Shown here: in pieces, positions 1-64,000 of the stretch
Layout: every line of letters starts with the position of its first letter
Numbering within the stretch: position 1 is the first letter of the stretch
Assembly: GCF_032191835.1 (NCBI RefSeq)
Contig: NC_083225.1
Coordinates: 54,684,001-54,748,000 of the forward strand
Origin: Heteronotia binoei
Lineage: Eukaryota
Length of the DNA: 64,000 nt
Direction of reading: 5' to 3'
Program-made: the position numbers and the translations under genes
Notes under the pieces: generated by a model
The model's database searches: none
Told to the model about the DNA's origin: nothing
What the model saw: only the letters and a program-made list of their open reading frames with translations

Positions 1-2041
1 TTATGTGAATGTGCCTTTAAGCACATGCTGGCATTTCATACTATGTGAAAAATGGGGGGAGGGGGGTAAGGCATGATTTTAAAACATTATTTTCAGCCCT
101 TGTGCTCTTTGGGGAAAGGTTACCATCATGACCACAGTATAGCCTAAAGATTTTAAACCATGAAGCTTTAAAGAAAACTTTAGACACTTTTATAGAACAT
201 GATGGAGCCCTGTGTGTGTGAAGCAGGCCATTGGCACTAATCTGGTCGGGAGGGTCTATTTGGCTTCCAAAGGCTGTTGTAGCTGTTGGGTCAGTGCACA
301 GAGTGTCATTCATTTTGGATATGAGTCTAGCTGTTATACAGCAGTTACAGTGTTAGACTAAGACCAGACAGACCTAGATTCAAATCCCTGCTCAGCCACA
401 AAGTGTACCGCGTGACTTTAGGCCAGTTACTCAATCTCAGCCTACCCTAATTCATGGAGTTGTCATGAAGGAAAAATAAAGAAAAAAGAATCATGCTAAA
501 AGAGAAAAGTGTAACAGGTGAATTGATCTGAAGCTCTTGACTGGCTGTAACAGGGCTAGGGCTCAACACTTGCTTACAAACACACATACTACCCCACAGC
601 CATCCCATTATCACAGTTTCATAATTAATTAAATAGAATTTTCTGTTTTAATTCTTAAATTACATAAATGGAGCATGTTCTGTTAATGGACTTATGGCCT
701 TGACAGGGCTTCTTCCTTCAAGTATGGTTCTCGCCTGTCTATAAATGCTCAACCCACAAAGTACATCTCACCAAACATATGGAGGCTTAACTCAGACACA
801 GAAAAGGGGAATGCATGGGATATAATGGGGGATATGACAGGCGATGGAAAAGAAAAATTAGGAATAATTCATATGCTACACCTACCACACAGAAGCCATT
901 TGGAATAATTTTTCATGTAACAAACTGCTGCCATATTGTGTCTTGTTCGTGTGTACCACCTTAACACACAGATCAGGTAGTTTTCACCTCACTACCACAA
1001 GTTTCCCCCAAAAGAACTGATCTTAAAAAAACAAAACTGTAAAGCACAATTGCCCTTGTCAACTCCACCTTGAATGAAGGAGCTCTCTATTATTTTCACA
1101 TACAAACTGGCAGTGTTTAAAAAATCAACTAGAGGATGCCTTTCATGACATCTAATCAGCCTATATTGAGAAAGAATTCCACCAGATTCACTAACTGAAC
1201 TGGCCACTTCAGATTTTTATATAAGTGAGCTTGTCAATCACAAACTGCCATAAAATGGCATATCATGTTCCTTGAACTATAACAGACTAACATAAACTTA
1301 TGTCTTATTTACCTGACTCCTCTCACGTGCACAGACTTTCCCCCTGTTCTTTTATGCCAGGACCCCTGCCTCCCATACCCACCTGCTCTTCCAATGCCCT
1401 CCACTGCTGCAGGGGATGTATATGCATTACCCACTGCATACCAATACAGTAATGTATTAATCGTTTCTGGGCTGTCAGTTGACCTCTTGTGTGCCCGCTG
1501 TAGAACATCATGTAGCTGTCAGAGATGTTGCATCAAGCTATGGAAATAATACTGGGAAATGATGTCATTTGAGATCTCTATGAATGAAAAAAAACTTAGA
1601 TGACCTTGTAATGACAGTGCCATTTCCATAGTACAGAATGTTGATATGATGTATCCAGCTTTATCTGGCAATAAATAGTCTTCTGAACAGAAACCCTTGT
1701 GATGTGGATTCCTGTTATGATCCCTGTTTTTTAAAAATCCCCAGGGTACGCTCAGGAACTCTTTTGAGGGGTGCCTCTTCATGTATACTCTGTTCCTTTT
1801 CCTAATAACATATTTTGAATTACACATAGTTCTGTGTGCTGGTCTGACCACAACACATGACAAAACAATGGCTATTCTCTGAGAAAAAAAATTCTATCAC
1901 TGTATGCTGATAACTGAGCAGGCATACATTTAAAAAAGAAAAACACCTTGTTTGTCATGTAAAGTGCCTATGATCCTTAAAGAGAACAGCAGCCCTATAA
2001 AACCTCTGTAAGCTAGTACTTTATAAAATCTTGTTTTCTAG

Positions 2042-3076
2042 CCTGAACAGCCATCATCAAACAAGTGGCAGTTGGATAAATGGCTAAATAAGGTTAATCC
2101 TCACAAAGCACCTCTTTTGAATCAAAATGATAACCACGGACTGGAGAACTTTCAGTATTACAACAAAGTAAAAGATGACGGGCAGGACTGTGAAAATGTA
2201 CCTGCTGTTTGTCAAACAGATCTCCGAGATAAAGAAGTCAAGAATCCCAACAAAGAGGAGTTGAGGCCTCGAACAGCTAATAAGGCTCCAGGGCATAAGG
2301 GAGGAAAACAAAAATCACCGCCTGCTGCTGCTGCTACAATTTCATCTGATGGTGGTCCTCAGAAGAGGACAGGTTGTAAAAAACAACCAAAAAGGACAGA
2401 AAGGACCTCTGGTGGTGATAATTTAAACAGCCATACATCTGATGATCTTGATTTGAGTCAAGTATTTCTGGACAGCACCATTTGTGAAGAACCTAAAAGC
2501 AGGCCCTGCAACAGCAGAGTTGAGCACAGAAAGGAAGCGCGGTGTGTTGCTGCTTGTGAAAAGAAACGGACCAGGGGGTTGGGAAAAACAGCACCCAAAT
2601 CTAAGGAATTTATTGAGTCAGACTCTTCAGCTTCCTCAGATTCAGATTCTCAGTCTGAACAAGAGGAATATCTTTTACACAAACCTCAAGCTGTGGTCTC
2701 AGCTTCAGTTGGATGTGACCAGAAATCAAAGGATTCTGGGAGTAATATCGCCAACAAAGTAAATGGCAGCTGTGGCAATGTTGGTTCCATTAATACCAGG
2801 ACACATAACGATATAGCGAAGGAGCTGGAAGAGCAGTTTTACACATTGGTCCCTTTTGGTAGGAATGAGCTCCTGTCTCCTCTGAAGGACACAGAGGACA
2901 TAAAAGCACTTTGGGTCAAAATTGATTTGACTCTTTTGTCCAGAATTCCACAACACATACCTGAGGAGCCACTGGTAATAAACACTGGAGTTAAAGAAGC
3001 CATCAGCATGCAGCGGAACACCGTGACTGACGTGCCGGCAGGAAAAGTGATTCCAAAATCAAAAAGGAAACGCAAG
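2042..3076 (+). CDS. AFF3: AFF3 large internal coding exon (first of 11 in window)
   Basis: ctag acceptor and GTAGGG donor; 1035 nt, phase 0/0. Translates [22 protein letters not shown]...[24 protein letters not shown]...[14 protein letters not shown]...PKSKRKRK, matching human AFF3 as recalled. Confidence 0.97.
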
Positions 3077-3262
3077 GTAGGGTTTTTGGGATTTTTATTA
3101 TTTAAACAGATAAAATGGAAATGTTAAATAGCATCTAATTGTATACACAATCTGCCAAGTTTCCTTTGCTTTAGATATTATATTTGATGTATTTTAGGAA
3201 ATAGATTTTGAAAGCATAAAAAAGGGATTCTGTGATATTATGAGTTTCTGGGTAGTACACCA

Positions 3263-4666
3263 TTGACACATCTTCTAACAAAAATCTGTAATCTTTCATT
3301 GAAATCTGCCTCTGTTCCTGAGGACTGGAAGGTAGCAAATGTCACCCCCATCTTTAAAAAGGGTTCCAGAGGAGATCCGGGAAATTACAGGCCAGTCAGT
3401 CTGACTTCAATACCGGGAAAGTTGGTAGAAACCATTATCAAGGACAGAATGAGTAGGCACATTGATGAACACAGGTTATTGAGGAAGATTCAGCATGGGT
3501 TCTGTAGGGGAAGATCTTGCCTCACTAACCTGTTACATTTCTTTGAGGGGGTGAACAAACATGTGGACAAAGGAGACCCGATAGATGTTGTTTACCTTGA
3601 CTTCCAGAAAGCTTTTGATAAAGTTCCTCATCAAAGGCTCCTTAGAAAGCTTGAAAGTCATGGAGTAAAAGGACAGGTCCTCTTGTGGATCAAAAACTGG
3701 CTGAGTAATAGGAAGCAGAGAGTGAGTATAAATGGCCAGTCTTCGCAGTGGAGGACGGTAAGCAGTGGGGTGCCTCAAGGCTCGGTACTGGGTCCCATGC
3801 TCTTTAACTTGTTCATAAATTATTTAGAGTTGGGAGTGAGCAGTGAAGTGGCCAAATTTGTGGATGACACTAAATTGTTCAGGGTGGTGAGAACCAGAGA
3901 GGATTGTGAGGAACTCCAAAGGGATCTGTTGAGGCTGGGTGAGTGGGCGTCAACGTGGCAGATGCGGTTCAATGTGGCCAAGTGCAAAGTAATGCACATT
4001 GGGGCCAAGAATCCCAGCTACAAATATGGGGTGTGAACTGGCAGAGACTGACCATGAGAGAGATCTTGGGGTCGTGGTAGATAATTCACTGAAAATGTCA
4101 GGACAGTGTGCGTTTGCAATAAAAAAGGCCAACGCCATGCTGGGAATTATTAGGAAGGGAATTGAAAACAAATCAGCCAGTATCATAATGCCCCTGTATA
4201 AATCGATGGTGCGGTCTCATTTGGAGTACTGTGTGCAGTTCTGGTCGCAGCACCTCATAAAGGATATTATAGCATTGGAGAAAGTTCAGAAAAGGGCAAC
4301 TAGAATTATTAAAGGGCTGGAACACCTTCCCTATGAAGAAAGGTTGAAACGCTTAGGGCTCTTTAGCTTGGAGAAACATCGACTGAGGGGTGACATGATA
4401 GAGGTTTACAAGATAATGCATGGGATGGAGAAAATAGAGAAAGAAGTACTGTTCTCCCTTTCTCACAATACAAGAACTCGTGGGCATTCGATGAAATTGC
4501 TGAGCAGACAGGTTAAAACGGATAAAAGGAAGTACTTCTTCACCCAAAGGGTGATTAACATGTGGAATTCACTGCCACAGGAGGTGGTGGCGGCCACAAG
4601 CATAGCCACCTTCAAGAGGGGTTTAGATAAAAATATGGAACACAGGTCCATCAGTGGCTATTAGCC

Positions 4667-4716
<50 letters not shown>

Positions 4717-4794
4717 TGGCCGCTGTGTGACACAGAATGTTGGACCGGATGGGCCATTGGCCTGATCTAACATGGCTTCTCTTATGTTCTTATG
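3263..4794 (+). mobile_element. 5'-truncated CR1 LINE (RT region + 3' UTR)
   Basis: ORF2 motifs PIFKKG..DPGNYRPVSLTS, YLDFQKAFDKV, GVPQGSVLGP, FVDDT; frameshift near 4010; TRGH motif; 3' end TTATGTTCTTATG; internal (GT)n(AT)n. Confidence 0.95.
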
Positions 4795-6865
4795 TACATC
4801 TGTTTTAAAAAGCCCTATATTTCTCTGTTCCATGGGGCTTCCAGTGGTCAGATGCCCTCCACCTTAGCTTCAGCAATCTCATGACCTCTGATAAAATCAG
4901 GCAATCCTATGGGCCCATGCTATTAATTTGTAGCTTGGCTGTAAAGACAGAATACTTGTTTCACCAAACTTTTCATAAGGGCCACTTCATATCTTTCCAA
5001 GTTAATTCTGTGCAGAAATTTTCAGCAAATGTGTAGATTATGCTGCAAAGTAACAGCAGGTAAGTTTCTTATGGCAGAACTTTTATCACACAACATGGTT
5101 TGCAGGCAGATTCTCTATGCAGTCCATAATTTCTTTAACATTAATGCTTCTTTATAGACCTTTGGTAACCTGTGTAACCAAATAAACATCTTCTGTCAAG
5201 AAAAGGCCTATTCCCATCCAGAAGGCACTACTATTATTTGTGAAGTTTAAATATGAAAATTTAGAAATGGAAGATCCTACCTCCCATGATGGCATACCTC
5301 ATTGGCAGAATCCTGATGGCATTTCAACTACTTTTTTTGGGGGGGGGGGGGCAGTAATGTGAAAAGATGCACCACTATATCATTGCATCAGTGAGCAAGG
5401 GTGCCCTGGGCTTATATAGCCCCAGCAAACTTGGCTTTCTTGGTTGGAGCCCAAGAACCACGCACAGAAGGAAAATAACTGCTTCTCTTCCATATCAGGG
5501 AACAAGCTCTGACTGATGTTCAACTGACTGGGGCCCCTAGGGAGGGTCTTCTAACTACCCACTCCTTCCCACAGGAGTTGAGAGAAGTCCTTTCTTTGAA
5601 AGCCTTCCAAAATGGCTTAAAAACCATCATTTCTGGATGGGCTTTGAGTTACATTGGTGGCACTGTGGGAGTTTTATGGCGGCTTTGCTGAAATATTTCC
5701 TCATATATTGTAGGCTAGAGGCTATGCAACCTACCTGCACAAACTAAATAGCCTTTTGGATTTAGTGTTACTTTTTTCATCCAGTGCTCAAGCTCTTAAG
5801 CACTCAAGCACAGAAGGGCACATTGGACTTAGTAAGTGGGAGTGGAAAGTACCATCAAGTTGCAGACAACTTATGGTGACCCAGTTGGGTTTTCAAGGCA
5901 AAAGACACTCAGAGCTGGTTGCTCTTGCCTTCTTGACTTTCTCTGTGGCAACCTCATAGCCAGAAAAAAATGGGGGGGGCACCAGTGGGGCATGACATCG
6001 CTTCTGAAGTGTTCACTCACTTACTCCAGCAGAGAATAAAAAGGCTCACTCACTCCAGCAGACTCTGTTCTTGAGGCATTGACAGCAACAGCAGGCTATG
6101 CATGGTGGTTCTCCTCTTTCAGCAACCCTTTCCAGCCAGGAGCTGGGGTGTGCAGTACATTGAAGCAGCACCACCACCAAGGTAGCTCCCACCCCATGTG
6201 GCCAGAAGAGCAAAGGCATGTCTCTTCTCCACCATGCACCCATTGGTCTAACTGGCAGAGTGACTAAAGTGGCAGGCAATAGAAGGGAAGGGAGCTAGCA
6301 GCCTTGTTGAAGGGGCCTGTAGCTGGACAGTTGGTGTGCCCTGGTGGTGCCCCACAGAATAACTCAGTTGGGCAGTGGGTCACCATGGGTCACATGACAC
6401 CAGCAGCCAGATCACATGGCAGGGAGGCACAGGCACAGTGGGGCCATCACTACTCAGGCTAGACAGCCCATAGGGCTTGCTGCTCACTGCTGGGCCTCCA
6501 TCCACCTCTGGGGCATGGGCACATGAGTAGAGGAGTCACCCTGCTGTGTTCCACTGTGGCCTCAGGGGTGGTGGTCTCCCATTACTAACCAGGGCCAAAC
6601 CTGCTTAGTTCCATGATCTGATGAGATTGAGCTAGCCTGCACCATCCACATCAGGGCAATCCAGTTACTTGACAAGAAACCTAATTAAACCAGTACAGCT
6701 GTAAATGTCAAACAAATCAAAACTGTTTGAGACTCTTACTAAGCATGTATAGGGGCTATTGTGCATTTTTTAATAAATGAAAGCTCCGAATTAAGTACCA
6801 GATGTTTGTTTGTTTTAGAGTTATATTTGGATCACTGAGGCACTTGGTATCACCTGAATGATAAC

Positions 6866-6869
<4 letters not shown>

Positions 6870-6915
<46 letters not shown>
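6870..6915. repeat. (TA)n microsatellite ~85 nt upstream of an AFF3 acceptor
   Basis: About 23 TA units. Confidence 0.95.
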
Positions 6916-6921
<6 letters not shown>

Positions 6922-7000
6922 AAAATGAATATACAGTACAAGCACTGTGTTATTCAATGATGTAGCATTCATTGTATGATGGTTTTTTTATTTCCATTAG

Positions 7001-7125
7001 TATGAAAATGAGGATGAGACTAGGGAAAGTAAGAAGATTCACACAGAAGAAGAATGTTCCTCCTATTTATTTTCCTCAGCCCAGGTCATTTCAACAGCAA
7101 ACCACTGCAATATGATCAAAAACAG
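7001..7125 (+). CDS. AFF3: AFF3 coding exon 2 of window
   Basis: ccattag / GTATAT; 125 nt. YENEDETRESKK...STANHCNMIKN(S) aligns to AFF3 CDNEDDYREIKK...SANHCNMNINS. Confidence 0.92.
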
Positions 7126-9699
7126 GTATATATTTTCAGTATTGGATAAAATTCTGCCTTAAGAGCATATAACAGAAATTTGATATCTAAGGGAATGGAT
7201 CTCTTTTATTTAGTACAATTTGGATTATACATTTTCACCACTGATTATAATTACCTTATTTTAGGTACTTTTAAAATGATTTATTATATGAAACAGCTGA
7301 AAAATCTTAACATTATGAATAACTATAGCATCAATAATTATGTTAAAACTGTTTGTTTTCATTTTTACCCTCTTCCATTGCCAAATCTCAGTCTGGTAAA
7401 TAATTTTAGAACTCAATAACTTAAAATTTAATTGCCAAAACTTAATCTGGGTAATAATTTAGAAAAGGCATATTCTGAAGTAGGAAACATAACCCCTCCC
7501 CTCCATGCTATCAGCATCAACCCAAGCACCTTACATTGATCACCGAATCCTTCAAATTCCATATATGGTAGTGTTGTGCAAGTAATAATTTGAAAGCAAC
7601 AATGTAGGTATTGTGCCTAACAGCAAACTGGTTGTGTGACATGGCTCCAGCATTGCTGTGCTGATTGCAGCTGTCTCTTATAAATCCCAAAATAAGGATT
7701 GCATTGATAGAAATCACTACAGTCTTAGTGGAAACCATACAAACAAGTTACAACTTTTCAGTTGTGGAACCATGATTATGTCATTCCCTCCATACAAATT
7801 TGATGATGCCAAATTTGTTATATTTTATACATCAGGTGAAAATATTGTTGTTCTCCCAGGCTTTAAGATTGTTTATTTTGGGATGTTTTATCAGCTGGAT
7901 TTCATGCTGTGCTTTATATTTACTTCCCAGCCATGACCCATTCTTGTAATATAAATCCTTTTCCCTGTTGATATATCGCTGGGAGAGGTTTTTAATTGCT
8001 TTTACTTTTGTCTGCTAGATAGTTGGTTGTTTATCTTTATTGCTATTGTTTTATGCCGGCAGTTTCCCTTTTTAGATGTTATATTGTTTTGCTGGTAAAC
8101 TTATTGAAGCATATTTTAATGGAAACGTGATCTAATGTTTTAAATAAAAAAAAAGTCAGCTTGAAGCAGTGATCATGCTGCTGATTGAGCTTATGAATTG
8201 GCCTTCAACCTGAACATCAAATAGTCACTGTTGGAAACATACTCTGCAGGATGGCTTCCCCCTGCATCTTTCATAATATACAGAGCTGAACATTACGTTA
8301 TTCTAGGTGCCTGATGTACAGAGGACCCAGTCTGGCACATCTATTTTTGGGAAATAGCTGATGCTGTCATTGATACTCTTTGTGCCAACTTCCAAAAGAA
8401 CATGATGACCAGTGCTGTATGTAACAGCTGCAGTGGGGTTAAGTCATCACACAGAGGTTTCTTCCAGCAGTCTCTGTTTTATTCATAAAATCTGCTCTGA
8501 CTCGTAGCAAGCAATCCTAAAATGGTGTTCATGGAAGAAAGTCTTATTTCATTCAATGGGGATTACTTCCAGGAAGCAGTTCTTAATTTGATCAGATTGT
8601 TTCTAAAAGGGGTTCGGGGGCTCAGATCAAACTGTATTTATTTTATATGTAGAAGTTTCTGTGTGAGCCCTTCCACATTGAAGACTGTTATGTGTGTTCC
8701 ATATTAAAGGCTCCTTTTTACCTGTAGCAAAGATACAATTTCAGTGAAAGATTTGGGGTATGGCTTCTATGGGTATGTCAGATGGCCAAAGCAACCATAT
8801 ATCTTGTCTCCCACACAGTTCAGCTTTTCATCTGGAGTCTCATAATGTGGGTCAGTCTTCTGTAGTATTACTAAATGGCTCCATGTACCCATTCTGGGAC
8901 TCTATATTTTAAGCTTTATGAGATTATTATCTTTATATTCATAAATCTCCCAACAACCCACTCTGGGCTCTTTCACAAAATACCACTTTATGTAGACTGC
9001 AAAAATATATATTAAATTGATAGAACAACTGTGAAGTCTCTTCGTTGTTCTGTCACTTTAATATACATTTTTGTAGTCTATATATGGTGGTTATTTTGTG
9101 ATTGTAACTGTTCTACACTGTGTACCTTTGTTATATATCACCCGGACAGGGCCAGCGCATGGGAGTAGGCAAGGTAGGTGGCTGCTTAGGTGCTACCCCA
9201 CCTGGGGGAGCCACTAGGCACCCCCTTACTCCCGCCGCTTGCCCACCATGCTCTTTGGAAGCCCCCGAAGAGCACAGTGTTTTTGCGCTGCAACCACTTT
9301 CACCTTGAAAGCAGGCAGGCGGTGCAGAGGAAAAGCGGTGGCACGGCAGCACTCTTATGTGCCGTCCGTCACTCTCTTCCCCCACACTGCCTTACACGAT
9401 GTCATCATGTCGCATGTGTGCTATGTGCACCCACAAAAAAAATCCCAAAAGGGAGCTTGGGTGGAACACGGAGGTCTGACAGAATCGGCACAACCCCTAG
9501 CGCCAGGCCGACACCCAGAAGCGGGCAGCCCAAAGGTGTGCTGTCAGATTACACATTCCCTCCTCTCTTCTCCCTCACATGCTGCAGTTCTCTCTCTCTC
9601 TCTCTCTGTTTCTTGTTATTATTTTAATCTGTTAAAAACATTTTAATTATTTTGTGTACTAATTCCCTGCCCACTCTCTATATATAGGACTGCTAATTC

Positions 9700-9805
9700 C
9701 ATCTATACTATTATCTGACAAAGTGTACTTGGCACACGAAAGCTCACACTTTGAATAAAACTTTGTTAGTCTTAAAGGTGCCACTGTACTCCAGCTTTGT
9801 TCTGT
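9700..9805 (+). mobile_element. Probable Penelope-like terminal fragment
   Basis: CACGAAAGCTCA...TTTGTTAGTCTTAAAGGTGCCAC resembles sauropsid Penelope ends. Confidence 0.5.
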
Positions 9806-10363
9806 TTCTCAGCAAATTGTTTTGTCATTGGGGAAATGACTGCTGGTGAAAATAGGCATGTGTCTTATCATTCCCTTTAACTGGCCATCTCTCCCAGCCT
9901 GGTTGATTTTGAACAAAAATTCACTCACTTGGTAAGCCACACAATAAACTCCTTGTAAAATTCAGAGCACCATGTACATGGTAGTTTGGGGGAGTACTTA
10001 AGAATGAAGCAGATACTCTGCCAGACTGAAGTGCATTAATGTTTATTTGTGCTGTAACAACCTTTAATGATACCAGGTTTTGCAACTAATGGTGAAATTC
10101 TATACACGCAGGGATGTCAAAGTAATTTGTTATGAGGGCTGGATCTGACATAAGTGAGACCTTGTTGGGCCATGTCAGGCCAGGCCATGTGTATACCTAT
10201 TTAAGATTGGGTAGTAGAGATATAAACTTTATAAAGGACACAGACAAACAGAATTAAATATTTAAAAAAAAAAAAAACCCTTTAAACATGCTTAAAACAT
10301 TAACAGTTGTTGGTATTAAAGGTGCTTTCTTTGTATCTCTCCCATTGGATTCAGGGAAATGGG

Positions 10364-10505
10364 NNNNNNNNNNNNNNNNNNNNNNNNNNNNNNNNNNNNN
10401 NNNNNNNNNNNNNNNNNNNNNNNNNNNNNNNNNNNNNNNNNNNNNNNNNNNNNNNNNNNNNNNNNNNNNNNNNNNNNNNNNNNNNNNNNNNNNNNNNNNN
10501 NNNNN
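10364..10505. other. Assembly gap (142 N)
   Basis: N run. Confidence 1.
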
Positions 10506-11779
10506 AGGAAGAGAGGCTTGGTGCAGTGGCTCTGCTGTGCAATTGAGAGAGCCTGGAAAAACAAGCTCTGCCTTCTCCCTTTCCTCCCTAAAGGAGGAGC
10601 CTCAGCCAATGGAGAAAATAAAGGTTTTGCTCTGTAGCTCCTGTACAATTGAGCAAGCCTTGCAAAGCAAGCTGTGATGCAGAAGGAAGCAAAAGAGAGG
10701 GAGAAGGAAGCAGATAACAGTCAGTTGCTGGGGGGCATGATAGGAGCCCTCCAGTGGCCTGATTCAGCCCCTGCTGACACACCTGCTACAGAATTACTCT
10801 AAACTAAGCCTATTGAAATCAGTGGCTTAGGTGCCAAGCCTTGCTTCCATGTGCACCCCTCTTCATCAGTCGCATAAGTGGTTCTCTGTTGCAGAGCCCT
10901 TTTCTCTGGCATTAGGTGCTTTTCAGCTCATTGAAAGATGCTGGTCTTGCATGAGGCAGAGGCATGCAGTCCACAGTGGAGGACTAGCCTGTAACACAGC
11001 ACAACAGAAGCAGGGCTTGGGATCTGATCCAGGAGCTTAGACAAGAGTAGCTGTGCACAAGTTTACACTGTAAATGAGGCTGAACTGGATCAGAGATCTA
11101 AGTCTGACATACCTCTTGTCCCTCTACAGGGGCTTTGTTAGATAAGAATTGTAACTGCTGAACTTCACAATAGGAGTGATAACTAATAATGAACCTAGGT
11201 ACTTTAGAACATCAGAGCGTACTTATTTATTTTCTTTTGTATGCTCCTTTTGCTCTTTGTCATCTGCACTAGTGTATATCTCTTTCTCCTCTGGATTTGC
11301 ATCCAATTAACTTAACAGCTCTCTGAAAGCCTGGTCACCAAGTTCAGAGACTCTAGCCGCTTGCAGGCTTATTTCAGTTTTAGTTCACGTGTGGCTTTAT
11401 TGCTATGGTGTATAAAACGTCACCTATAAAAGTAAAGTAGAGCTCCATAATCTAAATTTACTATTAAGAGCTTCAGCTGTATTTTCCAACTGGCTTTTAA
11501 AGAGATAGTGAGCAACTCCCAATATTAACCATGGTATTATGGTATGCCCGGGAGGAAAAGTGAAAAAATATGATCAAGAAAATTTACCTTAGTTTTCATG
11601 CTTTAACGTTGTTTCTGGATGGGGAAAAAAATTGCCAACATGGTTCATCCTGCCTACCAGGAAGTTGAAAGTGGTAGTAATAGTAACAACAACAACAATA
11701 ATATAAAATTCAGAATATAGTATTTATTTTCTCAGAGCTGGCATTTGTGACCTTCCATCATTGCAATTTCCATCTGCAG

Positions 11780-11981
11780 CTTGGCAGTAACAGTAAATAA
11801 AAATGAGAAAATTCTTCATTCACCTGTTTCGCCCCTCTCTGATGCATCAAAACACAAATTCTCCAGCGATGATTTAACTTCTTCTAACAGCCTGAACGGT
11901 GGCCATCTATTATCTTCCTTTTCCTCAAGCAAAAAACACAAGAGTGAGATCCAGCCTCACCTACACCCCGGAGATTTCAGT
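11780..11981 (+). CDS. AFF3: AFF3 coding exon 3 of window
   Basis: ctgcag / GTAAGT; LAVTVNKNEKILHSPVSPLSDASKHKFSSDDLTSS...HPGDFS. Confidence 0.95.
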
Positions 11982-12819
11982 GTAAGTTTGAACTCAGCAT
12001 TTGTAAAGTAAAACTGGTTGTGGTGTTGTGCTCATGTGGAACTCCCTTGAAACTGACAAATTGTACATCAATGTTTGTAGCCTTATTCTATGCGCCAGAA
12101 GGATTGTGCACATGTGTCCAAACATTTTTCTTGTCTTTCCATATCAGTAGCTTTCTGTTGTACCAGGCCATTATTTAAATATGGGGAACTTTAAAAATAC
12201 AGATTAGCCATTCAGGGAAAACAATCAATCTGCCATGTTCTTGTATCAGATCTCATTACAGTTGCAATGCTTAACTAATTAATGTTGCATTATTTTATTA
12301 AAACATGTCCTTGATTAATCAGATGGCAAATATATTGAAATAATTAAACAAGTACTTTTTGTAGAAAAAAGCAGAAGAATGTCACCATCTCAGAAAATAA
12401 TTTTCCCCATCTCTCACACATAAGAAGGAAAGCCTCTTCTGTGAAGATGGCTACTCTGGCATATATCTGGACTATTTTAAAACAAGAAGTATGCTATTTT
12501 CTTCAGACCTATCATTTGTATTCATGTTTAGGTTTAAACAGCTAAAACGCATATGATTGATCAAGCAGAAGAATTGGTTGACAGCATTTAATCTCAGACC
12601 TGTAGCTCTTTGGATTGTAATTATGTTTAGATATTCGTTTTTCTCAGCTACTTTTGCTTAACTTCTAAATAGACAACAGTAGCAATCTTTATCAGGTTAC
12701 AATTTGATTTATGAGATTATTCCCTTGAATGAAAATAATAACACAAATGAAAAATTTAGACAGAAAATTGGTTGTTTCTGCCTACTCGTTTCTAACAGTC
12801 TCCTTTATTGATTATCTAG

Positions 12820-12947
12820 AAGGCGATGCACATCAGTTCAGAACATGGTATGCTGTACAACAAGGCACAGTACCGAAAAGAACTCTGGTCTCCTACACCC
12901 AGTACACACAAAGACTGCAGAAGAACAAAGCTCAGCTGTAACAATGG
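12820..12947 (+). CDS. AFF3: AFF3 coding exon 4 of window
   Basis: tctag / GTGAGT; 128 nt, phase 0/2. KAMHISSEHGMLYNKAQYRKELWSPTPSTHKDCRRTKLSCNN aligns to KAAHNNSEN...WSPGSNGHRDCKRQKL. Confidence 0.88.
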
Positions 12948-14946
12948 GTGAGTACAGATTAGTAGATAAGTAACACAAACATATTAAGTTTATTTTTAAA
13001 ATGTGTTACCCAGAGGGTTACTTGTGGATTTGCACAAACTAGACACCTGTAAGGAAAGCAGAAATAGGGAAAAACTTGGAAATCCTCCCTAAAAATTTTC
13101 CCATTCCAGGATTCTCTGTTGCCAGAAGCTAGTGCTCTACCCCCAACCACATACTGGTTCTGAACAGCTCTAAACTTTTTATGCTCTTGAAGCATTTTCA
13201 GTCACCATCAAGCTGGTTTTTGTGGGGTATGGAGTCTTTTGATTATCATATGTGGGGAATGGTGCAAGAATAGCTATACAGCCTGACGAGGCTGTGGGTG
13301 GTCTTGCGGAGCTTGTGATTGTAATGGGGGCCAACCACTTAATATTCAGAGTGACTGGTTTTTTCTTGGCACATTATTAGATGTTGAAACCTTAGCTGTA
13401 TGGCCAGCACAAAAGCAACCGTTTGCTAATACATTAAATATACTGCTGTTACTGTGATGAACTTGTCAGTCTTCCCTGAAATCAATAGGGCTTGCTTCCA
13501 AGCAGACATGGTTCAGATAAGACTGTAAATCTCTTTATGGGGTCTTTTTCATGTTACATTTCTGTGTACAATAACAGCAAAAGAAAAAAGAATGAGTATT
13601 CAAGGAAGCCTGGGTACCACAACCAAAAGCACCCTAAACAATAAACAAAAAGGACCCTGAACAATAATTATGGAAATTATGGAAATCCCAAATCTATTCA
13701 AACCCCATCTTCTATTTTACAAAATCCTATCATAAACAGTACATCAGTAAATATAACAAAACCATGATGATCAGTAACAATTACACATCAATGTGAAATG
13801 TATATCAGTATGGTATTATGAGCTCCCTAAGCTCAAGACTCATTTCAAATCCTTAATTCTTCTCACGTAAGGTAGTTGTCAAATGATTATCTTGTTAATT
13901 CATAGATGAATGTCAGTTGTTTACATGACAGTCATGATACCAATAAAAGAAAGTAGCTACTTCTTAATTAACTAAAATAGAAAGTTTAATATTATTAATG
14001 TGACTGTTAAACAGATTAGGCTGTAAATCTCTTCGTTGTACACCATTATTCAATGACTGGATCTTCACTTGGATTTACAGAGGCCCCATAAAAGCTGGGT
14101 GAAATAAGCTATGTTTTTGCTTTTAGAAACACTATAAACAACTGTGAAGTGTGTAACTGTGTACTGCAATTCAGTGAGAAAGTAAGAGTGCTCATAGAAA
14201 TATGAAATGTAGAAAATTGTTCTGCTACAGAAGAAACATGATGGCAGCTGACTGTTCACAATACTTTATTTTAAATAATAATTTGTAACAGGTCTAGACA
14301 GCTTGTGACCACCCAAGCTAAATGCAGTTCAATGTCTTGTTCTCAAACATTAGGTAGGTCACCTCTCTGAAGGTTTATGAAGGCCACACCACATTTGATT
14401 TGATGGGTCCCAAGATATACAGATACGATCTTCACAGAGCTGCACCTTTCTAAACCCACTGATTTCTGTGGTTTGGAAGGGTGTAACTCTGCTTAGCTTT
14501 CCACTGTTAGAAGGTAAAGTTGACAGGAAGGAGTACATTGTGTCATAAGATCCTGATATTCAGGGTGACATGACTCTGACTTACCAGCAAAATTCCCAGT
14601 GGACTGCCCCCTAGGGGAGGGGCATTGCTGGCAGCCAGGCGCAAGCTGAGCCAGTGATACTAGCTGCACTACAGGAGCTACTCAGCCAGGCAACTGATAG
14701 CCACCAAAGGTTTCCAGGCAAAGGCTCTTTCTGCCCCCCATACTCCCCAGACCCAATCCCAAAATCGTGTGCAAGTAAATCATGTGATCTGCACTACAGA
14801 TGACTGGGGGCCCTGGAGTTTTGTTCCTAGTCCTCCCTCTTAGGAGCCACATGCTCGATTAGTTCCTGGACAGTTTTAACATTTCAGTCTGACCAGCCTG
14901 ACATCTTTCCAGAAAATGAGTTATTTCAGTTCACACATTCATGTAC

Positions 14947-15062
14947 AAGGCTTTTTTGGAGCAGGAACACAGAGGAACACAGTTCCAGCTGGCTTGGCAT
15001 CAGGGGGTGTGGCCTAATATGCAAATGAGCTCCTGCTTGGCTTTTTCTGCAAAAAAGCCCTG
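14947..15062. mobile_element. Short MITE with GGCTTTTTT...AAAAAAGCCC termini
   Basis: Related copies at ~16126-16245 and ~27183-27330; all contain ATGCAAAT/ATTTGCAT. Confidence 0.7.
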
Positions 15063-17333
15063 TGTGAAACAATGGTGACATCAGGGGGTGTGGCCTAATG
15101 TGCAAATGAGATCCTGTTCATGTATATCGTTTGCTCTCTCATTATGTATTTATTCAACACTTAATAGCTTGGAGCAACATTGTGTTTGAGTTGACACAGG
15201 GTAATATGAAAGTTCTGCCTGTCTTGATTAATCTGATAGTGGAGTCATATGTGAAGAACCATCAACAACTGATGAAGGTCCCTCTGAAAACTGACAGTAA
15301 GGCTGTTAGGCTTCTCCCATACAGGGGCATAGCCTGAATCAGTAGAAGAATCAATTTTATGCTTTAATACACAGGGTGTTACGTACTGTAAATGGTTTTT
15401 ATTTTATTTTGCTAATACTTTTAATAAAAATTTTCTGGATATTCATTTCTCCATATTTATTGTCAACAAGTTTTCTTGTAGTGTTTATTGAGCTTTTATT
15501 TAGGTTTTTTTTTTAGTGAATCTTCATAGTACGGTGAGATAATAAAAAGCAGACAGATAGTCTATATAAAATGACAAGAAAACATAATGGCTTTCTGAAA
15601 TGAAATATACCAGTTAGATGAAAATAGCTTGAGTGAAGTTGACAAATAAAACTTTTTGATTGGACTTTAAGCTAAAACATAGCCAGTAAATACTACACTG
15701 TCTTAGGGTAGATTTATTTGCTTACATACTAGTAGTTTTATTTAAAGAAATATATTCATGTATCTAAATTTTTTTACTGCATGAATTTGCATTTCTGTTG
15801 CATTAATCTGCATAATCTATAGCAAATTGCGTTCAGTAGTGTGGAAATTCTAGAACAAGTTCAATTAGAAAGAACTGATTTGAACAGAGCTGCCATTACC
15901 CACTTTTACGTGCCTGTGTAATAGGAATGGTTTAGTAGGAATGGTTTATTTCTTGCTGGCGGAACAAGGTTTTAGAGAAATAGGTGGCAATACAGCTAAA
16001 AGTACTTCTTTATAGATAGGCAGTAAATTTTCTGATAATTTCAGCCTCGATTAACCTCAGACATTGTGCTGAGATTGCCCTTGTTAAAGTGAATACAGAA
16101 TTTTAGGGTGTTTTGTGGAAAGATCCAAGGCTTTTTTTTAAAAGCAGGAACGCATAGGAACGCAGTTCCAGCTGGGTTGGCATCAGGTGGTGTGGCCTAA
16201 TATGCAAATGAGTTCCTGCTGGGCTTTTTCTACAAAAAAAGCCCTTGAGAGATCATTCAGGATTTGTAGTCTTACCTGGCATTTATCGTATTAATAGGGA
16301 AAAATCAGCGTCCTATGATTACTCCACCCCCCCACAGCAGATCATAAATTATACTATATAAATGGAGGGGGGACTTCATACTTTCTATTATCTTTCATTT
16401 AGCATTTATTCTAAAAAGCTATATATAAATGTGATTGGATAGCTTAAAGATTCACACTAGAAATAACTCTTTTTAAAATGGATGTCAGTTAATGTGTTTT
16501 GGGGGGGGGGGTAAACTGTTGTTTCTTAAAGATGAAATGTATTTTGGGAGATTCAAAATACCTGTTATCTGTTACTTTGGCTTGTCCTATTAGTAGAACA
16601 GGTTTAACCTGCTTTGCTTATTAATATAGCAACTGCCTTTTCAGAGGCTTTTTGCTAAGCTTATGATACCGCAGAAGAGATGGACAGGCAGCCTATCTCT
16701 AGCCAACACTTCCACAATCACTGCCAGCAGGCATCTCCAATGCTCTAATGAAGCATACAAAAAAAAGTATAGGAAGAAGCGTTTCCCATCCCATGATCAG
16801 CATATTTAACTGCACAATATGCTTGTGATCTGCATAAGCTTCAGAAAACCCTGGATGTATTTTCTCAGCTTAAAATAAGAAAGTATTTATTAAGAATGCC
16901 ATGTACTTGTTTTAAAAAGAAGTTACATTTGTTTATTGTATCCTCCTTCGGGTTTTATTTGTAATTTCCTCAATATACAGTGTAATCCTAATAACACTTT
17001 CATGGGAGTAAGGTCACTGAATTTAGTAGGATTCTGAATAGAACTGTTTAGGATTGATCTCTTATAGTGCAATTCTAAACAGTTTTAGTGCCATCTAAGT
17101 TTGATGAAGTGAATAGGAGAGTGCAACTTTGTTTTAGATTGCACAATGTATATATTTATTTCTGATCCTCAGTCAAAATTTGGGAGGCTGTTAAGTGTTT
17201 GTTAACTATATATATTTGTTGCTTTTGAACATAAACCACTAAGGACTATCCTTCAATATGTTAACCATTTAAAAATCATTATACACATCCGAAAGATTCA
17301 AATACTTTTTTGTTGTTTTCTGTTATGTTCTAG

Positions 17334-17397
17334 GCCACACAACGTGGAATACTTTATGCAAGAAGCTAAAAGGAAGAAGCATAAAGCAGATGCAATG
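17334..17397 (+). CDS. AFF3: AFF3 coding exon 5 of window
   Basis: ttctag / GTGAGA; PHNVEYFMQEAKRKKHKADAM, start of the AFF C-terminal homology domain. Confidence 0.95.
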
Positions 17398-17602
17398 GTG
17401 AGAACATATGAGTTTCAGATAAGTTATTTCAGATTATTTGTATAATGCCACTTGTTCACTGGGTAAATTTAACTGTAATTTTAAAATCTTTATAAATAAT
17501 AATAGTTTAAAGTAACATTATTTTTTTTTAAGTATGATTTAAAAAAAACTAGTCTGTTGCTTGTAATGTAATTTGGAGAGGAGAGTTACTGTTGGTATAA
17601 TT

Positions 17603-17892
17603 TTTTTTAAAAGGTAGTCCTCTGTGCAAGCACTGGTCGTTTCCAACTCTGGGGTAATGTCGCATCACGACTTTTTCACAGCAGACTTTTTTCACGGTGG
17701 TTTGCCATTGCCTTCCCCAGTCATCTACACTTTCCCCCCAGCAAGCTGAGTACTCATTTTACTGACCTCGGAAGAATGAAAGGCTGAGTCAACCTTGAGC
17801 TGGCTACCTGAACCCAGCTTCCGCTGGGATCGAACTCAGGTCATGAACAGAGAGCTTGGACCGCAGTACTGCAGCTTTACCATGGGGCAACT
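17603..17892 (-). mobile_element. Sauria SINE
   Basis: Recognisable Sauria SINE body (TTTGCCATTGCCTTCCCCAG...GGCTGAGTCAACCTTGAG); 13-bp TSD TGTTGGTATAATT at 17590 and 17893. Confidence 0.85.
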
Positions 17893-19122
17893 TGTTGGTA
17901 TAATTATCAGTTAGAATAAATAATCAGCTCAAAGCTTTGGCTATGTATCCCTGAACCCATATAACATTCCAGGTACTGCTGTTCCCCCTACACCACAGAC
18001 CCTGTTAAGGTTGCCAATTCCCAGTTAGGGGCAGGGAATCCTTCAATTTGGAGGCTCTCTCCCCTCTTCAGGATTATCATAAAAGAGGGGAGGAAATGTC
18101 TGCTGGGCACTCCATTATTCCCTATGGAGATTGATTCCTATAGGGTACAATGGAGAATTGATCTGTATGTATCTGGTTTTTTTTGAGATAGAGGTTGCAT
18201 ATTTTCAGCATAGCATCCAATGCCTCTCCTCAAAACACCCCCCAAGTTTCAAAAAGATTGGACCACGGGTCCAATTCTGTGGGCCCCAAAAGAAGGTGCC
18301 CCTATCCTTCATTATTTACAAATGGAGGGGAGGCATTTAAAAGGCACACAGTCCTTTTAAATGTGATTTCCAGAACTCCCTTTGGAGTTTAGTCATGCTT
18401 GTCACACCCTTGCTCCTGGCTCCACCCTCGAAGTCCCCAGATATTTCTTGAGTCATATACCCATGCCCTCATAAAATCTTTTGGCCAAGATTGTTGTGTT
18501 CTTTCTTTATGTTTTTCACTCTCTTTCTCTCTGATAAGACTTTTGTGCTGTTGTTGAGAACACAGACTAGATGTAACAACAGCTTTTTGCCATTACAATA
18601 TTTTTACTCTCAAATAGCCAGAGAGAATTCAAAATCTTGCACTCTGTCAGATATCTGCTATCGTACCAATACACAGGGTGAAAAATATTTCCAGCCTTCT
18701 AACGACTTTTCCTGTGCACAAGACCTAAATAATGTTGTTAAATACTGCTATAGAAAAGAATGATTTGAAGCACATTTGTTCTGAACTTTGGATGAAAACT
18801 TTGCATACAATGTCTGTATCATACCTCTTATTTATTGACTTCTGAGAACTAAAAGCTTGCACATTGCATAGTGGAAGATGCCCTCTACTAGAGGCTACAT
18901 TTCTCTTTGCACATATTTTTATCTGGTTTAATTCCTGTTAAATTTTCTTATTTTTAGTCTGCATTTCAGTCTTTGGTAAATACTGCTTTTCTGTTATTTC
19001 CTCTTCATTGGCATATAATCTCCTCCCACAGCAATAGCAAAAAATGTTTCAGAATCTATAATTGTTTCATATAAAAAAGGTTTGCATTCACCCAGCTAAG
19101 ATATGTCCAACTTTTTTTCTAA

Positions 19123-19317
<195 letters not shown>

Positions 19318-19470
19318 TAAGAATTTCATGAATATGCTGACTGACTGGATCTTATGTCTATGTAGTTATGCCTCTATCAAACACATGTTTGAATACTTGT
19401 AAACATGGACAGACATTACAATTATAGAATTTCGAGATGGTAATCTATGATAATTATAGAAACCCTAGAT

Positions 19471-19605
19471 CAGGGATGGCCAACGGTAGCTCTCCAGATG
19501 TTTTTGCCTACAACTCCCATCAGCCCCAGCCAGCATGGCCAATGGCTGGGGCTGATGGGAGTTGTAGACAAAAAACATCTGGAGAGCTACCGTTGGCCAC
19601 CCCTG
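19471..19605. mobile_element. 135-bp hairpin hAT MITE
   Basis: Nearly fully self-complementary CAGGG...CCCTG; TSD CCCTAGAT / CCCTTGAT (7/8). Confidence 0.85.
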
Positions 19606-19635
19606 CCCTTGATTGTTAGGTTTACTCCATCACAT

Positions 19636-19860
19636 GCCCAGATCAGGATGGCCAGAACTAGTGCAATTTCATCAGATCATGGAAGCTAAGCAGGGTTGGT
19701 CCTGGTTAGTACTAAAATGGGAGACAGCCATGGGAGACAAAGTCCAGGGTCACTGCACAGAGGCAGGCAATGGCAAACCACCTCTGAATATTGCTTGCTT
19801 TGAAAACTCTATAGGGGGTACCATGTTGGCTGTGACTTGACAGCACTTTCCAACACCACC
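19636..19860 (+). mobile_element. 5S rRNA-derived SINE
   Basis: GATC..GGAAGCTAAGCAGGG..CCTGGTTAGTACT..ATGGGAGAC (5S-like head) followed by a non-5S body. Related heads lie on - at 6573-6657 and 47361-47475. Confidence 0.75.
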
Positions 19861-20366
19861 AATCCATCACCAGAAGACCCCAAATTTTCAGAAAAAATTG
19901 AAATCTAAATAATAATATAGAGGGGTTAACCGCCCCCCCCCCCAGTAATAGAAGCAGTACCTGTACTTGTAAGAAATTAGTGCCCTTTGAGATCTCAGTA
20001 ACCATTGTGGGGTTGCTGTGCAACCAGTGTCAGTCTTCAAACCTTGGTTTCTTACTAGGGTGACCATAATGTCTGAAGGCCAGCCAGGGACACCTGGGGG
20101 GGGGAAGGTAGGGGTGTGCGCGCGTGCCGCCGGAAACAGGAAGTGACGTCACTTCCGGTGACGTCACTTCCGGTGATGTCATGCCACCGCCGGAAGCAGG
20201 AAGTGACACCACTTCCTGTGACATCATTTCCCCGCGTCACCTTCCTCTGACATCACTTCCCCCAAATGACATCATTTCCCCCAAATGCCACTGCCGGAAA
20301 CAGGAAGTGACTTCACAGCACTTCCTGTGACGTCCCCAAAAATCCCCCAAATATCACCGCCAGAAA

Positions 20367-21274
20367 CAATTTTGTTCTCAAATCCTGTATATACTTCATC
20401 AGTATATGGGATAAGGCACTTTCTCAACTGTGCTGCATAATGCAGCCTATTTATTTTGTCCTGTTTGCTCTGTTGGCTCTATCTGCGCCACCTTCATCAC
20501 TTTCGGGGTGTGGATCCCCCAGTGGGGTGGTCTCCCGACTCCCTCCGCTGGCTGTTTCTGATAGCCCTGCGCCCCCTCTTTCATTTGATATGTGTCCCGT
20601 GCGGGTGCCACCCTCCTGCCGGGAGATGCCGCAAAATGAGCCCCCTTGAGGCTTATGGCGGCAGGGCTCGGGGGAAGCGAGCTAGACTGCTGTTCTTTTG
20701 AGGGGTTATAGAGTGTTTCGAGCCCGTCCCTGTGGCATCGGTCTCATCGTTGTGGGACCCAGGGGGCCGGCGCAGCGGCCCGCCGAAGCAGCCTGTCACT
20801 AATAACACAGGTCGAGATGTAGGACAGGAACCCGGAAGTGACCGACAGGCTGCTTCAGCAGGCCGCTGCGCCGGCCCCCTGGGCCCTACAACGATGGGAC
20901 CGATGCCACAGGGACGGGCTCGAAACACTCTATAACCCCTCAAAAGAACAGCAGTCTAGCTCGCTTCCCCCGAGCCCTGCCGCCATAAGCCTCAAGGGGG
21001 CTCATTTTGCTGCATCTCCCGGTGGGAGGGTGGCACCCGCACGGGACACATATCAAATGAAAGAGGGGGCGCAGGGCTATCAGAAACAGCCAGCGGAGGG
21101 AGTCGGGAGACCACCCCACTGGGGGATCCGCACCCCGAAAGTGATGAAGGTGGCGCAGATAGAGCCAACAGAGCAAACAGGACAAAATAAATAGGCTGCA
21201 TTATGCAGCACAGTTGAGAAAGTGCCTTATCCCATATACTGATTAAGTAAATACAGGATCTGAGAACAAAATTG
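20367..21274. repeat. Long inverted repeat: 431-bp arms, 46-bp spacer
   Basis: 20367-20797 is the near-perfect reverse complement of 20844-21274; the ORF track shows mirror ORFs. Confidence 0.97.
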
Positions 21275-21416
21275 CACCAGAAGACACAAACACAAAGCTC
21301 CCTTACACTGAATCAGTGCTTGGGTCCACCAAAGTCAGTATTGTCCACTCCAGTCACAAACACAAAGCTCCCTTACACTGAATCAGTGCTTGGGTCCACC
21401 AAAGTCAGTATTGTCA

Positions 21417-22440
21417 CATAAGAACATAAGAGAAGCCATGTTGGATCAGGCCAATGGCCCATCCAGTCCAACACTCTGCATCACATAAGAACATAAGAGA
21501 AGCCCTGTTGGATCAGGCCAGTGGCCCATCCAGTCCAACACTCTGCGTCACATAAGAACATAAGAGAAGCCCTGTTGGATCAGGCCAGTGGCCCATCCAG
21601 TCCAACACTCTGCGTCAGATAAGAACATAAGAGAAGCCCTGTTGGATCAGGCCAGTGGCCCATCCAGTCCAACACTCTGCGTCACATAAGAACATAAGAG
21701 AAGCCCTGTTGGATCAGGCCAGTGGCCCATCCAGTCCAACACTCTGCGTCACATAAGAACATAAGAGAAGCCCTGTTGGATCAGGCCAGTGGCCCATCCA
21801 GTCCAACACTCTGCGTCACATAAGAACATAAGAGAAGCCCTGTTGGATCAGGCCAGTGGCCCATCCAGTCCAACACTCTGCATCACATAAGAACATAAGA
21901 GAAGCCCTGTTGGATCAGGCCAGTGGCCCATCCAGTCCAACACTCTGCGTCACATAAGAACATAAGAGAAGCCCTATTGGATCAGGCCAGTGGCCCATCC
22001 AGTCCAACACTCTGCGTCACATAAGAACATAACAGAAGCCCTGTTGTATCAGGCCAGTGGCCCATCCAGTCCAACACTCTGCGTCACATAAGAACATAAG
22101 AGAAGCCCTGTTGTATCAGGGCAGTGGCCCATCCAGTCCAACACTCTGCGTCACATAAGAACATAAGAGAAGCCCTGTTGGATCAGGCCAGTGGCCCATC
22201 CAGTCCAACACTCTGCGTCACATAAGAACATAAGAGAAGCCCTGTTGGATCAGGCCAGTGGCCCATCCAGTCCAACACTCTGCGTCACATAAGAACATAA
22301 GAGAAGCCCTGTTGGATCAGGCCAGTGGCCCATCCAGTCCAACACTCTGCGTCACATAAGAACATAACAGAAGCCCTGTTGGATCAGGCCAGTGGCCCCT
22401 CCAGTCCAACACTCTGCGTCACATAAAAACATAAGAGAAG
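21417..22440 (-). repeat. 67-bp tandem array (15 full copies + partial) derived from the CR1 3' end
   Basis: Exact 67-bp period; the unit's reverse complement matches CR1 4728-4794 at 61/67. Confidence 0.95.
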
Positions 22441-23225
22441 GCTCTGGAAGTCCTTCCGGGACCAGCGCCGGGTGCCCCGCGGCCTCCCCGCGGCCTCCGC
22501 TGGTCCCTGGAGGCCCTCCAGAGTCTCTGGACGGCCTCCAGGGACCAGCGGAGGCCGCGGGGAAGCCTTCGCTGGCAGGCGCTGGTCCCGGAAGGCCTTC
22601 CAGAGGCTCTGGAAGGCCTTCCGGGACCAGCGCCAGGTGCCCCGCGGCCTCCCCGCGGCCTCCGCTGGTCCCTGGAGGCCCTCCAGAGACTCTGGAGGGC
22701 CTCCAGGGACCAGCGGAGGCCGCGGGGAAGCCTTCGCTGGCCGGCACTGGTCCCGGAAGGCCTTCCAGAGGCTCTGGAAGACCTTCCGGGACCAGCGCCG
22801 GGTGCCCCGCGGCCTCCCCGCGGCCTCCGCTGGTCCCTGGAGGCCCTCCAGAGACTTTGGAGGGCCTCCAGGGACCAGCGGAGGCCGCGGGGAGGCCTTC
22901 GCTGGCCGGCGCTGGTCCCGGAAGGCCTTCCAGAGGCTCTGGAAGGCCTTCCGGGACCAGCGCCGGGTGCCCCGCGGCCTCCCCGCGGCCTCCGCTGGTC
23001 CCTGGAGGCCCTCCAGAGACTCTTGAGGGCCTCCAGGGACCAGCGGAGGCCGCGGGGAAGCCTTCGCTGGCCGGCGCTGGTCCCGGAAGGACTTCCAGAG
23101 GCTCTGGAAGGCCTTCCGGGACCAGCGCCGGGTGCCCCGCGGCCTCTCCGCGGCCTCCGCTGGTCACTGGAGGCCCTCCAGAGTCTCTGGAGGGCTTCTA
23201 GCGACTAGCGGAGGCCACGGAGAGG
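22441..23225. repeat. GC-rich 165-bp tandem array (~4.7 copies) built of palindromes
   Basis: Units start at 22441, 22606, 22771, 22936 and 23101. Each has an internal hairpin and one spanning the unit junction. Confidence 0.95.
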
Positions 23226-24897
23226 CCTCCACCACTGCCGCCGGGCCCCGCGTGCGGGCGGGGAAGGCGGCGAGTGAGGGAGGGAGCGTCCCTGCGCGTG
23301 CGCAGGGACGATCCCTCCCTCACTCGCCGCCTTCCCCGCCGGCGCCCGCGGCCCACCGCCTCCGGGGCTGGCTAAACCGGGACCTTTAATGGTCCCGGTA
23401 TAGCAGCCCGGGAGCCGGGATTGGGTGGCCAGAACCGGGAATGTCCCGGGAGACCGGGACGGTCTGGCCACCCTATTTCTTACAGTAAGAGGCAGGGAGA
23501 GAGCTCTTTCTAGGTCTATTTTGGCCTCTCAGTTTAGCCTTGCTCCCCTCCCTCGTACCCTAAGAAAAGGATTCATCAAGGCCAGGGCCAGCAGAAACCA
23601 CCAGGTAACTTGCTGCCATGCAATTTGTGCAACTCATCCAGTGGCTGCCAGATGACTTGATGTCACAGTATTGATCTAGGCCCAGCAGCAGCCTCCATGC
23701 AACTTGCCCAACTTGGCCAGGCCTGGCAGTGGCCACCATGCAACTCACCTGAACAACATGCTATGATACAAGTTTTACAACTTTGCCAAAGTTTTTCTAG
23801 GAAGAGGCTTCCAAAAGGAGAGGAGGAAAAGCTGAGCCACTATGGTGTAGTGATTATAGCATTAGACTAGATCTGAAACATCCAGGTTCAAATCCTTTCT
23901 ATGCCATGGAAGCTCACTGGGTAATCTAGGGCCTTCATGTCTCTCTCTCTCAGCCTCATCTACCTCACAGGTTGTGAGCATAAAATGGAGGACAGGAAAA
24001 TGATGTAAGCTGAAGTGAATAAAAATAAAGCTGAAGAATGTGGGGTAAAAAACATATTGGTGAGTTCATAGGCTAGAAGGAAGCAGGGAAAGAGGAAAGG
24101 ACAGGCTATGGAGGCTGCCGGGAAGACAGAAAGAGGAAACAGTGTGGGGAAGGGGATAAAGAAGGAAAGGAAGTGACCACTGCAAGTCCTTGCAGGTTCC
24201 CACTTGTAAACTACCCAATAAGAACTCTGGGTAGTTTGCATTAATTCAAAACAAAAAAAAAATTGTACCTGTGGTCATGCCCCATAATCAGTGGTGGCTC
24301 AAAAGCAGATGCCCCACTCCGAAAGTTGCCCCCCATCCTCAGCCCATCTCTGTCCCAGTAACCCATGTGTCTTGAAACACAGCACAGTGAGCCGTGCATG
24401 CACAATAAGGCGTCTTTAAAACTGTCACATCTTGTGAAGTGCAAGAATTAAGGTGATGAAGAGGAAAGCCAGTAAGACATAACAAAACAAATGTAACAGA
24501 ACAAAAATGTAGAGGCCCGGTCAAGGCTTGGTGGTGGAATAAAGGGGGGGGGGGGAAATGGCACAATTTAGCTAAACAAACAATACAGACACAAAAGGAA
24601 ACAGAAAAGTAAAAAATATGAATGATTATTATTCTCTTCTGTAAGACAGTCTCTGTGTTACTGAATTGCTTTCTAAAAGCGTTATTGTACCAGAATTATG
24701 CTGGGCAGGCAGCCAGACATTGGAGTGGCAGTGCTGAAAGCGTTAGCATTCAAAGGGGAGTGAAAAAAAGCATAAATGTGATAATAAAAGAGGATAGATG
24801 TGATGATCTGAGTCCTCAGCTGACACTTAGTAGAAGAATGTTTTGCTGTTAACACTTGTCGACCTGATTTGCTAACCCTTTTCTTGCTCTTTTGAAG

Positions 24898-24969
24898 GTA
24901 TGCTGTAAGGCTAAAAACCCATTCGGGCCCTAATGCTACTTCAGAAGAAAAACAGTTAGCTGCATTATG
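24898..24969 (+). CDS. AFF3: AFF3 coding exon 7 of window
   Basis: ttgaag / GTTAGT; YAVRLKTHSGPNATSEEKQLAAL(C). Confidence 0.95.
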
Positions 24970-27581
24970 GTTAGTAAATCAATAATTATTCAAAACATGT
25001 CTGTTGCTCAGAAAATTAATTCTTAAAGGAAGTGTTTCCTGCTCTGAAAAGTTGGAGCCCCCACTGTTTTGGATTTGTGTGTGTGTGTGTTACTGTTTCA
25101 AATAATTTGCATTTAGTTTGTATAAATAAGCACCTCATACATATTGACTGTCACAGCATAGCTACAGTTATTCCGTGTAATTAATTTTAGCTGCCTGCTG
25201 ATTCCTGTTTTTATTACTGATACACCTTAACTGTAACAGTGTCAAAGTAATTTCATCTCTGCATACCACTTTAGGTTCATTTATAATGTGGTGTGCTTCT
25301 GTTAAATTAAAGTCTAGTATTTTGCTAATGAAATAACTTTAGGCAGCTCTTTGAACTGAGATTTCCAGATTGAAGTATTTAATTAGATTTAAGGCTGCTA
25401 CTGTAAAATGAAGAAAATAAGGTTTTATTAAAGTTACAAATATAGGTTTATTGTTTCAATAACCACAGTATCAAAGCGAGTGGAATTCTGCAGCCACTAT
25501 ATTGTTCTAACTTACTTTCAGCAAAGTGGTGCTTCAGATGGAGGTACTTCTGAAGAGCCCAGGAAGTTTGTGTTTGTAGAGAGCACCCATTTTGAAACAG
25601 CTACCTCCATTATAGGAGGATGTTTGGCTTGAAATCTCCTAACATTATTTGCAGCCTGCTGAAATTTTACTACTGGACTGAACTAGTGTTGCCAGTTCTA
25701 GGTTGGGAAATACCTAGAGATTCGGGGGGGGGGGGGGGTGGAGCCTGTAGGGGGCAGGGTTTGGGAAAGGAGGGGAGGAACTTCAGCATGGCACAATGCC
25801 ATAGAGTACACCCTCCTATGCAGCCATTTTCTCCAGGGGATCTGAGGTTTGGAAATCAGTTGTAAAAGTGGGAAAGCTCCAGGGCCCACCTGGGCTTTGC
25901 AACCTCATGTTGCAGACATTTGTTGATTGGTCCCTCCACTCTATTGCAGTTATGTTGCTGTGGCACCCACTGGCTTTTCTCAGATTTCAGAAGTGCCTGA
26001 AGGTTCAATAGCATTGAGGTCACCAAAACTAGAGAGATAATTGCAGAGGAGATTGTGTATGTCCTTCACTCATTATTATTGTTTAGCCTTTTGATACCAT
26101 TACAAAAGTTAATGCTGCACTCTGAGCTGTCATACTGATTACCTTGAATCACCATAGGAAAAATGCCATTTTGAGCTATGGAAATTATGCATTATACGCC
26201 CAGCATCGCTCCTTGTGGCTCACCGTTAGATCAGGCCATGGTTGTTAAATGTCAAAAAGAACCCAAGATGTTAAAGAGAACCCAAATTCCTAAGAGAACC
26301 CAGCTGATACTGTTTGTCTGTTTGTGAACTATATACAGTTAGGTAACCTGATGCAATTTGTTCCACAGGGGGTCCATGTGGAAACATCAAGTAGTTAAAG
26401 ATCCCTGCTTTTTGGAAGTGTGGCCCATTGTCCTATTTTAAGTCATATTTGCCCCTTGTATGAGCAAGAGGAGAAAAAGTACAGATGTACAATACAGATA
26501 AATTATTCGAAAAACCATTTACAGACTTCTCTGAATTAGAATTCATATATAAATACACACAACCATTTTAAAGGAAGTATACTAATTAACCTATATACTG
26601 TTACTAAGCTTTTTATACTAAACCGTCTGTCTCTCTAATGTAGTCATACATATTTTCCTTACCAAATCTGAGTTTTCTGAAAGTTACACACACAACAGTT
26701 CCTTCTAGCAAAAGCTGAAACTGAAATGTCATGGGCCAATTCACCCCTGCTGTCCCCATTCACACACAAAGAAATACCAGAAGGTTGGAATTGTAAATAC
26801 TGTGAATATTTTACTTATATCTGTCTGAGGTTAGTAGATTTTGTATTAGTATCAATATTAACATTATAAACCCTGATCAGTTTTAGAGGCTTTTTCCTCG
26901 GATGGTATTTGCTGATCTGTATTAATGTATAGATTCTTACGTTATTTGTTTTTTAGTATCTGTGTTTTTATCTGTTATCTCTTGTATTCTGGTCATGGAC
27001 TGTAATAAACTATTTGATTTGAGTACTGTGCAACAGGCAGTGTAACAAATAATGAGCTAAATTTTTATCAACACAGCGAGATCAGGTGATCTCCTCACCC
27101 ACCCAGCACACTTCTTCAAGTGCTGAAACAGGTTCCTACAGATGTTTTGGCAGTTGAAAGGGCAGGGGGGATTGCTCTCAGACAGGACTTTTTTGTAGAA
27201 AAAGCCTATCAGGAACTCATTTGCATATTAGCCCGCACCCCTGTGACATCATCACTATTTTACACATGGCTTTTTGTAGGCCACACCCCCTGACAACAAG
27301 TCAGCCAGAACTGCATCAAAAAAAAGCCTTGCTCTCAGATATCTGCTCTGTAATACTTCAGGAGAATTGCTCATTAATCCCAGACCTATCTCACACCTCA
27401 GGGTTATTTTGGGGAATTTTTTCCTTGAATTCAGATCAGACCACCCCCATGTGTTCCACACTTCCTTTGAAAAGGGGTTGTGCAACCATGTTGTCATGTA
27501 CTTTGCCACTAGCAGAACCCCCTTCTTTTTGTGAATGCGCAATAACGTCATAACATCATAGAACTGTGCCATGGCATTATT

Positions 27582-28152
27582 GGCTATAATGGAGAATGGA
27601 AAAACAACCAAAACTTTTCCCCATCAATACAATACCTTTCAATAAGATATGTAAGATACTTCAAATCCAACCCTAAACCTATTAGTGACTGTGACCCCAA
27701 CCTAACTGTGACTTGAACCATAACCTGAACCCTAACCCTAGGTGCCTATTCATTGTAATGATCCCCATAGGCTATAATGGAGAACAGAAAAACATCCAAA
27801 AATTTTCTCCATCAACACTATACCTTTCAGTATGCTATATAAGCAACTTCTAACCCAACCCTAAACCTAACACTAACTCTAACCCTAACTGAACTGTGAC
27901 CCTAAACCTAGGGGCCCATTCACAATTATGATTCCCATAGGCTATAATGGAGAATAGAAAAACATCCAAAACTTTTCCCCATCAACACTATACCTTTCAG
28001 TATGATATGTAAGCAACTTCTAACCCAACGCTAAACTTAACATGAACTCTGACCCTAACCAAACTGTGACTCGAACCATAACCCTAACCCTAGGGGCCCA
28101 TTCACTCTTATGATTCCCATAGGGCCTATGGGAATCATTACAGTGAATGGGC
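27582..28152. repeat. Three diverged 170-188-bp tandem units with AACCCT-like motifs, ending in a hairpin
   Basis: GGCTATAATGGAGAA at 27582, 27770 and 27940; terminal palindrome ~28095-28152. Confidence 0.8.
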
Positions 28153-31100
28153 AATTTACCAATGATCACAAGAAATAGTAAATGCTGCTCATTTCTGATT
28201 AATCCAAGTCAGCCTGTATCATTTGAATCAAAACTCCTTCCCTGTGGAGAACAGAGCATAGGGTTGTCAGGTCCAACTCAGAAAATATCTGGGGTCTTTG
28301 GGGCAAAGCCAGGAGACTTTCCCATTTCCTAAAATAAATAAAAATACATATAGCAGGGAAGTTCCCCTGAATAGAATCTTAATTTCCTCATTTCCTTAGC
28401 AGCTGGCTGCACTTTCACTAAATGAAAGTCTCTCTCTCTCACACACACACACAACAGTCAAAATAAAGAGTTCGCAAGTTCACACATTTGGGATCTCACT
28501 AGGGCAATTTACTCACAGGAACTGGTGAATGTAACCATTTCCCAGGCTAACAGGAAAACAGAGAGCAGCCTGGGGAGGTGGGGGGTGGAGTTAAGTCTTA
28601 CTCCAAATGAACACTTTTCTTTCTCACACATGCTTCACAAAACTACTTCAGTCTGCTCGCTCACCTAGCCCATACAGTTGTAGTCAGTTAAATCTAAAGG
28701 CACACACAGGACTGAGGGAGGGGACAGGAGAATTTGCAAACCTCCTTCACAGATCTGTGTCTGGAAATGGAAAGCCAAGAGGGGGAAGAAGATAAAGAGC
28801 ACCCTGCAGGATTTTGACACTGAACATACCCCACACACACTTCCTGTTAGTCCCCCGCAGCGTCCAGCACCATTTCAGGCTCCCTTTCCTTTAAAAAAAA
28901 TGTTTGCCTTCTACTGAAGAAAGTAGCCAAGGCACCACCACAGGCAAAAAAAGCCTGGCCTTCACTTTAAGAAAGGAAAGTTGACTTCATACGGACAGAC
29001 CTCTGCTTGGTGCTGTGCAAAAGCAGAGAGCTGCAGATGCCAGTGGGATGCACACAACTGTTGCTCCCAGGGGAAACCCGCTGCCGCTCCTGTGCAAACC
29101 GCTGCCACCTGGCTTCCCCAGAGGAGGAAAGCCATGCTTTTGGAGTACTCCTTGCAGATGGGTCAGGAACACTCCCTGCAGCCCTGTTCACCCACCCTTA
29201 CATACCCACCCCTGAGACAATGGGGTGGAGAACACTGGCTGGCTTCCACATAGAAATAAGCCCCACAACCCTGCTGCTGCATGTGCCTGGAAGGCTGGAT
29301 AGCTTCCTCACCCAGAGTGCAGCACCCAAGTAGGGGGTCCCTCTTTCCCCAGGCCACATGCAGCCAACCCATGGGAGCCCCTGAGCCTCTATTTCTGCTC
29401 AGCACTCATAATTCCCCCAACTGGACAGGGAAGTGAAAGCGAAGACGGCCAAGCGAGGGAGGGCAGGAGGAGGCCAGGCTGCACCTTTGGTGGTTGTGCT
29501 GTTGCTTTCCACGGTGGAAGGAAGGCGGCACCCTCTTGCCCCTCTCCACGCAGGAGGAGAAGTCAGAGAGAGCCCTGATGGAATGGCTGGGTGGCTGCTG
29601 CGGCTTCCTCTTTTGCAGCCTGGTTGAAGTAGGCACTCAGGAGCCACCTCGCCACCAAATGGTGCTATAGGCAGCTGCCTACCTTGCCTACTCTGACATA
29701 CCAGCCATGGTCTTATAACTTCACAACGTTGTAAATAGAGACTAGATGAATCATGGAGAACATTATGGTTGCCACCATTTCAATATCTCCTGCTCCTTCT
29801 TAGTTGCCTACGATGTTCCCTCTAAGATGCAGAGTCTTGTGAGCAAAATTTCTACTGGTATTGTGAGCTACTGGCATTAAAGTTGTGACCTACCGCATAA
29901 ATTATTGTGCTCTGGGACCATTTTTCTTGAGCTTAGACAAAAATGTGTGAGCTGGAGACTAAAAATCTGTGAGCTAGCTCACACTAACTCAGCTTAGAGA
30001 GAACACTGGTTGCCAACTAAGAAAATGGCTGATGATAATCAAACTGGATACATTATGAAGCACGCTAAATGTGCCCTCATATACTTAATCAGCAATGGAA
30101 CCTCCTTTGTATTTTTTTTCATAGCAATAATGTTCATAACATTGGGGGAAAAATACGCTGGGAGCTATAGGGGAAGAGGGGGGAAGAATGAAGCAACAAC
30201 CCACATGTGGCATCAAAACCCATCCACCAAAAAAGGAAAGGAAGGGTAATTGCACAGAGAAGGCTACATGAAAGCTCGCTGCCCGTTTTGTTTCAATGTT
30301 ATAACATTGCTATATTATAATGAAAAAACCATGTCATAATGCAATCAACTGTGCTTAAAAATTACTGGATTTCTCAGGGGACAGCCTGAGGGGTGGGTAG
30401 GAGTGGGGTGAACATGCAACAGTGACGATACAAAATGACAGTTGGAAACAGATTCAAAATTGGGAATTCCTCCAGTTCAGATCCAAAGGGGGAATTCTGC
30501 AAGTTCAGATTCAAAGGGAGAAAAAACTCAGAAAAGGCGGATCCAGAAAATATCAGGTAATTAGGCATTAAATTTGAATCTACTCCTGGGGAGACAAAAA
30601 GTTGTGCAGAAAGTTTTACAAACGTCGATTATTTAAGGACACCAATGTGAGGGCATGCACTTGTGCAGAAATGGTCCCACACCCCTGAGTTCGACACCAC
30701 ATAAAATGAGCAGAGATTCTGTTTTCCAACAGCTTTGGACCTGGCTGGAATAAATGGCTGCCTCTGTTTATTAAACCATTTCCACTCCACTTTTTCATCC
30801 TATATAGGATCCCCAGGGCTACTTTCAACAACAACAAAAATTAAAGCAATAAAACAGTATAATACACTGATCCAGCAGAAGAGCAATATACAATGTGTGA
30901 AGGATAAAATCAGTCATCAGCCCAATACAATAAATCACCAAACAAATCAAAGCTATCTCTGCAAATGTGAGCTCCCCAAACACCCTCTTAATAAAGGATC
31001 ATCTTCAGCAGCCATCAAAACACTAATAAGGAAGGGAGCAGATGAGCCTTTTGTAACAGGCTTTTCCAAAGTTGCAGCATCCTCTTTTTGTGGCCACCCA

Positions 31101-31397
31101 TTTTAGATGGCACAGGTACTTGGAAAAAGTATTCTGACATCAGATTTCAAGTCAATCTATATAAGAGAAGGTGATTTGTTTATGGTCTGTACTGTTTTGA
31201 CCTGTCTGAAACCTCAAAATCTCCTAGAGCCAGCCTAATTGGCAACCAGTTCAGAGAATGTAAAATAAGAGAAGCATAGTCCTGGCAGCTTTCTGTGCCA
31301 TCTGGCAGCTGCCTTCTGTACCCAGTGTAGAATCTTAGAATTTAGTGCAAGTTAAATGGAATTTCCATACCTTGAACATGAAAAAGTACTTCTAGAT

Positions 31398-31676
31398 AGA
31401 AGAAGATGATATTGGATTTATATCCCACCCTATACTCTGAATCTCAGCGTCTCAGAGCGGTCACAATCTCCTCTACCTCCCCTCCCTCCACAACAGACAA
31501 CCTGTGAGGTAGGTGGGGCTGAGAGAGCTCTTACAGGAGTTGCCCTTTCAAGGACAACTCCTACGAGAGCTATGGTTGATCCAAGGCCATTCCAGCAGGT
31601 GCAAGTGGAGGATTTGGGAATCAACCCCTGTTCTCCCAGATAAGAGTCCACACAACCACTACACCAAACTGGCTCT
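31398..31676 (-). mobile_element. tRNA-derived SINE (Squam3-like)
   Basis: Head AGAGCCAGTTTGGTGTAGTGGTT and (TTC)n tail on -; same family as 38276-38561. Confidence 0.8.
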
Positions 31677-32248
31677 AAGAGATTGAATGCACTGTTGCTC
31701 TAGAAATTTCCATCCAATGCGTCTACATGATGGGTTGCAAACAAAGATCTCGTGAACCTTTTCAGCAAACGTGTGAAACTTGCTTCTGTGAGTTGCGTAT
31801 TAGGAAGAAAAACAGGAAGATCTAATGGGGAAATTATTAAATAGGATATTATTCACATTAACTGGATAGGGAAAAACGAGAATATAGCTTTGCCTAAAGC
31901 AATATGAACAAAATCTTGCTTTCCGTAAGTCCCTTTAACCATATCTGACCACATATCAGTATAAAGAGCCTTAATAAGGAACTCCACAAGCATACTTGCA
32001 CATCTGGGTGTACATCTGCATTCTGATTCTTCTCTGAGCCCTATTCAAATAAGGATGTCCTCAGATTTTTTTTAAAGCTAAGTGATAATGACCTTTATTC
32101 TTTGTTCATTTTAAAAATACTATGTAATACTATGTAAAATGTATCTTAAAGCTTTTTAATAAACCTGTTGACTAAGGTGAAGTAAAAATATAAATTCCTG
32201 CCATAGTGGCAAAAAAATAATAATAAATCAGCAGAGATTTCTCACCAT

Positions 32249-33742
32249 TTGTTGTTCAGTTGCACAGTTGAGTCTGACTCTTTGCAACCCCATGGACAGG
32301 CCCTCCTGTCTTCCACCATCCTCCGAAGTCTGCTCAAATTCATGTTTGTTACATCAGTAACGCTGTCCAGCCATCTCATCTTTTGCCATCCCCTTCTTTT
32401 ACCTTCTGTCTTTCCCAGCATCAGGATCTTCTCCAGTGAGTGCTCCCTTCTCATTTGGTGGCCAAAGTATTTGAGCTTCAGCTTCAGCATCTGACTTTCC
32501 AGGGAACAGTCTGGGTTGATTTCCCTTAGGACTGACTGATTTGATCTTCTTGCATTCCAAGGGATTCTAAAGATTCTTCTCCAGCACCAGAGTTCAAAAG
32601 CATCTATTCTTCTGCACTTGGCCTTCCTTATGGTCCAGCTCTCACAGCCATACAATACTACTGGGAATACCATCACTTTGACTATACGGACTTTTGTTGG
32701 CAGGCTGATGTCTCTGCTTTTTATTATACTGCCCAGGTTCGCCATAGCTGTCCTCCCAAGGAGCAAACGTCTTTTAATTTCATGGCTACAGTCACGATCT
32801 GCAGTGATCTTGGATCCCAGAAATGTGAAGTCTGTCACTACTTCCATATCTTCCCCTTCTATTTGCCAAGGTGTGATGGGGCCAGATGCCATGATCTTAG
32901 TTTTTTTGATGTTGAGTTTCAAGCCTACTTTTGTGCTCTCCTCTTTCACCCTCAACAAGAGGTTCTTTAGGTCCTCCTCACTTTCTGCCATTAGAGTGGT
33001 GTCATCTGCATATCTGAGGTTGTTGATGTTTTTCCCAGCAATATTAATTCCGGCTTGTGCTTCATCCAGGCCAGCATTTCGTATGATGTACTCTGCATAT
33101 AAATTAAATAAGCAGGGTGACAATATACATCCTTGTCCTTTTCCTGTTCTAAACCAATCAGTTGTTCCATATCCCGTTCTGACAGTTGCTTCTTGACCCT
33201 TATACAGGTTTCTAAGGAGACATGTGAGGTGGTCTGGTACTCCCATCTTTTTAAGGACTTGCCACAGTTTGTTGTGATCCACACAGTCAAAGGCTTTAGC
33301 GTAGTCAATTAAACAGAAATATATGTTTTTCTGATACTCCCGTGCTTTCTCCATAATCCAGCGAACGTTGGCAATTCGATCTCTAGTTCCTCTACCTCTC
33401 CGAAACCCAGCTTGAACTTCTGTTAGTTCCCAATCTCCATACTGCTAAAGCCTAGCTTGTAGGATCTTTAACATGACCTTGCTGGCATGTGAAATGAGTG
33501 CAATGGTGCGATAGTCTGAACATTACTTGGCATTACCCTTCTTTGGGATTGGAATATAAACCGCTCTTTTCCAATCCTATGGCCACTGTTGCATTTTCCA
33601 GATTTGTTGACATAATGTGTGCATTACTTTAACAGCATCATCTTTTAGGACTTTGAAAAGCTCAATTGGGATACAGTCACCTCCGCTCGCTTTGTTGTTA
33701 GTATTGCTTTCTAAGGCCCATTTGACTTCACACTCCAGAATA
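32249..33742 (-). mobile_element. 5'-truncated RTE-BovB LINE with 8-bp TSD
   Basis: ORF EKAREYQKNIYFCLIDYAKAFDCVDHNKLW...QGCILSP...YADDT; BovB-type 3' end. TSD CTCACCAT at 32241-32248 and 33743-33750. Confidence 0.95.
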
Positions 33743-35795
33743 CTCACCATACTAACCTGAGAAATGGTTCAAACTCATTTTTAACAAGACTCTTTATTTG
33801 AGGGAAACAGTGTGTGTGTGAAAACGGTCCTGCAGAGTAAAAGTATGTTACTGAGTGGATTTAATCCAAAAGGGAAAAAAAGTCTTTGCATCTGTTTTAG
33901 GAGAGAGGTCAAACAGAGGGAAAGCGGGAGGAGGACTCATTCTTACAGCACTAAAAAGCAACTCTAATTCACTGGCTGTCACACAGCAGATGAGTTGTTT
34001 TCATTTGCATATTCAGTGTACCTGGGAAGGTTACAGGATGAGAGTTATGAGGACTCTAAACTCTGTTGTGTTGTCTGGCTCCATACAGAGCAAAGTAGGC
34101 GGGTTACCACAAACCGTTGCTTTGCTTTTTTAATCTCCTAAACAGAGACTGCCATCTAGTGGAGCACAGGGCATTCAACTCACCTAACTTGAATCATCCC
34201 AAGGAAATAAATAGATATCATACATCCCCAAGTAATCTTAAACATATCGGTGTCCACCTTTGAAATTGAATGTTACCATTAAATTAGACTTCCTTAATAC
34301 AACCAACCAGAGCTCATGTCCTGAAAAATATCTGAGGAACAAACAAAACAAAACAAAATTATTTTTAATTAAGCAGTCCGGCAATTTCAGTCAAGAGATT
34401 TTCAAAGACTTCCAGTCAAAGGAGCTCATTGTTAATAAAGATCTTAAAAGAAGGATTTTTTCAGAGCACTAATCTCTTTCTAGGGACCAGACGCTGAAAC
34501 ATGGATGTTCTGCACTTTGAAAAGAAACACTGTGACTGGAAGCATTGATCATAATTTATCCATAGCCAAATCAGCCAGTTAAGATTAGAGATGTGGGAAG
34601 ACTGAGAGATGACAATTAGGAAATGACAGATCAACAGTTAGAGCGGTGGAGGGATGACAGTTAGTAGGCTCAGTTTTCAGAAGAATTATAGTAGATCTCA
34701 GACTGACAGGGAACTCTTAAAGGGAAAACTGTATTCTCAGCTAAGGGCAGCAGAGGAAAATTTAATTTATTGTAGTGGTTCAGCAATTGATGTATCCCTC
34801 CTGCCTCGGTGCAGTGTTTGCCAAGTGTTGCAGCTATCTGGCACTTTGCCACTGAAGAATGTTTGCACACAAATGAAATCATGCTGTAAAAAACTCCTTT
34901 CACCTCAGGCTTGAACACGTACAAATAAATATTTGTTTTTTTTAAAATGAATCCTTTACATCTTGAGCACATATAGGAACATGCTCTGCTCACCATGCAT
35001 AGGCCATTATTTGGCAGGGAACAGAACAGTCTGTTATATTCCTAGGAAAGTCCTGGTAAGACACTCCAAGGGAAAGGATCTACATGGCACGCATGTAGTA
35101 CAAGGGTTCTATCTCACGATATTGTAGCCACAATAAGACCTTAGGATCCTCTTTGTCCACATAGCATTCTGACAGACCTCAGCATTGCTGATAAGGTGAA
35201 GCCCATCCTTACAAATGGCATGATAAATACACTGATCCATTCCCATGGCAATCTACCGCAAATTTATACAACACATTAGGAGAATCAGAGTGACTAAGTA
35301 CATTAAACTACCTGTATGATCATCCCTTGAAAGCATGAAGTTTCCTTGTTAATATAAATATAGTGCTACACCACCAAATTGACCATTTCGGGGTGCACAG
35401 GCTAGGGAAGCCAACCTCCAGGTGGGACCGAGCATCCCCCAGAATTACAGTTCATCTCCAGATTACAGAGATCAGTTCCCCTGGAGAAAATGGATGCTTT
35501 GGAGGATGACTCTATGGCATTGTACACCACTGATGTCCCTGTCCTCCCTAGGCTTCACCCCCCAAATTCCAGGACTTTCCCAGCCTGTAGCTGGCACTGC
35601 TACCCTAGTGCCATGGGTCCACCTCTATTAACTCTTCAACCGGCCCCTTTAGGGTTGGGGACTATTTCCCTTGATGTTAACTCACATATAGGAATAGCTC
35701 CAAATCAGCCACTCTTTGTAGAATAATGCTCAGCAGAGTTTCCATGGAATAGCTCTGAATGTGATGAAAGATCTTGATGAACATATTAAACTTTG

Positions 35796-36031
35796 NNNNN
35801 NNNNNNNNNNNNNNNNNNNNNNNNNNNNNNNNNNNNNNNNNNNNNNNNNNNNNNNNNNNNNNNNNNNNNNNNNNNNNNNNNNNNNNNNNNNNNNNNNNNN
35901 NNNNNNNNNNNNNNNNNNNNNNNNNNNNNNNNNNNNNNNNNNNNNNNNNNNNNNNNNNNNNNNNNNNNNNNNNNNNNNNNNNNNNNNNNNNNNNNNNNNN
36001 NNNNNNNNNNNNNNNNNNNNNNNNNNNNNNN
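35796..36031. other. Assembly gap (236 N)
   Basis: N run. Confidence 1.
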
Positions 36032-36328
36032 AATAGTCACTTGCAAGGTGCACTTGTTTTTGGCTGTGCCACTACCTTTCATAGCCAGTCATGTTTTGCC
36101 AGCTTTTTTCTCTAGGGCTTCCCAAGCTTGCAATATGTGATTGACAGTTGATGACACAAGAATGGGGGAAGGGGGGAGAGAGATATATAAAATGTGTATG
36201 CTATAAGCCCCAGTGGCTCTCCCACTTAAAACTATTGTCTGTCTCCAACTTTTAAAAAATACACGTATAAAATGCTGGAAGGTTTTTCTTTCTTTTATAA
36301 AAAACTTATTAAAAACCTGTCTTTCTAA

Positions 36329-36520
<192 letters not shown>

Positions 36521-38275
36521 TGAACATATTTACTTGTGAAAAAGGTCTAAATAAAGCTGCAAGTTATGGGAAGATGCATGAGGGATGCCAACACAAATCT
36601 CCCAATAATATATGAAATGATATAATTTGGTTAACATTTCCCCAGCCCAGGAAGCAGCAGCCAATGAAATAGACAGGAAAATGCCAATGTGACATTTTGC
36701 CATTTTTTTCACCTATGAGTTACAAGAATGACATGGGTCAGCAGCATCTAGACTTTTCTGCATACCATGGCTGGAACTTACCCTTGTGCCACCTTTGTGA
36801 GCTCTGGGCCTGGGGGTCAGAGCAGTAGAGGACCATGCAACCTCCAGCATTCTGACCTCCCACCCACCCCACTTTTTCAAATCGATGCTGCCACCAGGGC
36901 CTTGGCCCTGTTGTTTCATGGCTTCCCTCCCACCCTCCCTGTGCTTCTGTTTTACAGGTCTTGTTTAATATTTTCTTTGCATTGTTATTGTCACACCTTG
37001 GGAGAGTTTGGGCATTGGGACAGATCATTTTGTGTAGGGAGACAGTGTTGGTGTGCCCACATTCTTGGGACACCCTTAAGGGATCTTGAGGTAGAGCCAA
37101 TTTAGCAACATGCCCAGATCAGGAACTCTCAGTGGGGCTCTCATTACCAAGTGTCAAAAGGACCCATGCAACAGCTGGTGCCCACATGGTCCCACAAGGA
37201 TTGCTACTCATCAGTTGCACCCCCAGCAAGTGGGCTAGGTACATAGATCAGCAAGCAGGTCATCTAATGCAGGATCCATCCCCATTCTGTGCCAGTGTTC
37301 CTGGAGAGTATTCAATAAAGCCATGGCCTTTTTCAGCACAAGGTTCTCAGTAGTCCATTGTATCATTCTTCATCTGTGCCCCTACTTATGCCCTCTGGGC
37401 CCACAAAACCTGTTGTTTTGGCCTACATAACACTATAGATTAGGGGATGGAGTCTATCAAAACATCTGGGTGGCAAAAGATAGCGAAAGGTCATCCCCAA
37501 AAAGGTTATGTGAGGATTGTGGGGTTCACTAACAAAGCAATATGGAATAGAGACTGCAGTGAGGAGGGGAATGGAACACGGAGTGGAAAAGCTAGCTGCA
37601 CCCAGCTGGAGAACACCATACTGTTTTAAGCTGGAGAACACTAGACTGGAATCAGTATCCACCCGAATTCTATTTCCCCTGAAATGAATAAGAATGTGCT
37701 ATCTGCTTTTTCAGTGAAGAATGTTAACAGATGATCTATCATTTGGTTTTCATGTGGGTACCCAGTGGTCCCTCTCTCTGTGGAAGGAAAACATTTCCAG
37801 TCAGGAAAACAGCAATGGGGCAAAGAGGGTTTTTTAGAAAAACACTTTCTGGAGCTGGGAGGAGGACATATCTTGCTTTTTTGCATTTCATAAAATACAT
37901 GTTTGAAGATTCCCAGCCTCGTGTGTAATTTGACTTTCAGTCTGTTGGAAGGCTGCTCCTTTTGTAACTTTCTATTACAGACCTGCCTGGAAGCAGGCAG
38001 CAGTAGATTGAGTATAAAAGTATAAGTGAATGGGAGGGGGGATGAAGATTGCCTTCCAAAGCCCTATTGTAATGCATGGGGAACCACACAAGAGTTCAAC
38101 GTACCATTATAGAGCTCCGATTCATTTCAGTAAGACTGGCGCAGGAGATCTTCCTGCTGGATTCTGCGTGTGATGCAGTTGTTTATCTATAATTGTTAGT
38201 GGTGTATGTGTTTACAATCTTATATCATTGATCCATAGGAACCCTGAGGACATCCCCTTTTATAGACCAGATTGA

Positions 38276-38561
38276 AGAGCCAGTTTGGTGTAATGGTTAG
38301 GTGTGCGGACTCTTATCTGGGAGAACCGGGTTTGATTCCCCACTCCTCCACTTGCACCTGCTAGCATGGCCTTGGGTCAGCCATAGCTCTGGCAGAGGTT
38401 GTCCTTGAAAGGGCAGCTGCTGTGAGAGCCCTCTCCAGCCCCACCCACCTCACAGGGTGTTTGTTGTGGGGGAGGAAGGTAAAGGAGATTGTGAGCCACT
38501 CTGAGACTCTTTGAAGTGGAGGGTGGGATATAAATCCAATATCTTCTTCTTCTTCTTCTTC
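38276..38561 (+). mobile_element. tRNA-derived SINE (Squam3-like)
   Basis: A-box/B-box head, GGATATAAATCCAAT, (TCT)n tail. Confidence 0.8.
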
Positions 38562-39443
38562 AGATCTGAAGATGAGAAATTCTAACAGTGAAGTCCTAAT
38601 TAGAGTCACATCCATTTGAATCCATTGAAGTCAATGGGCATAGGCTGTTATTCTGTTTAGGATCACACTGTATGTCTCTCATTCTCAAGGCTTGTATTGG
38701 ACACTGTCGTTGTCAGTTATCTCAGTACTTGAGCTTTAAAAACAAATTGTGAAATTGAAAGTGGAAGTGGAGCCTCTTTGTTGCTGCCATATCCTCCAGT
38801 ACTTCTGTCATCACTGTATACATGGAGGATCCCTTCTCAGCTCACACGAGATTAAAGCAAAGACCAGTATCCCGACAAAGAGCAGCATAGTGACTGGTTT
38901 ATTAATACTAGAGATTGTATGGCTTTACACGCCATCTTTTCCTTTAACAAGTTAACACTACTAGAACTGAACAGCAGAGAGTGGTGTCTGTTTCAGTGCT
39001 TCTAACATGCTCTGAGATGTACACATGGTTTTTGTTGGGGTTTTATTGTGATACTTGAATCCAAAACAATGGTTTTAAGCTCCCCCTAGAAACATCACTT
39101 CCAGGTGACGTCATCGCATCAGGGACATCATACAACATCTCTGCCCACCCCCAGAACACCCCACAAATCCTCCCCATTGGATGAGCAAGGAGACCTGGCA
39201 ACCTGTGAACCACCACAGAGAATGTTCATGACCAGGGAGCTTGCTGATATTACTATTTTGCAGGAAGTTTGAAGGTTCTGTTCAGATGATCAAAGCTGCC
39301 GTGGCAGAGCACAAGGTGTCCCCCAGTCATTTGATATATAGTAGCATGCATATAGTCTATAAACCTTTGCCCTTGTTTTCCACGTTCAGTGGACAATTTT
39401 TCCAGACCCTTACATTTGTTGCTTGTAATTTTTCTCTCTGCAG

Positions 39444-39493
39444 AATTCAACTAAAGTGGCTAAGGCACCATCTCCATGGAGTACTAGTGGAAA
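39444..39493 (+). CDS. AFF3: AFF3 coding exon 9 of window
   Basis: ctgcag / GTAAGT; NSTKVAKAPSPWSTSG(K). Confidence 0.94.
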
Positions 39494-40954
39494 GTAAGTC
39501 CATTCTTCCACTGTAATGGCTACATTCATATTCAGCCACTACTTCCAACTGCAGTTTGAACACTGGAAAGTAAAAGTACTTAAACATTTCCTAATTTCCT
39601 CAGAATTGCTTGTATTTAACCATGCAGTTCCAAAGACTGACAGGCACTTCTGTCATCAGAAGGGGGGTGGCAAAATCTGTGGATTCTCCATTCCCACAAC
39701 AGACCCCCATTTTGATGTCATGCTGTTCCTGAATGTCCAGTGATCCCCAGAAACAAAATTTGGGGAGGGCTCAATGGAGAGGAGAGGAGGGAAGATCCTG
39801 TTCTGCAAGCTCTACTCTGCAAACAGTCTCATTGGATACAAGCCAATGTTTGTAACAAGGGCTCTGATCCAGACTACATTATTCATCAGCAGAACAGAAC
39901 TTCTCTGCCCCCCTCTTCCAATAACCGCCCATTGATCCCCTGAGGGAAAGATGAGGAGGAATGGCATCAGGGAGATCTGTAGCGAGAAGGGGGAATTTGT
40001 GCAAAATGCCAGCTGAGACCTGGACCCAACCGTAGAACTGCTTCACAGAACAGCAGCTAAGCATATGTTCAGTACGAAGCTGCAGCAAATCCCAGTCCTC
40101 AAGAAACTGTGTGTGTTTCAAGCAATTATGTGACATTCAAACTTTATATTTTTGTGTGTACACCTGAAGTCACGGGTGTAAAAGGTTAGCTCTAAAATGA
40201 ACTGCACAGAAATGACTTGGTTTACTATTATTTCATTAAGTTGTCCAGAGTGTTTATCATTGTTTCTTCTTTTCTGGTCCCTCTGAGCACCTACAGCTAG
40301 AGAGAAGGGGGGCATTAATTATTCTTCCACCCCAAAACACCTAATCCCTCATTTTGCATAATCATGTTTGCTTATAATTCAAAAGCAAAGAAAAAAATAA
40401 GGAGCAATTGTTTTGATGCAAAGGATAATTAAAGTCCTTCTCGGACAAGGAACAATATAAACTGGCAACAAAAGTCCAGGAATCCCATAGACATACTAAT
40501 GACTAGGAAAATAGCCCAAGAAACAGAAGCTTCTTGAGGTAAGAAGAAAAAAGTACAAGACACTAGTCCTGAATTTTCTCAATAACACTCAGTCAGTCAA
40601 CACTACATGAGATGGTGATTGAATTACATTTTAAGAAAAAATAAAATTTCCACAAATCCTGTCTGAAAAATGATAGAACAGCAACATGGAAAACAGTGGA
40701 ATACAGCAAGCTGGCAAAATATCATCCATATTCTCCATAAAACCTGAGTTAAATTAAATCCATTCCAAGCTAAACAGCCGTTGTAGTCAGACTGTTTTGT
40801 CAGCTTTGCTGTGAGGTCTGTGTTCCACAAAAACACAGGTCTGACCCTTCAAAAGAGCAACCATGCTTGACATCAAGCAGGACACATGATGTGGGCAACA
40901 CTCAGCTGAATGAACCTTTTATATTTTATATTTTTTATAAACTTGGTTTTTCAG

Positions 40955-41169
40955 ATATACAGGAACACCCTCTCCCCTTTCACCCAGCCCTTCTCCTGTG
41001 AGCTCTGTGGGATCGCAAGGAAGCACTGGAACACCTTCTCCGTCGTCCATAATCAGCATCCCACAGCGAATTCATCAGATGGCAGCCAATCACGTTAGCA
41101 TCACCAACAGCATCTTACACAGTTATGACTACTGGGAGATGGCTGACAATCTTGCCAAGGAAAACCAAG
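40955..41169 (+). CDS. AFF3: AFF3 coding exon 10 of window
   Basis: tttcag / GTATGT; [22 protein letters not shown]...[38 protein letters not shown]. Confidence 0.96.
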
Positions 41170-41839
41170 GTATGTGATGATAGTGACTGACTAAAGCTCA
41201 ATAACAACAATATATCCTGTGGTTACAAAAGCACTACAATAACAAATAAAATAAACAATCAAAATATATAGTTATCATAGATATTATAATCACAATATCA
41301 CAATAAAATTAGACAGTTCAAGGTTTTACTCAACATATGAATCTTTCAAAAACAAAGAAATAAGGTTCTTCCTTCCCATTCTCTTAATGTCTACATCATA
41401 CAACAATAGAGGACCACTGATAGCACTTAGGTCTCTTTCCTCATTGGGTACTATAGAAAGTCCAATGATATCAAATAGGAATCTTCTCTTTTGGATGCTG
41501 ATGTGTTTCCTTGATAATCCCCACATTTCGAAGAGGAACCTTCTTCTAAGCAGATTCCACAATTTTAAATCTGTAAAGAATATACAATAAAATACATACA
41601 ATATAGTAAAACCCAGTGCAAAAAGCCTCAAGGTGCCAAAAGCCTCCAAGTACTCACCAACTAACGTCATTATTTCTTTTTAAGTAAATTCCAAAATTTC
41701 AAATCTGTAATAAATATACAATAATTTTAACTAATGACTAAACCATAACACATCCATTTTGATTCACTCTTATGTCTGGCTACTTTATATCCTATGTACT
41801 GATAAAACAGGGCTGGAGTACCACCTGATTCTACCACAT

Positions 41840-42200
41840 AGAATCATAAAGTTGGAAGGGGCCTCCAGGGTCATCTAGTCCAATCCCTTGCACAATGCAG
41901 GAAATCCACAAGTACCTCCCCCCCTATGCACACAGTGATCCCTGGTCCAAGTCCAGAAGATGGCAAAAGAAAAAAAAATATCCAGGATGCCTTGCCAAAC
42001 TGACCTGGAGAAAAATTGCTGCCTGACCCCCAAAGTGGCGAATGACAATTCTTTGGGTGTTTAAGAAGGGACCTCAAGAACGAAGCACTGATGCAACCTT
42101 TCCTGTCCTGCCTCCCTCTCATGATCTGCCTAAGTTCACAGAATCTGCATTGCTGTCAGATGGCCATCTAGTCTCTGTTTAAAAACCTCCAAAGAAGCAG
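41840..42200 (-). mobile_element. CR1-type 3' UTR fragment
   Basis: catagaatcataaagttggaaggg...ggtcatctagtccaa is the antisense CR1 3' end motif. Confidence 0.65.
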
Positions 42201-42869
42201 CCCCTTAATCCTCATGCCCCTCAGAGCATTTACTTTCCAGCAGTGTAGCCAACATACTTGATTACAGACAGGAGACAGGATCATCTGTACAACTTAACTT
42301 AAAGCATGCCCTATATTTGCAACTTGATATATATTTGCTGCTTGTCAATCCTTCTATGCCAAGATAGGAAAACTCCAGTTTTCCAGTAGCTGCATTCTGT
42401 ATATGCATTATTGACATGAAAAAGTATCTGTGTGTAGCCCCAGTCTGGCTGAATTAGTTATGACTTGTTGAAAGCGGGGAACCAGTTAGTCATGATAAAT
42501 TCAAGATTGCTTTCAAATGGGTTAGGCACGTTTAGCTGGACCAGGAGGCCAAAATATCTGAGAACTAGTAACAAGTCATATGGTGAAGTGCTGCCCTGAG
42601 GGCTAGTGTGGGAGCTGACTAGAATGTTGGACTAGGACTGGAGAGATTGTGTTCAGATTGCCACTCAGCCATGAGATTTCGAGCAGTCTCTGTGTCTCAA
42701 CTTTAGTTACCACACAAAAGAAAAAAGGATGTCTCGTTTTAAATATAATTGTATTGTGGAAAAAGTTTGTATTAAAGGTCAGACAAACCTCCTTTAAACC
42801 TTTTAACTGTAATCTAAACTTGGACAACATTCACAATGTATTATAAGCATTTTTTGTTTTATTCCCTAG

Positions 42870-42991
42870 ATTTCTTTAATGATTTGGATGCATTGATGGG
42901 GCCTGTTACCTTGCACAGCAGTATGGAGCACTTGGTCCAATACACACAACAAGGACTTCACTGGATAAGGAGTAGGGCTGAGTTGTCATAG
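42870..42991 (+). CDS. AFF3: AFF3 terminal coding exon (to stop)
   Basis: ccctag acceptor; [40 protein letters not shown] then TAG. Confidence 0.97.
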
Positions 42992-45900
42992 TGAATGCGT
43001 GCTGCTCATCTGGACACTAGATTCTCCCACAGGCAATTCAGTTATTCTAGACACTGTGCTACAGAAATACTCAACAGCATTGCTTCAGACAAATGTGAAT
43101 ACTACTTCTGATGCTAGACAATATTTTTCCAGAGTGCAGAAATAGATGTGTATGTATATTATGCAATGTTTGTCTGTTCTGATACTTTGTCTTTTTCAAT
43201 TCAGCTCCTCTGTAAAGAACAGGAGGGTTGTGTTTACACGCACACACACTCACACTCCACATACACACTCTCCTCTCCTTCAGTACTTAAACAACTAAAC
43301 CAGAACTTCATAGGTTGATTTAACCAGGTACAACAAAAAATTCTCTCAATTCTGAAAAGTATTTTCCACTCAACTTTTAAACACATTCTCAAATAGCTGC
43401 TTAACTGTAACTTTGAAAGAGATGACATTTCTTGAATTAGGCCAATTGGAGGTTCTCTACATCAAAGCAAATTCATCTTGTGTTTTACACTGGAAGAGGA
43501 AAAGGCAGTGTCTGTCCATTCTGTTACCCAGAAAACAGAAGGACCTGTGGTCCAGAAGTGATTCTTCCACGTACACACTCCTCATGACTGGTCAGCCACT
43601 TAGACAATAATGGTGAGAGGATGTAGCAGTCACAGTAAAGACTTCCCTATAACATAGCACATGCTGAATACAACATCAGAAAGATGCAGCATTGAAGTAT
43701 GGAACATGTCTAAAAACATTTTCCTTATGAGTGAAACCATGGCTAGTTTTTCCCCATACCTTAACATGTTAGGGCCATCAGACTCCAGACAGAATTATAT
43801 CTGGAACCAGATCTAGCCTGAATGTTTCCATCCTTTTACCTCGAGCATTGGGATGAGTCACAGAGAATGGAACTGAACCTAGACAGAAAGATTGTTTTGT
43901 GAACATAAAAAGATTACATGTCATATGTATTTTTGAAAATCATTTTGATTCCTGAAAAGCCTTTCTGCCATGTTCAATATACTATTCTGAGCAAACAGTC
44001 ATTTAAAACAGTAGAATGACAGTACCCTATGAAAGCGGATTGGAGAAATTGTTCCCTTTAAAAAAAAACAACACCAAAATATTATAAGTTGTAGCTGACT
44101 TAGCCAGGGAAAAAAATCTCTGCAATATAGGTGTGTCTCTATCAAGGGACATGTATATTTTAATGTATATTTCAGTAAAGTAGCTGGTCTGCAGTTTATT
44201 TATATCCTGCCATTACTTTCAGTTCTCTTTATCCAGAAATCTGGATTTGCTACTTTGTGTGCTAACACAGTTTCCCATTATATTCCTCATCTTTTAGCTA
44301 TGCTTTCATGATTTGATATTTATATGTTGTCTTCAGCACCTGCTGACAAGTTATTAGACAGGAAATTACTCTAGCAATAATTAGTTTTAATGGCAATCAG
44401 AATAAGTCACATCAACTGACACACACAGTAATTTTTTAAGTAAAAAAGAACAGTGTGGTGACAGCTTAAAGGCTAATAGTTTTCTTATAGCTTAAGTTTC
44501 CTGAGCTTGAACCATTTGTTTCAGATACAAGTAATGATCACCTAAAGGACAGATAGATACATTCTGTACAATGAGAAGCAAGAGAGGAAATGTCACAAAT
44601 AATTGAAAAAGTATAAGAGAACACTAGTTGTGTCTGTTTTGTGCAGAGCACACAAGGGGTTAATGCAGAATCTGGAAAGGAGGGGTCAGACCCGTATCAT
44701 TTAACATTTTAATTCTGAAATATTGTTCAGTGTTTGGGTTTGTTTTTTAAATCACATAACTTAGGTCACTTCATTCACATAGGATTCCTGTGTTGACTTC
44801 AGAAAAAGGAACTTAAAATTAAGGCCAGACTGAAGTATGCATGACCAAACCTTTATTTTTTATTTTTTGTAATATGTCAAAGTGGAGGCAACAACAAAAT
44901 GGATGCCAAAGGAGGCCGAATAGCCACAAAATGTCAAGGAGTAAGGCTATGCATAACTCTTAATAGTAATTCTTAAACACTTCAGGCAGACGTGCTGATT
45001 AACAGAATTGCTCTTTATAGTGAACAGTTTTTTTTAAAAAAAATCTGCACAGCCAAACAGCTCTCCAGTGGCCAAACTTAAGCCTTGCTGAGCTAAAATC
45101 TCACCTGACTTCACCTACTTCATAAAAACATTTGGTGAGTGCCAGGAAAGGTGTTGACAAGCACCACGGTCACCACAGCTGCCACATAGGGGACCCCTAG
45201 AATAATCATTATTGGGGGGAAATATTAAGATGACCACAATTTGGCTGCTGCTGTAGGAAGTTCAGTATCTCTAGCAGGTCAGACATGCCCTTCTTATAAG
45301 AAAACCTGCAAAATTGCACACTGACCATAAGAATGCAACGATATTAAACATGTACACTGAAAAAAGGGCATACAACAATACAAGAGTATAGTTTAGCTTA
45401 ATTTAGTAATACTTCCAGTCTCTAAACAATAGCTGTATTACCCATTCTCCATCCAAATAGTGAGTGGTTCTAGTCCCTCAAATCTTAAGTACGCATTTAG
45501 AGAAACACTGGGGCACTTCGTAGCTGTCTGGAAAATACATATGTATTGCAACCATGCGCACAAGCCAATGGTGTGGCTGCCACCTCATGCATAAAATTTA
45601 AGCTTCTGGAAATCACTAAAAAGACATTGTGGTGGCATGCCAAAAAAGCAAACCAGCAAAGCAGAGAAAGGTAGATGTTTCTCAACAGCACATAGTGTGT
45701 GACCTGCAGAAATTAATGTGGGGTCTCAGTTTTATTATCATGTTTTCTTATTTTGTGGCATTTGAGAATCTCGAGTACGTCCCTGTTACAGAATGGTGAC
45801 TAAGTTGAATGCATGCGTATTACCCCACCACCCAATGCAGGCTTTTCAAGCATTTGCCATATACTCCTATGCATCAGCTGTAAGTAAAGAGCTTGATCTG

Positions 45901-46490
45901 ACCATCCCACCAAGACATTATATTTACAAGTAGGCCCATTAATCTTTGCACAAATGTTTGCATGGATTAAAATAACACTGGAACCCAGACCATGGCTGGC
46001 AACAGTTCCCAAGATCACAGTAGCTCCTTTTCTAGAGGTCACCATTACAAAAATCATAACCAGCTCTAACTGGGATCAATATCAATGCAAAGGCTTATCC
46101 ATGGCCAATGTGCAGCAAAATCATTGTGTGCAAATTTATCCCTATTTACATTAATTCAATTTAGGCATATCCATAATTAATTTTGCATGCCAAGGCAGAT
46201 GGAACAACCCCAACAACTTTAGTAAATTTTTGTTTAAAGGTGTCACTTATTTCCATTTCTTTCCCTTTTATGTACAGGTATCAGTCGTTTCATATGTATG
46301 GTTTTTATCTTGGTGTCAGAATTGGTATGGGGGAAAAACAGAGCAATAGGTGCTGGACTTTTCCATAGGTTTGATACCTTCCCGAGAGTAGTATCACAGT
46401 TCTCCTGTCCATATCATTACAACAGGTGTATTTCTGTAGTTTACATTAACTGAGCAATGTAATAAACTGGAGTATCCTGTACAGTACTTT
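42992..46490 (+). other. AFF3: Putative AFF3 3' UTR (end uncertain)
   Basis: Repeat-poor, AT-rich stretch after the stop. AATAAA at 46461 is a candidate poly(A) signal; the end cannot be fixed without RNA data. Confidence 0.4.
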
Positions 46491-49400
46491 ATGCTGTAAA
46501 ATATGTACATACTGATATATATTGTAGCATTTTTAACGCTTTGAAGTGCTTTATTTATTGGATCTGTTGGCATTTTTCTCCAAGACCCTTTTCGGAGGTG
46601 ACAGTAACATTCAACATACAGCACAGGCAGCTATCTTGCTGTTGATTCCAAGATCCCTGTTGTAGTTATAAAAGAACTATTTCATGAGATTAATTTGAGG
46701 CTATAGCTCCTGAATTGTGATCACTTTGGGGGAATTCAGAATTCACACCATAATTCCTTTAAGCAGTTCTAACAATGTCTACATGCATCCCAGTAATACA
46801 CCAGCCAGTAATATACCACTGCATAACATAACCCTCAAAACCATGCCTTGTATGTCGTTAAAAGAGACAGCAACTACTTTTCCATTCTGCCTTCTTGAAA
46901 GCCAAAAACAGGTTGTTAATAAAAAAAAAATCTATAGGAAGGCCCTGCAATTTCATTTCTGAAACAATATTGATGAACTTAAAAAGATGTATCCTACAAT
47001 GGTTGTTTATTGATACATGCAATGGGAGGTGAGTCACATGCTTTTTGTTGCTGTCAAGTCACAGCTGATTTACAGCAACGCTGTAGGCTTTTCAAGGAAA
47101 GAGACGTAGAGGTGGTTTGCCATTGGCTGCCTCCAGAGAGCCAGCTGTGGTTAGTAGTTAATCTCTAATCTGGAGAACCAGTTTTGATTCCTCCACATGA
47201 AGCCAGCTGGATGACCTTGGGCCAGTCACAGCTCTCTCAACCCTACCTACCTTACAGGGAGTCTCTTGTTGGGAGAGGAAGGGAATGTGATTGAAAGCTG
47301 CTCCAACGCTCCTTTGGGGGTATCAAACCAACTCTTCTTTTCTCCCCCCCCCCCCCCCCGTTGTCATGACCCTGGTATTCCTTGAAGGTCTCCCATCCAA
47401 ATACTAGCCAGGACTGACTGCTTAGCTTCTTTGATCTGATGAGATCAGAGTAGCCTGGGCCATCCGGGTCAGGGCAGTCACATTCTACTTTTAGTCTGTT
47501 TCCTCTTTTAGAACTATGTATGATGCGAGTGGCTTGTAGTTTCCTGAGAAGTTTTGTCTGAATCAAGCATGTGATGGATGAAGGTGACTAGGTTGCTTAC
47601 AACCTTGGTGGTTTCCCCAGTTTGGAAATGAAAATTACGGCAAGTACATGCAATGTCTTGGCCTTTTCCTCCTCCTGAAAAGTATCCCATAAGTTTCCAT
47701 GGGTTAGCAGTTGCATTTATTTTCTGCCATGTTTACAAAATAAGATATTCAATCCATCCAACCCATTTCAGGACAAAAAGAACAATGTGAGAGGTTGGTT
47801 TGTTTATAGCTCAGTTACGTAATTAAGTTCATGTGTATAGCGTGATAAAATTATTGACAAAGATTGCTTTGCTGTTTGGAAATGTTTCTGTTTCTACCAT
47901 TCATACAAAACTTGTGTAGCACAGTTGCTGGAATGGTGAAAACCGTCCTGTAATGTAACAGACTGAGCCTTAAGGATTTGTTTTTAAAAAGCACTTTTAT
48001 ATTAAAAGTTAATATTAATTCATCAATAGTATTACTTTTTTATGTGAAAATAAACCATGAACTCAACACCTTTACATCTCAATTTTGTCTTAACCTTGTC
48101 TTATTGAAAGCTTCCTTCAGAATTCAGCAAGTCTCCATTTGGTTGTGTTGTCAGTATTGCCAGAACCTGTTACTAAATCCCAAATCAGCCCATGCAGTCA
48201 TGAGAAGTACATAATTCAGCAAAACCAGCTAAACAGACTATATGGACTGGGTAACATGGATGATTTTGTGTATCGTGTTAAAGGAAAACAATCTAAATTC
48301 AGCTTCATATTCATGATGCTGCCTAAGTGTGGAACTTTGACTGCCGTCACTTATTCTTTATATCTCTAAACATTGCTAATCATCTACCACAGACCAGGAG
48401 GCTGATTTTGAAATACTCTCACTGCATCTTCATTTGGCTTCTGTGCTCTCTCCCATTTGTTTGGGCACTTGAGTTTAGCAGCATTCTCCTCCGTTCAGCA
48501 GGTCCTCTTTGTCTTTCTGTTTCCATATAATTGCTCTTGTCATCTTCTACTCCTTAATTTTCATCAAGGACTGAAACAGCTGTAAAACACATAAATATTT
48601 AGCACCTAGATAACACTTTCTGATTGTCGAAAGTACTTCACATAATGATGATCTCAGCAACCACTGCCAACAACCCTGTGATGCAGGGCTGTGTTACTTC
48701 ATATTGCAGAGAGCTACCTCACAGTGCACTCCTCAGCAGGTCCATTCAGAATCCTAAGCCTCTTCATTAAGGTTGTGACTGAGATTACATTTGGGCCATG
48801 ATTTCCCCAGCTTCTAATCACCACTCCTTAATATTTATGCTAAGCAAAGGCAAAAAAGACCACAACCACTAAAATCCAGCTCAGAGTTAGGCATATACAT
48901 GTAGACATCACAAAAAAATAAACCATAAGAGCTCAAACAGTATTTGGTATTACCAAAAATAGCCCTAAATGGCACTGCAGGAGAGGTTTACTTTCATCTA
49001 AGAAGGCTTATGTGGAAAATAAATTCTTATCATAAGAGATAAGGATAAAGCCATAAACAAGGCAGAAGACAAAGAGCAGTTATCAGTAAAGCTTGGTCTC
49101 CACCTAGGAGCACAAACTATAGAGAACCATATTATTGTTTCCTTTCTCAGAAGTTTAACTTACTGGTTCAACATAGTTTTGCTTTTTTTAAAAAATGCAG
49201 CTGTCAACAGTCTTGATGGGTTTTGTAATTTTTACACAATAACCCTTTCCCGCATCTATTCTCACACGTTACCTCAGTCTCACTCTTTATCCCTGGACGA
49301 ATATACTTCCCATTATTTCCCCTGAGCAATATATGCCATCTGTCTGGATCATGAGCTAAATGGCTGAGATCCTTTTGCAACCATTTTAACATCATTTGAG

Positions 49401-51711
49401 CAATTTTACCATCAGCAGTAGGGTGCATTTTATATAAGCAGCTCAGCTGATTAAAGCCAGACTATGTGATCAAGAATCTACACAATTCACAAACTATAAT
49501 ATTTCTTGCAAACATTTTTATCTTCTTCAAATGGTCTTGTGAGGCAGGCAGCGCTGCAAGCAGTTGTTGTTGTTTTTTTAAAATCAGTCTTAAATATGTG
49601 CCCTTCATGGACCCCTTTTTTGGACAGAGCCCAGTGATGTGAGCAGAGTTTATTTTCTCCGGAGGTGGTAGGCGTGCTGATCCATTGCTTCGTATGTGAT
49701 TCTATCTGTTGTACAAGGGCCTCATTTTGGAGTGCCACTTTAAGTATGAACTTTAATTGGTGGTTTCTGCGCAGCAATTATTCTATCTTGTTGTTTTCCA
49801 TTCTTTGCGATGACAGCACAAAGGAGAGGCATAAAGGAGACAACAATGGCCAAATTTTATGCTGAGCTCTGGGGCTCAGTCTAGTTCAGTGGTGTAGGCC
49901 TGGAAAGGTGGCAACAATGGCACAAATTCTTTGCTGGGCTCTGGGCTTCAGTCCAGCTGGGTGATACAGGCCTGGAAACAATGGTACAGATTTTTTTGCT
50001 AAGCTGAGCTCCAGACTTTAGTCCTCTCCAGGCAGGGGGGTTGGCTGCTGGATCGAGTGGGCCCAGCAACAGCAGCGATGCCACAGATGTGAGGCACAAC
50101 TGTGGCACTGGCACAAATTCTTCCACTGAACGGTCTCAGGCCTCTTTGGACATGGCCCAGCAGCAGTGACAATGACAGAAATGATACTGAGGCCGGCTGT
50201 AAGTGACTTTTTAAAAGACCTGCAAGCAGCAGCCTTAATATGGCTGCAAGCCTGTTTGTCATAGGAAAATTGTGATCAGAGAACAATGTCAACTTGGGAT
50301 GTTGAAAGTATGGTCAAGCATTAGATGTATCAAAGACATTATGTCACACCCCTGTCCTGCAGCAGACATTCCTGCACAAAAATGTTGCTAATAAAAAGCT
50401 TTCCACAATGTCTAAGGTGTCTGACTCTTTTTGCCATTTCCAGGATGATAACCTCACCTTAGTATTATTGATTGATTGATCAAATTAATACCCCACTTTT
50501 CTTACCAATGGGGATCCAAAGATGCTTACATCATCAGATTCTCCTCCATTTTATCTTTACAACAACCTTGGTAGGTTAACCTGACCACCAAGGTCACCAG
50601 CATATTTCCATGGTTGAATGGAGTTTTGACCCTGGTGTCCCAGATCTGATCCAACCCTCTAACCCCTGCACCACGCTAGTAAGCTCAAGAAGTTAATTAT
50701 TTGCTGTTCAGATGAAATGACAAATAGTGGTTTGCTGCAAAAAGGAGGCAATTCAAACATCTAAAACTCTTTTCGCTGCCACTCAGGAAGAACGCTTTTC
50801 ATCTTGCTCCTTGTGAGGCAACTCACCTCCGAGTAAATTAAATAAAATTTTAAAAATTTAAAAGAGAGATGAAAAGAAGACGGGTTTTGTGGATTTCCAC
50901 TATGTCATGATGGCTTTAAAAGGGTTTCTTCAGAACTGGACCAACTGTCGCTTTAACAGGGTGCTGTTAAACAGCCATTTTCTGTGCCTAACTACCTAGG
51001 GGTTCACACAACAGAGCTGCCTGCTCTTGCTGTCACCAATTCCCTTGAAGGCATGACTGGATCGACTGGACTCAGAAGAGCTCTTTTAAAAATAAACATT
51101 CCCTCTCTGTGGTGTGGTGAGGTGTTGTGCTACAGAGCGTTAATCTTAATGGCTCTTTTCTAAGGCTTTGGCTTCAGCCAGCCTGAATGATGGTGCAGTC
51201 CACCTCTGTGGTGAGGTGTGATACAACAGTGACTGTTCATGGTATGATTACTATTGATCGGGGTTTCTTGAAATGTATTCCTCAACTGAAACAAGCTACA
51301 GATATCAGAACTACATTTTGAATAATTCTACATCTTTGGAATTTTTCCTCCAAACTACGTATTAGTTACAGACTTGGGCAAAATCTGACTGTTTGGACTT
51401 GCAATATTGTTTGGCAGCAATATTGTTAGCAGTTAATGTTTTGTATCACATGGCATTTTTTTTTGTTTCCTCACCTTACTTCATTGGCTGCTGCCTCCTG
51501 GGCTGGGAAAATGTTAACCAAATGATATCATTTCTTATGTTATTGGAAGCTGTGTGTTGGCATCCCTCATTTATCTTCCCATTACATGCAGCTTTGTTCA
51601 GACCTTTTTCACAAGTAAATATGTTCAGCAGAATTCCTGGTATTTCTTTCCAGCACTCACAAGTTCACTTGTATCTCCAACATGTCCAAATGTTCTCCAA
51701 GATGAGAAACA

Positions 51712-51793
51712 CTGAAACACTCAATAAGGGCTTTTACAGCGTAGTCTCTTTTGTTGAAACATTATCCAATATAAAAGTGCCAAAGAGCAGTAA
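51712..51793 (-). pseudogene. AFF3: Pseudo-exon copy of AFF3 exon 36340-36433
   Basis: ttacag|T TAC TGC TCT TTG GCA CTT TTA TAT TGG ATA ATG TTT (YCSLALLYWIMF). 82 nt vs 94; frameshift to TGA; donor lost. Confidence 0.9.
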
Positions 51794-52257
51794 CTGTAAA
51801 TCAATGAGAAGTACGGGTTTTTAATAAGAAAGATTTTTTTAAAGAAAGCAAAACATTCTAGCACTTTATATATGTATTTTTAAAGGCTGGAGACAGACAA
51901 TTGTTTTAAATGGGAGAGACACTAGGACTTATAACACACGTTTGGTGTCTCTCCCCCCCCTCTCCGTTCTTGTATGATCTATTGTCAATCACACTTTGCA
52001 AGCTTGAGAAGCCCTAGGGGAAAAAAGATGGCAAAACATGACTGCTTATGGAAGGCAGTGGTACAGGAAAAAGCAGGCACACCTTGCAAGCAACAATTAC
52101 TATTTTGTGTCAAGCAAGAAAGTCACGTCAGTCACCAGGCAGTTCACAATGTTTCATATGCTCATCAAGCTCTTTCATCACTCCAAGCTATTCTACAGAA
52201 ACTCTGCTGTGCTTTGTTCTACAAAGAACAGCTGATTCAGGGCTATTCCTACATGTG

Positions 52258-53330
52258 ACCATCAAGGGAAAAGGTCACCAACCTAAAGGAGTTGCTTCAT
52301 GAGTAATAGAGGTGGACCCAAGCTAGGGTCGCCAGCCCCACAAACTAAGGGCAGTTACAGCCATGCTACCCTAAAACTCTTTGAAGCCAAAACTTTAGCC
52401 CAACTTTTATATGGAGCTATGATAGGGGCAACATCATCTTCTTTTGCCCCCCTTGAGCGTGTCCAATCAAAGTTCTTAAAAGCTGTACTACAAGTCCCCG
52501 ATTGGGTGCCAAATGCATTGGTATGTCAGGAGACCGGCACTTTCAGAGTGGAAGTTAAGGTGTGCCTTGCCTCGTTAAATTACTTGCTTAAGATCAGTTA
52601 TTTTCAGCAAGGCTTGACCCCACTGCTCCTCCTGGATGAACATCAAGCTGCATGGCTTAAGACAATCCAATGTAAACTTGCAAGTCTAGGCTTTTCACCA
52701 TCCATGATCTTAAGGATGGGTTTTGACCAGGCAAAACAGGCTATAAAACAATGGTTATTGGACACTGAACACAGCTTGATTTAGGGTGGGTCCCTACTTT
52801 CTTGCTCTCTATGAAACCAGATATATAGTCAAACTGGCTGCCTATCTGTCCCTCTTGGAGGTGCATAGTCACAGGAGGGCTTTCACACTTGTAAGGTGTG
52901 CTACCCTTCCCTATGCTGTTTTAGATGGGCAATTTAATATAATTCCCTATGGGAAAAGGCTTTGCCCCTGCAATGAAGGAGAAATTGAGACTATAGATCA
53001 TGTTCTTCTATGTTGTCCATTCTATCAAGATAATCACCTCTTTGATTAACAGAATACCTGGAAGAATGAGTCTGGAGTATGTTAGGCTACTCCTAGAAAA
53101 CAAAAACCCCAACAACTACAGCCTCAGTCACAAAATTTTGTGCAACAGCCGATAAAATCCATCAGTTGCTTTTATTATCAGGGTCTATGTAAATAACTAT
53201 GATATTACTGTATATTTATATTATTATCTATTTTTAATTGTGGGGTTTTAAATCAATAACTTTGTAGTATCTTATCTATGCTGGTCTTTGACTGTACAAT
53301 AAATTAAACTAAACTAAACTATTTTTGATT
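52258..53330 (+). mobile_element. 3' fragment of a non-LTR retrotransposon (clade uncertain)
   Basis: Post-RT ORF2-like translation with a CCHC-type motif (CPCNEGEIETIDHVLLCCPFY), stops, and a (TAAAC)n tail. Confidence 0.65.
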
Positions 53331-54050
53331 ACAACCATGCAAATAACATAACAATTTAAAAGAAAGTTTTGTTTCATTCGTTTTTTCCCTCAGACGTTTT
53401 TCAGGATGTGACCTCTGGATGGTTGTATTTTAGGCATATTCTAAGGAAGTCCCAATTTAATTGCACCATTCATAATCAAAGGTAAATACTGAGAAATATT
53501 CCGCCTATATTGAAATTAAACAGCAACATAAAATGTTTTTAAAACGTTTTATTGTTTTAAAATTGTAATTGTAGACTTTTTAACTGATTGTTAGCTGCCC
53601 TGAGTCCACTTGCAGAGAGGGCAGGATAGAAGTTGGAAGTAATAATAATAATTAATTAATTAATAAGTTTAAGATTACTTGGGGTTGTGTGATACCTATT
53701 TTATTTTCCTTGGGCTGATTTGAGTTAGGTTCGTTATGCTCCACTAGATGGCAGTCTCTGTTTAGGAGATTAAAAGAACAAAGCAAAAGTTTGTGGCAAC
53801 CCTACTTTGCTCTGTATGGAGTCAGACAACACAACAGAGTTTAGTCCTCATAACTCTCATTCTGAATCCTTCCCAGGTACACTAAATATGCAAATTAAAG
53901 TAGCTCATCTGCTGTGTAACAGCCAGTGAATTAGAAATGTTTTTAGTGCTATAAGATTGAGTCCTCCTCCTGCCTTCCCTGATGACCTCTCTCCTTAAAC
54001 AGATGCAGAGATTTTTTTTTTTCCCTTTTGGATTAAATCCCACCCACAAA

Positions 54051-55595
54051 CGTAAAATCATCGAGAGGGCAGTGGCGTTGCAGCTACAGAGATTTCTAGA
54101 TGACGCTTCTGTCCTAGACCCGTGCCAGTCTGGCTTCCGACCGGGCCATGGGACGGAGACGGTCTTGGTTGCCTTAGCAGATGACCTCCAACGGCAACTG
54201 GATCGAGGCGGTGTAGCAGTGCTGATGTTATTAGATCTGTCGGCTGCATTTGATACGGTCGACCATCGGCTACTGATCCACCGCCTCGCCGACATTGGGG
54301 TTAAGGGGTCTGCTTTACAATGGCTCTCCTCTTTCCTCACGGGTCGGGGACAAAGGGTGGCGATCGGGGGTGAACGATCCCAGAGGCGCACACTAGATTG
54401 TGGGGTGCCTCAGGGAGCAGTCCTCTCCCCGATGTTATTTAACATCTATATGCGCCCCCTTGCCCAGATTGCCAGGAGGTTTGGGCTGGGCTGCCACCAA
54501 TATGCAGATGACACCCAGCTCTATCTGCTGATGGACGGCCGGCCCGCCTCCCTCCCGGAAGGCCTGGATCGGGCGTTACAGGCTATCGCAACGTGGCTTA
54601 GACTGAGTGGGCTGAAGCTGAATCCGGCAAAGACAGAGGTTCTCTGTGTGGGTCGCGGCGCTCCAGGGGGGGAAATATCCCTCCCGACCTTCGATGGTGT
54701 GCAGCTAAAGGCGGCGCAGCAGGTGAAGAGTCTGGGTGTTTTACTGGAGCCTTCATTATCAATGGAGGCCCAGATAACAGCCACTGCCAAGTCAGCATTC
54801 TTCCATCTGAGGCGGGCAAAGCAGTTGGCCCCTTTCCTGGAGCGTCGGGACCTAGCAACGGTGATCCATGCGATGGTCACCTCACGATTGGACTACTGTA
54901 ACGCCCTCTACATGGGGCTGCCTCTGTGCCGGACCCGGAAGTTACAGCTAGTGCAGAACGCGGCGGCCAGGCTGTTGCTCGGTCTCCCAAGATGGGAACA
55001 TGTACGGCCGGGGCTACGCGAACTGCACTGGTTACCGATTGTATACCGGGTCCAGTACAAAGTGCTGGTTATCACCTTTAAAGCCCTATATGGCCGAGGA
55101 CCAGCCTACCTGAAGGACCGTCTCTCCCCGTATGAACCCCAGAGAGCACTGAGGTCAGTAGGAAAGAACAGACTGACTACCCCTGGGCCAAGACAAATCA
55201 AACTACAGAACACTCGCTCTCGGGCCTTTTCGGCCGCAGCCCCACATCTCTGGAACCAACTCCCAGAGGAGGTGCGGGCCCTGCGGAACCTTGATCAGTT
55301 CCGCAGGGCCTGCAAGACCACCCTTTTTAAATTAGCTTATGAATAACTGAATTATACCGACAACGAAGAAAATCCGCCATCAGCATCAACTAGAAGAACG
55401 TCAAGGATAGCGTTATAATATGTTTTAGTTAATTGTTTTAATCAGGTTTTTAAGGTTAATTAATGTTTAATTTAATGTTTCTAATGTGACTGTTTTATTG
55501 TTGGTGCACCATTGGTCACCGTATTGTTAGCCGCCCTGAGCCTGCTTCGGCAGGGGAGGGCGGGGTACAAATAAAATTTATTATTATTATTATTA
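54051..55595 (+). mobile_element. 5'-truncated L2-clade LINE with open RT frame
   Basis: QSGFRPGHGTET, LLDLSAAFDTVDH, GVPQGAVLSP, YADDTQL; open to TAA at 55346; 3' end ttagccgccctgagcc...(ATT)n; many CpGs retained. Confidence 0.92.
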
Positions 55596-56115
55596 CTTTT
55601 GCTCCGCAGAATTGTTTTCAACCCCCCCCCCCCAAATTTCCCTCAAATAGGGAGTCTCATTAAAAAATGAGTTTGAACCATTTCCCAGCTTTAGTATGGT
55701 GAGAAACCCATGCTGATTTAATATTTTTTGCCACAATAGCAGGAATATATATATTTACTTTATTAAAAAGCTTTATGATACATTTTAAATAGTATTTATT
55801 TTTAAAATGAATAAAGAATTGGCATGAACAAAGATTATTGGCATTTGGCTTAAAAAAAAAAAAAAAAACCCTGACAACATCCTTACTTCAATAGGGCTCA
55901 GAGGAGCATCACAATGCAGCTGTACACCCAGATGAGCAACTATGCTTGTGGAGTTCCTTATCAAGGCTCTCTATTCTGATATGTGGTTAGATATGGTTAA
56001 AGGGACTTACAGAAAGCAAGATTTTGTTCACACTGCTTTAGGCAAAGATATATTCTCATTTTCTCTATCCAGCTAATGTCAATAATATCCTATTTAATAA
56101 CCTCTCCATTAAATC

Positions 56116-56600
56116 AACCATTGGTAATTACCATGGGGGGTCATTCTCTGAGGACTGGAGGACATCTTGGGTCTTTCCCACCATTGTGTCAGGGAGGCAG
56201 GAAATAGAAATCTTTCTTCTTCTTCCTGTGACACCAGAACACCCATCTCCTCAGTTTGGGTAGCTCCGAGAAGCAGTTAAACTAGTAACCTTACTCAGAA
56301 ACAAGGAACAGTAACATTAACAAGAAAAAACTGTAACAAGGGAAAAACAGAGATAACTCTATAAGCAGCGTAGGATAGAGACAGAACAGAAAGGATTAAA
56401 ACAGGTAAGAGTGATGTAAAGCAGTGGGCAAGATGTCCTCCTGTTCTCAGAGAATGACCCCTCATGGTAAGTACCAATAGCCATTCTCCCTCTGAGTCGG
56501 AGGACATCTTGGGTATTCCTAGAGCAGTAGATCAGTGACTGGGCGGGGCATCACTCTCTTCCGCCAACAAGTGCTGCAAAACTTTTCTGCTGAATTGTAG
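56116..56600 (-). mobile_element. DIRS-type (tyrosine recombinase) retroelement 3' terminal fragment
   Basis: On -: FSRKVLQHLL (YR C-terminal GRKVLQ-like), then an ICR-like block. Inverted repeat 56118-56170 vs 56427-56478, with a third GGAGGACATCTTGGG near 56499. Confidence 0.7.
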
Positions 56601-57980
56601 GGTGTTTTTACATTCAGTTTTGAACCAAAGTATTCAAATTGCCTGCCACTGTTACATTTTTACATTTGTGGATTTGCTGCACACATTTTGTGGAGCTAAA
56701 CTTCTGCATTGCAGTTCATACACAGATTGCTGATGTCAGTTACAGGAACTGCAGGTATATGGTTCTGAGACATCACATTTTATCCTGAAGCCTGATTGCT
56801 ACATTCTGCAGATCTTTCCGATGTTCACAGTTTCCTTATTACCCTATGATGTGGATTATTGTGAGCAAAAATTAAACTTTGTGAGACGAGCTGTGATCAG
56901 GGCAGCCAAAATACCATTGCTTAGTACAGGGATGTATACAATTGCTTAAAAATCATCACCATACAAACGCTAGTTAGAATCCAATTTGTTAGTTTCTTTA
57001 AATTGCTTTCTCTGGAAGTATCTTGATTCTTCAGCATTCCAAAGATCAACAGCTACCTGAAGTACCATAGTGTTGTCTCTTTCTGAGGTGCAAGTTTTGT
57101 ATTAATAAATGCTAATTTATAGGCATATGTTCTTGCAGAATTCTTAAAGGATTTAATAGAATTTTTTTTAACTTTCTATAACCCCCCCCCCCCCAAAAAA
57201 AAAAACCCCTACAAACATTTGACCATGCTATTCAGGGAATGCCAAAGCAAAGCAAAATTCCTTACAGTCCATACCCAAAGGTTATTTTCCCACAGCTGAA
57301 ATACTGGAAATGTCTTGATCTTGGGGTGAGGGAAAGGTGAGATGTGGGGAGAAGTTGCAAGCAGAGGAATTGATTTTTCCTTCTTGCTTATTATATTGCA
57401 GCCTCAGGTCCAGATTAGATGGGATGGTATAATCATGGCTGCTGCAAGGCTGCTACTACCACTTCAAAGTCATTCTAAAATGCCACAAAGACCCCAATGC
57501 TGATCATGCCTGCAGCTCAGTGCTCTTGTCTCTACCCACATCTACATACCTTTTCAAGATCCCAAACCACAGTGTGTGTATGCTGCCATTTCAGCACTTG
57601 ATAAGGCATGGTGGGGAGTGAGTGTCTCAGCTGACCATACCAACTTTTAAATGGTGCAGTGTCTTCATGTCTAATTTGGCCCTCAGTTCCCCATATTATG
57701 CATATTTGGGCTAGACTTTCATTTACAAGTTTAGTCTGTTCTTGTCATAGCTTTAGCCAAATAGGGTTTAGAAATACTTCACTTGGGCACATGCAATGTA
57801 ATTTTGCAGCGTAATCTCCTGTCAGGTTGGTTTATGGTTCTGGAAACTACAGTGTTATTAAAATTGAGAGACAGAGAAAGCGAGACTCCTAGTAAGTACT
57901 CTAATTTTCTCCAAAGTGGATAATCGAGTAACTTTTTTCTTATATAGGATTGCATTTTGATCAGTTTTCTTTGTTTTTAG

Positions 57981-58730
57981 AAATAGTCCAGTAAAAAAAT
58001 ACAAAGTGGAGAATGAAATCAAAGCCAATGGAATGAGAAAATTGAACAAGGAATGTGAGACTGGAGAAACAGGATTCCTGGAGGAAGTCTTTCCTTGGAG
58101 TAAACAGAATGGAATTCACCATAGGGACAGCACTGCCATTTTTAATGGACACACTCATCGTTCTAATAGGACCTTAAAGACACCGGATAGCTTGGTGCAC
58201 TCTGACCATAAGGGTGCAACTAGACTGTCTCCAGGCCCTGTGCAGGAGGAGGAAAGGAAAGAGAAATCTGACTTCAGAGGCTGCTCTGTACAGCATTTGC
58301 AACAAAGCAACAAAAATACAGAACTTTTACAGGATCCTCATAGGACTATGAGTAATTCATCTTCATCTCTGCACAGTAATATTAAAATAAATGGTGCTTA
58401 TCATTCCACTGTTCAGAGGCTTTCAAGCACAAAAAGCACTGTTTCAGTATCTGCTCCTAGTCAGGCGGTTTCCTCAATCATGTCCAAATCTTCTAATAGC
58501 AGTTTTATTTCTGACTTTTATTCTCATTCAAGACTTCATCGTATACCTACCTGGAAGTGTGAATGTGCAGAGTTTAACACAACAACAATAAAAGCATTAA
58601 CATAACAAATCATAAAAACTGACCATTACATTGTTGAAAAAATCTGCATAAAGGGAGCGCAACATAAAAAGCAGAAGACATTATTCCAGAAGTTGAAAAC
58701 AATGGTCATGAAACAGCAGTATGCAGGCCA
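57981..58730 (+). pseudogene. REV1: REV1 exon 6 remnant, inverted relative to exons 2-5
   Basis: ttttag|A NSPVKKYKVENEIKANGM...KQNGIHHRDSTAIFNGHT...LHSNIKINGAYHSTVQ...FISDFYSHSRLHRIPTWKCE. Homology breaks near 58580 (TAA at 58603) and resumes weakly (LFQKLKTM ~ IFPGREKLKKM). End approximate. Confidence 0.93.
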
Positions 58731-59326
58731 TAAAACAATCAGCTAAAAATGATGAGACAAAACCACTAAATAATCAAAACTGAAACAGGAGATAACTTTT
58801 GGCTAGGAATATAAATGATAGTAGAGTGTGCTACAGGCACTCTTCCAGAGGGAGGACATTTAAGATTTGAAAAAGTCCCTTTTATATTTAGCACTTACTT
58901 CACTGCTACCTGGCAGTCTTGAGAGGAACGGCTCAATAAGCATGCTGTTCAGCAATTAATTCTAATTGCTTTTTAGCTTCAAAAGATCTACACAGAGGTG
59001 CCTATATACTAACATATTATCACTGTATTGCACTCACAACGTAGCAAGACAGACCTTGACTCCTACACTGGCCCCCCCCAAAAAATGGAATTCAAAGCAT
59101 TAATTTGGAAGACTTTTAAAATAAATTAATCTGAATATACACTTTTTTCAGAATACAGTCTACAAACAGAATTACTAAATAATAATTTCTCTCCTCCTGA
59201 ATGTAAACCCAGGCCAAGAAGTTTCTGAAGACCTGCCCAAACATTATCAACATAAAGTTATCAGAGAACAGCAGAACTGAATAACTGCCAACAGTCTCAA
59301 TGAGAAAATCAAGATCACATACTTAT

Positions 59327-59466
59327 AGCCTGTTGAACTCTGTCCAGAGGTATTGTTAGGATCTGGAATAGAATCTTCTAGTTTGCATGTGGTATTGAAA
59401 CAGAAGCCTTTCTGAATATTTGACGGCTTTGTGTAAAGCTGCAAAAGGAGATGTCCAGCTTTTATG
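59327..59466 (-). pseudogene. REV1: Decayed REV1 exon 5
   Basis: ttttag|(S)IKAGHLLLQLYTKPSNIQKGFCFNTTCKLEDSIPDPNN vs IKAGRLLSYIPYQLYTKQSSVQKGLSFNPVCRPEDPLPGPSN. Four-codon deletion, frameshift near the 3' end, donor ATAAGT. Confidence 0.92.
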
Positions 59467-61472
59467 CTAAAACAAAACATGTTTAGTTTATCAAGGATGC
59501 CAATACTAAAATTTTAATGTATACCTAACTCTGACCTTTATACATCATATGGGGAAAAATGGTCTATGTTCAATAGTAGTCTAATTTTTGGGGAGGGGGG
59601 AGGGCATTCCTTTAACCCTGGTCTAAATTCTGTGCATGGACATAGGACTTCCTCATCTCCCCCCCCCCCCTCACACTGCAACATGAAATGTTTCCCCATG
59701 CTGCTCCTGAGGGATGGACGATTCCCAGGAGCAGCACAAGAGATGAACAGCTGCTGCAACAGGGAGAGAATTAGCAACTATCTTCTTTCCCTTTTGTGTG
59801 TATGGATCTATTCTACATGATCCAATCCATTATGCATTAATTGCTACCTTGTTTCCTTTTTTTCCAGTCACTTCATTTCCTAAGTGATTTTATACATATC
59901 AGTAATACATTTTAAATAAATAATTCAAAATTCTAGGGTAGAGATTCAGAGAGCTGCTTTAGAAGTACCTAAAGGCCTAGGCATATCCAGTTTGCATAAC
60001 AGACTACTCGATGTCACATCTTAGGGCTTTCTGCACGCTCCTGGTTTTCCTGGCAGTCAATCCACAAGCACTGAAATTGGCTTGGGCACAGTTCTGTACA
60101 TCTTCTCTCGCTTTGCACTACTGGAGTCAGCTTATTTTCTTCTGCACATGCCTTCACCAGTGAGGATTTTCAAGGGAAGGAGCTATCATAATTGGAGGCA
60201 TCACAGCACCCCTCCTTTTAAAACAAAGGCAACAAATATTGATCTAGCGCTAGATGGTTGCAACAGGCTCAGCAAGTTCATCGAATTCAATTTTTTCAGA
60301 ATTCAGAGTTCAGAATTCAGCAAGTTCAGCTTTCAGTATTTTAAAACAAAAACATAGGTCTCTAGTCTCCTCCTTTATGGTGAAAAAGAAAAAGACATAT
60401 CTCCACAAGTGAAAATGCTAGACATACTTTTTTCTTCACACAATGAAAGCCAGACATTGAGAACCAGATAAGATTGTTACAAAGCTGCACTGATATCAAT
60501 ATTTCACTGCTGTTTTTTAAAAAGAAAAATTAAACCATCTGTCTTCATGCTGTGCGGGGAGTGGTTTGATTACAACATACCAATAATCAAGAAGTTGCCA
60601 GGAGGTGAGGTGGGTGGGAGGAGAAAGGATAATGAAAGCAATGTAAGTATTATAGAAAACACTGCAATGAAAAGAACAACAGTAAGATCATGTTACCCAA
60701 TTAGAAAAAACAAGAACATTAGCAGTTATGTGATCAGTTTTCTATGGGAATGGTGTAATCAGATCTCTTACAATGGGGACAAGTCCCAATTACACAGAAC
60801 GTTTTCTTGGATCATCCAGTACAATCCAAATATTTCAGTAAAACAACTGCTATATTCTAAGAATGAAAATAATCCAAATACTTTTAACACCTGAAAGTGA
60901 TATAGTAAATAGATTTTCTGGGATAGACTGTGAAACATCCAAAACCACCATTTTACATCAGTTTTAAACTGTCACATTTTAGTTATGTTTTTAAATAGTG
61001 TGTATTACAAAACACATACTCAAAAATATTTCCAAAAAAAATAGACATTGTTTTTAATTTTCAAACCTAAATAAACTATTCAGCACAAACTCAAAAATCA
61101 CATTCAATGCTTATCAGTGAGATTTTGATAATTTTGGCTCATGTACCTCACACCTTACAGTCATAAAATTTACTTTTATCAGCTACCCTGTGAATCAACT
61201 GTCTGAGTTTCCTTGACTGACTGAAGCTGACCTTGCTATTTTAACACACTACCCTTCAGCATTTTACAATCACTTCCCACTAGAGTTCATCAGTACTTTC
61301 TACACAGAACTTTGGGATAGTAAACATTTTCTGTGAGCATAATCACACAGTACTTACCAGAGAGTTAAATATTTGAAAATGTTGTTTTAGCTCTTTTTCA
61401 AAGAAGGCATCAGTTCGCAATCTTATAACCTTTTAATCCTCCTCCTCCTCATCGTGGTTCTCCAGTATTTAC

Positions 61473-61642
61473 CTTCTTTTTTCCATTCTGGTCGAACTAC
61501 TCCCCCCCCCCCCCTTTGAGTCCCTTTACTTTGGCATTTGGAAGATTTTTCACAATGTCCATTGTTTTGGATCTGGAATAACGGACATGACATTGCCCTC
61601 CATGCAACATCGGTCGCCTTCTTAGTTCATCAACTGAAGTAC
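61473..61642 (-). pseudogene. REV1: Decayed REV1 exon 4 (BRCT domain)
   Basis: TSVDELRRRPMLHGGQCHVRYSRSKTMDIVKNLPNAKVKGLK...VVRPEW vs DPSAEELRKLMMLHGGQYHVYYSRSKTTHIIATNLPNAKIKELKGEKVIRPEW. Acceptor AG->AC; G13 run shifts the frame; 170 nt vs 169 expected from the protein alignment. Confidence 0.93.
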
Positions 61643-62074
61643 GTGAAATAGGTTTACAACATTAAAACATGCTGCAGGCTTGAATATGTTCAATATTCTA
61701 TCACAACAGTTGGTTCTTCTCTGATTTTAATAAAATAGCCACTTAGAGTAAATCAGAATTTTAGTTAATGATCTGTCTTTTGACCAATTAATGATATCTA
61801 AATAAATATACATATTTCTAAAATCTCAGAGAAACTTCCCTAAGATATAGTTCAAGGTTCAACTAAAATCAACGACAAGGTTCAAGATAACACTTTTGAA
61901 AAATCTGCTACTGAAACAAAACAATCCGGGTATGTGTACAAAAGTCCCAAGTATGAGATTTTGATACTTGGGACTTTTATATACATACACAAAATGTTTT
62001 GTTTCACTGTGAATATATGAGACATGGTAGTTTTGGGTTTGGACCACAAACCATATAGGGAAAAAAGGAGACTG

Positions 62075-62200
62075 AACATGAACTGATTGTTAAGACTTTA
62101 TTGTGTGACTCTGTATAGTGGCTGGTTTTCTTCTTGTTGACCCCCCTCCCTTTTTTGTTTTTGTTTGCAGTTTTTGTACCTGGGCAGATATATATCCACC
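62075..62200 (-). pseudogene. REV1: Decayed REV1 exon 3
   Basis: ccaag|GGYISAQVQKL vs GGYMAAKVQKL; then degenerates into A/G-rich sequence with a stop. 3' boundary approximate. Confidence 0.75.
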
Positions 62201-62736
62201 CTTGGATTTAAATATAATATACTTTCAGATGTTGAGCAGTTAGTCAATACCCACTTTGTCTATTATGTGTATAATTACAGATGACAAGGTCAAAGGACAT
62301 TACAATCAAAAATTTTAATTTAAAGTACAATACAATACTAATCAGAGTTACTCCCATTTAACTTCAACTCACTTAGAAGGGTGGGACTCCACTCAGAATC
62401 CCAGCACCGTTAATAGATTTAGCTTGGCAAGCCACTTGTACACATCTTTTCAACTGAATAATCACATGAGCATTTTGTAAGCGATTGCTATCCAATTTAA
62501 GCTACTTGGACGGGGGGGGGGGGATACATAGACACAAGATCAACATAGCAGTTTTCCAAGGTAAAGGCAACACAGCACAGCCTTTACTGTATAGATAGCG
62601 CACAGGTGAAAATAAAGCAAGTAAAGAAAATTTCTCTGTTAGATCCACTCATCAATTCCAGGAAAAAGCAGTCAAATTTTTAAAGAATTACATTTGTAAA
62701 CATTTTTTGTCAGAAGATATTTCATGTTGAACCGGC

Positions 62737-62800
62737 CCACGTCCCCCAGCCATCTCTCTCACTGGATCGTTTTCTCCATCCACCTTGCTTCACAAGGAGG
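62737..62800 (-). pseudogene. REV1: Decayed REV1 exon 2 (start exon)
   Basis: (V)KQGGWRKRSSERDGWGTW vs REV1 MRRGGWRKRAENDGWETW. ATG replaced by GTG at 62793; acceptor AG present; donor reads GCCGGT. Confidence 0.88.
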
Positions 62801-62849
62801 CTTTTAATCACGGCGGGGGAAATAAATAAACCAAAATTTAAAAACCAAG

Positions 62850-63480
62850 AACCCCAAAAGAGGCGCGCAGGAGCGCAGGCCTCCGCCTCTCTGACCCGCG
62901 TGTGAGCGAGTTGTGTCCGAAGCGGAGGCTCATCGTGACACCCTCGTTCGTCTTCCGAAACCCTCGCCTAGGGGGCGCCTGACAAGCCGCCGCCGCCTCC
63001 TGTTCCGCAAGGCCCCAGCAGCGCCGCGGGTGCCGGGCGGCAGAACAAGCCTCGGCGCGGCATTGCCGCTCGCCCCGAGGAGAGAATGACGGGAAGCCGC
63101 CGCTACCGCGCATTGTTTGCCCCAGTCCCGGGCGTCGCCGCCGTCTGCCCTGGGGGGCCGGGTGGAAGAGCTTCACGTCGCGACCTCCCGCGCAGTCCCC
63201 GTCGCGCCTGCGGCTCCCGCCGCCGCCACAGCAGTAGCAGTGCCCGCTTCAGCAAATGCCTCGCCTCTCTTCACCTCCTCGCCGCTCCACCTCCGCCGAT
63301 CTTCCCTCCCTCCCTCCAGAACGCAGCCTCGCGCCACCAACCGCCGTTGCCCGCCTCCCTTCTCCTCCCCTCGCTCTGGCCGGCCGGCTTCTGCCCTCAG
63401 GCGGCGCCCTCTGGCGGCGTGCGCCACCAAGGATGTCGCCAACGGCACGAACCGCGGGCAGGAGAGTTGCTTCCGTGTTA
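62850..63480. promoter_or_regulatory. CpG island, probable REV1-derived promoter/non-coding exon 1
   Basis: Very GC- and CpG-rich block with sharp edges, immediately 5' of REV1 exon 2 on the - strand. Confidence 0.8.
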
Positions 63481-63695
63481 TTACACGAACCCACACAAAC
63501 ACACACACAAACCCACAAAACTATTCTACTATCGGGAACCATATTGCTACGAACATTGATTGAATTTCTGGATTAATTATTGGTTTCAGCATAGCATTTA
63601 ATTTGGCCACAGTATGTATTTTCCATATATTCTTATACCAAAGATTAAGGTTTGGACTTTTTTATGTTTTCCCATCAATAGCTATTACGGTTCTA

Positions 63696-63732
<37 letters not shown>
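63696..63732. repeat. (AAT)n microsatellite
   Basis: About 12 units. Confidence 0.95.
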
Positions 63733-64000
63733 TCATTGTTGTTATTATTGTGTGATTATATTAGTTTTGATTTCCGGCCTTAAGTTTAGAAGTAATGTTT
63801 CTGGGGATGAGTATTTTTTGTCCAGTAATTTTTTTAATTTAATACTTTATTTCCAAAGGTTGGATTTTTGGACGTTCAAGCCAACAGTTTATATAAGTTC
63901 CAATTTTTTGGCAATTTCTCCAGCAATATGGTTGTACATTTTTTTTTATATGTGATCAACACTGAGGAGTTAAATAACAGAAAGCTGTAATCTTGAAGAT

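What the first reader, a model, noticed from the sequence alone, without database searches (positions are those of the whole stretch)
51446..63480. Segment order fits tandem duplication followed by inversion, and predicts what lies beyond the window
Seen, reading the - strand from 63 kb leftwards: REV1 exons 2-5, exon 6 (flipped), then AFF3 intron 31.8->36.7 kb. This is a circular permutation of the ancestral order (AFF3 31.8 kb...AFF3 end...REV1 exon 6). Inference: a tandem duplication created a REV1-exon6|AFF3-intron junction. An inversion then flipped the junction block, and exon 6 was inverted again. Reinsertion from a circular DNA intermediate would give the same order. Prediction: the rest of copy 2 (decayed AFF3 last exons and an intact + strand REV1) lies to the right of 64 kb.
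Basis: inference. Interest (0 to 1): 0.75.

Follow-up and report, generated by a model that had tools for sequence, protein, structure and literature searches.

The report
Old inverted AFF3–REV1 duplicate patchwork
Just downstream of the lizard AFF3 gene lies an old, decayed patchwork of copied pieces: a 4.9-kb AFF3 piece and the first six exons of the DNA-repair gene REV1, with exon 6 flipped; the layout is real but ordinary, and the window cannot show how it arose or whether an intact REV1 lies beyond its end.

Summary
Window 51467-56116 is an inverted copy of AFF3 31820-36681 (intron plus one CHD exon), K2P 0.150, with different LINE insertions in source and copy. REV1 coding exons 2-5 lie on the - strand (62793 to 59313) below an intact CpG island (62850-63480). 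Exon 6 lies on the + strand (57982-58581).

A related lizard contig (L003) carries exon 5, intron 5 and exon 6 colinear. Against it, the exon-6 block (56970-58581) is inverted relative to the exon-5 block (58824-60058). 543 bp of intron 5 are missing, and exon 6 is cut about 75 bp before its 3' end.

Both copies are dead:
- REV1: ATG to GTG, a stop in exon 3, a frameshift in exon 4.
- AFF3 exon copy: a 2-bp deletion and a lost splice donor.

The copies are about as old as the split from two related lizard species (intron K2P 0.163).

But its key exon 6|AFF3 junction is not preserved, and it needs a reused breakpoint. A single complex template-switching duplication fits at least as well. Earlier notes of this scan on the same window agree. 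This is an ordinary old complex duplication.

The parts
31820..36681 (+). Source segment in the intact AFF3 gene: 3' part of an 11.4-kb intron, CHD exon 36341-36433, and about 250 bp of the next intron
   Evidence: Self-BLAST; AFF3 exon map by tblastn with snake AFF3 proteins; homology ends abruptly at 31820 and near 36681-36700
32245..33741 (-). BovB/RTE-type LINE present only in the source copy (inserted after the duplication)
   Evidence: 400-aa reverse-transcriptase-like reading frame; source gap 32249-33743 against a 0-bp gap in the copy; 80% identical to a LINE copy in the rattlesnake locus L010. No family scan was run on this ORF
51467..56116 (-). Inverted, decayed copy of AFF3 31820-36681
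   Evidence: Six colinear blocks; substitution-only K2P 0.150 (95% 0.129-0.169, n=1796)
51712..51793 (-). Dead copy of the AFF3 CHD exon: 2-bp deletion (frameshift), 9-bp deletion, splice donor destroyed
   Evidence: Alignment of 36305-36480 with 51828-51668
53961..55343 (+). LINE reverse-transcriptase ORF present only in the copy (inserted after the duplication)
   Evidence: Pfam RVT_1, E 1.8e-35; copy gap 54055-55595 against a 0-bp gap in the source
56117..56969 (.). Filler A between the AFF3 copy and REV1 intron 5. It matches nothing and holds an inverted repeat (56120-56169 / 56429-56478, 92%) that starts 4 bp from the junction
56970..58581 (+). REV1 block 2: distal part of intron 5 plus exon 6 (57982-58581). 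Exon 6 is cut about 75 bp before its 3' end, and its reading frame is still open
   Evidence: Aligns to L003 1776-3538 in + orientation; truncation point; tblastn and PDB matches
58582..58823 (.). Filler B: A-rich, matches nothing; lies between the truncated end of exon 6 and the inverted intron 5
58824..62849 (-). REV1 block 1: proximal intron 5, exon 5 (59468-59313, 12-bp deletion), exon 4 (61637 to about 61470, frameshift in a G13 run), exon 3 (62200 to about 62090, in-frame stop) and the first coding exon (62793-62731, ATG changed to GTG)
   Evidence: Aligns to L003 1-1232 in - orientation; tblastn and frame translations; DNA read directly
62850..63480 (-). CpG island at the head of the REV1 fragment: GC 71%, CpG observed/expected 1.03
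42869..48069 (+). Last AFF3 coding exon (42869-42988) and 3' UTR/downstream DNA colinear with rattlesnake. This shows the patchwork lies downstream of a complete AFF3 3' end
   Evidence: tblastn; conserved blocks 42848-43195, 46431-46507 and 47828-48069 against L010

Best explanation
This is a real, old, lineage-specific complex duplication. Three nearby segments were copied and joined in mixed orientation in the DNA downstream of AFF3. The segments are 4.9 kb of AFF3 (intron plus one CHD exon), REV1 promoter to intron 5, and REV1 intron 5 to mid-exon 6. I think the most likely origin is a single event rather than three separate ones. That event would be either replicative template switching of the FoSTeS/MMBIR kind or breakage and rejoining during one duplication. 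The path would run as follows: copy AFF3 36681 back to 31820 on the opposite strand; jump to REV1 intron 5 and copy forward into exon 6; jump back 543 bp upstream onto the opposite strand and copy backwards through exons 5-1 and the promoter. The copies were non-functional from the start and have decayed since. The functional REV1 is inferred to survive outside the window, most simply to the right on the + strand, and no second AFF3 3' end need lie in between. Shown here: the segments, their orientations, their decay and their similar ages. Inferred: a single event, and the existence of an intact REV1.
For: All three segments derive from the AFF3 3' part and the REV1 5' end (adjacent, same-orientation genes in human) and sit in mixed orientation. 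The two REV1 blocks are nearly contiguous in the normal gene (L003 1-1232 and 1776-3538), which fits a short-range switch or a single break. Unmatched fillers of 853 and 242 bp sit at two junctions. No flanking inverted repeats exist that could have driven a later homologous inversion of exon 6. The ages agree: AFF3 source against copy K2P 0.150; REV1 fragment introns against L003 0.186 and 0.140; species-level intron distance to the same sample 0.163. Source-specific and copy-specific LINE insertions and multiple disabling changes show real, old paralogous DNA rather than an assembly duplicate. Discontinuous duplications mixed with inverted pieces are the described hallmark of MMBIR events (PMC2621351).
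Against: Microhomology at the junctions could not be examined: the fillers mask the junctions and the parental REV1 of this genome is not available. The fillers may be later transposon insertions rather than templated insertions. The observed order is one of only 8 of 48 possible arrangements that equal a circular permutation with at most one flipped piece, which mildly favours a tandem-duplication precursor. No reads could be laid, so block orientation rests on the assembly alone. The exon 6 frame is still open over 200 codons, which has a probability of about 0.01 under neutral decay. This is not explained by immediate death of the copy.
Confidence: 0.4

Rival explanations
1. A tandem duplication of the span from AFF3 31.8 kb to REV1 exon 6 created an exon 6|AFF3 junction. 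An inversion then flipped the block from the REV1 promoter to AFF3 36.7 kb. A third event re-inverted the intron 5-exon 6 block. The rest of copy 2 (AFF3 3' exons, then intact REV1) lies to the right on the + strand.
For: Read on the - strand, the order is REV1 promoter-exon 5, exon 6 (flipped), then AFF3 31820 to 36681. This is the exact circular permutation expected. A human tandem duplication spanning AFF3 exons 10-24 and REV1 exons 1-3, with both genes in the same orientation, is documented (PMC11137988). The AFF3 and REV1 pieces have similar ages.
Against: The model needs three events and five junctions. The diagnostic exon 6|AFF3 junction is absent: the truncated exon 6 end at 58581 faces intron 5, not AFF3. 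The re-inversion must therefore have broken exactly at the duplication junction. It must also have deleted 543 bp of intron 5 and acquired fillers at both ends. No inverted repeats flank the flipped block.
Confidence: 0.3
2. Assembly artefact of order or orientation. The duplicated pieces are real, but one or more blocks (for example the exon 6 block) are mis-oriented or mis-joined in the assembly.
For: No read-level check was possible. The exon 4 frameshift lies in a G13 homopolymer, a typical site of length errors. The A-rich filler at 58582-58823 is low-complexity sequence.
Against: There are no N runs anywhere in 51-64 kb, so the joins are within contiguous sequence. The breakpoints lie in unique sequence (inside exon 6 and in intron 5), not at repeats. 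The copies differ by 15% and carry private LINE insertions.
Confidence: 0.12
3. Circular intermediate. The span from AFF3 31.8 kb to REV1 exon 6 was excised or copied as a circle (joining exon 6 to 31.8 kb). It was reopened at 36.7 kb and reinserted in inverted orientation in the intergenic DNA.
For: It gives the same circular permutation as the tandem duplication.
Against: It still needs the separate exon 6 flip with a reused breakpoint. It predicts about 15-25 kb of further inverted AFF3 3' end and intergenic DNA to the right, for which there is no evidence either way.
Confidence: 0.08
4. No duplicate. The REV1 pieces are the original 5' end of the only REV1 gene, which was broken in this lineage (loss of REV1).
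For: The fragment lies at exactly the species-level distance from REV1 of related lizards: 0.14-0.19 against 0.163. It sits at the syntenic place next to AFF3. No second copy was seen in the window.
Against: The AFF3 piece joined to it is demonstrably a duplicate. REV1 is retained across vertebrates: 1061 homologues passed E 1e-50, though only the best 120, all mammals, were listed, and related lizards carry an intact exon 5-6 region. Loss would have to have persisted for about the whole branch (K2P about 0.075 per lineage).
Confidence: 0.08

Closest known systems
Human tandem duplication of AFF3 exons 10-24 plus REV1 exons 1-3 (PMC11137988)
   Same: The same two neighbouring, same-orientation genes are involved. 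The duplication spans the AFF3 3' part and the REV1 5' exons, and would place AFF3 3' exons behind a REV1 promoter.
   Different: The human case is a recent, simple head-to-tail duplication of about 280 kb in one patient. The lizard structure is old (15% diverged), inverted, internally flipped and decayed, and it is shown only as a 12-kb patchwork. A tandem precursor is inferred, not seen.
Complex genomic rearrangements by FoSTeS/MMBIR template switching (PMC2621351; inverted copy-number variants, PMC10766186)
   Same: Discontinuous duplicated segments from one neighbourhood are joined in mixed orientation, with extra sequence at the junctions and the original genes left in place.
   Different: Junction microhomology and templated origin of the fillers could not be tested. 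Those cases are recent human variants, whereas this is a fixed, ancient event in a lizard lineage.
Unprocessed (duplicated) pseudogene fragments within old segmental duplications
   Same: The fragment retains its promoter CpG island and introns, carries disabling mutations, and is truncated at a duplication breakpoint.
   Different: Identity (about 85%) is below the usual 90% cut-off for annotated segmental duplications. The parent REV1 copy has not been seen. The CpG island has not decayed.

Membership tests
Unprocessed duplicated pseudogene fragment (REV1) | Introns and promoter retained (not a retrocopy) | tested here: met
   Exons 2-6 are separated by introns. Introns 4 and 5 align to the related-lizard contig L003. 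A CpG island lies upstream.
Unprocessed duplicated pseudogene fragment (REV1) | Disabling mutations or truncation | tested here: met
   ATG changed to GTG, a stop in exon 3, a G13 frameshift in exon 4, a 12-bp deletion in exon 5, exon 6 truncated and inverted, and no exons 7-23.
Unprocessed duplicated pseudogene fragment (REV1) | An intact parent gene exists elsewhere in the same genome | not testable with these tools
   Only this window of the genome is readable. Earlier notes of the scan hold no other REV1. The homologue search listed mammals only.
Intrachromosomal inverted segmental duplication (AFF3 piece) | Two copies of at least 1 kb, colinear, with the source retained | tested here: met
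   31820-36681 against 56116-51467 in six colinear blocks.
Intrachromosomal inverted segmental duplication (AFF3 piece) | At least 90% identity (the conventional annotation threshold; own knowledge) | tested here: not met
   Substitution-only difference is 13.5% (K2P 0.150); BLAST identity is 70-85% with gaps. It is an ancient duplication below the threshold.
   The truncated exon 6 end (58581) abuts filler B and intron 5. AFF3 31820 (56116) abuts filler A and the intron 5 end of the exon 6 block.
   This lies beyond 64 kb. 63480-64000 matches nothing.
FoSTeS/MMBIR complex rearrangement | Several duplicated segments from one neighbourhood in mixed orientation | tested here: met
   AFF3 piece (-), REV1 intron 5-exon 6 (+), REV1 promoter-intron 5 (-).
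FoSTeS/MMBIR complex rearrangement | Microhomology or templated insertions at the junctions | tested here: inconclusive
   Fillers of 853 and 242 bp match nothing in the window or in the fetched loci. The parental sequences needed to score microhomology are not available.

The most novel reading that the evidence does not exclude
The scrambled fragment is the only REV1 5' end in this genome. On this reading, a lizard lineage broke and lost the translesion-synthesis scaffold polymerase REV1 at about the time it split from its relatives, while the orphaned promoter CpG island stayed active for some other transcript.
Probability: 0.07. Interest if true: 0.75.

Novelty: new member of a known kind. 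Interest (0 to 1): 0.25.

Why it matters
If the layout is as assembled, it is a clean, datable example of a multi-segment inverted duplication fixed in a reptile lineage. It involves the same gene pair (AFF3-REV1) that is duplicated in a human patient. It matters mainly for annotation: the REV1-like exons at 57.9-62.8 kb and the AFF3-like exon at 51.7 kb are dead copies and should not be merged into gene models. Only if no intact REV1 exists would it bear on a larger question, the loss of a translesion polymerase in a vertebrate. The undecayed CpG island and the still-open exon 6 are small puzzles that RNA data could settle.

Tried and rejected
- Neighbouring windows: searches of the scan's notes by place, by the words REV1 and AFF3, by sequence (P0002) and by other words gave only notes on this same window.
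- Squamate REV1 for synteny: the third big protein search, with cetacean REV1, listed only the best 120 hits, all mammals. It gave no lizard or snake REV1 and was in effect wasted.
- Snake synteny: the rattlesnake AFF3 locus L010 confirms a colinear AFF3 3' end but shows no REV1 exon within 10.9 kb beyond the conserved 3' UTR block. REV1 orientation in squamates was therefore not shown. Same-orientation adjacency rests on the human case.
- Fillers: 56117-56969 and 58582-58823 match nothing in the window or in any fetched locus. There are no tRNA-like or Rfam hits in 43-64 kb.
- Inverted repeats that might have mediated the exon 6 flip: none.
- Different ages for the two REV1 blocks: rejected. 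The values 0.186 and 0.140 differ with z of about 2.2, but the AFF3 blocks scatter just as much (0.107-0.222).
- L003 as the functional REV1 of this same species: rejected. The AFF3 locus of the same sample is 0.163 diverged from the window.
- Early MAFFT-based intron distances were inflated by forced alignment and were replaced by BLAST-block estimates.
Full report
**What is in the window**

The window has two N runs (10364-10505 and 35796-36031) and none in 51-64 kb.

AFF3 lies on the + strand. tblastn with snake AFF3 proteins maps these exons:
- a large exon at 2042-3076;
- further exons at 7001, 11778, 12820, 17338, 19180 and 24896;
- a CHD exon at 36341-36433;
- exons at 39441 and 41019-41174;
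- the last coding exon at 42869-42988.

The large exon is AFF3 by Pfam AF4_int and by named snake and bird AFF3 hits. DNA at 42848-43195, 46431-46507 and 47828-48069 is colinear with the AFF3 3' end of a rattlesnake locus (L010). The AFF3 3' end is therefore complete, and what follows lies in downstream or intergenic DNA.

**The AFF3 copy**

Self-BLAST pairs 31820-36681 (+) with 56116-51467 (-) in six colinear blocks. Homology starts abruptly at 31820/56116 and ends near 36681/51467.

The substitution-only distance is K2P 0.150 (95% 0.129-0.169, n=1796). Each copy has private insertions:
- a BovB-type LINE at 32245-33741 in the source only;
- an RVT_1 LINE ORF at 53961-55343 in the copy only.

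The copied CHD exon (about 51793-51712) has a 2-bp deletion, a 9-bp deletion and a destroyed splice donor. This is a real, old duplicate, not an assembly duplicate.

**The REV1 pieces**

The 214-codon open frame at 57961-58602 (+) matches the solved human REV1 core (3GQC, E 8e-9) and REV1 proteins in the representative library (names).

tblastn with a full-length REV1 (P0002) places the residues as follows:

| REV1 residues | Window position | Strand |
|---|---|---|
| 1-19 | 62793-62731 | - |
| 18-35 | 62200-62140 | - |
| 62-104 | 61637-61512 | - |
| 116-171 | 59468-59313 | - |
| 168-371 | 57982-58584 | + |

Nothing beyond residue 371 is present anywhere in the window.

The 5' exons are disabled:
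- the start codon reads GTG;
- exon 3 carries an in-frame stop and an insertion;
- exon 4 shifts frame in a run of 13 G;
- exon 5 lacks 12 bp.

A CpG island (62850-63480; GC 71%, CpG observed/expected 1.03) heads the fragment, while the flanking DNA has observed/expected 0.25-0.50.

**The flip, tested against a normal gene**

A word search with the exon 6 frame found open frames on short public contigs of related lizards. The contigs were then fetched.

Contig L003 (sample SRR13336341) carries exon 5, intron 5, exon 6 and 1.4 kb of intron 6 in one orientation:
- L003 1-1232 aligns to window 60058-58824 on the - strand;
- L003 1776-3538 aligns to window 56970-58575 on the + strand.

The exon 6 block is therefore inverted relative to the exon 5 block. 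The two blocks are nearly contiguous in the normal gene. The missing 543 bp include at least 160 bp that are ancestral, because L004 shares them.

In L003, exon 6 runs about 75 bp further to its donor site. In the window, homology stops at 58575-58581, inside the exon. L003 intron 6 has no match in the window.

Two fillers, 56117-56969 and 58582-58823, match nothing in the window or in any fetched locus. The first begins with a 50-nt inverted repeat 4 bp from the AFF3 junction. The second is A-rich.

**Ages**

Contigs of the same two samples for the large AFF3 exon (L011, L007) calibrate the species distance.

| Comparison | K2P |
|---|---|
| AFF3 intron, window vs SRR13336341 | 0.163 (0.146-0.181, n=2381) |
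| AFF3 intron, window vs SRR13336339 | 0.178 |
| The two samples vs each other | 0.164-0.165 at both loci |
| REV1 fragment intron vs L003, exon 5 block | 0.186 |
| REV1 fragment intron vs L003, exon 6 block | 0.140 |
| AFF3 source vs copy | 0.150 |

The REV1 fragment sits at the species-level distance. It is not an older paralogue. The AFF3 duplication, at 0.150 between copies, is about as old as that species split. The AFF3 copy and the REV1 fragment are thus compatible with one event or closely spaced events.

L003 is not the functional copy of this same species, since the AFF3 locus of its sample is 16% diverged from the window.

On the window's branch, exon 6 has 27 private changes (20 replacement, 7 silent). 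The two closest functional lineages have 9 and 17. This fits relaxed constraint, but the numbers are small.

**An unexplained point**

Exon 6 is still an open frame over 200 codons. I used the indel rate of the AFF3 copies and a simulation of 0.075 substitutions per site. The chance of no frameshift is about 0.04 and the chance of no stop is about 0.24, jointly about 0.01.

Possible reasons are a lower indel rate in exon-like sequence, a later death of this block, gene conversion from an unseen functional copy, or chance. I could not separate these.

**How it arose**

Read on the - strand, the order is: REV1 promoter to exon 5, exon 6 (flipped), then AFF3 31820 to 36681.

A human patient carries a tandem duplication of AFF3 exons 10-24 plus REV1 exons 1-3, with the genes described as being in the same orientation (PMC11137988). 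The ancestral adjacency and this type of duplication are therefore plausible.

The sequential model has two weaknesses:
- Its diagnostic junction is absent. The truncated end of exon 6 faces intron 5 through filler B. The intron 5 end of that block faces AFF3 31820 through filler A. The second inversion would have had to break exactly at the duplication junction.
- No inverted repeats flank the flipped block.

A single complex duplication by template switching joins discontinuous and inverted duplicated pieces, as described for MMBIR (PMC2621351). It yields the same layout without reusing a breakpoint.

In the other direction, only 8 of 48 possible arrangements of three pieces equal a circular permutation with at most one flip. 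This mildly favours a tandem precursor.

The models differ in what lies to the right of 64 kb:
- the same exons on the - strand, under the circular intermediate;
- no AFF3 exons, under template switching.

**What could not be done**

- The scan's notes hold nothing on neighbouring windows.
- The last large protein search returned only mammals, so REV1 orientation in other squamates was not established.
- The rattlesnake flank shows no REV1 exon within 10.9 kb beyond the AFF3 3' UTR block.
- No contig taken for human was saved or compared.

**Verdict**

The prediction is untested. The feature is an ordinary, old, complex segmental duplication that left dead AFF3 and REV1 pieces.

Noticed in passing
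window 62850-63480: The CpG island at the head of the dead REV1 fragment is undecayed (GC 71%, CpG observed/expected 1.03, against 0.25-0.50 in the flanks). The fragment is about as old as a 16% species divergence, so this suggests the promoter is still unmethylated in the germ line and may drive some transcript.
   Followed up: partly
window 57982-58581: The flipped, truncated REV1 exon 6 keeps an open frame over 200 codons. The estimated probability is about 0.01 under neutral decay since the duplication, while the much shorter exons 2-4 are all disabled.
   Followed up: partly
window 56120-56169 / 56429-56478: A 50-nt inverted repeat (92% complementary, 259-nt spacer) starts 4 bp from the end of the AFF3 copy, with a third partial arm at 56465-56517. 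There are no target-site duplications and no other copies in the window. It could be a transposon or a fold-back scar.
   Followed up: partly
window 21282-23228: A GC-rich tandem array inside an AFF3 intron, with nested periods of about 67 bp (21413-22440, 97% identity) and about 165 bp (22439-23228, 95%). One 70-bp unit also occurs inverted at 4726-4795.
   Followed up: no
window 47828-48069 (also 46431-46507): Non-coding blocks about 5 kb downstream of the AFF3 stop codon are 78-80% identical to rattlesnake DNA at the colinear position. They are probably conserved AFF3 3' UTR elements.
   Followed up: partly
window 32249-33741 and L010 6528-8041: A BovB/RTE-type LINE in the lizard AFF3 intron is 80% identical over 1.5 kb to a copy in the rattlesnake locus, which is higher than nearly all orthologous non-coding DNA between the two.
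   Followed up: no
window 3236-4661: Two adjoining LINE reading frames (266 and 223 aa, reverse-transcriptase-like by eye; not scanned against Pfam) lie directly after the large AFF3 exon, on the same strand as the gene.
   Followed up: no
window 61912-62006: A near-perfect hairpin (43-nt arms, 86% complementary, 9-nt loop) lies in the intron between the REV1 pseudo-exons 3 and 4.
   Followed up: no
window 31398-31676 and 38276-38553: A pair of inverted 280-bp repeats (85% identical) flanks most of the duplicated AFF3 source segment. They are probably two copies of a short interspersed element. The left one ends about 145 bp before the duplication breakpoint at 31820.
   Followed up: no

Follow-up and report, generated by a model that had tools for sequence, protein, structure and literature searches.

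A re-amplified copy of REV1 beside AFF3, very probably an old unprocessed pseudogene upstream of an intact REV1 gene

REV1 is a Y-family deoxycytidyl transferase that also acts as a scaffold for translesion synthesis. In the window, by which we mean the whole 64-kb stretch of DNA that was analysed, remnants of the REV1 promoter and of exons 1-6 span positions 56966-63520. Homology is seen with the promoter, N-terminus and BRCT exon of REV1 and with its large exon, at whose end lies the N-digit (SRLH) region. Unlike that gene, the window copy has no start codon, carries a frameshifted BRCT exon and is without the exons for the IMS, UBM and C-terminal domains. It is not a functional REV1 member; the true member is the intact gene downstream (Table 1).

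The closest described systems are duplicated pseudogenes that arise by segmental duplication and the ampliconic regions of sex chromosomes, which contain large, near-identical palindromes that are kept alike by arm-to-arm gene conversion. Like duplicated pseudogenes, the window copy keeps the promoter, introns and exon order of its parent, spans the gene only in part, bears numerous independent lesions that disable it, evolves neutrally and has an intact parent nearby on the same chromosome. It differs from them in that the exon 6 block is inverted with respect to exons 1-5, in that divergence is much lower in one exon than in the others and in its re-amplification to four copies. With ampliconic palindromes the locus shares arm layout and identity (two inverted arms, each ~27 kb and 99% identical to the other, flanking a short spacer that is not palindromic), as well as a core that is duplicated again nearby, though the content here is a pseudogene and the 3' end of AFF3 and not testis gene families. 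This is an ordinary duplicated pseudogene within an unusual local amplification, and a literature search for a REV1 pseudogene near AFF3 found nothing relevant. We are highly confident in reading the segment as an old unprocessed pseudogene of REV1 that was later re-amplified, with the functional REV1 lying downstream.

Table 1. Positions of the features discussed. Unprefixed positions are in window numbering; 'ext' positions continue that numbering downstream along the same contig, C3.
Feature	Position	Strand	Basis or detail
Earlier CHD exons	19180-19317 and 36338-36439	+	Pfam AFF4_CHD
Palindrome left arm	38042..64000, on to ext 64934		Self-alignment, 98.5-99.1% identity
Last two CHD exons, AFF-family gene	40944..42982	+	Pfam AFF4_CHD; AFF3 by synteny
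Block B: end of intron 5 and exon 6 remnant	56966..58575	+	blastn; same orientation as intact gene, ext 140321-142334
Exon 6 remnant	57981..58575	+	Acceptor retained; 198 open codons; breakpoint 58575; stop 58603-58605
Junction of B (+) with inverted A (-), ~10 nt	58576..58585		blastn block ends; inversion (fold-back type) junction
Block A: promoter, exons 1-5, part of intron 5	58586..63520	-	blastn to ext 112757-139537, reversed
Exon 5 remnant	59327..59466	-	Acceptor retained; 12-nt in-frame deletion; +2 frameshift; donor GTAAGT to ATAAGT
Exon 4 (BRCT) remnant	61473..61642	-	Acceptor CAG to CAC; 3-nt deletion; poly-G +5; 1-nt deletion
Dispersed repeat element	61955..62121		Adjoins end of exon 3 homology
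Exon 3 remnant, first 36 nt only (GGYISAQVQKL)	62165..62200	-	Alignment; homology stops beyond
Exon 2 remnant	62737..62802	-	ATG to GTG at 62791-62793; donor GTATGT to GCCGGT
Exon 1 and promoter remnant, full CpG island	62850..63480	-	blastn to ext 112993-113494, 75% identity
Palindrome mirror arm	ext 67258-90941		Self-alignment
Intact REV1	C3:54812826-54856305	+	~65 kb downstream of pseudogene, same contig

The comparisons made here use P0002, a 1252-aa REV1 reference whose identity was taken from Pfam and PDB entry 3gqc and in which Pfam recognises BRCT, IMS, IMS_C, UBM and REV1_C domains. In tblastn, amino acids 14-1251 of P0002 are collinear on the + strand at ext 129398-172299, and the gene model at this locus, for which one tblastn segment was split at a short stop-containing intron, has 22 coding exons, GT-AG introns throughout and a 1250-aa product free of internal stops. 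The protein is identical to P0002 at 892 of 1252 positions (71% identity over the whole length), retains 191 of the 197 columns that 21 full-length homologues conserve and contains the HVDMDCFF, SCDEA and SRLH motifs; the downstream locus has the complete frame, domains and conserved residues of a functional gene. Genome-wide Pfam searches with REV1_C, IMS_C and UBM gave nothing at the REV1 locus, which reflects the sensitivity limit of exon-by-exon searching and not absence, because tblastn with the full reference found those parts. The exon 6 sequence is present in three copies on C3, one of which, 95% identical, is followed by the Y-family catalytic exons (Pfam IMS).

The intact gene also lies where synteny places it. 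AFF-family CHD exons, recognised by Pfam AFF4_CHD, are found upstream on the + strand (19180, 36338, 40944 and 42869), in agreement with the position next to AFF3 that was proposed in a sequence-only reading of the window, and at ext 85947 and 87814 the last two have mirror copies on the - strand. That reading had also pointed beyond the 64 kb for a + strand REV1 and for EIF5B; both are there, with an EIF5B-like exon (IF-2 domain, - strand) 11 kb beyond the stop of the intact REV1, which sits in the ancestral order AFF3 > REV1 > < EIF5B. Intact REV1 is transcribed, and spliced at its first two junctions, over the parts covered by RNA (exons 1-3 and exon 6): its exon 1>2 and 2>3 junctions appear in raw RNA reads and in one contig, the junction reads match ext 113166-113195 and 129411-129430 exactly, and 75-81% of the intact exon 6 words are present in three RNA runs. 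The sequence-only reading had proposed a check of RNA-seq for full-length REV1; the reads cover these junctions and exon 6, but not the message from one end to the other. At ~1% difference from the assembly, the animals behind the RNA are other individuals or a very close relative.

Within the window, block A lacks large parts of introns 1 and 4 in comparison to the intact gene, and blastn homology with the parent covers the promoter and introns 2-5. The promoter remnant keeps a GC content of 0.71 and a CpG observed/expected ratio of 1.03, with 79 CpGs, and copies of the repeat beside exon 3, more than 30 of them and 69-89% identical, are scattered over many contigs. Base-by-base alignment of the remnants to intact REV1, from which the lesions were read, bears out the five disabled exon remnants described from sequence alone, each at its place, with similarity to REV1 far above chance, as in the tblastn matches of P0002 to exon 6 at 57991-58584 (+, E 9e-38), to exon 5 at 59468-59313 (-, E 7e-7) and to exon 4 at 61637-61533 (-, E 6e-7). 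One point is refined: the early stop of exon 6 is present, but it arises from the inversion junction and is not a point mutation. In the window copy exons 2 and 5 have lost their donors and exon 4 its acceptor, exons 4 and 5 are frameshifted, and the copy lacks the start codon, the full set of usable splice sites and the open frame of a functional gene. The lesions of exon 4 are common to all four copies, among which the length of the poly-G run differs, and the pseudogene-type letter at 62793 is carried by six of 19 RNA reads, confirming the start-codon lesion in other animals. A truncated paralogue encoding only BRCT was considered and rejected, since the start codon is absent and the BRCT exon frameshifted. 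The pseudogene copies match only amino acids 62-371 of P0002, with no tblastn match to amino acids 372-1252 in the window or in the other copies, so that the reported absence of catalytic exons from the window holds; by tblastn the window copy is without the Y-family catalytic core (IMS), the UBMs and the C-terminal domain, and IMS matches occur at the downstream locus only.

Block A differs from the intact gene by 16-18% substitution divergence, and block B by 11-13% in its intron part and by 4.9% in exon 6, where 29 differences in 594 nt, with no indels, comprise 24 non-synonymous and five synonymous changes (dN/dS 1.26, dS 0.04). The coding remnants evolve neutrally, as is seen in the dN/dS of ~1.3 for exon 6 and in the indels of the other exons. 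That exon 6 diverges so little suggests gene conversion at a later time or a block that arose more recently. Purifying selection was rejected as the cause because dS is likewise low and dN/dS is ~1.3. The drop in divergence is sharp at exon 6 and only partly explained; conversion tracts need not respect exon borders. A processed (retrotransposed) pseudogene was also rejected, as introns and promoter are kept and the copy stands beside its parent.

The palindrome is young, and its left arm includes the entire pseudogene and the final two coding exons of AFF3. The arms (~27 kb) are identical to each other over some stretches, a third copy differs by 2-3% with indels, and in the assembly the 5' part of the pseudogene has four copies and the exon 5-6 part has two; the mirror copy repeats the junction of block B with inverted block A at ext 73540-73640 with 100% identity. 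The palindromic multiplicity and this junction are features of the assembly, to which RNA adds indirect support, and we treat them as probable. No homology was found between the palindrome centre and the intact REV1 locus. Annotators should be cautious here: the interval from AFF3 to REV1 contains four REV1-like 5' fragments, whose CpG islands look live, and a duplicated AFF3 3' end, all of which could lead gene prediction, the mapping of reads and the calling of promoters astray.

We infer the following order of events. An old, local copying event would have taken a segment that starts upstream of the REV1 promoter and stops midway through exon 6 and placed it between AFF3 and the real REV1, with the exon 6 piece inverted relative to the rest, perhaps through an event of the replication or template-switch type at the junction, and with the loss of much intron sequence. 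Neutral decay would then have removed the start codon, three splice signals and most of exon 3 and introduced several frameshifts, leaving a copy that is incapable of encoding REV1 protein and in which the polymerase domain was never included; gene conversion may have lowered the divergence of exon 6. Much later, a block of ~27 kb including the last two AFF3 exons would have been duplicated head-to-head to form the palindrome, whose core would have been copied once more, and the palindrome and this re-copying would account for the four 5' copies and the two exon 5-6 copies.

Seen from the 64-kb window alone, where catalytic exons are absent and all of the remnants are disabled, the same facts admit another alternative raised in the sequence-only reading, namely that this is the decayed only copy of REV1 in a vertebrate without the REV1 translesion polymerase. 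The probability of such a loss is now negligible: an intact gene of 22 exons and 1250 aa lies on the same contig, 65 kb downstream, its transcripts are spliced across exons 1-3 in the RNA runs and it occupies the expected place before the EIF5B-like gene. REV1 is present and the polymerase has not been lost; the companion alternative, in which the remnants are a dead, partial duplicate and an intact REV1 lies close by, is the one that stood. The locus illustrates clearly how, when a single window is viewed, a partial duplicate of local origin can be mistaken for the gene proper.

It is very unlikely, too, that the scramble and the copies are assembly artefacts, such as a fold-back chimeric read or false haplotig duplicates, that hide one simple pseudogene or none. 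The stretches of 100% identity between the arms and the homopolymer runs that differ between copies would fit such errors, but the 16-18% divergence means that the copy cannot be a mis-placed duplicate of the real gene, and arms that are ~1% apart, with a third copy as different as described above, are unlike a duplicated read. RNA reads from other animals show pseudogene-type letters, including the GTG at the start codon; an exon that the palindrome centres carry on the + strand alone splices to a REV1-sense pseudo-exon 4, which requires a + oriented copy; and the last two exons of AFF3 depend on the left arm. Beside the reading of a decayed pseudogene we weighed that of a functional, spliced non-coding RNA gene, driven by the retained CpG-island promoters and possibly convergent with the 3' end of AFF3. 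The complete CpG island, kept despite ~17% divergence, and pseudogene-specific RNA depth over 62.0-63.4 kb with spliced reads speak for it, yet it is unlikely, given that RNA depth is very low, junction reads are few, library strand is uninformative and transcription from leftover promoters is common in duplicated pseudogenes and no proof of function.

The pseudogene CpG-island promoters appear to be still active and to give low-level, partly spliced non-coding RNA. Among the matches listed, the 5,500-bp pseudogene stretch is found in RNA runs X1 and X2 only, at 9-12%, and the depth over 62.0-63.4 kb takes in non-exonic sequence. In nine reads the exon at ext 65147-65178 is spliced to pseudo-exon 4 at a cryptic acceptor, and in three pseudo-exon 5 is spliced to an acceptor at window position 56225 on the - strand. 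That four active REV1-type CpG-island promoters, retained within the nested palindromes, and their spliced non-coding transcripts form a lineage-specific locus of RNAs that regulate AFF3 or REV1 is quite unlikely; in such a locus the transcripts would consist of pseudo-exons and new exons, and those of the left arm would run toward the AFF3 3' end.

The window holds genuine remnants of REV1, as the sequence-only reading had claimed, and together they form an ordinary duplicated and rearranged REV1 pseudogene that lies beside an intact REV1 gene. The sequence examined comprised the window (C3:54684001-54748000) and 180 kb downstream, where coordinates carry the window numbering on and are marked ext (C3 position minus 54684000). 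Searched by tblastn, portions of aa 62-371 of P0002, a 1252-aa REV1 reference protein, were matched: aa 171-371 at window 57991-58584 (+; E 9e-38, the best value), aa 116-171 at 59468-59313 (-) and aa 62-97 at 61637-61533 (-). P0002 is REV1 by its Pfam domains (BRCT, IMS, IMS_C, UBM and REV1_C) and by a match of 1036 bits to PDB 3gqc ("DNA repair protein REV1"). Nothing past aa 371 matches within the window by tblastn, in keeping with the earlier failure to find the catalytic exons there. Alignment of each remnant to the intact gene reproduced exactly the lesions previously listed for exons 2-6 (see table); the stop of exon 6 arises because homology breaks off at the rearrangement junction. 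The exon 4 poly-G differs in length among copies, and homopolymer error could account for part of its frameshift; the remaining lesions are independent of it.

Features of the REV1 pseudogene and the surrounding palindromes (window coordinates unless marked ext or C3; CHD, C-terminal homology domain of the AFF family)
Feature	Position	Strand	Remarks
Promoter and exon 1 (sixth remnant)	62850-63480		CpG island
Exon 2 remnant	62737-62802	-	ATG to GTG at 62791-62793; donor GTATGT to GCCGGT
Exon 3 remnant	62165-62200		36 nt left, where homology stops
Dispersed repeat beside end of exon 3 homology	61955-62121		dozens of copies genome-wide
Exon 4 remnant	61473-61642	-	acceptor CAG to CAC; indels -3, poly-G +5, -1
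Exon 5 remnant	59327-59466	-	12-nt deletion; +2 frameshift; donor GTAAGT to ATAAGT
Exon 6 remnant	57981-58575	+	198 open codons; stop at 58603
Exon 6 stretch, copies on C3	window; 15 kb on; C3:54825740 (+)		second copy inverted, 100%; third 95%
Block B	56966-58575	+	aligns with ext 140321-142334 of the intact locus
Block A	58586-63520	-	aligns in reverse with ext 112757-139537 of the intact locus
Final two AFF-family coding exons	40944-41177, 42869-42982	+	CHD positions 149-262; inside left arm
Mirror copies of these exons	ext 85947-86060, 87814-88044	-	45 kb downstream
Palindrome-centre exon	ext 65147-65178, 66636-66667, 95837-95868, 97324-97355	+	donor AAG/GTGAGT

Two blocks of the copy, A and B, align with the intact locus; the copy thus reaches from the promoter into the middle of exon 6, and its exon 6 piece is inverted relative to the remainder. 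Most of introns 1 and 4 are missing; since other introns and the promoter are kept, this is an unprocessed pseudogene. At window 49.2-55.6 kb lie old paralogues of the region preceding the intact promoter (ext 104-107 kb), so the first duplication exceeded the gene fragment and further rearrangement came later. Copy and parent differ by about 0.18-0.20 substitutions per site, which would probably date the duplication to tens of millions of years ago. An old inverted partial copy (window 31819-36671 vs 56115-51477, 79-85% identity) consists of AFF3 intron sequence and the CHD exon 36338-36439.

The remnants had been read either as a dead partial duplicate with an intact REV1 nearby or as the loss of the only copy, and the downstream sequence decides for the duplicate. 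C3 (NC_083225.1) carries three copies of a 600-bp exon 6 stretch, and Pfam IMS exons follow the 95% copy at C3:54825740. There P0002 aligned collinearly over aa 14-1251 by tblastn, the sole gap being filled at ext 154140-154247. The splice-aware model has 22 coding exons (ext 128826-172305 = C3:54812826-54856305), GT-AG introns throughout and 1250 aa without an internal stop; 892 of the 1252 P0002 positions match. Among 197 columns with conservation of 90% or more across 21 full-length homologues, it retains 191, the other six being conservative changes, and HVDMDCFF, SCDEA and SRLH are all found. AFF-family CHD exons lie upstream (+; window 19180, 36338, 40944, 42869) and 11 kb beyond the stop there is an IF-2 domain exon on the - strand, which agrees with the human order, AFF3 > REV1 > < EIF5B; a + strand REV1 and an EIF5B-like gene are thus in place beyond 64 kb. 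In an exon-by-exon search, which missed REV1's own UBMs, the sole genome-wide Pfam UBM matches were at C13:12560903-12563247 (-), a locus that is probably the gene for DNA polymerase iota.

The downstream gene is also expressed, with RNA covering its exons 1-3 and exon 6. Words of intact exon 6 are present at 75-81% in three RNA runs; for the 5,500-bp pseudogene stretch, X1 and X2 were the only runs listed, at 9-12%. When raw reads were aligned to window 57700-63600 at 90% likeness, those with a break at 62804/63125 had loose ends exact to ext 113166-113195, followed by AAAG/GTGAGA, and so represent intact-gene exon 1 spliced to exon 2. One contig runs from exon 2 into exon 3 of the intact gene (an exact match to ext 129411-129430), position 58280 carries the intact-gene letter in 6/6 reads, and three reads extend beyond 58575 into continuing intact exon 6 (3 mismatches/26 nt, from a noisy consensus). 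Loss of REV1 is therefore ruled out by an intact, expressed gene about 65 kb downstream of the pseudogene.

Block A shows a substitution divergence of 16-18% from the intact gene, the intronic stretch of block B one of 11-13% and exon 6 one of 4.9%; the exon 6 remnant has diverged 3-4 times less than the remaining copy. Selection is excluded as the cause by a dS of 0.04 and a dN/dS of 1.26. We suspect gene conversion by the functional REV1, which shares its orientation with block B; alternatively, block B may be of younger origin.

The pseudogene has kept its CpG island intact (GC 0.71, observed/expected 1.03), and RNA depth peaks at 62.0-63.4 kb, including non-exonic stretches about 82% like the intact gene; several other bins of the aligned stretch have zero reads. 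The pseudogene letter (GTG) at the start codon appears in 6/19 reads. At many sites every read differs from all four assembled copies, often with the intact-gene letter, taken as ancestral; the RNA animals thus seem to have orthologous copies of the pseudogene that differ by about 1% from those in the assembly, which independently supports the existence of the pseudogene. Nine reads splice the palindrome-centre exon, found on the + strand and in palindrome centres only, to a cryptic acceptor within pseudo-exon 4. In three others, pseudo-exon 5 is joined at its end (59327) to an acceptor at 56225 (56196-56225, -), implying either an AT-AG intron in the assembly or that the copy in the RNA animals has an intact GT donor. 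This transcription is low-level, known from few reads of unstranded libraries, and is not taken as evidence of function.

Nested young palindromes lie between AFF3 and REV1, and these, like the B/A junction, are drawn from the assembly with indirect RNA support. The stretch from window 38042 to ext 64934 has its mirror image at ext 90941-67258 with about 99% identity, giving arms of roughly 27 kb on either side of a 2.3-kb centre, within which there is a 1.5-kb tandem duplication; the core (ext 61443-71049) recurs about 30 kb on at ext 91830-101745 (97-98.6%). The arm-to-arm difference of about 1% would imply a recent event or ongoing conversion between arms. The 5' part of the pseudogene has exactly four genome copies, all within this cluster, and the exon 5-6 part has two, with lesions common to all. 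Because the final two AFF3 CHD exons sit in an arm, they are duplicated in reverse orientation. Elsewhere in the window are runs of N at 10364-10505 (142 nt) and 35796-36031 (236 nt), and at 20367-23228 GC-rich tandem and inverted repeat modules in a 67-bp register with 94-98% identity.
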